Assembly (NCBI GenBank): GCA_002269645.1
Contig: NIVC01000629.1
Coordinates: 62,001 to 126,000, forward strand
Reading direction: 5' to 3'
From: Macrostomum lignano
Lineage: Eukaryota
DNA: 64,000 bases
Shown here piece by piece: positions 1 through 64,000 of the stretch. A program made the translations under genes and the position numbers. Under the pieces are notes generated by a model, which ran no database searches, was not told the DNA's origin, and saw only the letters and a program-made list of their open reading frames with translations. Every line of letters starts with the position of its first letter. Within the stretch, counting starts at the first letter, position 1.

Positions 1-195
1 GTTTGACACTTATTGATTGATTGACGAATCGATGGCTGGACAGATAAATAAATACACTGATATCCATTGGTTAACTGTACTAATTCAAAATTGCACATCA
101 GTTTATGATACATATTTAATATTGCAGACGAATAAGATTGATTGACAGGCAGGCAGACAGAGACAAAGAGACAGCTTGGCAGGCAGGCATGCAGC

Positions 196-201
196 AGACA
201 T

Positions 202-272
<71 letters not shown>

Positions 273-359
273 GGCAGACAGACAGACAGACAGGCAGACA
301 GACAGGCAGACAGACAGACAGACAGACAGGCAGACAGACAGACAGACATACAGACAGAC

Positions 360-412
<53 letters not shown>

Positions 413-539
413 GGCAGACAGACAGGCAGACAGACAGGCAGACAGACAGACAGGCAGACAGACAGGCAGACAGACAGACAGACTGGCAGACAGACAGGCA
501 GACAGACAGACAGACAGGCAGGCAGACAGACAGACAGGC

Positions 540-572
<33 letters not shown>
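196..572. repeat. (CAGA)n microsatellite in PGM2 intron
   Basis: Near-perfect GACA/GGCA tetramers; source of the RQTD and SVCL repeat ORFs. Confidence 0.97.
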
Positions 573-573
<1 letters not shown>

Positions 574-602
574 CTAACCCAGAAAGCGACTAAATCTTGC
601 AG

Positions 603-2003
603 GCCCTGGCGCGTGTTCACCGGCAACGAGACGGCCGCCCTGCTGGGCTGGTGGTGCCTGACGTCATTCAAGCGGCGGCACCCGCAAATGCCAGCCGAAT
701 CGCAGCACATGCTGTTCAGCACGGTGTCATCTCGCATTCTGGCCGCCCTGGCCAGACGGGAAGGCGCCCAGGTGCACGAGACGCTCACCGGGTTTAAGTA
801 CATGGGCAACGAGGCGCACAGGCTGCTGGGAGCCGGCCAGCAGGTTGTGTTCGCCTTCGAGGAGGCCATCGGTTTCATGTGCGGCTCCGCCGTGCTGGAC
901 AAAGACGGAGTCAGCGCCGCAGCCGTCTGCGCGGAGTTGGTGAGCTTTGTTTCTCTAAGTCTTTGTTAGGTTTTTGATGCATACAGATTTTCTGTGCTAT
1001 CTCAAGATGATATTCAATAGGTCTCTGTATCTGAAGGTGTCATTTCATATATATATAATATTATCGTTTTGTTAGCTTAAGGTAAAATTTTGAAGTTTTG
1101 CTATCTCACTGTGAGATTTTGGAGTTTTGCTATCTCAGTGTAAGATTTTAGAGTTTTTTATCTTGGAGTGAGATCTGATAGGTTTGTCATCTCAAGGTAA
1201 GATTTCATAGTCTTCTGCTAGATCTCATGCTGAGGTTTCATAAGCTTCTGCTAGATTTCATGCTGAGATTTCATAATCTTCTGCTATATCTCATGCTGAG
1301 ATTTCATAATCTTCTGTTATAACTCATGCTGAGATTTCATAAGCTTCTGCTAGATCTCATGCTGAGATTTCATGCTGAGATTAAGAATTCATGAGGCTAC
1401 CTCACAGAGAAGAATTCGATGATTAAAAACCAGCTCAGCACTAAAAGCCCAGAGCTTCATTCGGCCATCCGCCAACTGCAGGTAAATCGAGTCTACTCGG
1501 AGGGCAAAACCCTGGCGGCAAAGCTGGCCGAAATCTACGCCGAATACGGCTGGCACGTGACCAACAATGGCTATTTCTTTGCGCACGACCCAACGGAGAC
1601 CAAGGCAATGTTTGCCGCTATGCGGGACCCGGCCTACCCTACCCAGCTGCCTGGCATTGATCACGCCGATCCGCCCAAAGCCTACGATGTACTTTCTGTA
1701 CGCGACGTGTCGCTCGGTTTCGATTCCGGCCAACCGGACAGGCGCTGCGTTTTCCCGGCAAGCTCTGGCGGCGAGATGCTCACCCTGGTCTGCCGGCCAG
1801 TTGGCGTCACCGACGGTGCAACGGCCACGGTGACTCTGCGTACTAGCGGCACAGAGCCGAAGCTCAAATGGTACTCGGAGATTGTCGGCTCCCCTGGCTG
1901 CGGTCCGGAGCCGCTGAGGCACCAGTTGGATCATCTCATTCGCTGTGTGCATCAGCACCTGGTGCGGCCGGAGCTGCACGGATTCAAACGGATGGACCAG
2001 TAG
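603..2003 (+). CDS. PGM2: Phosphoglucomutase-2 / phosphopentomutase, last two exons (603-939, 1482-2003); 5' part lies left of the window
   Basis: Translation WRVFTGNE..TLTGFKYMGN..FAFEEAIGFMC..DKDGVSAA..EL|VNRVYSEGKTLAAKLAEIYAEYG..RTSGTEPKLKWYSE is collinear with the PGM2 family as I recall it. Acceptor tcttgcag 601-602, donor gtgagc 940, acceptor ctgcag 1480-1481; phase 0 join; stop TAG 2001-2003. Confidence 0.93.
1205..1381. repeat. Imperfect 33-bp tandem repeat in PGM2 intron
   Basis: Unit about CTTCTGCTAGATCTCATGCTGAGATTTCATAAG, about 5 copies. Confidence 0.85.
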
Positions 2004-2069
2004 GGAGAGGGGATAGGTTAGTATGTATTTGACTGTCGGCTTATGTGCCTAATTGTGAAGGCTACTGAA

Positions 2070-2608
2070 TGTAACAGGTGTGGTCAAATCCCCTGTGTAA
2101 CAGGTGTGTCAAATCCCCTGTGTAACAGGTGTGTCAAATCCCCTGTGTAACAGGTGTGTCAAATCCCCTGTGTAACAGGTGTGTCAAATCCCCTGTGTAA
2201 CAGGTGTGTCAAATCCCCTGTGTAACAGGTGTGTCAAATCCCCTGTGTAACAGGTGTGTCAAATCCCCTGTGTAACAGGTGTGTCAAATCCCCTGTGTAA
2301 CAGCTGTGTCAAATCCCCTGTGTAACAGGTGTGTCAAATCCCCTGTGTAACAGGTGTGTCAAATCCCCTGTGTAACAGGTGTGGTCAAATCCCCTGTGTA
2401 ACAGGTGTGTCAAATCCCCTGTGTAACAGTTGTGTCAAATCCCCTGTGTAACAGTTGTGATCAAATCCCCTGTGTAACAGGTGTGTCAAATCCCCTGTGT
2501 AACAGTTGTGTCAAATCCCCTGTGTAACAGTTGTGATCAAATCCCCTGTGTAACAGTTGTGTCAAATCCCCTGTGTAACAGGTGTGTCAAATCCCCTGTG
2601 TAACAGGT
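2070..2608. repeat. 25-bp minisatellite
   Basis: TGTAACAGGTGTGTCAAATCCCCTG, about 21 copies, starting about 70 bp after the PGM2 stop. Confidence 0.95.
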
Positions 2609-3397
2609 GCTTGCCTCTAAATACCTATCTATGAACAAGACGAGCGAGTTGCAGTGACATGTTTTGGAATTAAAAACTATATGCAATAACAATAATAATG
2701 ACTCGGAAGTGAATTAGCTACTTCTCTGGGATAAAAGTTGCTGTTACTTGTATTATTTTCTATAAATCATGGCGCTTACTTTCATTATCAAATTTCCAAC
2801 TAAGAAGTCTGCTTCATTAACATTTTTTTACATTTTCTTCGTCTATTGCTTGATCTGAGATTTCATCTATTAGAGATTGTAATTGATTTTTTGATCAGGT
2901 AGGTAATTAGGTATTTTTGATTGCTTCAATTTTTTACTCATAATACGATAAATTCGATTTTACTTCGATCATTTGTCTTTACGCTCCATCGTGTCAATTC
3001 AAACTATTGGCATTATTATAAATAATAAATACACTGATTATTGCATTATTCATTCATGCTACACTAAACAGTTGACTAAGTAAGCGTCTATGGTTCAGCT
3101 TACAAACTTTGTGAAACTCGGCAATACACACGGTTAATTTAAGCTATAGTTAATTTTGAAAAGATCTGAGCCATCGAGAGAAGATAAACTAAGAGCCACT
3201 AAAAATATAGCACATAAGTCAGCTGGAAGACAAGTCAACAATTCAATGTACATCTCGTTGAATCAGCAGTGCTACTCGGAGAAAGATCTAGAGCGACTGT
3301 CAAGGTTAAAGTTGATTTTCTATTTAATACTTTTCAGTTCTGAAGGAGTGAAGCCTTTTCAAGATTAACTTCTCCTTTGGTGTCCTTTTAAGTCCCT

Positions 3398-3871
3398 CAC
3401 TGGGCACCGGGAACCTCTCCATTTGGTAGTCGTAGTACACTGGGCACCGTGAACCTCTCCAATCGGTAGTTCACTGGGCACCGTGAACCTCTCCAATCGG
3501 TAGTTCACTGGGCACCGTGAACCTCTCCAATCGGTAGTTCACTGGGCACTGGGAACCTCTCCAATCGGTAGTTCACTGGGCACCGTGAACCTCTCCAATC
3601 GGTAGTTCACTGGGCACCGTGAACCTCTCCAATCGGTAGTTCACTGGGCACCGTGAACCTCTCCAATCGGTAGTTCACTGGGCACCGTGAACCTCTCCAA
3701 TCGGTAGTTCACTGGGCACTGGGAACCTCTCCAATCGGTAGTTCACTAGGCACCGTGAACCTCTCCAATCGGTAGTTCACTGGGCACTGGGAACCTCTCC
3801 AATCGGTAGTTCACTGGGCACTGGGAACCTCTCCAATCGGTAGTACACTGGGCACCGTGAACCTCTCCATC
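3398..3871. repeat. 34-bp minisatellite
   Basis: CACTGGGCACCGTGAACCTCTCCAATCGGTAGTT, about 14 copies. Confidence 0.95.
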
Positions 3872-4121
3872 TACATGTAGTTTTCCATACTGATAGATTC
3901 TGATTCAGAGGAAGCTGAAGTTCGAGTACTAGGATGAAGGCGCTTGCGATGCCCAAGTGAAATACCTAATGGAGTCATGCCTAAAAATGAAACTTGTGTG
4001 GGCACCGCCAATTCCTCTTTCAACTGATACTGCCGCGTACATATTTCACTGGTGTACAATTAACGGTAAAGTAAAATTTTAACCTTGAATTTGAACTCGT
4101 GAACTCACCACTAATCTTCAG

Positions 4122-6777
4122 GCCTCAAGCCAGCTGGCAGCAGCGGTTTATCCAGCTGCAGAGCGGCGACAATCAGAATGCCATCTGCTGCGGCGGCAAG
4201 GCCGTGGAGCAGAGCTGCAGCATCTCGACCGACCCGATGCACGGTACGGTGCCACTGCAGCTGCTTCCGCCAACCGGTGGCATCGACAAGCTAACCCAGA
4301 TGCGCCTAATCAGCGAGGACCCGGAGGTGCGCAAGGTTCGCTTAACAAGCGGCGTCAAGTGCAAGAGCCTGTTGAACGACGCGCTGGCCGAGCCGCTGCC
4401 GCCGAGGATTCGCCGGCCGGGCGAAGGCAAATTGCATTCGCGGAGAAAGTCGGAAAGAAAGCTGATTAAAACATGGCAACCGCCGTTGAACCGCACGAAG
4501 AAGCAGAAGGACCTTGACAAGAGCCTGGACCACTTGCCGTTCTTTGGCAGTTGTCGCTACGATAGAATGAAGTTACTGAAACAAGTTACGGAAGTGCGAC
4601 CGCTGCGCGGCATGATCAACTACGGCCGGTACTACATAGAAAAGGACTGGAAGAACTACATTGACCCGCGCACGGACCCGGACACTCTGCTGAATTTGCT
4701 AGTGCTGGACAGTCGAAAGCGGAGAAAGTTTCGATCAAGCGGGCCAGTGTATCGCATTGTTGAGCTGTTCATGGAGAAGGTGTTCGACTGGAGTTTATCG
4801 AAGGAGATGCTGGACAGAAATGTGTCGTCAAAGAAATCGAGCATCGCGCTGCTCTGGCTGGGACCCTGTCTGGCTAAGAAGATGCTCAACGAGCTCTGCA
4901 TAGTCAACGACCCGAGCAGGTCCTACATGCTAGCCGGCACTCGGTCCGTTGACGAAGATTTCTACTTGATCAATCGACTAGCCATTGACGTCTTCTTCAG
5001 CGATAAGGAGGCTTTCTACTACATGCTGAAGGGCTACGTACTCAGCCCGTCTCTCACCTGCAAGACCCAGCCTAGTGAGATGCGATTTTGTGGCGACAAC
5101 GCCAACGTATCGTGCTTAGATCTCGAAGCGAATCGCTCCGTAACCAGGCGAATTTGCGTCCACCAGAACTTGTCGCTTTCTCTGAAGCCTTGCTTGGTGC
5201 CGAACTGTCCTAACTATAAGCTTCCTGTGTGCGAGCACCTGTACGCATTCATACCGGAGACTATTACTATCAACTCTTACGTCTCTATGTTGCACTTTAT
5301 TGAACGCTTCCACCGTGTCGAAGATCTAAAAGGTACCATCTTCATCACTAAGCCTGCTTATCTTTGCAACGGTCGCGGTATCAACTTCCTAGTTGATGTC
5401 AAACAGTTTGAGTGCTTCTATCACATGCTGGATGGAAAATCAACCAGCAGGCACGGCGTTATACTGCAGCGGTACATCGAGTGCCCAAGACTGTTTGACC
5501 ACAGCAAATTCACTATTCGATTCTTCCTACTGATTATCGTGCTGCCAAGGCGCCGCGTCATCGGTTTTATTCATTACGGATTGGCCATATTCTGCCTTTT
5601 GCCCTACCAGCAGGTCAGTCAGTTTATTTTTCCAGCTGGCCTCCTCGGCTAGCGTTTGATTTTTCTATCGAGCCGAGCCATTTTAAACTTACTTTTCAGG
5701 CTGTTTTAGTGTCATACCTTCCATGCCTTATGGTTGCTTCAGCGACTTGGCTTCCATGCTTTGCATATTGTTTTATTCACGTGGCTTTCATGCCTTGTAG
5801 GTTGTTTCAATCACGTGGCTTCCATACTTTGGCGAGCAGTCCGTTTTGCAGATTTATAAAGTTATTCGAAGGCGCTTACTCGTAGCACCCATTTGTGTGA
5901 TTTAATTTTCATTTCAAACAATCAGGTGAATCGCGAGGACTTCCCGCCCGAGGAGGAGGCGCTGGAGGGCAAAGAGCCGAACCTGAAAATCCCGATCGCC
6001 AACCGGACTGTCGGACGCGTCCTGACCGAGCGGTTTAGCCGACAATCGCATTTGTCGAACTATCGCGACCCGAACGTCCTGACTATGATCAAGGAAGAAA
6101 TTAAATATGGCCGGGCATCCATGATGGAGATGGACGAAGACAATGTTTTCTACATTGAGGATGTCCTGCCAGCTAAATGCCTGAACTCCAAGTCTATTTA
6201 CATACAGATGCTGTTCGCCTCCCAGTGCATCATGGACTACATGCAGCCGGTTGTTCAAGACTATCCCGGAACGTTCCAGACTGTGTCCATTGACTCGCTG
6301 GTTGACGCGCGCAACAAACTGTGGATTCTAGAGGCTGGCACAAAGATCTTCTCCGGACTGTTGACCGTGGCACCCAGGCAGCGGCAAATAATGTCCAGCA
6401 TCATTCAGGAGTCTTTAGGCATCACAGTGGAGTGCTTCTACAAGAGCCTAATGGGCCTGCCGCTCTACTGGGACTACAACAATGCTTGCGAAGATTACGA
6501 CGCTTTCTACTTCGCCCAGGACTTCAACTTTTTCTACGAGACCGACGTCAATAAGCAGACTAGCGAGCCCGAGGTGCAGAGGCAGCTCAGAGCGCCGAGG
6601 CTGCCGCCGCCGCCGCCGCCAGGCAAGAAACTGGAGGATCGATACCGCGAAGTCGACGACATGCGACAGCTGGCGCGCCGTCGAAAGCTGGAGAATGCCC
6701 GGCGCAAACGGGAAGTTGTTGCCCAGAGGCTGGCCTACATCAACCGGCTGAAGCAGAAGACTTCAGAGGAGTCTTAG
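4122..6777 (+). CDS. Divergent tubulin-tyrosine-ligase-like (TTLL, closest to TTLL10 type) protein; exons 4122-5613 and 5926-6777; 5' end uncertain (first in-frame ATG 4237)
   Basis: ATP-grasp motifs FITKPAYLCNGRGI, VILQRYIECPRLFDHSKFTIRFF, HLSN, FQTVSIDSLVD, WILE. Donor cag|gtcagt 5614 and acceptor atcag|gtg 5925 join in phase 0. Probable upstream acceptor ctaatcttcag at 4120-4121. Confidence 0.8.
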
Positions 6778-7324
6778 ATGGGATCCCTGCATTTGGCTCA
6801 TTGCTGGTTTTTTCTTTCTATAAGTTGCAATAATTTCTTTACAATGACATTTCACAATCTGGACAGACGGTCGGTCTTAACACTTATTGTATTTGTACGA
6901 ATTTGCCAGAGCGGTTTTTTAATACTTTTTAAATAATCGGCGTCATCGGTATACTTTCGTAAATACAAATTTGTCTAATCGTTAACTTTTGACTCTTATT
7001 TTTCTGGATACGGCAGACTATACAATGGATGGCTGTTAGCAGTAGAGCTAATGGGTTCCATTGTCTGCATCTGTTGCTTAAATTAGCCTACTGAGCAACG
7101 CTAATGTACAGACAAAGTACCGGTTTTCCATGGAATTCTCCGCGGAAAAACCTGTAGCTAAAATTAACTATTACGCAGAGAATTCATTCGATGAGTTTTC
7201 AAATGAAAATATTTAATTTTTAGAACTCGATAATCTCTTGATAAATCGGTGAAAATATCTCGGTGAATATTTATTTATTTTCTCGGTGAAAATATTTTTT
7301 ATACATTTTTATGATAAGTATTTA

Positions 7325-7960
7325 TTACGAGCGCTCGGAGATCTCATTGTGAGGTACAAAAGCCGGTGAAAAATGTTGGATACGATCATTGTCACCGTCT
7401 TCTGGCTCAGAATCTGATGCCGACTCTCCCAGATGGCGCTCCGATTCATCGTTCTCCTGCAAAGCATTGCTGAACTCCAGTTGCGCTGTAGCTTTAGCAC
7501 TGCTGTCTCTGTCAAGTAGTGGAGGTTGGACTCCTTCGGTATTCCGCGAACGCTTTCTCCATAGCCATAGGCCAATGCATGCTATTATAAGCAAGGCGAT
7601 TGAGCAGCCTAGGACAGTCAGTACAATGTGAAGCGGCGATACAGCGGTCTCCGGTTGAGCATAGCTTTGAAGCGGTAAGCTCGGCGTTCGAGTTATTCCC
7701 CGTTTGATATGGTCGACATTCGTAGCTCTGCAGTAGCCGCACTCGCGCTGTCGTTCACAGAAATCCCGGTAGAAGCCGCCAGAGATTCCAGTCTTCTGAT
7801 AGTCGTAGCACTGCTCAGGGCACGGCTGGCAGAGTCCAATCTCTGTTAAATACTGTCCAGCATTGCAGATGATGTCTGTGTCAGTGTGGCACACTGGCTT
7901 TCCTAACACTATTGGATAGAAGAGAATGCAAAGAAGTGTGACTGCATAATAGCACGCCAT
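7325..7960 (-). CDS. TNF-receptor-superfamily-like type I membrane protein, 211 aa, intronless, one Cys-rich domain
   Basis: ATG 7960; signal peptide MACYYAVTLLCILFYPIVLG; 8 extracellular Cys including CNAGQY..CQPC (TNFR A1-type CxxGxY pattern); TM IVLTVLGCSIALLIIACIGLWLW followed by RKR; acidic tail; TAA 7325-7327. Confidence 0.7.
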   Translation of the reverse strand: MACYYAVTLLCILFYPIVLGKPVCHTDTDIICNAGQYLTEIGLCQPCPEQCYDYQKTGISGGFYRDFCERQRECGYCRATNVDHIKRGITRTPSLPLQSYAQPETAVSPLHIVLTVLGCSIALLIIACIGLWLWRKRSRNTEGVQPPLLDRDSSAKATAQLEFSNALQENDESERHLGESASDSEPEDGDNDRIQHFSPAFVPHNEISERS

Positions 7961-8532
7961 GCTTCTACGAGATGTTAACACAGAGAGTCTTAAACGAAAC
8001 AATAAACGAGCAAGCCTAGAGGAGTCGGTTTTCTATGCAAGTCTCTCATTAAAACCTAATAGTTTGGCCGGTCCCCGGCACTCCCCAGTGTCTTCCACGG
8101 CAAGGCCGTGGATTTTCACCATCAACGAGATGACTGGTTAGAATTCTAGTTTTTTTACTGTTTTTTCTCCTTTTGTTTTTCTAGCACATTTTGTTTGGGC
8201 ACATACACGGTGAGGCGAATGTCTGATACACTTCTGCAGACGATTCGAAAAGGTCTGGTACAACGTCTTTCGAACTTCTGAATGTATCTTCTGGGAAACT
8301 GTCTGGGAAAAATAATATCTTTGCAGACAAAAAATCTTTTTCACGATTTATCCAATGTCTGGTACACGAACTCAAAAAAAGAGTGATACACCGTTCAATC
8401 AATGTACGGAAATGCCGGATGCACAATTTGTAGAGTTTTTTATTTCAACAGCATGTCGCCTAGCTGTCAACGCATTTTAAACACGATTTTTCGTGTCAAG
8501 AGAGTCAAGCTGGCAAGGCAAACCATATCAGA

Positions 8533-8718
8533 TCACTGCGTGAAGAACACAAAACACGAACAGGTGAAAATGACACTCAAACAGCAGGCAATGAGATAGC
8601 CGGCTCCCAGCGGACTCTCCGTGAGCAGCAGGACTGTGGAAGCAACAACGGAGCAGATTGCCAGTAGGAAGAGGATCACGGCTAGTAGGAAAGCAGTGGG
8701 GCTGCTGTGCCATGCCAT
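8533..8718 (-). CDS. Possible 61-aa small membrane protein with two hydrophobic segments
   Basis: ATG-to-stop ORF in a GC-richer island; no recognisable homology. Confidence 0.25.
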   Translation of the reverse strand: MAWHSSPTAFLLAVILFLLAICSVVASTVLLLTESPLGAGYLIACCLSVIFTCSCFVFFTQ

Positions 8719-10799
8719 GGAACTCCGTTATGAATGCAGCGACTGTGGGATACAAGGTTTTCATAGAAACTTAACAATAGTTTGTAGAAATGTAGATCTT
8801 TCTCCTTTGTCGCTTAAATTAGTAGTTTAAATTCGTGCCAAAAAAGAAACACATTGTTATAAAACCATTTGGCTGAAGATAAGAATTGCACCTGCTGCGC
8901 TTATTAGGTATTTGAATGAATTACATTGTAGTTCGAATTAAACTAACATTTCAGATTTCACAGGAACTTACCAAAAAATGCAATCAGTTTATTCAGCTCC
9001 GAATGCAATCCGCAAAACACTACGAAAAACCGTTTTCATCTATAATTATCTGTAAAATAGATAGATCTGGCACATAGACAAGTAAGTCATTTTTAAAATT
9101 AGTGCGTCAAGAAAACTTTAACAGAAATATTGCTCTTGGAATTTGCAGTGTATATGTTACTTTTAGTAGCAAAAAGAGATCAGTTTATGATTTCTGGAAG
9201 TTGATTAATATTTAATTTCGGCTATGGAATGATTTAGGAATGCTGTACAGTTAGCATGTAAGCATGCTAGTATAGAGTTTTTTTCAAGATTTAAACATCC
9301 AACGCAGAAAGTTCCTACTTAAGGCAATTGGATTTTTCTGCTTTGAATATTCGAATAGTTTTTTTGGTTTTGAAAATTCTCATTTTTAAAGGCTATTAGA
9401 AGATTAGAAGTTGATAGTTGACTCGATGGTATCAATATATAAAAACATTTTGATACTATACCAATATTGAGAAGCACGCAAAGATCCATATCAGTTGCAG
9501 CAACTGTCGAAGAAAAAATTAACTACAGGAAAAAATTTTCCAACTCAAATAAAACTGTGGGAACTCTCAATACGAGGTCAGCTTTTGTAGCCTCTCCAAA
9601 GAGACACATGTTATGTAATTCAAAACTGACTCTATAGGTGAAGCACCCCAGTGAAGCATGCATATCCATACAGTATGTTTGAATCCTGCCATGAATTGCG
9701 CAATCGGTTTGCTTAATATTGCTTTGTCTCAGACTCAAACTTGGCTCGTATATCATATCAGCTAAAGAGAGTATGCTGCTTGTTTGAGCTCTGAGTCATA
9801 ACAGCAGACTGCATTGGTCTTTTCATAAAAGTTTGCCGACTGCCAACATTGGAAAATAAGCAGTACAATTTAACGAATTGTAATCAGTAATGACCACGTA
9901 GAGCTAAATTAATAATAAAAATGTTTTTTTGTCATTGATTTTGTTATTATGCGTCAATGACTACTGTAAAAGTTTAACTTAGACATCCAGAAACCAGCTA
10001 TGTGATCAAATTTTCCCAGATCTCAGCCCCAAGTGCCGCATTTCCCGCCACTCCTGCGGTTCTCGTCTCAGCTCTTGGGTGATACTATTTATTAATGAAT
10101 TAAAGCTGTTGACAACTGCAAAATTTAACATGCTGTTGAGCGTACGGAGCTTAACACTTAGTCCTGCTCGTGCAAGTCTTTCATTTCCGTAGGATTCCCC
10201 GAGAGATCAACTTTGGGAATTGGGACCTTCTTGGTTAGTACGCTCGTAAATGGCCGGTGTTGCCATGCAGGGCATGCAAGCCATGCTGCATATGGTTCAG
10301 TTTATATGCTTGAATAGACAGAGAGGTAAAGTCTGAATGCCAATAGAGATTAAAGTGGTCAGGCGTCAGTCAGTCGCGACAAGTTCGGACCAGAAGACAG
10401 ACGTGCAGTGGTGGATTTGCAGGGCAATGCAGCGAATGATGAGACACTTTTTCAATCTGTCATCGTTGCAGGGTTGCAAGCTGGCAAGTCTGCAAGTTGT
10501 AGACAGTGCATGGGGTGGGGTGTGTTAGCAGTAGGCTCACAATTCCACCAAGTTGCTAGGAAGGTATACAATCTCTGTGAGTATTTAAACATGCAGAATT
10601 TACACGCAGCACGCATAGAGGCACTCATATGACCGGCGGGATTCTTCAGAAAGCAGATTCAGGTCTACAATTATTGCCAGACGGACGTTAAGCAGCCCCC
10701 AGCGTAAAATTAAGTCGATTGAGTAGATCTACCGAGATGTCTATAGTTTCTACACTATATTTTGGTAATTTAAATTTCAAACGTAAGGAAAAATAAGGC

Positions 10800-11209
10800 A
10801 AAGCCTCTGTCCGGCCCTCGGATCCTTTGAAACTTCAAAACAGCGATCCGGCAGCTCAATGTCTATATCTCTTCTCAGCGCTCTTCTCTCTATCCTCCTC
10901 TCTTGCTCTCTTCTCCTCTCCTCTCTTCTCTTCTCTCTCCGTTCCTCCCCTCTCCTCTCTTCTGTCTCTCCTCGCCTCTCCTCTTTCCTCTCTTCTCTCC
11001 TCTCTTCTCTCTTTTCTCTTCTCTCTTTTCTTCTCTCCTCTCTCGTCTCCTCTCTTCTCCTTTATTTTCTCGCCTCTCCTTTCTCCTATCTTCCTTCTTT
11101 CTTCTCTATTCCCTCTCTTCTCTCCCCTCATCCGGGCCGCAGTCATGCCCGCAGTCATGCCCTAGTTTCTGCATCTGGCCCTTGAGGTAAAAAAGTTTGC
11201 CGACCCCTG
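10800..11209. mobile_element. Non-autonomous hAT/Charlie-like element end, with an internal CT-rich tract (10868-11130)
   Basis: Ends ..TGGCCCTTGAGGTAAAAAAGTTTGCCGACCCCTG (reverse complement CAGGGGTCGGCAAACTTTTT, a Charlie-type terminus). A related copy at about 12763-12914 shares AAGCCTCT..CCGGCCC..GAAACTT and TCTGGCCCTCGAGAAAAAAAGTTTCCAACCCC. Left terminus not found. Confidence 0.4.
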
Positions 11210-13762
11210 GTTTACAGGGAAGTCTCAAAAATCATTAGGGCTACAAGGATCGAGAAGAAAACGTCTTTGAAAGAGCCTTCATCATCGCAAGTAAAGTTAG
11301 AAGTAGCTGAATGCTAAATGCTCACTTTTACAAACAGATAATACACCTGGAGGGGCTGTTGAGCATCAAGGCGTAACACCTTCGGCCACATATCGTTCCA
11401 TAGCTGGCGATGACGCAACTCTGCCGATTCCTCTTGACGCAACCTATTGGGCACAGATCGCTCAGCCTCAACCTTAGCCTGTGCAAGCGCGGGCCACACA
11501 CGCCATCAACGTAACAGGTCGAAATTCCTGCAACCTTATTTGGAAATAAGACCTCAACTACTGCAGCTAATCTGACGCCTTTCTTGACCTAATACTTTAT
11601 AGTGGGTCTTATGATGGTGTTTATGAAGTTATTCTCCAGGCCTATCTAGCATGGGAAACGGGGTGAAATTATGGCAGATGGGGCAGGATAATGCCTTCTA
11701 TATAGGTCAGCTGAGGTCATGGTAACTTTACACGCCCTCTCTTCGAACGCTTGTTGTAAATCTTTCTCTATTTTATCTATGCAGGATGTGGGGGCGATTA
11801 TGTTATCACTCGCAGAAAAAGCACATGTCATTAGTTTCGCCCTATGGAATGCAATGAATTGGTAATTCAAGATGGGCTTACGGCTTATCGAGTTTTTACA
11901 ACTCCGTGTAACATGGCCTGGATCGCGCGGGTGCTCCAGATTTGAACCCAAATGTGGACACAGGCAGCTTATAACACAGGAGCCCCGGAGACCTGCACTT
12001 AAGCTATTAAATTTTATTAAGCTATAACCCAAGGGTTTGGTTCATAACTGATTCCCCTCTAAGAAAGAAGAAGGAAAATGCACCAAGATTAAACTGAACT
12101 GCACACAAATGTATAGGCCTAGTCAGACACTGGGTATGATATATATGGCTACGCAGTTGCTTGATGAAGATAGTTGAGTCACCGAAACTGAGAGGCAGAT
12201 CGCTTGTAGGTAGGCAGATTATACAATCCATACGAGTATTGCATGCAATTCAGAATACTATAGCATTAGTGCGTGTGGCAGTGCAAGCATAGCAGTTATG
12301 GCACTGCTACAACTGGCACCATTTGCCGCCGTCGGGGAACCGTAAAAATCGCTGCTGTGTAATCAATAAACAGGGATTTTTCACTCTCTCTCTCTTCTCT
12401 AACCCCGTTCTCTATTCCCGTGTTTCTATTTCAGCTCCAGTTCTCCCCTTCCCCTTGTGTCGCTCCTCCTCGATACCCTAAAATCCCCCAATGGTTCCCC
12501 AACTCCCCGGGGGATGTGGACTTGGATTCTATATATTCTATACGGATATACCTACGAGTAGTGCAGGTCAGGAAGCAAGTCCCCATAATTTCCTGTGTTT
12601 CCCCGGTGCCACAACCAGCTGTCCAAGTCAAAATTGCACTGCAATGCTGATTGTACAGTTCCTTACCTCAACTATATAGATATAAATCGGGCTTGAACAC
12701 TTGATAGAAAAAGCATCTAACAGTCGGTGGGGGGTCAGCTACATGCGCCCCCCCCCCAGCGAAGCCTCTCTTTCCGGCCCTTGGGACCTTGGAAACTTTA
12801 CAATAGCAAATCCAGCCCACTCAATGTTTGTGTCTCTACCTCTTTCTCATCTCTAATCAAATCTCCTCCTTCCCCTATGATCTGGCCCTCGAGAAAAAAA
12901 GTTTCCAACCCCCAGGCCCTGAAATATTTCGTTTAAATAATCTAACGGTTTCTTTCTTTGTAGTTTCCTTCTAAAATCAAATTAGCTAAATGTGAAATGA
13001 TGCCCACCCGAACCTGTCAGACTTGGAAGCCTGCCGGCCCGGCCGTGACTACGCACGTTTTAATCTATCTTTTGCCATCTAAAACTGCAACTACATAATT
13101 CCCAGCAGGCTGTGGCACGCTGCCATTCATCTTGTAGTTTGTTTGCATCGTGAAACTACAAGTATTAAGCTTAAGCTTACGTTTTTGGTAGAAAATGCAA
13201 TACCACCAGGCTATAATAGGATCAAGAGGTGAATTATCCGTCTGACAGGACCAGGCTGATACAGGCAATGCTAGCAAGCAAATTTTGAAGCAGATTAAGT
13301 TGAGGAAGGATGGACCGGCCTTGCGGTGAACGGGGCATGCAAATCCTGGGCCTCTTGTGAGGCTGCCCTCTCTCTCACTTTCAAAAAAATGTACATACCA
13401 TACAGCCCCAACTCCCCAGGGTCCACCGACCCCACCCCAACCCCTGCTGCCACTCAGCGGCGCGCCTTGGACCGACCGTGCAACCCCCCACCCCACCACC
13501 CCACCACCCCCACTACCCCTGGGGGCAGAGCTTTCAACACACTGCAGTCCAACGTGAACCCCCCCCAACCAACCCCTAAAACAACCCAACCCCTTCAGAC
13601 AGAGAAACGAAGGAAGGCGGGGTTAGCTGGAGGGTAGAAAAAGAGGTCTCAGGAAAGAGCGACAGTAAAATCTTCCTTTTAAATTATACTAGCGTCTCTC
13701 GATTGAGCACGGCCTGGTAAAAGAGACTGCAAGAAAGGGCAATTATTGTTTGGCAACTATCA

Positions 13763-16170
13763 ATGACCGTCTTGTCACAACTGCTACTGCTTCAAGTGCT
13801 GACAGTGTCTGCAATGGTGGCAGGCCTGCAGCAGCACTACCCGAAGCCGGAGTGCGACTGTTTTATCCGCCAGCCGCAAACGCTGTCGAGCCTGCGGCAG
13901 CACTATCTGCAGCAGCAGGTCGGGGTGAGTTGTTCTGCCAGAACAGCCACGCCTCGCCTCTGCCGTATCCGCATCAGCAGCAGCCGCTTAGAGGCGCCAA
14001 TTTTTATTGCGCCGACTACAAACTGCGCGCCGAGAACTTTGGAATCGGTGCTATCGAAGGCCAATTGTTGAAAACTCTGGCAGTTTCCACGCATATTCAA
14101 CAGGTTGAACTAACCGGAAATCGGCTGTCGCTGCTCACCCAGGCCCACTTTGCCTCGGTGCCGAATCTGCGGCGACTGAGTTTGAATCGCAACGCGATTC
14201 GCGAATTAAATTATCACGCATTCGACGGCTTGCACCGCCTGTTCTACTTGGACTTGGACGACAACCGGCTTATAGAGATCACGCCAATGACATTTGGCAC
14301 CACGACTGTGCACTCGACTGGGCATCGGTGCAATCTCAGGTCTTTGGTCTACCTGTATCTAGCTAATAATCAGATTGAACGCATCGAGCCGAAAAGCTTC
14401 GAGTGCATGACCAACCTGCGCGAGCTCAACCTGCAGAAGAACATCATCAAGATGCTGCCAGACCGAGCCTTCTTCAACCTGCTCTCGCTGAACACGCTGA
14501 AACTTTACGACAACCAGATTAGCGAAATCCACGAGCTTGTTTTCACCGAATGCTGCGGCTTGATCCGCTACCTGAGCCTGGTGGACAACAGGCTGTCCGA
14601 CTTGCCGCACAACACCTTGAAGACGATGGAAAACCTCACCAGCCTGTACCTGGACCGCAACCAGTTCGTCCACGTGCCAAATTACCTGCTATCTACCATC
14701 GACAGTCACCAGCGCAGCGCCTCGTCGAAGATCTCCGACTTCCATCTGCAGCGCAATCACATAGTGCAGATTAGTCGGAAAGATTTCCAAGGCGCCGGGA
14801 AAGTTGAGTCAGTCAATCTATTCGATAACAGCATTCAGCGCATCGAGGACTACAGCTTCTCCAGCCTGAGCTATACCGTTAATCTCGTGTTGCAGAAGAA
14901 CGAAATTCGAAGCGTAACCAATCGAACATTTTCTGGCCTAGTCCGGCTCCGCTATCTGATCCTGACGGACAACCGGTTGGAGCACATCGACGACTGCGCG
15001 TTCAGTCCGTTGATCCGACTGGACACCCTGTCTCTGGCCTCCAACCGGCTCACAGGTGTGCGCCGGCTCATGTTCAAAAACCTCAACTATACGTTCTCGC
15101 TAAATCTAGCTTCGAACTACATCAATCAGCTGCAAGGAGACGAGTTCAGTCTGCTGCCTGGACTCAAATATTTGTACTTGGAGAAGAACTCGCTAACTCA
15201 CCTGCGCAAAAACTATTTTCAAGGCCTCGCCGGATTGCGCAAGCTCGACCTGAGCGACAATCAAATTCGAACTATCGATCCGTTAACATTCGGCAAACTG
15301 GACCAGCTGGCGTTTCTCGACCTGAGCGGCAATCTCCTGACGTCAGTGTGCTCCTACGAGCTGCACGGCTTGTCCAGTTTGCACTCGCTGCTGCTTGGCA
15401 AGAACCAAATTTCCAGCTTTGATCCGGACGCTCTAGACCAGCTGGCTGACTCGCTGAACCTGCTGGACCTGCACGACAACCGCCTGACTGAGTTCTCCAC
15501 CGGCTACACTAAGCCCGGGATGAGTCTGGTCTACTTGGACTTGAGCAGCAACCGGCTGATATTAGACGACGATTGCACTTTCTGCGGCTTCGACTCTGTC
15601 CGACACGCACACATCGGCGTGGCTACGCGGAGCGGCGACAACGGCACAAGCGTCGATTTCCGGTTGAACTCGGCTCGACTGCCCGGCCTTGGCGGCGGCG
15701 GGCCGTCCGGCCTTCTCGACCTGACGGTGAACGGCGTCTCCAGCCGCAACAGTTGGTCTGGGCCGTGCAGGCCGGGGGCCGTTTCCGGGTGTCGCGAGGT
15801 TCGGGCTAGCCGAATCCAGGCCGCCAGGAACCTCGCCTGCGCCGGCAGCGGCAGCAGCAGCTCCGATGTAAACAGCAACGGAAGATCCAACGGGAAATCT
15901 GGCCATGACGGCTCCCACTCGGGCGTGACGCTCAGCCACGTCGTGCTGTACGTGTCTATCCCGGTGCTGCTGCTCCTCCTGGCTGCCGCCGCAATCGTTC
16001 TCGGCTTCTGCGTGGCCTCCAGGCGGAAGAGCGCACTCAGGCGGAGACAATTTCAACAGCGACACATCTGGGAACCGGACTCGAACCTGCTCGAGCTGAA
16101 CGTTGAGCAGTCATCCAGCATGTCTGAGATGCCCAAGTTCAGCAATAAAATCTATGGAAATCTGTTGTGA
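13763..16170 (+). CDS. Leucine-rich-repeat single-pass membrane receptor, about 784 aa, no TIR domain; exons 13763-13924 and 13978-16170
   Basis: Signal peptide MTVLSQLLLLQVLTVSAMVAG and the LRRNT start (YPKPECDC) are in the 13763 frame. A GTGAGT donor at 13925 joins in phase 0 to CAG acceptors at 13977, 13980 or 13983. About 20 LxxLxLxxNxI repeats follow, then TM VVLYVSIPVLLLLLAAAAIVLGFCVAS and a short tail ending FSNKIYGNLL. Confidence 0.88.
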
Positions 16171-16237
16171 ATTTCCAACTGGCGCGCCAAGCAACAAGAG
16201 TTGTACAGAAATGCTTGGTGCATATGCAACTATCAGT

Positions 16238-17564
16238 TGTTATGCCGTGGCTTTCGCCCGAGATAGAACAAGGATTTCCCTGGGTGGTCGGGTAGGTCTT
16301 GATATCCCACCGCTGCCACCAGTGTAATGGCTGTGCCTTTTGCTCTCCGCTGCCACCAATGTAATGCTGGTGCCGGATCCCACCAATGTAACCAATGTAA
16401 TGGCCTTGTGGATCCCCGTCTCTTTGGTGATTACTGTTGTTGCCTACTACTTCCTCTGTCTGTCCTCGCTATCTAGCACGGCCGGTAGCTGGCCTGAGTG
16501 GTCTAGCACTATGGTCCGAATTAACCCCTCTTAGTCTCCACTGAGTACAGTTAGATAATAACCGAGTATTGGTAGTTGGGTTGCTGCCACCTTGTAGGTC
16601 TACCGGTGATATCCTCGACAGGTTACCCCTAGGTAGGCCTACTGATAAGTAGAAAATAAATAAGACAAACAAGTCAGTTAATCGTTTATTAATGTGAGTA
16701 ACGGTCACAGGCCGATCCTAAAATATCGTTTAGTAGCTCAACTGGTGTCGCAGTAAACGCCCTAAGCTGTACTGTGCGTCAGTTGATGTTGCCCAGCAGT
16801 GTAGGTTGTAGGCCACGAGACCAGGTCCAGACGGTGTTGAAGGTCTGGTGAGCTGCTGACACAAGGACCTGCGGCAGTCTTAATGAGCAAATGGCAGCTG
16901 CAACAAGGATTTGTTAGCAGGTTATCCCTAGGAAAAACGTCTAGCGATCTGCCTAAGCTAGTTCGTCTAGGAAAAGCATCTAGGAATACTAGCCTTTGCT
17001 CGAAGCCAAGCAGGCGGTCTCCGAGAGGATGGTCTCTTTGGGCCTTCACCTATTCTGTATTTATACTAAATTTCGGGGGTCTCAGGGCCAATGGGAAGCT
17101 CAGAGGCAGTTCCGTGGCAGATCCCATGGCAGTTCCGTGGACTACCCGGAGCCAGGAGCGATCTTGGAGATGTCCATAAGACATCTGCCTCATCATGCAG
17201 CCTCCGCATGGCCTGCTGGTACACTGCTTGCATGTTGCCGCATGCAAGGAGTGCAACCAAGACCCCACGAGATCCTACCCCGGGCGGAGAGCTATGCTCT
17301 CACTCCCGCTGACTAAATAAGCCTGTACTAAGGGAGAAATATCCCACTGACTAATGTTTCTATTTTTAGCCCATTGCAGACTGCGCCAGGGGGAGAGGGG
17401 GAGAGATTTCTCTCCCTGTCCCGCGACAGCTGCACACCTGAGCCTGCACAAGGAAGAAGGGGAAGGGACAGCCCTATGCCCAGCTCCCACTGCTGCAGCC
17501 CAAGCACTAACTGACTAAGGGGGATCCCAGGAGCAGCCTATGCTAGCTATGCTGGATCACCACA
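16238..17564 (-). repeat. 3' LTR
   Basis: No difference from 24106-25432 found by eye, and all ORF-track translations match. Minus-strand TATAAA 17060-17065 and AATAAA 16685-16690 suggest U3 about 530, R about 360 and U5 about 430 nt (inferred). Confidence 0.97.
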
Positions 17565-17590
17565 CCCACCCCACCTGAAAAAGAAGAAGC
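17565..17590 (-). other. Polypurine tract with upstream U-tract
   Basis: Minus strand TTCTTCTTTTTCAGGTGGGGTGGG directly abuts the 3' LTR start TGTGGTG. Confidence 0.8.
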
Positions 17591-17752
17591 GACACCAGGA
17601 GGTTCTTCATCAAATAAGGTAAGTCAATGTATTTATTAAAGAAAGGCCATAGGCCAATGCACAAGTAATCGATATAGTCGTTGAAAGGCATTACGCCAAT
17701 ACACCTGGCGAGGCCGTAGGCCTGCCATAGAATGTCGTTCTCGCTTGCCGAA

Positions 17753-20700
17753 TTAGTGAGCCGGTTTCGCCGTGTTCAGCAGCGCCAAGGCCTCTGGTGA
17801 GAGAACCGCCATGCGGCCGAGGTCTTGGGCAGCCCGACGTACCGCAGCTTCTAGGGCAACCGCGTGGTGCCGGTACGGCAACAGAAGAGTACGAGTCCGG
17901 CAGAAGGCTTTGTTGATCAATGCCTGACGTTTTGTCTCCGTCTTGGCCTTTAAGGCTACTACCTGGGGCGTGGGCCAAGCTGTTATGTCCCCGGTGTAGG
18001 CGGCCTTCAGCAACACGGAGACAAGCATGTTCTCTAGTGGCTTGTTTGTCTGCGCCTGGCAGGCTGTTCCGCCGTGAGTCGGCACTGCCTCCCGCGGGGG
18101 GGGGGCGCTGTGCTTTCCCAGCCGTTCCTGAACTGAAAGATGCTCTGTGGACCGCCAATTGGCTGCGCGCTGCCCCGAGCGGCTCCTTGAGGTGCCCGAG
18201 ATCGTCCGGCCTCGTCCCCTAGACGGGGGACGGTCCAGCAAGGCCGTCCTTCGCTGCGCCGGCTCTGTCTGAGGTCCGGCTGCGGCCTGTATGTTCGTGT
18301 CGACCTGAAGCAGCGCCCTTCTCACTATCCCGACGGGAGCCACGACCTGTGGGCCCGATGGCACTGGCGCTGGTTTCGTCGTTACACGTCCCGCATCGGG
18401 GCGCGGTGACGACACGTCCTTCGGGTCAAATGACTCGTCCGAGGCAGACAGCGACAGCTGCTGCTCAAGAGGCATGTCCGAATCGCTCATGATGAGGCTG
18501 GAATGCGGAAGATAGTGCCTTATTGTAGAGACAAAGGTATCCTTGATTCGAGAGACATAGGATTTAGCTTTAGGATTTAGCATTAGTCTCTCCGGGGCTC
18601 GGCGGTCTCTCTGTGGGCGCTCAGCGACAGGCTGAGGGTCCGGGGGCACCGCTTCGGGCTGTTCTATTTCCCTGTGTGCTTCAGGTTGCTCATGAACAGC
18701 TTCCCCATCCTCATTCATTTCAGGTTCGGCGACTTCTGGGATCGCTGCTAATGCTGCGGCCGGACGCAGAAAGTAGCGCGGGGCCCAGTCGTCATCATCG
18801 TCATCGAGCTCGTCAACGTCGTCGGCGGCTTCGCCGGTATTCTGAGAGGCAGTGGTTTCTAGGGCAACGCGACGCTTATGCGGCGGCCCAGCACGGTGCT
18901 CAGCTGCCCGGCCAGCCGGCTCTGGATAGTCAGCTTGCGGAACCGGTAGCATATTGCGACGGTGCACCACCAACTCCTCTCGACGAGCCCTAGGATTCCG
19001 GAGGCGAGGTCTGATCTTGTAGACAACTTCTCCTTTGCGCTCTACTACTTCATACACAGCCTTGCGCGGTCTGTGAAATTTCTGCGCTTCCCAAGACTGA
19101 TCTAAGACTGGATTGTTCAGGAAGACTAGGTCACCCGGTGAGAGCTGCTTGGCCTTCGGGCGATTCTCATAATGTTCATCGCGAAGTTCTTGATGCAGCT
19201 TCACACGGTCCTGGGCTAATTTATTAGCCTCCTCTAGTCTCTTCTGGAAGTCTTGGACGTACGTTGGCAAGTCCGGATATTCAGGTGGGACCCGAAGCTC
19301 ATTATCAATGGGCATCCGGTATTCTCTTCCAAAGACCAAGAAGTAGGGCGTAAACCCTGTTACCAGGTGAACGCTAGATCGCAGAGCGATCATGCATGCT
19401 GGGAGGAAGGTGTCCCAATCCTGGTGATTCTTCTCCAGCAAGCACGTGAGTACACTCTTGATTGTCTTGTTGAGATTTTCCACCTGGCCATTCGAACTAG
19501 GATTATAAGGCGTTGTGGTCGTGTGCCTAATGCCGTACAGCTCACAAAACTTCTTAAAGTCCTTTCCAGTGAAATTCGTTCCTTGGTCGGTGTGCAGCCA
19601 CGCTGGTACACCATACTCCGGAAACAATCTCTCCTGAAGAATCTTGACTACGGTCTTGGTTTTCTGGTTCCGCATAGGGAACGCAAAAGGGTATTTTGAA
19701 GTAGCATCGCACAGAGTCAGAATATAGCGGTGGCCAGCTCGCGAAGGCTGCGAGATTGGGCCGACAACGTCGCAGTGTAGCCGTCCCATTACTTCACAGA
19801 CTGGGAAGCTCTGCACGGGCACAGCTTCGCGACGGCGAGTCTTGCTCTCCAGGCAGACTCGACATCGGGCCACGTAGGCCTTAACCGCTTTGCTCAAAGA
19901 CGGCCTCCAAAACCTTTGTCTAACCCGAAGATAGGTCTTAGTTTCGCCAAGGTGTCCACTCAAGGGAGCATCATGGAGCTCTTTGAACACCTGGTCATCT
20001 AGACTCTTCGGCAGCACAATGCGCGGTGGACGGTCTGCTATGTCTTCATCGTAGACGAGCAGGTTGTCTACTAGCCGCAACATCTCAAAGTAGCCTAGTA
20101 GGTTGCGCGTATCCCTACTAAGACGTAGTCGGGCGTCAAAGGACGGCTTGGGCGAACTAGTCGCTAAAAGATTTCTGACGAACTCAATGTCCGGGTCCTT
20201 CTGCTGCTCGAGGAGCAGTTGGTCTCGCTTCAGAGGTTCGGACAGAAAATCACTAAGCAGAACACGACAGCGTGGAGGAACATCCTCACTAACGCTACGG
20301 TTCGCTGATTCCGTTATTGAAGCAGATAATGGCCTTGCTGCGTCGTCGGTCTGGATCTCTGCGGTCAGGTCACCTGAGACACGAGGGCGAACAGCTTCTA
20401 TGGCCGTAGGTGCGGTAGTGTGGCGTCCAACTGGGGCAAAGTCCACAGCTAAACCAGCAACCTTGGCTGCCCATTCCGAGCGGCGGTCCACTGAGGGACA
20501 ACATGTCGCATCAGCCTGGCAGACAGCCTCGGACGCTCCCGCCGAACAACGGTTCACTGAGGAACAACATGTTGAGTCGGCAGAAACGGCCGCAATAACG
20601 GGTGTCGGACATCGGTCCACTGAGGGACAACATGATGAGCCGGCGACGGCAATACGAGATTCCTGCGAGGCAGAACTGCTGGAAGTTACTTGGCTGGTGT

Positions 20701-23122
20701 CTTCGACTAATCGGAGGGCTGAGGGTACAGTGGCCTCATTGTCTGTCTGGTTGGGTGTCCGTGCTCCAGGACGACAGTCATCGAACTCCGGACCGTCCGG
20801 CTTTCTTGATAAGCTGTCTGCGTTCTGGTGCAAACTTCCCTTCCGATGAATGACAGCAAAGTCGAATTCACTTAGCCGTTCAACCCAACGACCCAAGATC
20901 TCTTCGGCTTCAGTCTGGCGAATGAGCCAAAGAAGAGCCCTGTGGTCTGTTCTAACCTCAAATCTCTTGCCGATTAAGTAGTAACGAAAGTGCCTCATCG
21001 AGTCAACAACGGCCAAAAGCTCACGCTTGGTGTTGTTGTACCTCGTTTCAGGCTCGCGCAATTTCCGACTAAAATAGGCAACAGGCCGCTCCGCACCATC
21101 GGATTGGCGCTGGCCTAAACAGGCGCCGATTCGGAAACCGGAGGCATCACAATCCAGGACGAAGACTGTGTCTGGGTCTGTGTTGTACTCTGGGTACGCG
21201 AGGACCTCAGTAGAGCACAGCTTCTTCTTGAGCTCATCGAAAGCTTTCGAGTGTTGCTCTGTCCAGAGCCCTTGAACCCAACAAGGTTCTTCCGAGTCAA
21301 TTGATGCAACGGGGCAGCAATTTCGGCGTAATTCTTGACGAATTTGGCATAGTAGTTACAGAGACCTAGAAAGCTCTGCAGCTGCTTGACTGTCTGAGGA
21401 CGCGGCCAGTCTAGTATCTGCTGTACCTTGTCTTCATTAGTCCTAATGCCTCGTCTGTCGACTACATGTCCGAGATAGTGCAACTCTGTCTTAAACAGAT
21501 GGCATTTGCGTGGCTTTAGCTTAAGATTGGCTTCAATGAGCCGCCTGAACATTTCGCGAAGATGTTCGAGGTGCTCCTCGAAGGCAATACTATGAATGAC
21601 AATGTCATCCATGTATCCTAAGGCGAACTTAGTGATACCGTCTAGCAGCATATTGATGCATCGCTGGAAGGCTCCGGGGCTATCGCGAAGTCCCATAGGC
21701 AAGACGTTGAACTCGAACTGACCTCGATTGATCACTGAGAAGGCTGTGCGAAAACGATCCTCTTCACGCAACGGGATCTGATAGAACCCTTGAGCAAGAT
21801 CCAAGCTGCTGAACCATTGAGATCCACGGAGACATGCAAACGTCTCCTGGATAGATGGCAACGGATATGGACGATATTTGCATCTCTCATTCAGCTCGCG
21901 ATAGTCGTGGACTATGCGGACTGATTTATCCTTCTTAGGTACTACTAAGATAGGAGAGCTGTAGCTTGAATAAGATGGCCTGATCACGCCCTTCTCTAGC
22001 ATCTCATCTAGCAGCTGATTGACCTGATCTTGCAGGTGCGGGGGGGACCCTGCGAGCTGGAATCCTAACTGGAGTCTCGTCTCGCATGACAATCTGATGG
22101 GTCACCAGGTGAGTCAGACCGTGATCAAGAGTGTGCGTGGAGAACGCATTACGTGACTCTCTGATCAGCTCTCGAACCTGGGACTTCTGGTCCTCCGTGA
22201 TCGAATCGCCTATCTCTATCTCATTGATCCAATCGTCACTGGCTGAATTGATGTTATCGTCTAGGTGCAACTTACGCACAGGTGTTGCTTTCAGTTCTGG
22301 ATAGTACTCGAGGTCTTGCGTCCGGAGCGGTGTGGCAAGGCCCACCAAGGCTCCTTTGGCTATATTAACTGGAAAGTTGTTAGGATTAACGACTTCCATG
22401 CAGCCTTTGCCTTCATGCATCGTTACCAATGCAGCAGAGGCGCGGACCTGGGAAAGCCCAGCGCGGAGTCCAGATCTGAGTGGTTCAACCACTGCTGGCA
22501 CTCCATAATTCGATTTTTTGCCACGTGCCAGTTGCACAGAAATGAGGCCAGAACTTCGAGCAGGAATCTGATGTTTTCCGGCAACATAGACTCTGCACGA
22601 GGTTGGCTCACGGCGCGTATAGCGCACGGGTACACAAGTACCAGTAGTGAGGGTAAGCATTCCTGTCTGGAACTCCAAGGTCCGACAGTGCTTCCTCATA
22701 AAATCAATGCCTAGGAGATTCTCCTGATCGCCGCTTACAATGTAGAATTCAGCTTCAGCTGAGAAATCTCCGAAGACAACATCAAGCATAACCTTACCGG
22801 TTAGCTGTAATTCAGAACCATCATAGGTTAGAATACGATCGGAATAAGTAGGTGTAACTACGCATGCATGTGCAGTATTGCGCGATAACAATCGCCAAGT
22901 AGAAAGGCCCATCAGGTTCAGTCTGCTCCCGCTGTCGAGAAGCAAGGGAACCTGTTGGCCGAAAATAAGCGCAGTTACATAAGGATCAGCACCAGAGTTA
23001 TATACATTATTTACAAAGGAAGAGTCTACGGTATCGCCAGACTCTCCAGACTGCTTTAGTGCGACTTCGGGGGTTGGCCCTGGAGAGGGTCCTGGTTGGC
23101 AACCCCCGCCCGGACGTTTCCC
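17753..23122 (-). CDS. pol: Gypsy pol (protease, RT, RNase H, integrase, long C-terminal extension), reached by -1 frameshift; interrupted by +1 (22040-22046) and -1 (21269-21271) indels
   Basis: PR LLDSGS; RT SLDLAQGFYQI..PMGL..YMDDIV; RH LDCDAS..KRELLAVV..TDHRAL; IN HHCC, HCDVVGP, HTDQGTNF, NGQVENLN. Protease and RH-IN ORFs share one frame; the RT ORF is offset by one. Confidence 0.93.
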
Positions 23123-23994
23123 GGCTTCTGAGCCTTGAGCTTAGGACAGTCAGGCCTCTTGTGGCCTGGTTTACCGCACTCGTGGCACACAATGCCTTGC
23201 AGCCTATCTCTGACAGGTGCGGCTGGCGTCTGCTTGAGAAGCTGCTCAAGCATCTGCTGCTGCTGCTGCAGAACCTCATTCTGATGCCTGATTAGATTCT
23301 TAAGCTCATCGTCCTGTCGGGGAACCGTAGCTTTGTCCCCACCAAGGCTGCGACAGGGTGCGTCTTTGCTGCGGGCAGCAAGCTCACGCGCTGTCTCAAT
23401 GCGCTTGAAGGCGAACTTGGCGTCCTGTAGAGTCTCTGGACGACCCCAGTACAGCCGTTCTCTCGCCTCAATTGTAGTTCTGACACCTTTCAGGAACTGA
23501 TCAACAAGTTCTGATTCGAGCTGAGCTGGCAAGAGATAAGGATAAGCGAGTTCTCCGAGTTCGCGGAGAGCATCTGCAAACTCGTCAATGTCCTCGTTCT
23601 TGCGCTGAGTTCGGCAGCGGAAATCTTCTCGGAATTCCTGCGAGCCGCCTCTCTTTGAGAATCTCTCAATCAGCGCTTCCTTAAACACTTCGTACTCAAG
23701 ATGGTCTGGCAAGTTCAGGCGCAGGACCAAAGCATACGCCGTGTGCACGTCAAGGTTGGCGAGCAACTCCGCCTTCCTGTGGCAGGCACGAATGTCTTCG
23801 GTATCGCAGCGAAGATCGAAGGCTTTGATCCACGTGCGGATGTCTTGGGACGGCGTGTATTTAGCCATCTTGACATGCTGCCTGACTTGGCCTATACCAA
23901 GCTGGCGCTCCAGTGCATCGGCGAGACGATCGAGACGTTCGCCTAGTACCGGTGCCTCAGCTCCGGCTCCAGCACCATCATCAGGTGGTGCCAT
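23056..23994 (-). CDS. gag: Gypsy gag with CCHC zinc knuckle
   Basis: ATG 23994; capsid-like region; CHECGKPGHKRPDC; TAA 23056-23058. Confidence 0.93.
   Translation of the reverse strand: MAPPDDGAGAGAEAPVLGERLDRLADALERQLGIGQVRQHVKMAKYTPSQDIRTWIKAFDLRCDTEDIRACHRKAELLANLDVHTAYALVLRLNLPDHLEYEVFKEALIERFSKRGGSQEFREDFRCRTQRKNEDIDEFADALRELGELAYPYLLPAQLESELVDQFLKGVRTTIEARERLYWGRPETLQDAKFAFKRIETARELAARSKDAPCRSLGGDKATVPRQDDELKNLIRHQNEVLQQQQQMLEQLLKQTPAAPVRDRLQGIVCHECGKPGHKRPDCPKLKAQKPGNVRAGVANQDPLQGQPPKSH
23068..23122 (-). promoter_or_regulatory. Programmed -1 ribosomal frameshift signal
   Basis: G GGA AAC heptamer in the gag frame (23122-23116), 7-nt spacer, 9-bp stem CGGGGGTTG (23108-23100) / CAACCCCCG (23076-23068). 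Pol is in the -1 frame and open from just upstream. Confidence 0.85.
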
Positions 23995-24086
23995 TGAAGC
24001 ACGACTGCTGGCAATAGACATTGCTATGATTACTAAGTGAGACTAAGACGTAGGTGGACGAAGGATTGACGTGGTCGTTTTACCGG

Positions 24087-24104
24087 ATCCCACCGCTGCC
24101 ACCA
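24087..24104 (-). other. Primer-binding site complementary to the 3' end of tRNA-Leu(AAG/UAG)
   Basis: TGGTGGCAGCGGTGGGAT, 1 nt after the 5' LTR end. Animal tRNA-Leu(AAG) ends ..AUCCCACCGCUGCCA-CCA (recalled, not searched). Confidence 0.88.
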
Positions 24105-24105
24105 G

Positions 24106-25432
24106 TGTTATGCCGTGGCTTTCGCCCGAGATAGAACAAGGATTTCCCTGGGTGGTCGGGTAGGTCTTGATATCCCACCGCTGCCACCAGTGTAATGGCT
24201 GTGCCTTTTGCTCTCCGCTGCCACCAATGTAATGCTGGTGCCGGATCCCACCAATGTAACCAATGTAATGGCCTTGTGGATCCCCGTCTCTTTGGTGATT
24301 ACTGTTGTTGCCTACTACTTCCTCTGTCTGTCCTCGCTATCTAGCACGGCCGGTAGCTGGCCTGAGTGGTCTAGCACTATGGTCCGAATTAACCCCTCTT
24401 AGTCTCCACTGAGTACAGTTAGATAATAACCGAGTATTGGTAGTTGGGTTGCTGCCACCTTGTAGGTCTACCGGTGATATCCTCGACAGGTTACCCCTAG
24501 GTAGGCCTACTGATAAGTAGAAAATAAATAAGACAAACAAGTCAGTTAATCGTTTATTAATGTGAGTAACGGTCACAGGCCGATCCTAAAATATCGTTTA
24601 GTAGCTCAACTGGTGTCGCAGTAAACGCCCTAAGCTGTACTGTGCGTCAGTTGATGTTGCCCAGCAGTGTAGGTTGTAGGCCACGAGACCAGGTCCAGAC
24701 GGTGTTGAAGGTCTGGTGAGCTGCTGACACAAGGACCTGCGGCAGTCTTAATGAGCAAATGGCAGCTGCAACAAGGATTTGTTAGCAGGTTATCCCTAGG
24801 AAAAACGTCTAGCGATCTGCCTAAGCTAGTTCGTCTAGGAAAAGCATCTAGGAATACTAGCCTTTGCTCGAAGCCAAGCAGGCGGTCTCCGAGAGGATGG
24901 TCTCTTTGGGCCTTCACCTATTCTGTATTTATACTAAATTTCGGGGGTCTCAGGGCCAATGGGAAGCTCAGAGGCAGTTCCGTGGCAGATCCCATGGCAG
25001 TTCCGTGGACTACCCGGAGCCAGGAGCGATCTTGGAGATGTCCATAAGACATCTGCCTCATCATGCAGCCTCCGCATGGCCTGCTGGTACACTGCTTGCA
25101 TGTTGCCGCATGCAAGGAGTGCAACCAAGACCCCACGAGATCCTACCCCGGGCGGAGAGCTATGCTCTCACTCCCGCTGACTAAATAAGCCTGTACTAAG
25201 GGAGAAATATCCCACTGACTAATGTTTCTATTTTTAGCCCATTGCAGACTGCGCCAGGGGGAGAGGGGGAGAGATTTCTCTCCCTGTCCCGCGACAGCTG
25301 CACACCTGAGCCTGCACAAGGAAGAAGGGGAAGGGACAGCCCTATGCCCAGCTCCCACTGCTGCAGCCCAAGCACTAACTGACTAAGGGGGATCCCAGGA
25401 GCAGCCTATGCTAGCTATGCTGGATCACCACA
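24106..25432 (-). repeat. 5' LTR
   Basis: Copy of 16238-17564; PBS on the inner side and TSD on the outer side. Confidence 0.97.
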
Positions 25433-26104
25433 CAGTTTTAATTAATCACTTAATGCTTCATCGCAACTTGAAATTGATTACCAACTATCAGTATGATCTC
25501 AGCGAAGCTGTCACTGTTTTTTACTTACAATCGTTTAGTTGGCCTCGATCCATTTCACAATAAAAATCCACATAGTTCAACATTAAGCTGTAATCCCCAT
25601 AGCCTCGCTACCTCTGAAAGTTTTGTTCTACTCGTGTCATGAATGAGTCAGGATGACATGCCAACCAATTGATTTTTTTCAGTTTTGTCTGCCTGTCACG
25701 GTTTCTTTTTGTCTTGAAAGTGTCTAAAAGCGTTTTCCTATTTGTCAATCAATATTTTGTACCAGTTGCCCTGTTCTCCCATAGGATTAATGAGGGTTTA
25801 CTCTCTGTGCAGTGAATATTGTACTTAGTACAGATGTCTGCATTGCCTTGCAAAGATTGCATCAACTTCAGCTTATTGTACAAACTGATTGAAGCTCAAT
25901 AAAAATTCTACTGTACAATGCGCTACACTGGCCTGAGCTGTCCTATCGATTATTTTGTATCTGTCTTTAGCTCAATGAGAAAGTTACAAAATAGGAGCTG
26001 AGCTACAAATTTTTGTAGTATGAGATCAGGAGAAGGCAGATTGAGGTGCCGGTAGATATAATTTGAAAAGTTAAAAGTTAAAATTAGGTTAGGAGACTCA
26101 GTGG

Positions 26105-26912
26105 GGGAAAGCGGAGAGGCAGATTCAGTCAGAGAGTGGAGAGGCAGATTCAGTCGGAGTGGAGAGGCAGATTCAGTCAGAGCGGAGAGGCAGATTCAGT
26201 CAGAGCGGAGAGGCAGATTCAGTCAGAGCGGAGAGGCAGATTCAGTCAGAGCGGAGAGGCAGATTCAGTCAGAGCGGAGAGGCAGATTCAGTCAGAGAGA
26301 GCGGAGAGGCAGATTCAGTCAGAGCGGAGAGGCAGATTCAGTCAGAGCGGAGAGGCAGATTCAGCCAGAGCGGAGAGGCAGATTCAGTCAGAGCGGAGAG
26401 GCAGAAATTCAGTCAGAGTGGAGAGGCAGATTCAGCCAGAGCGGAGAGGCAGATTCAGCCAGAGCGGAGAGGCAGATTCAGTCAGAGCGGAGAGACAGAT
26501 TCAGCCAGAGCGGAGAGGCAGATTCAGTCAGAGCGGAGAGGCAGAAATTCAGTCAGAGTGGAGAGGCAGATTCAGCCAGAGCGGAGAGGCAGATTCAGCC
26601 AGAGCGGAGAGGCAGATTCAGCCAGAGCGGAGAGGCAGATTCAGCCAGAGCGGAGAGGCAGACTCAGTCAGAGTGGAGAGGCAGATTCAGTCAGAGAGAG
26701 CAGAGAGGCAGATTCAGTTAGAGAGTGGAGAGGCAGATTCAGTTAGAGAGCGGAGAGGCAGATTCAGTCAGAGTGGAGAGGCAGATTCAGTCAGAGAGAG
26801 CAGAGAGGCAGATTCAGTTAGAGAGTGGAGAGGCAGATTCAGTCAGAGAGCGGAGAGGCAGATTCAGCCAGAGCGGAGAGGCAGATTCAGCCAGAGCGGA
26901 GAGGCAGACTCA
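26105..26912. repeat. 23-bp purine-rich minisatellite
   Basis: AGCGGAGAGGCAGATTCAGTCAG with variants, about 33 copies. Confidence 0.95.
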
Positions 26913-27248
26913 GAGTCAAGAGAAAACTTCAATCATTTTATTTTTTTTAAACTAAGAAAGCCTCAGCTAGCTAGGCGGCTCAAGTTCTTGTTAACTTTAT
27001 TTCCTCAGAATTTATTCTTTGCAAAGTTCCGCTTGAGCGATATTTTAGCCCTTTATTTGCTGCAGCAAAAAAAGTATTTTATTGATTTTATAATTATTTT
27101 ACAGTCTAAAAGACATCATATCCATGCAATTTATCGTATACAGCGTTTGGTATAAGATTTATCCTTAGTGTAATGTGACAGCATACGTGTACCAAGTAAT
27201 CCAAGCAGTTAATCCAAGTATGACAAAAAGAGCAAAATTGGCATTAGC

Positions 27249-29277
27249 TTAAGCCAGTCCAGTGATGCCAGACTTGCGGAATATTTCTTTCAATTCGCCG
27301 CTCTCGTGAAATCTTTTGATCTCAAACTCGCCTCCGATGTGCCGGCCGTCAACGAACAGGTGAGGCACCTGTTTGAATTGGGATTTGGGATTGATCAGTT
27401 GAGGCTGTAATTCACTTGGAATTTGAAGTAGTTGCTAAGGGGTGTAGTTTTGGCTTTTGGTGAGCCTGTTTGCGGGGTAGTTTTAGCTGTTGGTGGAGTA
27501 CATGTAGTTTCGGCTGTAGGTGGGGTAGTTTCGGCTGTAGGTGGGGTAGTTTCGGCTCTAGGTGGGGGTAGTTTCATTTTTTATTGCGCTTCAAAAGTAT
27601 ACAGTACTGTATATAGTGTAGGGGTCTACTTTCGCCTATCATCGTGGCAGACAGGCAGACCAGGCCCATGCAGCTGCAGTTTACAGCAGCACATCGCTTG
27701 CAGTCGACCTACCGCAAATGCGTCTTCTGCATCTTTAACCCAATTGTGTGTTTGGCTTTATGCAAAAGCAGAAAAGTTTTTCCTTCAATACAAATTGCAG
27801 GGATGCTGCAGCGTATGCAAGCAACAGCGCGCAGCAGCTGCTGACAGAAACCCTCCCCCATCGGTGAAGAAGGCGCTCGGGGTGGGGGGGGGGGGTTACG
27901 GCTCTGTCGAAGCAGAAATTCGCAAATCGGAAACTTTATAAGAATAAAAGAAAAAAGCTATTTTTGTTGCAGAGAAGTGCGCTGGCTCTGCATGTCACTG
28001 TGCTACTCCGTAGACATTCTTGTTTGCTTGTTTGCTGCGGAAACAGCTGTTGCTGCTTTCGTCTCCCTCTCTCTCTCTCTCCCTCTCTCTCTCTTCGCAT
28101 CTTTGACTTATTGTGAACTGGAAACGGGACAAGACGATCAGGAAAAAAAAGTTTGTAACTAAAAAATGGGCCTTTGCGGACGAACGAATTGTACTTTTTA
28201 TATAACAATAAGTGCATACATCGTTTGAAAATGGTGCGTTACGATTTTAGTATGGAAACCCTGGTATAACTCGTAAAAAACTTTCATTTCATTTGAGCGG
28301 GGCGCCATTTTGTTTGAACGTGGCGCCAATGCATTCAAGCGGGGGAGCCATCTCATTTGAATTTATTTGTGATATTCCATCAAATTTTTCTGTTTATATT
28401 GAGTCTCAAAAAGGTACTGATTCAGCAAGGTCACGGGCATGAAGTGCGCTGAAATAAAAACAGCCTTAAGACTTGGGATTTACAATCCTAAATAGAACTG
28501 GCAGTTGCGGTTTTACTGGCTTTCCTACTGCGAAATTGCGTCCCTCGGGGGGGGGGGGCTCGGGCAATGGGCCTACATTGCATCCACAGCTTCCCTCTCA
28601 ATGCTGGACCAGAGGCCGAAGCCCCAGACAGAGCGGCGTCCTACCACACGTTTTATTTGCTTGACTTTGTATAATATAAATGCTAAGCATCAAGTTTACA
28701 GTACTGCGTGACAAATGTAGCAAAAAGTTTCTGTTTCTCGTATTTACTGTAAGCTATATTAACTTGATATTTAAATGTGCTACTTTTAGTAGGCTATTAA
28801 GAAAGGGGAAGCCTACCTACACAGGGGTGTCCCCATGGATTTTATGGTGCAGGTGGGAGACTAACCAAAAATTATAGACGAAAAATCCCCCCCCCCCCTA
28901 TTACGCTTGTATTTAGGAATCAGTGTTGTTATTACTGCGCATGATTTTTGGCACTGCAGACAATCATTTTGGCGCCACAGGTGCTCAGGCCATTAATTTA
29001 GCGCCGCATCTACCGGTACTCCTGAGCATACATGTAAAATTTGACTTACTTCTCTCCTATCAAACAGCGTCTTAGTGAGGAGATAGTCTTCCAGCTGCGA
29101 ACAGTCGGTCCTAGCCTCGATGTTGACAGTTTCGAATACACCCTGGCGATCTTTATTGAGCCCGTACGATTCCAGAATAACTCGGCACTGCTTGCACGAT
29201 GGCACTGAGGATTTTTCGAAGAGAACAACCTTTCTGTGGCGGATCTTTTTCTCGACATAGCCCTGCGTGTAGGTCAT
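27249..29277 (-). CDS. Glutaredoxin-fold protein, 115 aa, atypical active site; exons 29277-29050 and 27368-27249
   Basis: MTYTQGYVEKKIRHRKVVLFEKSSVPSCKQCRVIL..FETVNIE..QLEDYL..RRE|VPHLFVDGRHIGGEFEIKRFHESGELKEIF aligns with the Grx1 pattern (KVVVF.K..CPYC, TVP..F, IGG, ..SGEL). Donor GTAAGT 29049, acceptor aaacag 27369, phase 0. The ORF track missed exon 2. Confidence 0.85.
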
Positions 29278-29505
29278 AGCGACTTTTTCACAGGTCTGAA
29301 TAGTTTATACTGCAAATGAAAACCAATGGGAGTTTAAGACACAAAAACAAAACAGTGTCGTGATTTCATATAGTAAGTTTTTTTTACATTTTAGGCGCAC
29401 TAATTCTTGCACAAAACAAATATATATATATATAGCTTGCATTGAATTAAATTTGTACTTAATTGGCTACTTGCTGCTAAAATTTAAATGACTTAATATA
29501 GAACA

Positions 29506-31151
29506 CAGTGCTGGGCAAGTTAATCAATTTTTTTAACTCGTTAAAAGTTAAAAAGTTAATTTAATTGCTCCAAAAAAATTAACTGTAACTAGTTAATTAT
29601 TTAACTTTTGCCCAAAATTTAACTTCTGAAAAGTTAAAAGTTAAAGTTAATAATTCCCTAACAGAAAAAGTGACATTTTCCTGGACATGTGTTCAGTGTG
29701 TTTTTTAAATTTCAGGTCGGCGCGGCGCGGCTGTGGCCAGGTCGCGGCGCCCTGGGGAGCTTGTCAGGGAATACTCCCCTGGGAATTAGACCGGAGACCC
29801 TGGGGAGAAAAAAAGCATTTTTAACTAAATTTTTGCCATTTAAATAAGAAAATCATTCGCAGAAAGCTGATTGAAACTCTGTCTATGCTTTTTTACCACA
29901 AAACTGCTTATTTCAATGTATTATTTCAAACACAACACACGTTTGAATGGGGGGGGGGGTTTAGAAGACTGAAATTTCACAACGCCGAAACACCATACTT
30001 CACAAGACCGAAACTTCATAAGACCAAAATTTCACATTGTAGAAAACTTTACAATAAGGATTGTATTGCATGTAGAATTTTCGGCGTTGTGAAATTTCGG
30101 TCTTATGAAATTAGCGACCCGTTTGAATGTTTTTTTTTCACTATGAGTCTTTCAATCAAGCAAATTGAATGTACGAGCGTAGAAACCTGTCAGGAAAAAG
30201 AAGCCTTACTGACTATTGTGTTGGTCTACGTTGACGGCTTGACAGATTTGACACAGGCACAGCGCCATATCCTGTGTCAGTCACTGACGCATAGGGGGGT
30301 GTCATACAATAACAAAATACTCCGTATTAGACAGGACAAAATGGTGATTTACATGTATCTGCAAGAAATTAAAATTCCGATTATAAAAACAGTCTCATTC
30401 ATTAATTATCCTCCCACGAGTGCAGCTGCTGAGTATGCATTTTCCGCCTCCGGAGTCTGGACCCTTTCTGATAAAGGTGCGCACACGATTTGGTGATGCC
30501 AAATCGGTGATGTCAAATACAGTTTTAAACAAACATTGCTTAAAGTTTTTACCCTTGCGCCTTGAATATGTAGTCCATCCAAAGCTTTAATCAAAGTTTA
30601 AAAAATGCCACTTAGTGACTTATAAAGATCTAAGTTATCCGCCGTTTTTTTACTTATTTTTTCCCCGGGGTCCCCGTGGAATGACAGTAAATTCCCCAGG
30701 TCCCCAATAAGAAAATTCCCTGGGGAATCGACATCCCTATGTACAACGATAACTTCTAGTAGTCATTGGGTAGAATATCAATAGATAATAGTTGAAGATT
30801 CCAGAATCTTCCGGAATATTCTATACATTATAACTTGTAACTGAAATATATACATGTAATAGTTTGTGACGCATTAAATAATGCTTAGAAAGGCGAAGTT
30901 ATTTTATGTATGTATTAATTTTACTTTTTAATGGCATATAAGCTGTTGAAACCCGCGGATTTTGAACCCGGGGAACTCCATTTCCCGGAATTATTAACTT
31001 TTGTCATTTAACTTTAACTTACAAGAAAAAATTAACGATTTTTGTTAACTAGTTAATACATAAAAAATTTAACGAAAATTTAACGATTTTTTAAAAAAAT
31101 TAACTAGTTAATTAACTAGTTAAACAATTAACTAGTTAACGCCCAGCACTG
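29506..31151. mobile_element. Composite non-autonomous hAT-like DNA transposon remnant
   Basis: 11-bp TIRs CAGTGCTGGGC (29506) and GCCCAGCACTG (31141-31151) with subterminal AGTTAA repeats. Internal PPTSAAAEYAFSASG (about 30410-30455) resembles the hAT dimerisation domain. Internal Ac-like end ..GGGGAATCGACATCCCTA at about 30739. No exact TSD. Confidence 0.6.
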
Positions 31152-33259
31152 AATTAGAACACTATGATTTGTTCATTAAAACGAATAATTGTAGGGAAGT
31201 TATTTAACATTAAATGCTTTCTTATAAGCACGCCACTACTCCAACAAACAAAACGTAACGACAATAAGCAGTTAAAATGATATAATTATCGCATAGAATA
31301 GGAAAAAAAGTTATAGATAAAGTAATGGTAATTATCTTTTGTTTTGACCATAACTTTATATTATTCTTATACTTACAGTGTATAGAAGAATGATAAATAA
31401 TATTTTATTTTAATTATATTCATAGGAAAATCATTGCTCTGATACAAAAATTACAGTAGTTGAAGTTCTGCTAGTGCTGAGCTCATAAATCTAGATGTGC
31501 CAAGGTTTTAAAACTCAATTTTTTATTATTAAACATATTATTCGTAATTTTTTTCTTATTCACAATTCCGACCTTGTCCATAAAATTCCATCTCTTACAA
31601 ATTTAAATGGATATGATACTTTTGATGCAGGTAAATGGTTATTAAAGTTACCATGTTAATGTATGAATGTGTTGAATGTGTTGATTGTTGGCTTTCATAC
31701 GAAGAAAGTTGATTTCTATCATAGACGCTGCGAAATATATAGAAAGATCGAAGTCAAAATAGGCAAACAACGACGCGATGTCATCTGCATCCATACTAAA
31801 GCACATTTTCGAGCTTGCTTTTAGGGGTTAATTTTTATAAAAATATTTCCTGTACGAAATATTTGATGGATAGAATATTAAAGCTGCAATTCGAATAAAA
31901 CGTTTTGTTTAACCGTGCTCTTTAAAGTTTAGCGGAACCTAGAATATATGAGTGGACTCAGGACTGCCGCAAAAAATGAATTTAATTCACCTTCAAATTG
32001 CACACTAAGGTAAATTCACGGTAAATTTTTTTATAAGAGGTTGTACTGGCAATATTTAGATCATATATAGCTTCCCTGTTAAAAGGCATTTCAGATAAAA
32101 TTACCTACAAATAAAATTTCCCCTGAAGAGGCCAAAGTAGATTTTAGCTGTTTTGTACATACAATTACTACTGAAAAAAGTTGAAGAAAATGTAAAAGTA
32201 AACATTTTGATGGCTAATACTTTGGGTAAGCAATTAAATTAGCAAAGTGACTAAAAATTTCAGAGCTGAAGAGGTTTGGAAATTAAGAAAACGAAAGCTT
32301 CATTACATTTATAGATATTGAACCTACTACTAGTAATGTATACTACTAGTAACATGTAAACTTAATTTATCATACGTGTAGTTTACATGTTAGTATAAAT
32401 AAGCATTTAGTTTCTTGACCCCGTAAGTAAACATAAAATTCCTTATTTAGCTGCACTGTCACTGATACAACTACGTAGGTGAATTACATAAATTTTATGT
32501 ACAAGTACATGCATGTTATACCTACTGTACGTATAGTGCCTGTGTTCAAAATATGCCTAAAACTAATACAATTGCATGTATGTTAAGAAAATCCACTAGA
32601 AATGCTTCCAGAATGCGCAATTGAGTTTAAAAAATCGCAATTACTGTCGGATATACATAAAATTTTACATTGTATACTATAAGCTCATCAATTTTCAAGG
32701 GCCTGTGCACCTAACGTATCAGAATATGCATAGGAATCGATGTGACTTGAACTAACAGTTGTCCCTGCAGCTGTCCATCAGTTGTAAGATGCACTCAGTC
32801 TCTTAAGGACACGGTGCCTATTTTTGCTGCAAGTTGCAAGCAATTCAGTGACTGCACCTGTGTGCAATAAGGCTTAAGGCCTTATTGCCTTAAGACGCTC
32901 CTCCTTTCGCAGGTAAAATTCAGTTTGTTGGGAACTGATATCATGGCAAACAAGCGATAGGGAGACTGCATGATTCTCTCTTTCGTTCTCCCGCTTTCAC
33001 TGGACAAAGAAGTTTGCCTAGCAACACGATATCGGTTTTAAGTTTCAACAGCAACGTTCGAGCATAACATGAAAAATCTGTACAAGCATGCCGCTAAACA
33101 TGTACATTTATAGACCCTTTTAGCCTAATAGTCTAGTCTCAACGGCTATCAAGAAAATCGGAACCTGGATGGATTACTGGACACCTGACAAGTGTCCGAA
33201 ATTCAGAAAAGTAAAAAATCCCGCATCCTCAAAAAGGCGAACTCGTCGAGCTCATCCTA

Positions 33260-33570
33260 TCGAGCTTGACGTGACACTTCATGAGACGACACAGTACAAC
33301 AGATTACCAAATCAAAAATATCAAATAATGAGAACAGCTTCACAGGGCCTGGGCAGCATCTTCTGCAGATACTCGACTCGGTGAGAATGATGTAGCTGCC
33401 GCATTGGCGATTGGTCAGCGTCCAGGACTCGGCGTTGTACAGCCACTGTTGTTGAATATCTTGTCCACCGCACTCTGGCCTCGGACTGCAGGACGAAGAG
33501 AAGCCTTTAGGCAATGCGTCACTGACGCTTCAGATCGGGAGCCAGACCGCCGACATGTAGACGAATTTCT
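33260..33570 (-). mobile_element. Decayed RTE-like LINE reverse-transcriptase fragment
   Basis: WLYNAESWTLT resembles the RTE-clade LLYxxExWTLT motif; surrounding frames are broken. Confidence 0.45.
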
Positions 33571-34087
33571 GGTATCGTCGTTCCGTCGCTTGTCTGTCAG
33601 GGCCTCGGCACAAAATTTCGTGTAGCTGCAATGTAGAAAAGTGACAAAAAACTGAAATAACTGAAACCATACAGGTTTGACAATTATTTCAACTGCAGGA
33701 ATCAGTGACGATGGTGTGAAGGTAAATTCCCTGCCCTTGGGGCTTCTGATGTCTAATTCTATCCCATCGTGAGAACAAGGACCCTTCGAGCAATCGGAAG
33801 TTAAATCTTCCCTTCGTCGAAGCCATGCAGATTTAGAGAATATCGCCCGACCTGGCTTGAAGTCATAGGCGACAATTGGCTTGAGGCAAGTGAAGAATTC
33901 AATTCCATCATTACATCCCTGAACACAGTCAACGCAAATTAACCAGATAATTTGAACGAAAATTACTACTCTGGACGTCTAATTAAAAAATTTCTCTTCT
34001 GATTGGCTTATTTCGATCTTATGTTTTATGTTTTATTAGACTTATGTTTTATTAGACCTTCAACCTGCTTTATAGCTGTCTACAACA

Positions 34088-34230
34088 GCGATTGCAGCTT
34101 AGTGGTTAGAGTGTCGGACTCGCGACTGAAAGGTCGACACACTCGAAAAATATTGCGTCCTTGAGCAAGGCACCTACATGTACCTAAGTCTGCATTGCTT
34201 CAGTTCACTCAGATGGGGTAACTTTTTGGG
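34088..34230 (+). mobile_element. tRNA-derived SINE remnant
   Basis: A-box-like GCAGCTTAGTGGTTAGAG and tRNA-like head, degenerate B box, then GTCCTTGAGCAAGGCAC resembling the CORE-SINE central motif. Confidence 0.5.
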
Positions 34231-34399
34231 TGTTGTGTAACACTCCCCCCAGTCCTTGGATTAAACAGCAGTACGCAGCATTCAAATGCGCCGCATAATC
34301 GCTGCGGCTGAGATGTTGGTTGCACATCTGCTCATTAGGGCAGGTGTAATCAATCATTATTATTTGTTAGGCCCCTTCAACCTGCTTAGTTAGGACTTA

Positions 34400-35420
34400 A
34401 TTAGGACCTCTACCCTTTTCCAGAACGAATAGCGCTTCCAGCAGCCTTGACTTACTTGACTTAGCTGCAGAGTGGTCCGAAGACACAGCGGGGAGGCAAG
34501 GGTCGCCCATTCCGCTAGCCCCTGAAGGCCCGCAAACAAGCAGAGGCGTGGGTGCCGGTCAGGGCCAGTGGTCCACACAGTCCGTCCTGCAGCGTGATCT
34601 TCCAAAGGGAAGAAAGTGGCTGCTCGTCTTGTCGCCCGAAAGAACTGGATGAGCCGTGGGATGCTGATCTGGGACAGAGGCGCACATCTTTTCCCTTTAT
34701 ACATGTAAGGCTTTTAAAGGGCAGGATGCCTCAAAGGCGGCGGTTAGCGTCTTTGTCAGCATGGTCGCGCACGTGATCGTGGATGGTTGGCCCGAAGACT
34801 GATGAAACTTCTACGAGTAAAGCGCGAGCCTGAGGTTTTCATATCAGTGTTTCTGACGTTCCGTCTCCACGCGATGCGATTCGCGATGCGCACGGCCATC
34901 AACTTGAAGGAGATGAACTTGTGATCGGAGAGGGGGACACTGCGAGACACTGTCGAGTTGTCGAGGTCCTGCTCCTCCCCGAAAACAATGCCCGCCGGTT
35001 GGAGCCTGACCTTTGTGGCGTAGTTGGTGGTGGTGGCTCCCGGAGGACCGGCCGCACTGATGGCGGGTTTGCTGGGTGGCATACCAAGCGGGGATTGTTT
35101 ACTGGGGGCAGGGGTCACTGTGGTTCCTTTCGGCCCGACAGCAGCATGCATCGCCTTCCCAAGGTTCCCCTCCACAAGTGGCCGGCCCGCTACCTACCTT
35201 TCGCGTTGTCGCGGCGTTGATTGCGAGCACGTCGGGCCTCCGCGGAGGGCCCGGGTGCTCATGTGTGTTTGTCACCAGATGAGCTGGCGTCGAGCCCAAC
35301 TGCTCTCGGCAGGGCGGCGCTGGCATCAGAATCACGGAGTTGCTGGGGTCCCGGCTTCAGCAGGAGTTTTTGCGGCGGTAGAAGCCATGGCTGAAAGCGG
35401 GAAAGAATGAGCAGAGTCAC
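34400..35420 (-). mobile_element. Internally deleted non-LTR retrotransposon remnant
   Basis: VPLSDHKFISFKL..WRRNVRNTD resembles the end of an APE endonuclease (SDH motif) and the following linker; no continuous ORF. Confidence 0.4.
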
Positions 35421-37066
35421 GGAAGAACGAAGAAGAAAAAAAAAGGAAACCGCTAGCGGGTTTAGCTCCACGACCTTCCAGCCCCTCGGCGCGGTCAACA
35501 CCTTAGGCATTAGAGGGCAGCAATTAGCAGTGCCAGGTCCTGCAGTCTGGCTGCATACCCTGTTACGATCAAAGGGTATCACCTCTATCTCAGAGCCGTA
35601 GCCAGAGGCACCTGATCACGCACAAGTAGGGTAAGTGCACCGGAATAAGTGGACAAAAGGCGTCCAACCGTCCGTCGCAATTTTGTAATTTTCCAGTGTC
35701 GCGTCGCGGCTGCAGTCAAGGCAGGTGATGTCGCGGCGCGTTGCAGTTTTTGAATAAACCGTAAGAGTAACTTAACAGTCTTATTGAGGCTACATGCCTC
35801 GTCATCTAATTAGTACTACGCCTGTATTCGGTGCGAAAGTTAATATGTTCTGTGTCGCGTCGCGTTTTTGAGCTACAATTTTAGACCCCGTGTCGCGTGT
35901 CCGCAGGTTTTTTACACTTATTCCAATAGGGCGGATAGCCCGTACCTTTTGCAGCATATTGCCAAAGGCCGAAAACTTCGGAAGGGTGACCAGCGCTGAG
36001 CGTGGAGATTAAATCTCCAGCCACGCCTGCTCTAAAAAAGAGGTTGAGCAGGTGTAAAACATCCCAGACTGCAGCTCGAGGGCCTGTCTCATTTCATAGG
36101 CATCCTGTACCTACCGCTGTTAGCTCCAACTCAGCCTAATTCGGCGTGCAATCTGTCTAATTCAGCCTAAAAGCAGCCAGTTCGGCTTATATTCAGCTAA
36201 TTTATTTCTCCCGATCTGTCTAATTCGGAGTTCTCTCTGTTTCCGTTTCCTGTCTTAGGACATTGTGCCGTGTGGGGGGGGGCAACATAAGCTAGGCAAA
36301 ATAGACAATTATAGTCCACTAAGTTCGTGTGATGGCGTCACAGCCAAGTATATTTTCGATAGGCCAACAAAGACGTCGCGAAAAAACAGACAAGATCTGG
36401 CAAGGTTTCTACCTCGCGTGTCGGATCCGAGATCCTCACTAATACGAAATGCTTCTTTTGCCAACTTTAGCTTTGATCAGTATCAATCTGTCCAGTTTGC
36501 TTAGTCTTTCATAATAATGTTGCATTCCGAGTAACTTGAGTCCGGCTTGTGTAGCTAGCTGTGCACACTTTCTAAACTTGATACACACTGGCGGCTTTAT
36601 CAGACGATGCTTGATCGATTGCATTTTTCGAAAATTTGAATTAGGGTGCGTTGAGAACGGTCCTTTGGCCATAGACATTCTCAGCGAGCGGTCTGCCGTG
36701 AGTTCCAATAAAAGTTGACGAATTCGATGGAGAGATCCATGCCTGTGGCTTGCGAAGGGAGGTAGGGAGCTTTCGAACTACAGTAGGACGTCTCGAACAC
36801 GTCTAAATTGTAGTATTCACTAATCAGCAACTAACGAACGAGCGCAAATAACTGCAAATCAAATGCGAGTATTTTTAGCCATTTTGGCTGTGACCGTCCA
36901 TCTGTTTATAGGAAAAAAGCTGTCCTTTATGCTTCTGTCTATTTATTTAAAGCCAAATTGCGTCAAGTGAACCAACAACATAGTAGGCCAGTCAATAACT
37001 TTGCTGTAAATTGCTTTTGCCATGCAGTCATGTCTCATTCTGGGTGGTTATCACTGCGACTTTTTT

Positions 37067-37600
37067 CTAGAACGGAGTGCGCTTCTTCCAGAAAGGATCC
37101 CGCTTCCAGAATGGAGCACGCTTCCAGAATGGAGCCCGCTTCCAGAATGGAGCACGCTTCCAGAATGGAGCCCGCTTCCAGAATGGAGCACGCTTCCAGA
37201 ATGGAGCACGCTTCCAGAATGGAGCACGCTTCCAGAATGGAGCCCGCTTCCAGAATGGAGCCCGCTTCCAGAAAGGAGCACGCTTCCAGAATGGAGCCCG
37301 CTTCCAGAATGGATCCCGCTTCCAGAATGGAGCCCGCTTCCAGAATGGAGCACGCTTGTCCTCTTTCAAAGCGTCGTGATCCGGCATCTCCATCTCAGCA
37401 GCGTCGCTCTCCTCGCCAAGCATTCGTTCGTCATCAGACGCTGCTACAGTCGCCGCTTCAACAGCCGCCTCGTGCCGTTGCAGGCCGCCATGGTCAGCGT
37501 GTCTGGCCGAAGTGGCTTCGGCTGCTTCAGCTGACGCGGTGACCAACGCAGCAGAGAGTATCAGGCAGAGGCCAGCTCGAAGGATGGCAGAACCCCGCAT
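37067..37600 (-). CDS. Neuropeptide/peptide-hormone precursor, 177 aa: 13 x APFW, 2 x DPFW and terminal TPF, separated by KR
   Basis: ATG 37600; signal peptide MRGSAILRAGLCLILSAALVTASA; acidic propeptide; dibasic sites flank every tetrapeptide. Variation between repeats is mostly synonymous (CGG/CGT, CCA/CCT). Likely 5'UTR acceptor tccgtag at about 37636. Confidence 0.9.
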   Translation of the reverse strand: MRGSAILRAGLCLILSAALVTASAEAAEATSARHADHGGLQRHEAAVEAATVAASDDERMLGEESDAAEMEMPDHDALKEDKRAPFWKRAPFWKRDPFWKRAPFWKRAPFWKRAPFWKRAPFWKRAPFWKRAPFWKRAPFWKRAPFWKRAPFWKRAPFWKRAPFWKRDPFWKKRTPF

Positions 37601-40379
37601 CACTGTTGTTGTGCTTGGCTTTGGTTTGAACCAACCTACGGATTACAAAATAGGGCGATGCGAGCTCTGTAAGTTGAGATTACAGCTTTTAAGAAGCAAA
37701 ATCAGTTGTGAACAGGTGCAGAATACAGGAGCTAACACTCACGTCTGCGTCGCGATGTCCCAGTCTCGAGCTGAAAACAATGGATGATTGGGGGAGTAAT
37801 GCAAAGGTATTTGCCGCTGCTCACTGTTGCAAATTTTAGACACTGAGCTGCCTCGGCCAAAGCAAGAAGAGAATGCGAGCAGTTTGAAATACTGTCAAAT
37901 TCAGACTCTTTATGAAAGTCGGGACGAAGGCCGCTCAGCAATGACTCTCAACTCTTATTGGCTTTCACCTGTCCTGTCTGGCCAAGGCTCCTAGCATTAA
38001 GCGAGAGGAGACATATTGTCTCCACTTACCGGGGATCGTCACTTGCCGCCTCCGTTTCTGTGCGACTCCTCAGAGTTGGGAAATTTCTCCCGCTAGCGAA
38101 GTCAACGGAGCTGCTGCTGGTCTCCTTTTATCCCCGAGGCCCAAGCCAGCGACGCTAATCCGATCGTCTAATTGTCCCAGCAACGAGTCCCGCTCTGGTT
38201 ATTTAATTATGGCCTCAGCCAGACAAACTGTCTGCCTGACTGTCAAGCATTAGATTTTATTCCTCATCTAAGCCGGGCGACGCTGCAAACTGACAACATC
38301 TGCGTCGAAAATGAATTCCCAAATTGTCCCTGTCCGGTTACTGGGAGCCTCACACTCGCAACCGGTACAAGCCAGCATGCAGCTGCAGCTGGATTGTGTG
38401 CTCATACGCGATCGCAGAAATTCAACTAGATTAATAAAATTAGTTGTCAAATGTCAAACTGGATTGAAGAAATGTTGCAGTTGCGCATAGCGCCACAATA
38501 TCAGCAGCATTTTCCCGTACAACTCAGTGCATTGTGATCCGTTTTAATTGGGACTTTAGGCAGCATCAAAGTTGCAAATGTAGCAGGTCGTGCCGCCAAA
38601 TGAGATTGTTGACTGTACGTACGTACTTTTATCCGAAAGATGACTTAGCACTGGATCGCAGCCGAGTTTCTCAATGCAAAACTGCAGAACAGAAGCATGA
38701 CCTGACCACACTGTGTGCATGTGCTTCTGGTTGTGTCAAGCGAGGGGCGGATGTCATGCTGCTAAGAGGCAGCCCATCTGCAGCCAGGTCTATGCAGACA
38801 TTCTCTAGTCAGTGATGCATTCATTATGGATGGTAACTTAGCACACAGCGTCCCAAACTGGTGACAAGAACATGCATGGACGTGGTCTGATTCAAGGACG
38901 TCTGGCTATCATCATCGTCAGACTCTGTGACTAAGCTGGACTATCTTGCTGGGGCAGCATTGCCAGTCTAACTGCGCACTGCTATTATTGATTTCTAGAG
39001 CAAAAGCTTTACAAGAATATATACATACAATTAACGTATATATGTTGTCTGAAACATAATACGAAAAAGGACAAAGCAAAACTCTTCTTTTGTTTTGGAT
39101 CTTTGGAACCTTCCAGGGTACCTTAAATTACATGCTTAAAATGCATCGCATGAGGATGTACGCGTCGCCTGCAGCTTTTACTTGCTGCCTTACCAAACTG
39201 CAGACAACAAAATGGAACGAAAAATAATTAAAAGTGGCGATGGAGAGCCCCGTGTTTTGCTGCTTCTAAAAGATAAAACATTTTTGTTAAAAAATGATAT
39301 ATCTGCACGGATTTGTTGACTCGAGATATTTGCTCTCCCGGCCTGCTTGGATGAAAATCACTTTCGAGTATTTCCTTTAGATGAATTCCAATACTTGTGA
39401 CTGTCCCTACGAGAGAGTATTTACCTGAAATTACTCTTGGTGGGTCTTGCTCGTTTTTCATGTACAGTACGACAGTTATTCAATACATAAATGGACTTTT
39501 TGATTGGCAATGCTTTAAAAAACTTCATTTGTGAGCATCTTTTTGTATCACGAAAGCCCTTTCATGGCGCGGCTTCTATACACCCGTTCTATCTGGACAG
39601 TTGAAGTTGAAAGGACCGTTTCACTTGATTTTCGTAGAAATGAGTTGCATGCAGGTTGCCTGGGTTTTCTTATTTGTCTAATGGTAAAGCCTATAAATGC
39701 ACACTACCGATACGACAATATCAAATATGCGTTCTTTATCTGGCCTCCAGTTAATTTCTAAGAAAATCGAGAATGTGTGCACTCATAGCGTCCTTTAATT
39801 GTACACTTCAGTTGCTCGATATGTATGTACATTACATGCATGTACATCCTTGCTGCAAGAGGTCCTCCACTTGGAATTCCAAATTTATGGGTACAAACAG
39901 TACCCATCCCCATGCTACGCGCAGCTGATCTTTGTGCCAATTGATTCGATTCCAAATTAACATACAGCTGTAACTGCATGGTTATAGCGCTGATGCTACA
40001 CACGCATCAAATTTTTTATTCTTCGTTTGGGTATTTTGTATATAGCTACAAAAACTGGCTAAAATATGGAAAAGTTACATGTAATAAGAATGGAATCTAT
40101 TTAATCTCTGTTCGTCTACATTTATAGTAGCAATAAAAAACTAACATGTATTAATGTACATACATTGGCCGAGAGGTTATTGTTTGTTTTTGACTTGTTG
40201 ATTGCGAAAATCCACTCTTTACATCTTGATAACGACGACAGATTTTGTGATCTAAATTCACATGAGGATGTTAATTTCCAACTTTCCAACACAAATTTGC
40301 TCATGTACAAACACATGCATTAACATGTATAACACAATTGTCACATGTCACACATGCATGAATGCTTTACGTACCCGGC

Positions 40380-40738
40380 CAGGGGCGTCGCCTGCAGCAC
40401 GGTGGGGGGGACACAGGGGGACATGTACCCCCCCCCCCAGTAAAAGATCTGTTTTGTCCCCCCACCCCACCCTGTGACCCGTTATAGAAATCAACAATTT
40501 TGCTGCAGGGCGACAAAACATAGTGCTGCGGCGGCACCAAAAATGAGTGTCTGCGGCGCCAAAATCCTGCGGCGCTAAAATGAGCGCCTGCGGCGCCAAA
40601 AAAAGTGCCCGCGGCGCTAAAATGAGTGCTCACAACACCGATTCTGAAAAATTTACATGTAAGAATTAAGTCATGACATGTACATGTATAATTACTGGCT
40701 TTTTGTTCCTCACCATAAAATCCATGGCGACGCCCCCG
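40380..40738. mobile_element. MITE-like element
   Basis: Inverted ends CAGGGGCGTCGCC (40380) and GGCGACGCCCCCG (40726-40738), 12/13 match; internal GCGGCGC(C/T)AAAA repeats. Confidence 0.5.
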
Positions 40739-42211
40739 ATGCTTACTGGTAAGTGATTCTCAATCTTTCTTCGTTAATGATTCGTATTAGCATTTATAAT
40801 TTTGACAAGGAGTCAAGGACCACGAATGTTGATAGCTTGCTAGCAATTTTTTTACAGTCGAAGCATTAACTTCACGATAATGAAAACTACACAACGCCGG
40901 CATGAATGAAATTCTACTGTAGCTTTTTTAACAAAGCTTTTGAGGATAAAAGACTTTAATTGGTTAGGTAGGATAAAAGAAGAAAGTGTATTTTTTTTCT
41001 TTGTTGATAAGGTTAACAATTAAATCTCATATCAAAATACACTGTTTTTGTCTGTTTTACCCGGATACCGCATTGTTTAAAGAATGAATTCACTATTCGA
41101 TTCGACTACAATTAGCTTTGACGTTGTACATAAAATGTACGTTGTAGATAAAATTTGGATAAATTTAATGTAATCGACATCCGCAAGAGTAAAATTCTGT
41201 ATTTAATTCAATTAGAGTATCACAAAGCTTAGCTAGATATAATCCAATATACTAATTCCGTAATCTGCTTAAGAGACCTAGAAATAACTAGATATAACTA
41301 TATTAGTTATTTCTAGTAATCAGTCTTTCTAGTTTTGATTTTTGCTAAAATTTTCTGAAAGTTATTCCATTACTTTTTATACGGTTTGCTTTATTAGTAA
41401 TTGAAGAAGAATACCTATTTCTATTAATTTTAGGTTTCTAGACGTTGTTTTTATACAAAGTTTCTAGGAATTGGAAGAAATATGTATTAACAAATGCAAG
41501 TTTTAATCTACAACTTGCAAATAAAGTCAATATTATTTTTGACTATTTAAATAAGAATTATGAACTATCTGACCTTTTTAAATACAGCTCTGAATTAAAA
41601 TGTCCAAATTATAAGAAAAACAAGAATCAATGATGAGTTGACGCCTTGTAGTTGTAGTATAAGGTTAGATTGTGCTCCTCAACCTTTAAAGTACAGTGAT
41701 GCTTTAGCTAAAATAGCAAAAAGAAAAAACATTTTTAAAATTGTAAGTTGTGAATATTAATGACAATTAGCATTTTAAAGGCATTATGTCAATTTATATG
41801 GTCCTGTATCAGCAGTCATAAATAATAAAGGTGGAATTCCTGGAGTTACTTGAATTATATTAACACTATTTTCTTGTGTATTTTATACAAGTCATGCTAA
41901 ACTTCAATTGAAATAAAATTTTAGGAAATACGCACTTATTGTCTAATTTAAAAACACTTTAAATTTGAATTAATAGCTCTCAAATAATTTAAACAAATTC
42001 ATTTTGACCATTTAAATAAGAATAATGAACTATATGACCTCTTGAAATACGCTCGTAGAATTTTTTAACAAAATTAAAAATAAGAAAGTTATAAAAAACA
42101 AAAATTTACAATGGATCGAAAACTTGAGAAACTTGCATCTTCCTGCCAGCGAAATAGGCGTCCCAGCTGAAACTGCCCAGCCCATAAGCCAGCCGCTGTC
42201 CACCGTGTCCA

Positions 42212-45131
42212 ATGGCAAGCAGGCCATTCGGCGGTGGCCGCAAGAGCACCCTGGTGCCAATCAACACCAAGGCAGCGCCGCCAGAGCCGGATTCCGGCCT
42301 AGGGACGCCGTGCATCTCGTCGGCGTCAACGGACTCCTCGTCCGGCGGCTCGTCCGGGCGACGTAGGCGAGCAAATCAGCCGCTGAGGACCAGCTCCTCG
42401 GATGACGACAGCGCCGAGGACACCAGCAGCTGCGCCTCCTCCACCTGCCAGGTTTACCGTCGGGCGCCGGGCTTCCTGGACCATGCGCACGCTCACCCGG
42501 TGCAGCAGCACAGAGCAGGTGACGGAAGATTCTGTGTCTTTCATCAGATGTCCCTGCAGTGTCCTCCATCAGCTGTCCCTACAGTGTCCTCCATCAGCTG
42601 TCCCTGCAATGTCCTCCATCAGATGTCCCTGCAGTGTCCTCCATCAGCTGTCCCTACAGTGTCCTCCATCAGATGTCCCTGCAGTGTCCTCCATCAGCTG
42701 TCCCTGCAATGTCCTCCATCAGCTGTCCCTACAGTGTCCTCCATCAGATGTCCCTGCAGTGTCCTCCATCAGCTGTCCCTACAGTGTCCTCCATCAGATG
42801 TCCCTGCAATGTCCTCCATCAGCTGTCCCTACAGTGTCCTCCATCAGCTGTCCCTGCAGTGTCCTCCATCAGCTGTCCCTGCAATGTCCTCCATCAGCTG
42901 TCCCTACAGTGTCCTCCATCAGATGTCCCTGCAGTGTCCTCCATCAGCTGTCCCTGCAATGTCCTCCATCAGCTGTCCCTACAGTGTCCTCCATCAGATG
43001 TCCCTGCAATGTCCTCCATCAGATGTCCCTACAGTGTCCTCCATCAGATGTCCCTGCAGTGTCCTCCATCAGCTGTCCCTACAGTGTCCTCCATCAGCTG
43101 TCCCTGCAATGTCCTCCATCAGCTGTCCCTACAGTGTCCTCCATCAGATGTCCCTGCAATGTCCTCCATCAGATGTCCCTACAGTGTCCTCCATCAGATG
43201 TCCCTGCAGTGTCCTCCATCAGCTGTCCCTACAGTGTCCTCCATCAGCTGTCCCTGCAATGTCCTCCATCAGATGTCCCTGCAATGTCCTCCATCAGATG
43301 TCCCTGCAGTGTCCTCCATCAGCTGTCCCTGCAGTGTCCTCCATCAGCTGTCCCTACAGTGTCCTCCATCAGCTGTCCCTGCAGTGTCCTCCATCAGATG
43401 TCCCTGCAGTGTCCTCCATCAGCTGTCCCTGCAATGTCCTCCATCAGCTGTCCCTGCAGTGTCCTCCATCAGATGTCCCTGCAGTGTCCTCCATCAGCTG
43501 TCCCTGCAATGTCCTCCATCAGCTGTCCCTGCAGTGTCCTCCATCAGATGTCCCTGCAGTGTCCTCCATCAGCTGTCCCTGCAATGTCCTCCATCAGCTG
43601 TCCCTGCAATGTCCTCCATCAGCTGTCCCTGCAATGTCCTCCATCAGCTGTCCCTGCAGTGTCCTCCATCAGCTGTCCCTGCAGTGTCCAGCTCCATCCT
43701 GCCCTGCTTACTTATTAAAGTAAACAAATCAATGCATTCTCTTTCGCAAAAACTTCTCCGAATTGAACTGGATAGGCGGCGGCCGTCTGAAGGAGAAGCG
43801 CGCCCTTCTTCAGCAGCAGCAGCAGCTTCCGTCCGTGGCCCCAGTAGCCGCCAGCGTTCCCATGCGAAGCCGCCACCTTCCCAAGTCGATGTGGCAGGAG
43901 CCGGACGAAGCCAGCTACAGTCCGGCCACACTGCTGCCGCGGCTGGCTCTGCACCGTAGCGTCGACGACGTCTCCGAGCTGGGTAAGAAGAGCGAACCTG
44001 ATTGCCCATCCTACTTTTAGTAGGCTTTGCGCGTATTTTTCGGCCTAATGGGCAAAAGCTTATCAAACTGATTTTTAACTGCAACCAAAGACCTGAAGAA
44101 ACATTTTTTCTCTCATGCGTGCTTCATCTGTCCGCAATTTACCCACAGGCCTAACCGGCAGTTCCCCGTTTAGAAACCGGTGCGCGGCGGGCGGCCCGCT
44201 TAAACCGCCGATTCGAACGGTGCTCAACTTGGATCCGAGCGAGTGCCTGCAGAGGAAACTCTTTGAGGTGGCGCTGAAGCCTCCGCCAGCCATTGAGCAG
44301 CAAAAGAAGCAGCAGCAGCTCCGGCCAACTGACCGGTGAGTCACCGGAGACTTCCTTCTTCATCTCTGGTTGAGAGCGCTTTGCCTGGGATCCCTGTGAA
44401 TGACATTGAGCTGTTCACCTTGAATCTCTGTGAATGATATTGAGCTGTTCACCTTAAATCTCTGTGAATGATATTGAGCTGTTCACCTTGAATCTCTGTG
44501 AATGATATTGAGCTGTTCACCTGGGATTTCTGTGAATGATATTGAGCTGTTCACCTTGAATCTCTGTGAATGATATTGAGCTGTTCACCTTGAATCTCTG
44601 TGAATGATATTGAGCTGTTCACCTTGAATCTCTGTGAATGATATTGAGCTGTTCACCTTGAATCTCTGTAAATGATATTGAGCTGTTCACCTTGAATCTC
44701 TGTGAATGACATTGAGCTGTTCACCTTAAATCTCTGTGAATGATATTGAGCTGTTCACCTTGAATCTCTGTGAATGATATTGAGCTGTTCACCTGGGATT
44801 TCTGTGAATGATATTGAACTGTTCACCTGGGATTTCTGTGAATGATATTGAGCTGCTCACCTGCGATTCCGAGAAAGCATCTATGATACTCACAAAGGAT
44901 TTCCGTGCAAGAATGCAAAAAAATGGCAAAAACATGGCAACATCCCGCAGCCTGCAGCCCATAGCGCAGAGACCGCCAGTGGGCAGCAAGTCCAGCTTTC
45001 TATCCAACAATGATCCCTGCCTGAGTGACTGCAATAAATTTCCCTACCTGGGCCGGACAGGTCTGGCCGCGGCTGTGCTGTCCGACTCGTCTGACTGTCT
45101 GCACCAGCAACAGCCCCTGCAGCAGCAACTG

Positions 45132-45169
<38 letters not shown>

Positions 45170-45221
45170 CAGGGACAGCAGTCCCACTAGATTGCTCGCC
45201 GAGGTTGCTAAGCAGCTTTGA
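42212..45221 (+). CDS. Uncharacterised Ser/Gln-rich protein, about 323 aa; exons 42212-42518, 43776-43982, 44149-44335, 44951-45221
   Basis: GT-AG sites join in matching phases 1, 1 and 2 to give 972 nt without an internal stop. Poly-Q near the C-terminus. No family recognised; start codon uncertain. Confidence 0.6.
42543..43690. repeat. 25-bp intronic minisatellite
   Basis: GTCCTCCATCAG(C/A)TGTCCCT(G/A)CA(G/A)T, about 45 copies. Confidence 0.96.
44393..44862. repeat. 34-bp intronic minisatellite
   Basis: CTGTGAATGATATTGAGCTGTTCACCTTGAATCT, about 13 copies. Confidence 0.95.
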
Positions 45222-47641
45222 CGGGCAAAAATTGAGTCTAAAGTGAATAAGAGGCCACTAGAAAATGTTTTAGTTACTACTGATATAGGGATTTTCAGTT
45301 ATTAGCTGAGCTTGTTCGACTTTTGAATAGCAGGAAGTTTTCTTAAACACGGATATTATTAGAATATTATTAGAATATATTAGCTGAGCTTGTTCGACTT
45401 TTGAATAGCAGGAAGTTTTCTTAAACACGGATATTATTAGAAACACTAGATTTGTCCCTCGCTAAATTTCTTGTAAAATGCATTCAGTCTACTTCGGGAC
45501 GTACGAATGCGCACGGCTTTTTAAATATTTAAGCCACCACAGAAATTAAGCATTTTCACGTAAGGCACGCGCGCAACACACGCAGTCGTAAATAATTTTG
45601 TTATCGCTGTTTAGTCTCAATGTACATTGGCTAGCCGCCACCGAAAATGTACATGGCAGAGGGGAAGGCAATAAAAGCGGGACTGGGGTGGAGAGACTTC
45701 GCGTGTGGAAGACGCCGTCGGAGGGAGGGGTTTGGTCGATAAAATTAAGAGTCAAGCACGAAAGATAAAAGCAAGGTAGCAAGGTATCTCATACATGTAA
45801 GCCAAAGCCCTAAGTCTAAAATCTAAATATTACAGATAATTTTAGTTTCAATATAAATTTAGCCATAAAAATCTAAACAGACGCTTAATGGAAAGTAGTT
45901 CAGTGCAGGTATCAAACAAATGAGTTGGTCTAATCTATGTGTTTCTAATATGTGGTACTCATGGCTAAATTAGCAACATATACTTTTTCTGCGGCCGAAA
46001 TTCACTACATAAATAAAATAACGCCACGTGAATACTTGAGCAGGCTCGACCATTAAGCATGTAAATGTTGCAAGAGAATCGTGTCTCATACACTGGTAAC
46101 TCCTTAAAAATAGAGTGCCTTAAATATATATTTTTTCACTCATACCAGCTAGATTTTATATAGTAGCTAGATAGTAGCTTTCAGAAACTTTCTTCTCGAC
46201 CGATTTTTTTAAAAGATATAAACGTATTTTAAAAACTCAATGCTTTTCTACTCCATCCGTCCAATCGATCACGTGACTTTGTTGATCTATTTTCAGAGAA
46301 TAAAAGCCACCTTTTAAAAAGCCGTCCTAAATGTTTTTTTACTTTTTATTGATTCTTTTTTGGTATTAACAACAGGCCAATTGCGATGCTCAGACCTGTG
46401 CAGATTTTTGTAAATAAATTAGCCAGATGACAGATTGCACTTTTAATTTACTTTCCGTCCTAACAAAGCATCCGTTGCTACTGTACATTATAAAGTGCAC
46501 TTGTACTTGTACTTAATTATTGCAGAGGTTAAATAATTTGTTTTTGTTCAACTAAGCCGGATTTAAAGCCAAAGTTTGATTTTTTAAAACCAGGATAGCT
46601 ATTTTTCTATTTTCAGATTTTTTCGCTACAAAAAGCCAATCGAGTTATTTTGAAATTTAACTTATCAAAACGATAATAATAACATTTTTTCGCGCCGATT
46701 AGAACAATTCGGCAAATTTCCGCTTCGCAAGAGAGCCGGCGAATCTCTCTGCTTTTCGCTTCGCCTATTTTTTGTTAATTTGCTTTCCATTTTTCTGTTT
46801 CGATGCCCCAGTGGCTGCAGTGTTATCGCTTTGTAATTCTCTGCTCATGCGGTCTGTGCATATACATGTACCACGGTATCTCTTCATTCCTTAATTTTGT
46901 CGTCTTAAAACGAGTTTAAAAATGATTTCCCCGTATAATTAACAAAAAATTATAAACTATTTTTCTATGAAACATATTCATATTTTAATAACAATTTATT
47001 TATGCAGAATAAAATTAATTTTGAGCAGAATTAATCAGAATAAAAACTGTTCAGACTGGCACCTGCAGATTAAAGACCAATTTTGACGGTGCAGAATTTT
47101 ATTGATTAATCTTGGATATATTATGTCAATAGTTATAGCTCAAATGTAAGTCTCTACACGCAGTGGATGCGACAATTTGTTAAAACTTGATCCAAGTTTA
47201 GCGCGACCTAACAAACAAACAAACAAACAAACACAAATTAGACTATCAGAAAAATAACAATTGAAAATCGAGAGAGAAATCATCCGGGATATGAAGTTAT
47301 TTGTTCTTCCGATCTCACCAACATTATAAATTGAATATTATATCATTACGTCGGCATACTAACAGTTATAGAAAAACACGAGGCAGAGAAATTTACAAAA
47401 CAAATATAAGAATAGCAATATTAATATGGATATATGCACTAATATGATCATAGCGAATGATGCCGGTTATAAAAGTGTGAACAAATCATCTCAAGATGGC
47501 CGCATGCACAGGGTCAGACAGAATCAGTTTGGAGAGCTCTGCTACAACAGAGTTGAATTTCAAATACGCATTAGAAAGACAGCCGGTCTGACAGCGCAGA
47601 CAGACAGACGCGTGAATTTAAATAATTATATTCTAGGCTCA

Positions 47642-48200
47642 TATAGAATTCCTTACACTATGGGATTCCCCCTATAGAATTCCTTACACTATGGGATTCC
47701 CCCTATAGAATTCCTTACACTATGGGATTCCCCCTATAGAATTCCTTACACTATGGGATTCCCCTATAGAATTCCTTACACTATGGGATTCCCCCTATAG
47801 AATTCCTTACACTATGGGATTCCCCCTATAGAATTCCTTACACTATGGGATTCCCCCTATAGAATTCCTTACACTATGGGATTCCCCCTATAGAATTCCT
47901 TACACTATGGGATTCCCCCTATAGAATTCCTTACACTATGGGATTCCCCCTATAGAATTCCTTACACTATGGAAATTCCCCCTATAGAATTCCCTACACT
48001 ATGGAAGTTCCCCCTACAGAATTCCTTACACTATGGAAATTCCCCTATAGAGTTCCTTACACTATGGAAATTCCCTATAGAGTTCCTTACACTATGGAAA
48101 TTCCCTAAAGAATTTCTTACACTATGGAAATTCCCCTATAGAATTCCTTACACTATGGAAATTCCCCTATAGAATTCCTTAAGCTATGGAACTTCCCCAA
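47642..48200. repeat. 31-bp minisatellite
   Basis: TAGAATTCCTTACACTATGGGATTCCCCCTA, about 18 copies, degrading rightwards. Confidence 0.95.
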
Positions 48201-48331
48201 TGGAATCTCAAACTATGGTGCCAGTGCCAACTGCTAACATCAGCGCTAATATCTATGCTGCACTTCTATAATTCAATAAAGTACATTACGTCATCAGTTA
48301 GGATCAGGTATTTAACAATCGGAATTGCCAA

Positions 48332-50276
48332 TTAACTAAGAAACGGATCCTTTGGCGGAGCTTTGCTAGCGGCCGGGCCGCCGCCGCCGCCACTGGCCGA
48401 GTTCAACAGGTAGCCGGCCACCTGGGGAGTGCCCGCCGTCAGGTAGCCGGCCACAGACGGCGCGTTGGAGATGAACAGGTCGTGCAGCTGGTCTTTATAG
48501 TCCTTCCACACCGGGGAAGCGTCCAGGATGGCACCGACCTGGGCGATGGGGACATTGGGAGGCTGAGTTAGGGATTCGGCGTTGGGACTGAGGCGATTCA
48601 CGGTTGGGACTCAGGTGATTCACGGTTGGGACTCAGGTGATACACGGTTGGGAATCAGGTGATTCACGGTTGGGACTCAGGTGATACACGGTTGGGACTC
48701 AGGTGATACACGGTTGGGACTCAGGTGATTCACAGTTGGGACTCAGGTGATTCACGGTTGGGACTCAGGTGATACACGGTTGGGACTCAGGCGATTCACG
48801 GTTGGGACTCAGGTGATTCACGGTTGGGACTCAGGTGAATCACGGTAGGGACTCAGGTGATTCACGGTTGGGACTCAGGCGATTCACGGTTGGGACTCAG
48901 GCGATTCACGGTTGGGACTCAGGTGATTTACGGTTCACTGACTCACTCCAATCGGGACTCACTGACTCACTGCAATTGGGACTCACTGACTCACTGCAAT
49001 CGGGACTTACTGACTCACTCCAATCAGGACTCACTGCAAGTAGGACTCACTGACTCACTGCAATTGGGACTCACTGCCACCGGGAATCACTGACTCACTC
49101 CAATCGGGATTTCACAGCTCACCCTCTCCCCGTGCTGAAGCGACTTCTGCAACGCCTTGAGCGCATTGACCACCTGCGCCTTGGTGGCCCCCGGATTTTC
49201 CACCCGCTCCAGGCCGGACTGCAGCAATCCGAGCAGGTGCTGCACCAGGCCGCAGGTGAGCGCCTGCTCGGCAGCCAGATCCTCCTGACCCTCGGCCAGA
49301 CGCAGCACAGTCTCGCAGGCGTAGGCCAGCAGATCCGGCCGCTGCTCCATGCCCCGCTTAACCGAGCGTAGGCAGTGGCCGGCCGACACCAGCGACCGGA
49401 CGCAGCCAGTGTTAGCCGAGAAGGCGTGCAGCATCAGCAGGCAGGAGCGCAGGGCGCCGGCATCTCAGAGGTGGCCAACGCGTCCAGTAGCTGAGGAAAA
49501 TATCCCAGCTGAGGCAGGGAGTCCAGCAGGGCCGGCTGGGTGGCAACCAGACCAACCATGGAGGAGGTGACCAGCTCCAGCAGCTGGGCGTCGGCCTGTA
49601 CACCCCGGCGAACCAGTTCAATCCACTTGTCCATCAGGCAGCGGGTGAACTCCTTGGGGTTGCGCAGCACCCAGCCGGGGTTCTGCACAAACAGGCGCAG
49701 GTAGACTCCGCCAACGACTGGCTCGCCGCCCACGCAGTCATTGGAATCCCCGGCCGCGATGAAGGGCATTCGAAAGTCCTCAGGGATGTTCCACTTGACG
49801 GCCGGGTCCAGCACCTGGCGGTGGTAGAACTCGCCGCGCATCCTGGCGACCGTCTGACTGACGTCGGAACGAGTGTCGTCATTCCACAGGAGCTCCGGGT
49901 TTTCCTGATTGGGGAGGCAAAAACCTTTGCTTACTACTGATAGTAATACTGATCTTATTTGATTTTAAATGATTGATACTGATTAATCAATCTATTGAGT
50001 AATAATCCATAATTCATTTATTGTCTATTAATAAAACAGTCGATCAACAATCAAACAGATAGTCAATAAACCAATCAATCAATCAATCAATCAATAATCA
50101 ATCAATCAATCATTAATCAATCAATCAACTGAAATCATCAATCAATCAATCAATCAATAATCAATCAATCATTAATCAATCTATCTATCTATCGATCAAT
50201 CAATTGAAATTATCAATCAATCAAAAATCTAATCATTAGTCAGTCAGTCAGTCAGTCAATCATCAATCGATCAATA

Positions 50277-50309
<33 letters not shown>

Positions 50310-51416
50310 TCAATCAATCAATCATTATTCAATCAATCAACTGAAATCATCAATCAATCAATCAATCAATAATCAATCAATCAATAATCAATCAATCAAT
50401 AATCAATCAATCATTAATCAATCAATCAACTGAAATCATCAATCAATCAATCAATCAATAATCAATCAATCAATCATTAATCAATCAATCAACTGAAATC
50501 ATCAATCAATCAATCAATAATCAATCAATCAATCATTAATCAATCAATCAACTGAAATCATCAATCAATCAATCAATCAATAATCAATCAATCAACTGAA
50601 ATCATCAATCAATCAATCAATAATCAATCAATAATCAATCAATCAACTGAAATCATCAATCAATCAATCAATCAATAATCAATCAATCATTAATCAATCT
50701 ATCTATCTATCGATCAATCAATTGAAATTATCAATCAATCAAAAAATTCAATCATTAGTCAGTCAGTCAGTCAGTCAATCATCAATCGATCAATAAATCA
50801 ATCAATCAATCTGCAGCCGTACCCAGCCGCGCAGCTGGTCTGTCTCACCTGACTGGTCTCAAACATATTGACGGCCGTCTCCGGGGCGTCACGCATCGCG
50901 TCAACAAAGATGGCGGGCAGGAACTTGTTGAGGATGAGGCGAATCCGCGGCCCAACCAGCTTGTTGGCCGTCAGCTTGGCCAGCAGCTGGGCCGCCTGCT
51001 GGCGCAGCTCCTGATCTGAGGAGCTGCAGAACAGGTCCAGCAGGTGGATGATGACGCCCCTGTACACGGAGTCCTTCACCAGGTCCGTGTGCGACATCAG
51101 CGGGCTGAGCGTGCTGAGCAGCAGGCCGTGGCACTCGGGCAGAGTCTGGAACAGCATCACCAGATAGCAGAGCACGTTTGCTGCCGCGATGTCCTTCACG
51201 CATTCCTGATTCTCCGTGACGCAGCTGATCACCTGCGGCGGGCGGGGTTGGTTGCTGGGTGCAGCCTGTGCCTGTCTGTCTGTCTGTCTGTCTGCCTGTC
51301 TGTCTGTCTGCCTGCCTGCCTGTCTGTCTGCCTGCCTGTCTGTCTGTCTGTCTGTCTGTCTGCCTGTCTGTCTGTCTGTCTGCCTGCCTGCCTGCCTGTC
51401 TGTCTGTCTGTCTGCC

Positions 51417-51449
<33 letters not shown>

Positions 51450-54400
51450 GCCTGTCTGTCTGTCTGTCAGTCTGTCTGTCTGTCTGTCTGCCTGTCTGTC
51501 TGTCAGTCCCTCAGACCATCGGCTCACCTCAAGCGCCCTCTGCATGGTGGTGTGACAGCCGTTGAGCCTGAGCAGGGCGAACAGCAGCTGGAAGTAGCCG
51601 ATGCACTGCATCTCAACCCCGGATGATTTCTAATAACGTTGCGCAGAGCCTCAAGCGCGGCGTCAACTTTAGTGAGGTTGCGCCGCTGGTCGTCGTTGAG
51701 AATCAACGTCTCCTGCTGGTCCCGCTGCATTGCCAGCAGCGAGTGCAGGTACTGGGCGCTCGTGTTCAGGTAGTGCAGAATGTCTATGGTCAAGCCTTTG
51801 GGATTCTGCGGTATCAGACGGGAGTTTGGGTGGCCCATTGGGATGCGTGGAGGTCACTAAAGCACTGAGATGTGTAGAGAAGGTCACTGAAGCACTGAGA
51901 TGTGTAGAGAAGGTCACTGAAGCACTGAGATGTGTAGAGAAGGTCACTGAAGCACTGAGATGTGTAGAGAAGGTCACTGAAGCACTGAGATGTGTAGAGA
52001 AGGTCACTGAAGCACTGAGATGTGTAGAGAAGGTCACTGAAGCACTGAGATGTGTAGAGAAGGTCACTGAAGCACTGAGATGTGTAGAGAAGGTCACTGA
52101 AGCACTGAGATGTGTAGAGAAGGTCACTGAAGCACTGAGATGTGTAGAGAAGGTCACTGAAGCACTGAGATGTGTAGAGAAGGTCACTGAAGCACTGAGA
52201 TGTGTAGAGAAGGTCATTGAAGCACTGGAAAGAAAAGGTGAAGATTCCCCATCCAATGGTTACCTCCAGCGGATAAGTCGGCTGCTCATTGTACACTCGA
52301 ATGAAAACGTCTCCGATGATGAGCTCCTTGCCGAAGATGCTGTACTGGAACTCGGTGCCCAGCGATTGGTCGCACTCGCCCTGGAAGGTCAAACACGAAT
52401 TTAGTCTATGGGGCTGGTTTGGGGCGATTCTCAGTCTGGTTTAGGGGCGATTCTCAGGATGGTTTAGGGGCGATTCTCAGGATGGTTTAGGGGCGATTCT
52501 CAGTCTGGTTTAGGGGCGATTCTCAGTCTGGTTTAGGGGCGATTCTCAGTCTGGTTTAGGGGCGATTCTCAGTCTGGTTTAGGGGCGATTCTCAGTCTGG
52601 TTTAGGGGCGATTCTCAGTCTGGTTTAGGGGCGATTCTCAGTCTGGTTTAGGGGCGATTCTCAGTCTGGTTTAGGGACGATTCTCAGTCTGGTTTAGGGG
52701 CGATTCTCAGTCTGGTTTAGGGGCGATTCTCAGTCTGGTTTAGGGATGATTCTCAGTCTGGTTTAGGGGCGATTCTCAGTCTGGTTTAGGGGCGATTCTC
52801 AGTCTGGTTTAGGGGCGATTCTCAGTCTGGTTTAGGGGCGATTCTCAGTCTGGTTTAGGGGCGATTCTCAGGATGGTTTAGGGGCGATTCTCAGTCTGGT
52901 TTAGGGACGATTCTCAGTCTGGTTTAGGGGTGATTCTCAGGATGGTTTAGGGGCGATTCTCAGTCTGGTTTAGGGGCGATTCTCAGGATGGTTTAGGGGC
53001 GATTCTCAGTCTGGTTTAGGGACGATTCTCAGTCTGGTTTAGGGGTGATTCTCAGGATGGTTTAGGGGTGATTCTCAGTCTGGTTTGGGGCGATTCTCAG
53101 TCTGGTTTGGGGCGATTCTCAGTCTGGTTTAGGGGCGATTCTCAGTCTGGTTTAGGGGCGATTCTCAGTCTGGTTTAGGGGCGATTTTCAGGATGGTTTA
53201 GGGGTGATTCTCAGGATGGTTTAGGGGTGATTCTCAGTCTGGTTTGGGGCGATTCTCAGTCTGGTTTAGGGGCGATTCTCAGTCTGGTTTAGGGGCGATT
53301 CTCAGTCTGGTTTAGGGGCGATTCTCAGTCTGGTTTAGGGGCGATTCTCAGTCTGGTTTAGGGGCGATTCTCAGTCTGGTTTAGGGGCGATTCTCAGTCT
53401 GGTTTAGGGGCGATTCTCAGTCTGGTTTAGGGGCGATTCTCAGTCTGGTTTAGGGGCGATTCTCAGTCTGGTTTAGGGGCGATTCTCAGTCTGGTTTAGG
53501 GGCGATTCTCAGTCTGGTTTAGGGACGATTCTCAGTCTGGTTTAGGGGCGATTCTCAGTCTGGTTTAGGGGCGATTCTCAGTCTGGTTTAGGGATGATTC
53601 TCAGTCTGGTTTAGGGGCGATTCTCAGTCTGGTTTAGGGGCGATTCTCAGTCTGGTTTAGGGGCGATTCTCAGTCTGGTTTAGGGGCGATTCTCAGTCTG
53701 GTTTAGGGGCGATTCTCAGGATGGTTTAGGGGCGATTCTCAGTCTGGTTTAGGGACGATTCTCAGTCTGGTTTAGGGGTGATTCTCAGGATGGTTTAGGG
53801 GCGATTCTCAGTCTGGTTTAGGGGCGATTCTCAGGATGGTTTAGGGGCGATTCTCAGGATGGTTTAGGGGCGATTCTCAGGATGGTTTAGGGGCGATTCT
53901 CAGTCTGGTTTAGGGGTGACTTAACAAACAAACCAACTAACAGCTCTGATTTCAGGCTCCGTTGCAGAGGCCCCACTCACAGTGCGAATCAGACTCTGCT
54001 GCTGGTCCTCCAAATAGCCCAACAGTTCGGCCCTGGTCGCATTGTCCCAGATTAAATATGGCGTCTGGCAATTGGAATTCAGCAGCTTCAGCAGCCAGCC
54101 TGGCCGCTGGTCCTGCATTCGGCGGCAAACAAACGGCGTGACCAGAGCCTTCAGCGACTGCTGCACTGACGGATTGTCTGGATAGCAGGCGCCGCCGTCG
54201 CTGCTGCTGTTGCTCGCGTCTGCGGCCACTGCGGGGACGTCGTCTGAGGCCTCGGCTCGGCCAGGCTCGCCCGAGTCGACCGCTACGGCCACTGTCGGGG
54301 AGGTGGCGACGGCACGATAGCCGGCCAGGGCGGAGCAGGCCCTGAGGGCGGCCTCGGCCAAGCGGTTGTTCTGCTCCTGCTGGTTGCTGTCCTCCGCCCG

Positions 54401-55198
54401 TTCAACGCCGCCCTCGTCCAGGGTGTAGTCGTAGCCGAATAGCAGCGGCAGCAGGTGGTAGAGCGCACCAGACTGGTACATGTTCGTCTGCAGCCAGAAG
54501 TCCAGGCAGAAGGCTGAGGGGGCGGGTTTGTATCAGTTAGCTGCGATAAGAGTGCGCTGCAAAGTAGTGGAGCCCTGAATTGGTCTGCCCACTGGCTCTG
54601 TATGATAACTGGCTACTATAACTATTCTGTGTAGATTATTATGCTTATTTTAGTACTTACTATTCAATTAAAGTAAATCAAAACTAAATGAACAAAAACG
54701 ACGACTACTACTACTGCTACTAGTACTACTACCACTACTACTGCTACTACTAATACTACTGGTACTACTACTACAATACTACTGGTACTACTACTACCAC
54801 CACTACTACTGGTACTACTAATACTACTGCTACTACTACTACAATACTACTGGTACTACTACTACCACCACTACTACTGGTACTACTAATGCAACTGCTA
54901 CTACTACTACTACTACTGCTACTGCTACTACTAATACTACCGGTACTACTACTACTACTACTACTACTGGTACTACTACTACCACCACTACTACTGGTAC
55001 TACTAATGCAACTGCTACTACTACTACTACTACTACTACCGCTACTGCTACTACTGGTACTACTACTACTGGTACTACTACTATTGCTACTACTACTACT
55101 ACTACTGGTACTACTACTACCACCACTACTACTGGTACTACTAATGCAACTGCTACTACTACTACTACTACTGCTACTGCTACTACTAATACTACCGG

Positions 55199-55232
<34 letters not shown>

Positions 55233-58200
55233 GGTACTACTACTACTGCTACTACTACTACTGCTACTGCTACTACTACTACTACTAGTACCACTACTAG
55301 CATCACCACAGCAACAGACCTGCGGCGCACTCAACGGCCACTGTAGCCAGCCGGGGCAGGTGCTTAAAGTACATAACCCGCAGCAGATCCTTGACAATCT
55401 GAGGCTGCTCTTGAATCCTCGATCGGCAGGCTTCAAACTTGGCGGCAACGGTGAAACAGCGCAGAATGTTGACACAGACTCTGGCTGGAGTCTCGTCGGG
55501 TTTCGAGCCGGGCGTTATCACGGAGACGCAACGGGAGAAGGCCTCCTGCAGGGCCTCGATGCCGTTCTCGCGACGCAACTCCTCGGCGTTAAGATTCGAG
55601 CAGTTGACAGTGTGGTAGCAGAGCTCGGCGGCAGACTCTAGCAGGGGCACCTCTTTGGAGAACAGCTGATCCTCTGAGGTCTCCATGCGGACCGTTTTAA
55701 TGAGTGCCGGATAGCCAGCGTACTTGTAGGGCTGCAGCACTGGGGACGGGAGGGAGAGTTGGGGTGTCCGGCTGGCTTGGGGTTTGGAGTGGATCAGCTG
55801 ATGACAGCCTTTGTGTTTACCATGACAGGGAATATGACTCAGGCTGTATTTACATTACAGGGAATCTGACACAGGCTGTATGTACATTACAGGGAATCTG
55901 ACTCAGGCTGTATGTACATTACAGGGAATCTGACTCAAGCTGTATGTACATTACAGGGAATCTGACTCAAGCTGTATGTACATTACAGGGAATATGACTC
56001 AGGCTGTATGTACAGTACAGGGAATCTGACTCAGGCTGTATGTACAGTACAGGGAATCTGACTCAGGCTGTATGTACATTACAGGGAATCTGACTCAGGC
56101 TGTATGTACAGTACAGGGAATCTGACTCAGGCTGTATGTACATTACAGGGAATCTGACTCAGGCTGTATGTACAGTACAGGGAAAGACACAGGCTGTATG
56201 CACACTACATGGAGTGACACAGGCTGTATGCACACTACATGGAGTGACACAGGCTGTATGCACACTACATGGAGTGACACAGGCTGTATGCACACTACAT
56301 GGAGTGACACAGGCTGTATGCACACTACATGGAGTGACACAGGCTGTATGCACACTACATGGAGTGACACAGGCTGTATGCACACTACATGGAGTGACAC
56401 AGGCTGTATGCACACTACATGGAGTGACACAGGCTGTATGCACACTACATGGAGTGACACAGGCTGTATGCACACTACATGGAGTGACACAGGCTGTATG
56501 CACACTACATGGAGTGACACAGGCTGTATGCACACTACATGGAGTGACACAGGCTGTATGCACACTACATGGAGTGACACAGGCTGTATGCACACTACAT
56601 GGAGTGACACAGGCTGTATGCACACTACATGGAGTGACACAGGCTGTATGCACACTACATGGAGTGACACAGGCTGTATGCACACTACATGGAGTGACAC
56701 AGGCTGTATGCACACTACATGGAGTGACACAGGCTGTATGCACACTACATGGAGTGACACAGGCTGTATGCACACTACATGGAGTGACACAGGCGGTATG
56801 CACACTACACAGGCACAGCACTTACAATCCTTGTACCGGCTGAACAGAATGCTCTGGGACCGCAGGATGAGCACAATATTCTTGGGGTCGGGGCCCTGCA
56901 CGAGGTTGGCTTTGCTGCACAAAAATTCGTAGGCCTTGTTGACCGATTCAAATTTCTCTCGGCCGTCCGGGTTTTTGTCCGGATGATATTTCTGGGCTAA
57001 ACGGAAGTAGCTCTTCCGGATCTGCGCCTCGTCTGGGCTGAATGGGACACCGAATTTGGGGATTTGATTCGCTCTTGATTGACAGTTCTCAATTGTTTCG
57101 CAACTAGAAAAAGTTATCTGTTTAATATCTGTTTCCCAAGCGTGTAATATCTGTTTCGCAAGCGTCTAATATCTGTTTCGCAAGCGTCTAATATCTGTTT
57201 CGCAAGCGTCTAATATCTGTTTCGCAAGCGTCTAATATCTGTTTCGCAAGCGTCTAATATCTGTTTCGCAAGCGTGTAATATCTATTTCTTAACCGGCCT
57301 TAATTTGTGATTTCCTAAGCGCCTAATTTGTGATTTCTTAAGCATCTAATTTGCGATTTCCTAAGCGCCTAATTTGTGATTTCTTAAGCATCTAATTTGC
57401 GATTTCCTAAGCGCCTAATGATTTCCTAAGCATCTAATTTGTGATGTCTTAAGCGCCTAATTTGTGATTTCCTAAGTACCTAATTTGTGATTTCCTACGC
57501 GCCTAATTGGCGATTTCCTAAGCATCTAATTTGTGATTTCCTAAGTACCTAATATGTGATTTCCTAAGCGCCTACTTTGTGGTTTCCTAAGCATCTAATT
57601 TGTGATTTCCGAAGCATCTAATTTGTGATTTCCTAAGTCCCTGGAAGCCAAAGTTCCGTTACCTAATAGCCGACAAACTAATCAAAAGAACGCAAGAATT
57701 TTTACTACTAGTAGCCACTCACGCTCCATCCTTGCTAGTCAGCCCCAATTCGCTGTAGGCCTCCTCTAAACTCATCGTTGGCGGCCGTTTCTCAACTTCG
57801 CGTTTCCAAGCCTCTAAAATGTCTTTGAGCAAAGCGATTGGCTCTTTGATTGGCCAATCGGGAAATCTGGCAGTGTCGCACAGGTGGCGCAGGTAATAGA
57901 TATTGCAGAATAGCTCATTCTCAAGCTGAGGATACTGCACCCGAGGGATGGCGCAGTACTGGTACAGAGCTCTCGTATTAGACTGCAGCCGGGGCGAGAA
58001 GTCGGCCAGGTGGGCGGCAATTTTGCTAATCATGAGGCGGCGCATCTCGGAATTCCAGATCGCCTCAGGCGTGTCGAATTCGCCCAGAAATATTTCGGCG
58101 AATTTTTCCGGCGTATAGTTCTCTAAGTAGCAGACCATGGCCTCGGGTAGCAGGTGGCCAAGCACCGACTGCTGCATCAGACTGTGACCGGCCTGAGCGG

Positions 58201-61200
58201 ATAAATTATTAACTAGCTAGTTATACTACTGAGTAGAAACCTAAGGATATTAATGCAAAAAAGTTTCGCAACATTTTCAATGAAAATTAAGTCCTTAGTT
58301 TGCAAAACGATAAAAGAACGGAAAAATATAAATATCATAGTGTACTTTTGCGCAGATATCTTTAAAGTACATCGCTTCTATAATGGAAACAGGCAGCGTA
58401 TCAAGTTTGTGAAAATTTCTAATTTGTTAAGATTCAAGCTCGTGACGATTCGAGCTTGTGAAGTTTTAAGCATGTGAAGCTTCGAGCTTGTGAAGATTCG
58501 AGCTTGTAAAGTTTCGAGCTTGTGAAGCTTCGAGCTTGTGAAGATTCGAGCTTGTGAAGATTCGAGCTCGTGAAGATTCGAGCTTGTGAAGTTTTAAGCA
58601 TGTGAAGCTTCGAGCTTGTGACGATTCGAGCTTGTGAAGTTTCGAGCTTGTGAAGATTCGAGCTTGTGAAGTTTCGAGCTGGTGAAGTTTCGAGCTTGTG
58701 AAGTTTCGAGCTTGTGAAGATTCGAGCTTGTGAAGTTTTAAGCTTGTGAAGATTCGAGCTTGTGAAGATTCGAGCTTGTGGAGTTTCGAGCTTGTGAAGT
58801 TTCGAGCTTGTGAAGTTTCGAGCTGGTGAAGTTTTAAGCTTGTGAAGATTCGAGCTTGTGAAGTTTTAAGCTTGTGAAGTTTCGAGCTGGTGAAGTTTTA
58901 AGCTTGTGAAGTTTCGAGCTTGTGAAGATTCGAGCTTGTGGAGTTTCGAGCCTGTGAAGATTCGAGCTTGTGAAGATTCGAGCTGGTGAAGTTTCGAGCT
59001 CGTGAAGATTCGAGCTTGTGAAGATTCGAGCTTGTGAAGATTCGAGCTTGTGAAGATTCGAGCTCGTGAAGATTCGAGCTTGTGAAGATTCGAGCTTGTG
59101 AAGATTCGAGCTTGTGAAGATTCGAGCTCGTGAAGATTCGAGCTTGTGAAGATTCGAGCTCGTGAAGATTCGAGCTTGTGAAGATTCGAGCTTGTAGAGT
59201 TTCGAGCCTGTGTAGATTCGAGCTTGTGAAGATTCGAGCTCGTGAAGATTCGAGCTTGTGAAGATTCGAGCTTGTAGAGTTTCGAGCCTGTGTAGATTCG
59301 AGCTTGTGAAGATTCGAGCTTGTGAAGATTCGAGCTCGTGAAGATTCGAGCCTGTGAAGATTCGAGCTTGTGAAGTTTCGAGCTGGTGAAGATTCGAGCT
59401 TGCAAAAGCAATTCCTCAGCTTGACATTGTTCACCAACTAAGCTAAGGAACAGTTACACTTTACCCTAATTTATTATACTATATTATAACACAGTAACCA
59501 GTTAGAGTAGAAAAGTTAAAAACATTTTAACTTAACTTACAACATTAACAGTTCGACAGGGCACCACAGGAGAGGGGGTAGGGAGAGACAAACAGATAGA
59601 GGAGGCAACAGTCATGTACATTGCCCAGGGCAACTGTATGCCCAAGCATTAGAAGTGTACACTTAATGACATGCCAGATTACATACGTGAGGGTGTGTTC
59701 AGGCATATGAGAGCTATCTACATGTAATATCTCCTCTCTTGCCAAAGGCTGAAACACGCAACTGTATTTCATTGCCTGTTGCCTTCACTTTTGCGTGCAG
59801 TGCTTCAACTTCAACATGGCTTAAATATCTGATATCGTTGCACTATTATGCACTTTACAGTAATAAATGTACATGGTGTCTGCAGAATTGCGCTTGAGGA
59901 AAGAAAATGGCCCAATGCAATTCTAGGCTTGATATTTCCTCATTTCATAACTTTATGTTAAAGATAATGGGGGTATCACTGTCCCACTGACTGATCAGGG
60001 GGTATTAGTTCCCCAGTGACAGATCATGGGGGTATCACTGTCCCATTAACAGAAGCATGACACAGATCAGGGGTATCAGTGCCCCATTAACAAAAGCATG
60101 ACACAGATCAGGGGTATCAGTGCCCCATTAACAGAAGCATGACACAGATCAGGGGTATCAGTGCCCCATTAACAGAAGCATGACACAGATCAGGGGTATC
60201 AGTGCCCCATTAACAGAAGCATGACACAGAGCAGACCCAGCCACCCCAGTTCTCACCTCTTCTGTCCGAAACGCCTGCAGCAGGTGGGTGTACTTGAGAA
60301 ACTGAGCAATGGGTATCAGATTAGAGCCAGAGTACATCAGTATGAAGAAGAAGACTCCAGTTAGGTACAGCCTGGATATGTAAGGATTCTCCACCATCAT
60401 ATGGTTGAGCAGGGTGGCCACCTTCTCAACTAGCACAGAGTCGAATGTGAGCAGCAGCTGCACCAGATGCGGCAGGCAGGCGCCGCTACTCAAGGCGGTT
60501 TTCACCCTGGGCAGCGGCCTGATCACGGCGCCAAACTGGTCAGTGCTGGGGAAGAACTCGCACATGCGGATGAGAATGTTGAGCCCGGCCACAGCCAGGT
60601 CGCTCTCGTTTAGCACCTGTAGGGGTGGGTTCGAATCTCATAGCATTAATTTAGGAGCATTTTATCCCCATACAGTTAACGGCATTTCCCAATTTACACA
60701 TTTCCTAATCTCAGTCAGTCAGTCAGTCAGTCAGTCAGTCAGTCAGTCAGTCAGTCAGCCAGCCAGTCAGCCAGCCAGTCAGTCAGTCAGTCAGTCAGTC
60801 AGTCAGTCAGTCAGTCAGTCAGTCAGTCAGTCAGTCAGCCAGCCAGTCAGTCAGTCAGTCAGTCAGTCAGTCAGTCAGCCAGTCAGTCAGTCAGTCAGTC
60901 AGTCAGTCAGTCAGTCAGTCAGCCAGTCAATCAGTCAGCCAGCCAGTCAGCCAGTCAGTCAGTCAGTCAGCCAGTCAGTCAGTCAGTCAGTCAGTCAGCC
61001 AGCCAGCCAGCCAGTCAGTCAGTCAGTCAGTCAGTCAGTCAGTCAGTCACCCACTCACTCAAGTCAGTCAGTCAGTCAGTCAGTCAGTCAGTCAGTCAGT
61101 CAGTCAGTCAGTCAGTCAGTCAGTCAGTCAGTCAGTCAGTCAGTCAGTCAGTCAGTCAGTCAGTCAGTCAGTCAGTCAGTCAGTCAGTCAGTCAGTCAGT

Positions 61201-64000
61201 CAGTCAGTCAGTCAGTCAGTCAGTCAGTCAGTCAGTCAGTCAGTCAGTCAGTCAGTCAGTCAGTCAGCCAGTCAGTCAGTCAGTCAGTCAGTCAGTCAGT
61301 CAGCCAGTCAGTCAGTCAGTCAGTCAGTCAGTGCTCACCTCTTTGCCAGTAGCCAGCAGGGTCCAGCGCAGCTGCGGCACGGAAGCCAGAGGTTTCCAGC
61401 CCTCGAAGCCCTGCGCCCAGACCCGAGTGTCCTTATTAACGCTGCCATTTTCGAAAAGCTCCTTGAGCTCGTCAAAGCTGAAGGGGCCGCACCTCTCCTT
61501 GGCCGAGCTGCCGTAGTACCACTCCTTTTCGCCCGGCCGGCGCATGTCCGGACTGGCTTCAAGGATGTTCGACTGGAGGAAACGGGCTTGCAGAGTTAGA
61601 TAGAATGATGATGATAGATTTATTGAATGCCATAAATTACTAGTAGACTGACTCACTTGCATCGGGGTGTGCGCTCGAGAAATGTGCAGATGCGCCAGGG
61701 TTACAAAGTCGATAATGATTTTCACACCGTTTGCGTCCAGAATCTCCTTGACGTTTTCCTGTGGAAAATAAACAATTTGAAAATTTGAGGGTAGCGGCAA
61801 TGCACTGAAGGATCAGGGAGAGGATAGCGGCAATGCGCTGAAGGATCAGGGAGAGGATAGCGGCAATGCACTGAAGGATCAGGGAGAGGATAGCGGCAAT
61901 GCACTGAAGGATCAGGGAGAGGATAGCGGCAATGCGCTGAAGGATCAGGGAGAGGATAGCGGCAATGCACTGAAGGATCAGGGAGAGGATAGCGGCAATG
62001 CGCTGAAGGATCAGGGAGAGGATAGCGGCAATGCGCTGAAGGATCAGGGAGAGGATAGCGGCAATGCACTGAAGGATCAGGGAGAGGATAGCGGCAATGC
62101 ACTGAAGGATCAGGGAGAGGATAGCGGCAATGCACTGAAGGATCAGGGAGAGGATAGCGGCAATGCACTGAAGGATCAGGGAGAGGATAGCGGCAATGCA
62201 CTGAAGGATCAGGGAGAGGATAGCGGCAATGCACTGAAGGATCAGGGAGAGGATAGCGGCAATGCGCTGAAGGTATAGTTTTACTAAATGAAAGAAATGG
62301 CACAGACCTTGTTGAGCACTAGTCGACTAAGAAACAGCATGAGTCGATCCCGCTCCAGCTTGTCAGTGGTCTGAAGTGTTGAAACAATGAAACTAATGCA
62401 TTAGAATCAGCAGCACAATGCGATTGGGATTACATTGGAAGCAAGTGCTCTGATTTCCTCACCCTCTCCAGCATGCTAACAATGTAGCGAGTGTCTCCGA
62501 ACGGCCCGATCTCAGCGTGGCACCGGCCGTACACGATGGTCATGGCGTGAAGGCACATGCATTTCATGTTCACTTTTTGCGTCAGCAGAAACCGGTGATA
62601 GAGATCGTTGAAGAACTGGAAGCTGAAAGTACAGTTGAGGTCAAATAACAATCAGAGTGCCTTTGAGTAGCAGCAGCTACCTGAAGGTCAAGAATGTTCA
62701 GCAAGCTACCTGAAGGTCAAGAATGTTCAGCAGCTACCTGAAGGTCAAGAATGTTCAGCAAGCTACCTGAAGGTCTAGAATGTTGAGCAGCTACCTGAAG
62801 GTCTAGAATATTCAGCAGCTACCTGAAGGTCTAGAATGTTGAGCAGCTACCTGAAGGCCTAGAATATTCAGCAGCTACCTGAAGGTCAAGAATGTTCAGC
62901 AGCTACCTGAAGGCCTAGAATGTTGAGCAGCTACCTGAAGGCCTAGAATATTCAGCAGCTACCTGAAGGCCTAGAATATTCAGCAGCTACCTGAAGGTCA
63001 AGAATATTCAGCAAGCTACCTGAAGGTCAAGAATATTCAGCAGCTACCTGAAGGTCAAGAATGTTCAGCAGCTACCTGAAGGTCTAGAATATTCAGCAGC
63101 TACCTGAAGGTCAAGAATGTTCAGCAGCTACCTGAAGGTCAAGAATGTTCAGCAGCTACCTGAAGGTCTAGAATATTCAGCAGCTACCTGAAGGTCAAGA
63201 ATGTTCAGCAGCTACCTAAAGGTCTAGAATATTCAGCAGCTACCTGAAGGTCTAGAATGTTCAGCAGCTACCTGAAGGTCTAGAATATTCAGCAGCTACC
63301 TGAAGGTCAAGAATGTTCAGCAGCTACCTAAAGGTCTAGAATATTCAGCAGCTACCTGAAGGTCAAGAATGTTGAGCAGCTACCTGAAGGTCTAGAATGT
63401 TCAGCAGCTACCTGAAGGTCTAGAATGTTCAGCAGCTACCTGAAGGTCTAGAATGTTCAGCAGCTACCTGAAGGTCTAGAATGTTCAGCAAGCTACCTGA
63501 AGGTCTAGAATATTCAGCAGCTACCTGAAGGTCAAGAATGTTCAGCAAGCTACCTGAAGGTCTAGAATGTTGAGCAGCTACCTGAAGGTCTAGAATGTTG
63601 AGCAGCTACCTGAAGGTCAAGAATGTTCAGCAGCTACCTGAAGGTCTAGAATGTTGAGCAGCTACCTGAAGGTCAAGAATGTTCAGCAGCTACCTGAAGG
63701 TCTAGAATGTTCAGCAGCTACCTGTTCAGCAAGCTACCTGAGGTTCAGCAACTACCTGAAGGTTCACAAAGCCTAAAAGACTTGAGCACTCACGATTGGC
63801 TGATAATCAGAGTGCTCTCCTCATCGCCAGTCAGCTTGTCGTCCTCTTCCAGCAGCACTCGCAGAAAATAATCGCCAATTTTAATCTCCTCAGCTAGGCT
63901 GGGAAATGCCACTTGAAATTCTTCGTGATTCCAGCTGATCTGCTTCTTGCCGGACAGGTCTTTGTCTGAGTTGAAGGCTCGTAATTCGTTGTCTAAGGCC
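48332..64000 (-). CDS. DNAJC13: DnaJ homolog subfamily C member 13 (RME-8), last 15 exons: >64000-63794, 62622-62463, 62370-62308, 61758-61657, 61572-61339, 60616-60257, 58192-57723, 57037-56826, 55739-55320, 54513-53981, 52380-52264, 51805-51528, 51232-50849, 49904-49123, 48538-48332
   Basis: Collinear with RME-8 as I recall it: [25 protein letters not shown]; GYF_2-type domain ([19 protein letters not shown]); [12 protein letters not shown]; J domain [18 protein letters not shown]; [10 protein letters not shown]; [10 protein letters not shown]; HDLFIS..AGYLT. All splice phases match. Two 1-nt deletions at 51617-51620 and 49464. Confidence 0.96.
48588..49105. repeat. Compound intronic array: 22-bp, then 24-bp units
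   Basis: TTCACGGTTGGGACTCAGGTGA (48588-48930), then TCACTGACTCACTGCAATCGGGAC (48935-49105). Confidence 0.92.
50070..50810. repeat. (ATCA)n microsatellite with higher-order structure
   Basis: Runs of ATCA punctuated by recurring AACTGAAATC and ATAATC blocks. Confidence 0.95.
51268..51505. repeat. (TGTC)n microsatellite
   Basis: Reverse complement of the PGM2-intron (GACA)n. Confidence 0.96.
51851..52226. repeat. 30-bp intronic minisatellite
   Basis: AGGTCACTGAAGCACTGAGATGTGTAGAGA, about 12 near-perfect copies. Confidence 0.97.
52410..53921. repeat. 23-bp intronic minisatellite containing TTAGGG
   Basis: GGTTTAGGGGCGATTCTCAGTCT, about 65 copies. Confidence 0.97.
54700..55300. repeat. (TAC)n trinucleotide microsatellite
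   Basis: TAC runs with TGC/TGG/CAC interruptions, inside an intron. Confidence 0.96.
55828..56812. repeat. Compound 32-bp / 30-bp minisatellite
   Basis: AGGCTGTATGTACATTACAGGGAATCTGACTC (32 bp) switches at about 56185 to the related AGGCTGTATGCACACTACATGGAGTGACAC (30 bp, about 20 near-perfect copies). Confidence 0.96.
57118..57640. repeat. Compound 22-bp / 23-bp minisatellite
   Basis: AATATCTGTTTCGCAAGCGTCT, then CTAATTTGTGATTTCCTAAGCGC. Confidence 0.9.
58432..59403. repeat. 16-bp minisatellite
   Basis: GAAGATTCGAGCTTGT, about 60 copies. Confidence 0.96.
59985..60230. repeat. 41-bp minisatellite
   Basis: CAGATCAGGGGTATCAGTGCCCCATTAACAGAAGCATGACA, about 5-6 copies, degenerate on the left. 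Confidence 0.88.
60710..61332. repeat. (CAGT)n microsatellite
   Basis: Long CAGT/CAGC run reaching to within a few bases of the exon donor. Confidence 0.97.
61789..62272. repeat. 33-bp minisatellite
   Basis: GGATAGCGGCAATGCACTGAAGGATCAGGGAGA, about 14 copies. Confidence 0.96.
62668..63762. repeat. 28-bp minisatellite
   Basis: CAGCAGCTACCTGAAGGTCTAGAATGTT, about 38 copies. Confidence 0.96.

What the first reader, a model, noticed from the sequence alone, without database searches (positions are those of the whole stretch)
37067..37600. Prohormone releasing 15 non-amidated xPFW tetrapeptides (APFW/DPFW)
Seen: signal peptide, acidic spacer, then 13 APFW and 2 DPFW each flanked by KR, with no Gly for amidation. 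Codon variation among the 18-bp units is mostly silent, unlike the intronic minisatellites here, so it behaves like selected coding sequence. Known: molluscan APGWamide is a similar-looking amidated tetrapeptide, and achatin is a free-acid tetrapeptide. I do not recognise APFW as a named family. Inference: a possibly undescribed, lineage-specific neuropeptide or pheromone.
Basis: partly seen in the sequence, partly recalled or inferred. Interest (0 to 1): 0.75.

Follow-up and report, generated by a model that had tools for sequence, protein, structure and literature searches.

The report
Flatworm multi-copy APFW peptide precursor gene
This is a real, well-formed gene of the flatworm Macrostomum lignano for a secreted precursor that should be cut into 15 copies of a four-residue peptide ending in Phe-Trp; its closest matches by motif and architecture are tapeworm proteins that databases already label "Neuropeptide", so it is most likely a new member of a known kind, not a new kind of signal.

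Summary
On the minus strand, 37600..37067 encodes 177 aa: a signal peptide, a 57-aa acidic spacer, 13 KR-APFW and 2 KR-DPFW units with no Gly, then KKR-TPF-stop.

The window is Macrostomum lignano contig NIVC01000629.1. A second genomic copy has an identical CDS (0/534 differences). Its flanks differ by about 0.4-1%, and three neighbouring minisatellites differ by 4-19 copies.

An exhaustive HMMER search and two profile searches found the same architecture in other proteins: signal peptide, acidic spacer, x(1-6)FW units between dibasic sites, no Gly. These are:
- a metagenome protein that also encodes APFW and DPFW with diverged synonymous codons;
- tapeworm proteins from Dibothriocephalus, Spirometra, Schistocephalus, Taenia and Echinococcus.

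UniProt names the E. granulosus and T. asiatica members "Neuropeptide".

"Neuropeptide-like prohormone" is therefore supported. "Lineage-specific, unrecognised family" is not, although similarity outside the repeat is undetectable. I found no paper in the searchable library that prints APFW or these precursors, and the key tapeworm catalogue (Koziol 2016) was not readable.

Transcription, cell type and the mature peptide could not be tested here.

Verdict: new member of a known kind, with unusual copy number. Interest is moderate to low.

The parts
37067..37600 (-). Complete single-exon CDS (177 codons plus TAG) of the APFW/DPFW precursor
   Evidence: The exact protein is found on two M. lignano contigs.
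37529..37600 (-). Predicted signal peptide, aa 1-24 (MRGSAILRAGLCLILSAALVTASA, cleavage after A-S-A)
   Evidence: Hydrophobicity profile. The -3/-1 rule is applied by eye, so this is inference; no SignalP was available.
37358..37528 (-). Acidic Ala/Glu/Asp-rich spacer (pro-region), aa 25-81, net charge -13
   Evidence: The relatives have the same kind of region.
37088..37357 (-). Fifteen 18-bp units, each encoding Lys-Arg plus a tetrapeptide: 13 APFW and 2 DPFW (units 3 and 15)
   Evidence: The array is identical in copy number and sequence in the second genomic copy.
37067..37087 (-). Degenerate last unit KKR-TPF followed by the TAG stop
36942..36947 (-). AATAAA polyadenylation-type signal about 120 nt downstream of the stop
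   Evidence: Read directly from the sequence. Its function is inferred.

Best explanation
This is a Macrostomum lignano gene for a secreted prohormone of the flatworm 'FW' peptide family.

Proposed mechanism:
1. The signal peptide takes the protein into the secretory pathway.
2. A prohormone convertase (PC2-type) cuts after each Lys-Arg.
3. A carboxypeptidase E-type enzyme removes the basic residues.
4. Because no Gly precedes the dibasic sites, the products keep a free C-terminal Trp: 13 APFW-OH, 2 DPFW-OH, an acidic pro-peptide and a TPF remnant.
5. The peptides are most likely released from peptidergic neurons and act on a so far unidentified receptor.

What is shown and what is inferred:
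- Shown: the ORF and its anatomy, the identity of the two genomic copies, and the matches to other FW precursors (similarity is confined to the repeat motif and architecture).
- Inferred: cleavage, the free-acid end, neuronal expression and receptor action.

The 15 near-identical units point to recent amplification or homogenisation of one unit. This raises peptide dose per transcript; it does not add peptide diversity.
For: Anatomy.

Organism: the exact protein lies on two contigs of GCA_002269645.1, and the window is 100% identical to one of them.

Constraint within the genome:
- The CDS shows 0/534 differences between the two copies, against 0.4-1.1% substitutions plus indels in the flanks. 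P(0 differences) is 0.003-0.11 depending on which flank rate is used.
- The 34-, 25- and 21-bp arrays nearby differ by 4, 10 and 19 copies. The 18-bp coding array is 15.2 copies in both.

Relatives:
- phmmer against 1.84 billion representatives gave 106 hits at E<=0.001, mostly unrelated repeat proteins.
- Profile searches recover D. latus, Spirometra, Schistocephalus, Taenia and Echinococcus members at E from 1e-43 to 1e-3.
- Two are named 'Neuropeptide' in UniProt.

Selection on the peptide: the metagenome relative P0001 encodes APFW, DPFW, EAFW and EPFW. Its Phe (TTT/TTC), Lys (AAA/AAG) and Arg (AGA/CGT/AGG/CGA) codons vary, yet FWKR is invariant in 8 of 8 units.

Free-acid end: the named tapeworm members (apart from the decayed D. 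latus copy) end exactly in FW-stop, which fits a free-acid FW terminus being the product.

Processing enzyme: M. lignano has a PC2 homologue expressed in the nervous system and essential by RNAi (PMC4490696).

Expression signal: AATAAA lies about 120 nt after the stop.
Against: - No transcript, peptide or expression evidence for the M. lignano gene could be obtained. No partial ORFs from RNA-seq assemblies appeared in the protein database.
- Similarity to the tapeworm precursors is confined to the FW-KR repeat and the architecture. The N-terminal 80 aa give BLASTP E = 72, so convergence of a short motif cannot be excluded.
- The M. lignano precursor does not end in FW-stop as the tapeworm ones do.
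- The 'Neuropeptide' label is a database name, not a tested function.
- No planarian homologue is in the Collins 2010 prohormone set. No trematode homologue was found.
- Identity of the two genomic copies could also reflect recent gene conversion.
Confidence: 0.72

Rival explanations
1. This is a secreted multi-copy peptide precursor made by a non-neural cell type (epidermal, pharyngeal, adhesive or prostate gland). It would release APFW outside the body as a pheromone, seminal-fluid factor, defence peptide or antimicrobial peptide. Processing would be by furin/PC-type cleavage in the same way.
For: The anatomy fits any regulated-secretion precursor. Very high copy number of one tiny peptide is also seen in exported products: a fungal KR-flanked AIPFY repeat protein was among the hits (P0079). 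No expression data tie the M. lignano gene to neurons.
Against: The closest named relatives are annotated as neuropeptides. A parasite-to-free-living conservation of FW-COOH peptides fits internal signalling better than an ecological signal. Short peptides of 4-7 residues without Cys are atypical for antimicrobial peptides (own knowledge).
Confidence: 0.17
2. The repeat is not cleaved. The protein would act whole, as a small polycationic, aromatic-rich (Lys/Arg plus Phe/Trp) secreted protein, for example an adhesive, coacervate-forming or mucus component.
For: (KRxPFW)n is rich in cation-pi pairs. Cleavage itself was not shown.
Against: In relatives the spacing between FW and the next dibasic site is fixed, while the residues before FW vary in number (1-6). 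Precursors end in FW-stop. That is the pattern of a cleaved peptide, not of a structural repeat. An acidic pro-region that neutralises the basic repeat is typical of processed precursors (own knowledge).
Confidence: 0.05
3. It is a non-coding 18-bp minisatellite that happens to be open in frame with an upstream ATG.
For: The window holds dozens of minisatellites. All six frames are open across the array. Within-array silent/replacement counts are not significant.
Against: It is the only sizeable array that is invariant between the two genomic copies. A signal peptide and acidic spacer precede it. Independent relatives in other species keep FW plus dibasic despite synonymous divergence.
Confidence: 0.03

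Closest known systems
Tapeworm FW-peptide precursors: E. granulosus A0A068WEX8 and T. asiatica A0A0R3W293 (UniProt name 'Neuropeptide'); unnamed orthologues in E. multilocularis, T. solium, T. crassiceps, D. latus, Spirometra, Schistocephalus
   Same: Small size (about 100-180 aa), signal peptide, acidic spacer, tandem peptides ending in Phe-Trp directly followed by Lys-Arg, no amidation Gly. Hits are reciprocal in HMMER and profile searches. One D. latus gene even ends in APFW.
   Different: Tapeworms have 4-6 different peptides of 4-8 residues (SPHFW, SPAFW, SAFW, ASFW, SSFW, YGNQAFW, RANFW), and the precursor ends in FW-stop. M. lignano has 15 near-identical tetrapeptides and ends in KKRTPF. 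There is no detectable similarity outside the repeat.
Metagenome protein P0001 (ENA ERZ23491819, 660-bp contig, 30% GC, organism unknown)
   Same: The closest relative (E 5.5e-20 to 1.8e-20). It encodes the very same APFW and DPFW peptides plus EAFW and EPFW, all KR-flanked and all without Gly.
   Different: 8 units with well-diverged codons; ends in KRDGN; different signal and spacer sequence; AT-rich genome.
Molluscan APGWamide precursor (own knowledge)
   Same: Many copies of a tetrapeptide of the form Ala-Pro-x-Trp between dibasic sites.
   Different: APGWamide units carry a Gly for amidation and these do not. The conserved core in the FW family is FW, not AP-x-W: relatives have SAFW, SNFW and RANFW. 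There is no evidence of homology.
Achatin-type precursors (G-F-x-D free-acid tetrapeptides, own knowledge)
   Same: Multi-copy, non-amidated tetrapeptides between dibasic sites.
   Different: The motif is unrelated. Achatin activity depends on a D-Phe at position 2, and here position 2 is Pro.
Yeast alpha-factor / fungal KEX2-processed repeat proteins and promelittin (own knowledge; a fungal example, P0079, was hit)
   Same: Works alike: tandem short peptides released at Lys-Arg. The N-terminal dipeptides here and in P0001 (AP, DP, EA, EP) are the X-Pro/X-Ala type that dipeptidyl aminopeptidases remove in those systems.
   Different: Unrelated lineages and functions. Dipeptidyl trimming here is only a possibility.

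Membership tests
Flatworm FW-peptide (tapeworm 'Neuropeptide' A0A068WEX8-like) precursors | N-terminal signal peptide followed by an acidic spacer | tested here: met
   Hydrophobic core aa 5-20, ASA|E motif, spacer net charge -13. No dedicated predictor was available.
Flatworm FW-peptide (tapeworm 'Neuropeptide' A0A068WEX8-like) precursors | Three or more tandem peptides ending in Phe-Trp, each followed directly by a dibasic site, without Gly | tested here: met
   15 units. FW, K and R are invariant columns in the alignments.
Flatworm FW-peptide (tapeworm 'Neuropeptide' A0A068WEX8-like) precursors | Recovered by sequence and profile search from and with the family | tested here: met
   phmmer from the window protein finds D. 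latus and Spirometra members. Profiles including it find Schistocephalus, Taenia and Echinococcus members.
Flatworm FW-peptide (tapeworm 'Neuropeptide' A0A068WEX8-like) precursors | Similarity outside the repeated peptides | tested here: not met
   BLASTP of aa 1-81 against the D. latus N-terminal part gives E = 72. This is usual for neuropeptide precursors, but it means homology is inferred from motif and architecture only.
Flatworm FW-peptide (tapeworm 'Neuropeptide' A0A068WEX8-like) precursors | Precursor terminates in FW-stop | tested here: not met
   The M. lignano precursor ends KKRTPF-stop. The named tapeworm members apart from the decayed D. latus copy end in FW.
Flatworm FW-peptide (tapeworm 'Neuropeptide' A0A068WEX8-like) precursors | Expression in neurons and detection of the mature peptides | not testable with these tools
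   No transcriptome or peptidome access. Koziol 2016 and Preza 2022 are not held.
PC2/CPE-processed prohormones in general | Dibasic cleavage sites flanking each peptide, and a processing enzyme present in the organism | tested here: met
   There are 16 dibasic sites: 15 KR before the units plus the terminal KKR. A M. lignano pc2 homologue is neuronal and essential (PMC4490696). Cleavage itself is not shown.
APGWamide family | C-terminal Gly as amide donor (APGW-G-KR) | tested here: not met
   No Gly in any of the 15 units.
Achatin family | G-[FY]-[GA]-[DE] tetrapeptide with D-residue at position 2 | tested here: not met
   The motif is absent. Chirality is not testable.
Non-coding minisatellite | Copy number and sequence drift between genomic copies, with no coding context | tested here: not met
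   15.2 copies in both genomic copies and 0/534 differences, while the three neighbouring arrays differ by 4-19 copies.
Any Pfam family | Match to a curated domain model | tested here: not met
   No Pfam hit at or above a curated cut-off for the window protein or five relatives at E<=1; one relative had only a chance-level DUF6773 match.

The most novel reading that the evidence does not exclude
Free-acid peptides ending in Phe-Trp may form an old signalling system. It would be shared by the early-branching free-living Macrostomorpha and the parasitic Cestoda, and so be ancestral to rhabditophoran flatworms. It may reach further: unassigned environmental precursors carry x(n)[SA]FW-KR repeats plus a conserved RRPEFNPTGW end.

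The receptor is unknown. M. lignano, with 15 copies in one exon and available RNAi and transgenesis, would be the tractable model for finding it.

A bolder variant: the N-terminal X-Pro/X-Ala dipeptides (AP, DP, EA, EP) are trimmed by a dipeptidyl aminopeptidase, leaving the dipeptide Phe-Trp as the active unit.
Probability: 0.3. Interest if true: 0.55.

Novelty: new member of a known kind. Interest (0 to 1): 0.36.

Why it matters
Flatworm neuropeptides mostly lack counterparts in other animals. They are studied as drug targets in tapeworms and flukes, where functional tests are hard.

A clear Macrostomum member of a tapeworm peptide family has two uses. It dates that family to early in flatworm evolution. 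It also offers a laboratory model (RNAi, in situ hybridisation, transgenesis) in which receptor and function could be worked out.

The gene is a tidy example of how one peptide unit can be amplified to 15 near-identical copies. It does not reveal a new kind of signalling molecule.

Tried and rejected
Literature:
- Full-text searches for APFW, PFWKR, AFWKR/HFWKR/FWKRS/FWKRA, SPHFW/RANFW/RENFW/SPAFW/NQAFW/SPFWK and FNPTGW/SFWKR/DSFWK/NFWKR found nothing relevant.
- Searches for Macrostomum neuropeptide papers found no neuropeptidome for this species.
- Koziol 2016, Tsai 2013, McVeigh 2009 and McVeigh 2012 are not held. Preza 2022 did not appear in the search.
- The Collins 2010 planarian prohormone supplement has no FW-KR precursor.
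- Supplements of the T. crassiceps and S. mansoni papers gave nothing.

Sequence analyses that led nowhere:
- Pfam: no families.
- BLASTP of the non-repeat parts: no similarity.
- Most of the 106 phmmer hits were unrelated repeat proteins (xWK, PFG, PVHK and similar repeats) and were discarded after inspection.
- The organisms behind the Logan and ENA relatives could not be identified.
- Within-array silent/replacement counting was rejected as statistically too weak.

Readings rejected: APGWamide and achatin membership, on motif grounds.

Left out as uninformative for a peptide precursor: structure prediction, and the bacterial promoter/terminator scan.

Full report
**1. What is in the sequence**

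On the minus strand an ATG at 37600 opens a 177-codon frame that closes with TAG at 37069-37067.

- The first 24 residues, MRGSAILRAGLCLILSAALVTASA, have a basic start, a hydrophobic core and an Ala-Ser-Ala|Glu junction.
- A 57-residue Ala/Glu/Asp-rich spacer with net charge -13 follows.
- Then come fifteen 18-bp units, each encoding Lys-Arg plus four residues: 13 APFW and 2 DPFW (units 3 and 15).
- The tail is Lys-Lys-Arg-Thr-Pro-Phe-stop.
- No unit has a Gly before the basic pair, so the products cannot be amidated by the usual route.
- Tandem Repeats Finder reports the array at 37085-37357: period 18, 15.2 copies, 94% matches.
- An AATAAA lies about 120 nt downstream of the stop, at 36942-36947 on the minus strand.
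- Upstream there are splice-like signals: a ttgttttcag acceptor ending at 37771, and a possible 76-nt GT...AG intron at 37742-37667. I could not verify these without RNA data.

**2. Is it more than chance?**

- All six frames are open through the array, so ORF length means nothing.
- The within-array variation amounts to about three mutational events: Arg CGG/CGT, Pro CCA/CCT and Ala/Asp GCT/GAT. Two silent out of three is not significant.

Three other lines of evidence are stronger.

*The second genomic copy.* The window is Macrostomum lignano. The exact protein is on two contigs of assembly GCA_002269645.1, and the window is 100% identical to NIVC01000629.1. The other contig, NIVC01002328.1, carries a second copy of the region.
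- Its CDS is identical at all 534 bases. The flanks differ by 0.4-1.1% substitutions plus indels.
- The chance of zero differences is 0.003-0.11, depending on which flank rate is used.
- The three other sizeable tandem arrays in the shared 20 kb differ between the copies by 4, 10 and 19 units. The coding array has 15.2 units in both.

*Relatives elsewhere.* See section 3.

*Codon divergence in the closest relative.* P0001 comes from a 660-bp metagenome contig with 30% GC. It encodes KQFW, APFW (twice), DPFW, EAFW (three times) and EPFW, each followed by Lys-Arg. Its Phe, Lys and Arg codons differ from unit to unit, yet Phe-Trp-Lys-Arg is invariant in all eight units. That is purifying selection on the peptide and its cleavage site.

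**3. Relatives**

The first word-indexed search gave three hits. Two had the same design: P0001, and a Dibothriocephalus latus gene model. The D. latus locus holds two tandem genes that the model had fused.
- One ends ...KRSPHFWKRYHAFWKRSPAFWKRSAFWKRAPFW-stop.
- The other has decayed cleavage sites.

An exhaustive phmmer run over 1.84 billion representative proteins returned 106 hits at E<=0.001. Most were unrelated repeat proteins. Among all 120 proteins fetched by that point, from that run and the first profile search, 17 small proteins carry three or more FW-dibasic units. All of them are signal-peptide precursors of 83-201 aa.

Two profile searches added Schistocephalus solidus, Spirometra, Taenia solium, T. 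asiatica, T. crassiceps, Echinococcus granulosus and E. multilocularis.
- The cyclophyllidean proteins read ...SPFWKRSSFWKRYGNQAFWKRRANFW-stop.
- UniProt names the E. granulosus (A0A068WEX8) and T. asiatica (A0A0R3W293) entries 'Neuropeptide'.

In every alignment the invariant columns are F, W, K and R. The residues before FW vary in kind and number.

Outside the repeats there is no detectable similarity between the M. lignano and tapeworm proteins (BLASTP E = 72). That is common for neuropeptide precursors, but it means homology rests on motif plus architecture. There is no Pfam family.

**4. How it most likely works**

The design is that of a classical multi-copy prohormone.
1. The protein enters the secretory pathway.
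2. A PC2-type convertase cuts after each Lys-Arg.
3. A carboxypeptidase removes the basic residues.
4. Tetrapeptides with a free Trp carboxyl end are released.

Supporting points:
- The named tapeworm precursors, apart from the decayed D. latus copy, stop exactly after FW. This fits the free-acid FW end being the functional terminus.
- M. lignano has a pc2 homologue that is expressed in the nervous system and is essential by RNAi (PMC4490696), so the processing machinery exists.

Neuronal expression of this particular gene, cleavage, and receptor action are inferences.

The near-identity of the 15 units indicates recent amplification or homogenisation. It gives a high peptide dose, not peptide diversity.

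One speculative point concerns the N-terminal dipeptides here and in P0001 (Ala-Pro, Asp-Pro, Glu-Ala, Glu-Pro). They are of the X-Pro/X-Ala type that dipeptidyl aminopeptidases remove from alpha-factor, promelittin and, in cephalopods, APGWamide (own knowledge). Trimming to Phe-Trp is therefore conceivable. Equally, the Pro may simply protect the peptide from aminopeptidases.

**5. Rivals**

- *Non-neural secretory source* (pheromone, seminal or defence peptide). This cannot be excluded without expression data. I give it about 0.17.
- *Uncleaved polycationic-aromatic protein.* This is unlikely, because in relatives the distance from FW to the basic pair is fixed while the N-terminal part varies.
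- *Chance ORF in a minisatellite.* This is contradicted by sections 2 and 3.

**6. Comparison with known families**

It works like any PC-processed multi-copy neuropeptide precursor.

Membership in the tapeworm FW 'Neuropeptide' family is supported by architecture, motif and reciprocal profile hits. Two features are not met: similarity outside the repeat, and the FW-stop ending.

It is not an APGWamide precursor, because it has no Gly and the conserved core is FW, not AP-x-W. It is not an achatin precursor, because the motif is absent.

The D-amino-acid idea has no basis in the sequence.

**7. Literature**

No paper in the searchable library prints APFW, PFWKR or any of the tapeworm FW peptides. 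No M. lignano neuropeptide catalogue was found. The planarian prohormone supplement of Collins 2010 has no such precursor.

The tapeworm catalogue is Koziol et al. 2016: 325 npp sequences from 12 species, including D. latum, S. solidus, E. granulosus and T. solium, as described in PMC11196405. It very probably contains this family, but it is not held, so I could not give the npp number.

**8. Verdict**

This is a real gene, correctly described.
- The 'neuropeptide-like prohormone' reading stands.
- The 'undescribed, lineage-specific family' reading does not.
- It is a new member of a known kind, apparently unreported for Macrostomum, with an unusually high copy number.
- Interest is moderate to low. 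Its main value is as a tractable entry point to a parasite-relevant peptide family.

Noticed in passing
Loci L009, L010, L012-L016 (proteins P0113, P0121, P0123, P0124, P0125): Precursors from environmental and Logan assemblies carry a signal peptide and 4-6 x(n)[SA]FW-KR units. P0113, P0121, P0123, P0124 and P0125 share a conserved C-terminal ...RRPEFNPTGW-stop. P0122 has nine D[SNHA]FW-K(K)R units instead. The organisms are unknown. The FW family may be wider than Macrostomum plus tapeworms.
   Followed up: partly
L006-L008 (protein P0007, Logan SRR22428377/79/80): A 571-aa protein with a Cys-rich N-terminal part and more than 25 KR-flanked peptides ending in Phe-Tyr (APFY, AAFY, xxSSFY). 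It is a similar multi-copy design with Tyr in place of Trp. The organism is unknown.
   Followed up: no
L004 9778-10132 and 15340-15669 (D. latus UYRU01043596.1): Two tandem FW-precursor genes were fused into one database gene model (P0002). The second copy has lost several dibasic sites (KQ, KH, GK) and looks like it is decaying.
   Followed up: partly
window 42534-43689, 44390-44862, 27504-27575: The 25-, 34- and 21-bp minisatellites differ by 10, 4 and 19 copies between the two M. lignano copies of this region. They served as an internal control for the invariant coding array.
   Followed up: yes
window 17753-24021 (-): ORFs of a Ty3/gypsy-type LTR retroelement: gag-like, protease-like, RVT_1, RNase H and integrase.
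   Followed up: partly
window 13750-16170 (+), 4099-6777 (+), 49087-61800 (-): Neighbouring host genes: a single-exon 806-aa LRR protein with a C-terminal membrane span; a tubulin-tyrosine-ligase-like gene; and a multi-exon gene with a GYF_2 domain whose introns are packed with minisatellites. It looks DNAJC13/RME-8-like by eye, which was not tested.
   Followed up: partly
protein P0079 (Cadophora sp., KAH7417843.1): A fungal protein with KR/KKR-flanked AIPFY repeats separated by acidic spacers. It is KEX2-processed-repeat-protein-like, a convergent analogue picked up by the repeat.
   Followed up: no
UniProt names of P0110/P0111 (Schistocephalus solidus): These FW precursors carry the automatic name 'RxLR effector protein', which is almost certainly a mis-annotation.
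   Followed up: no
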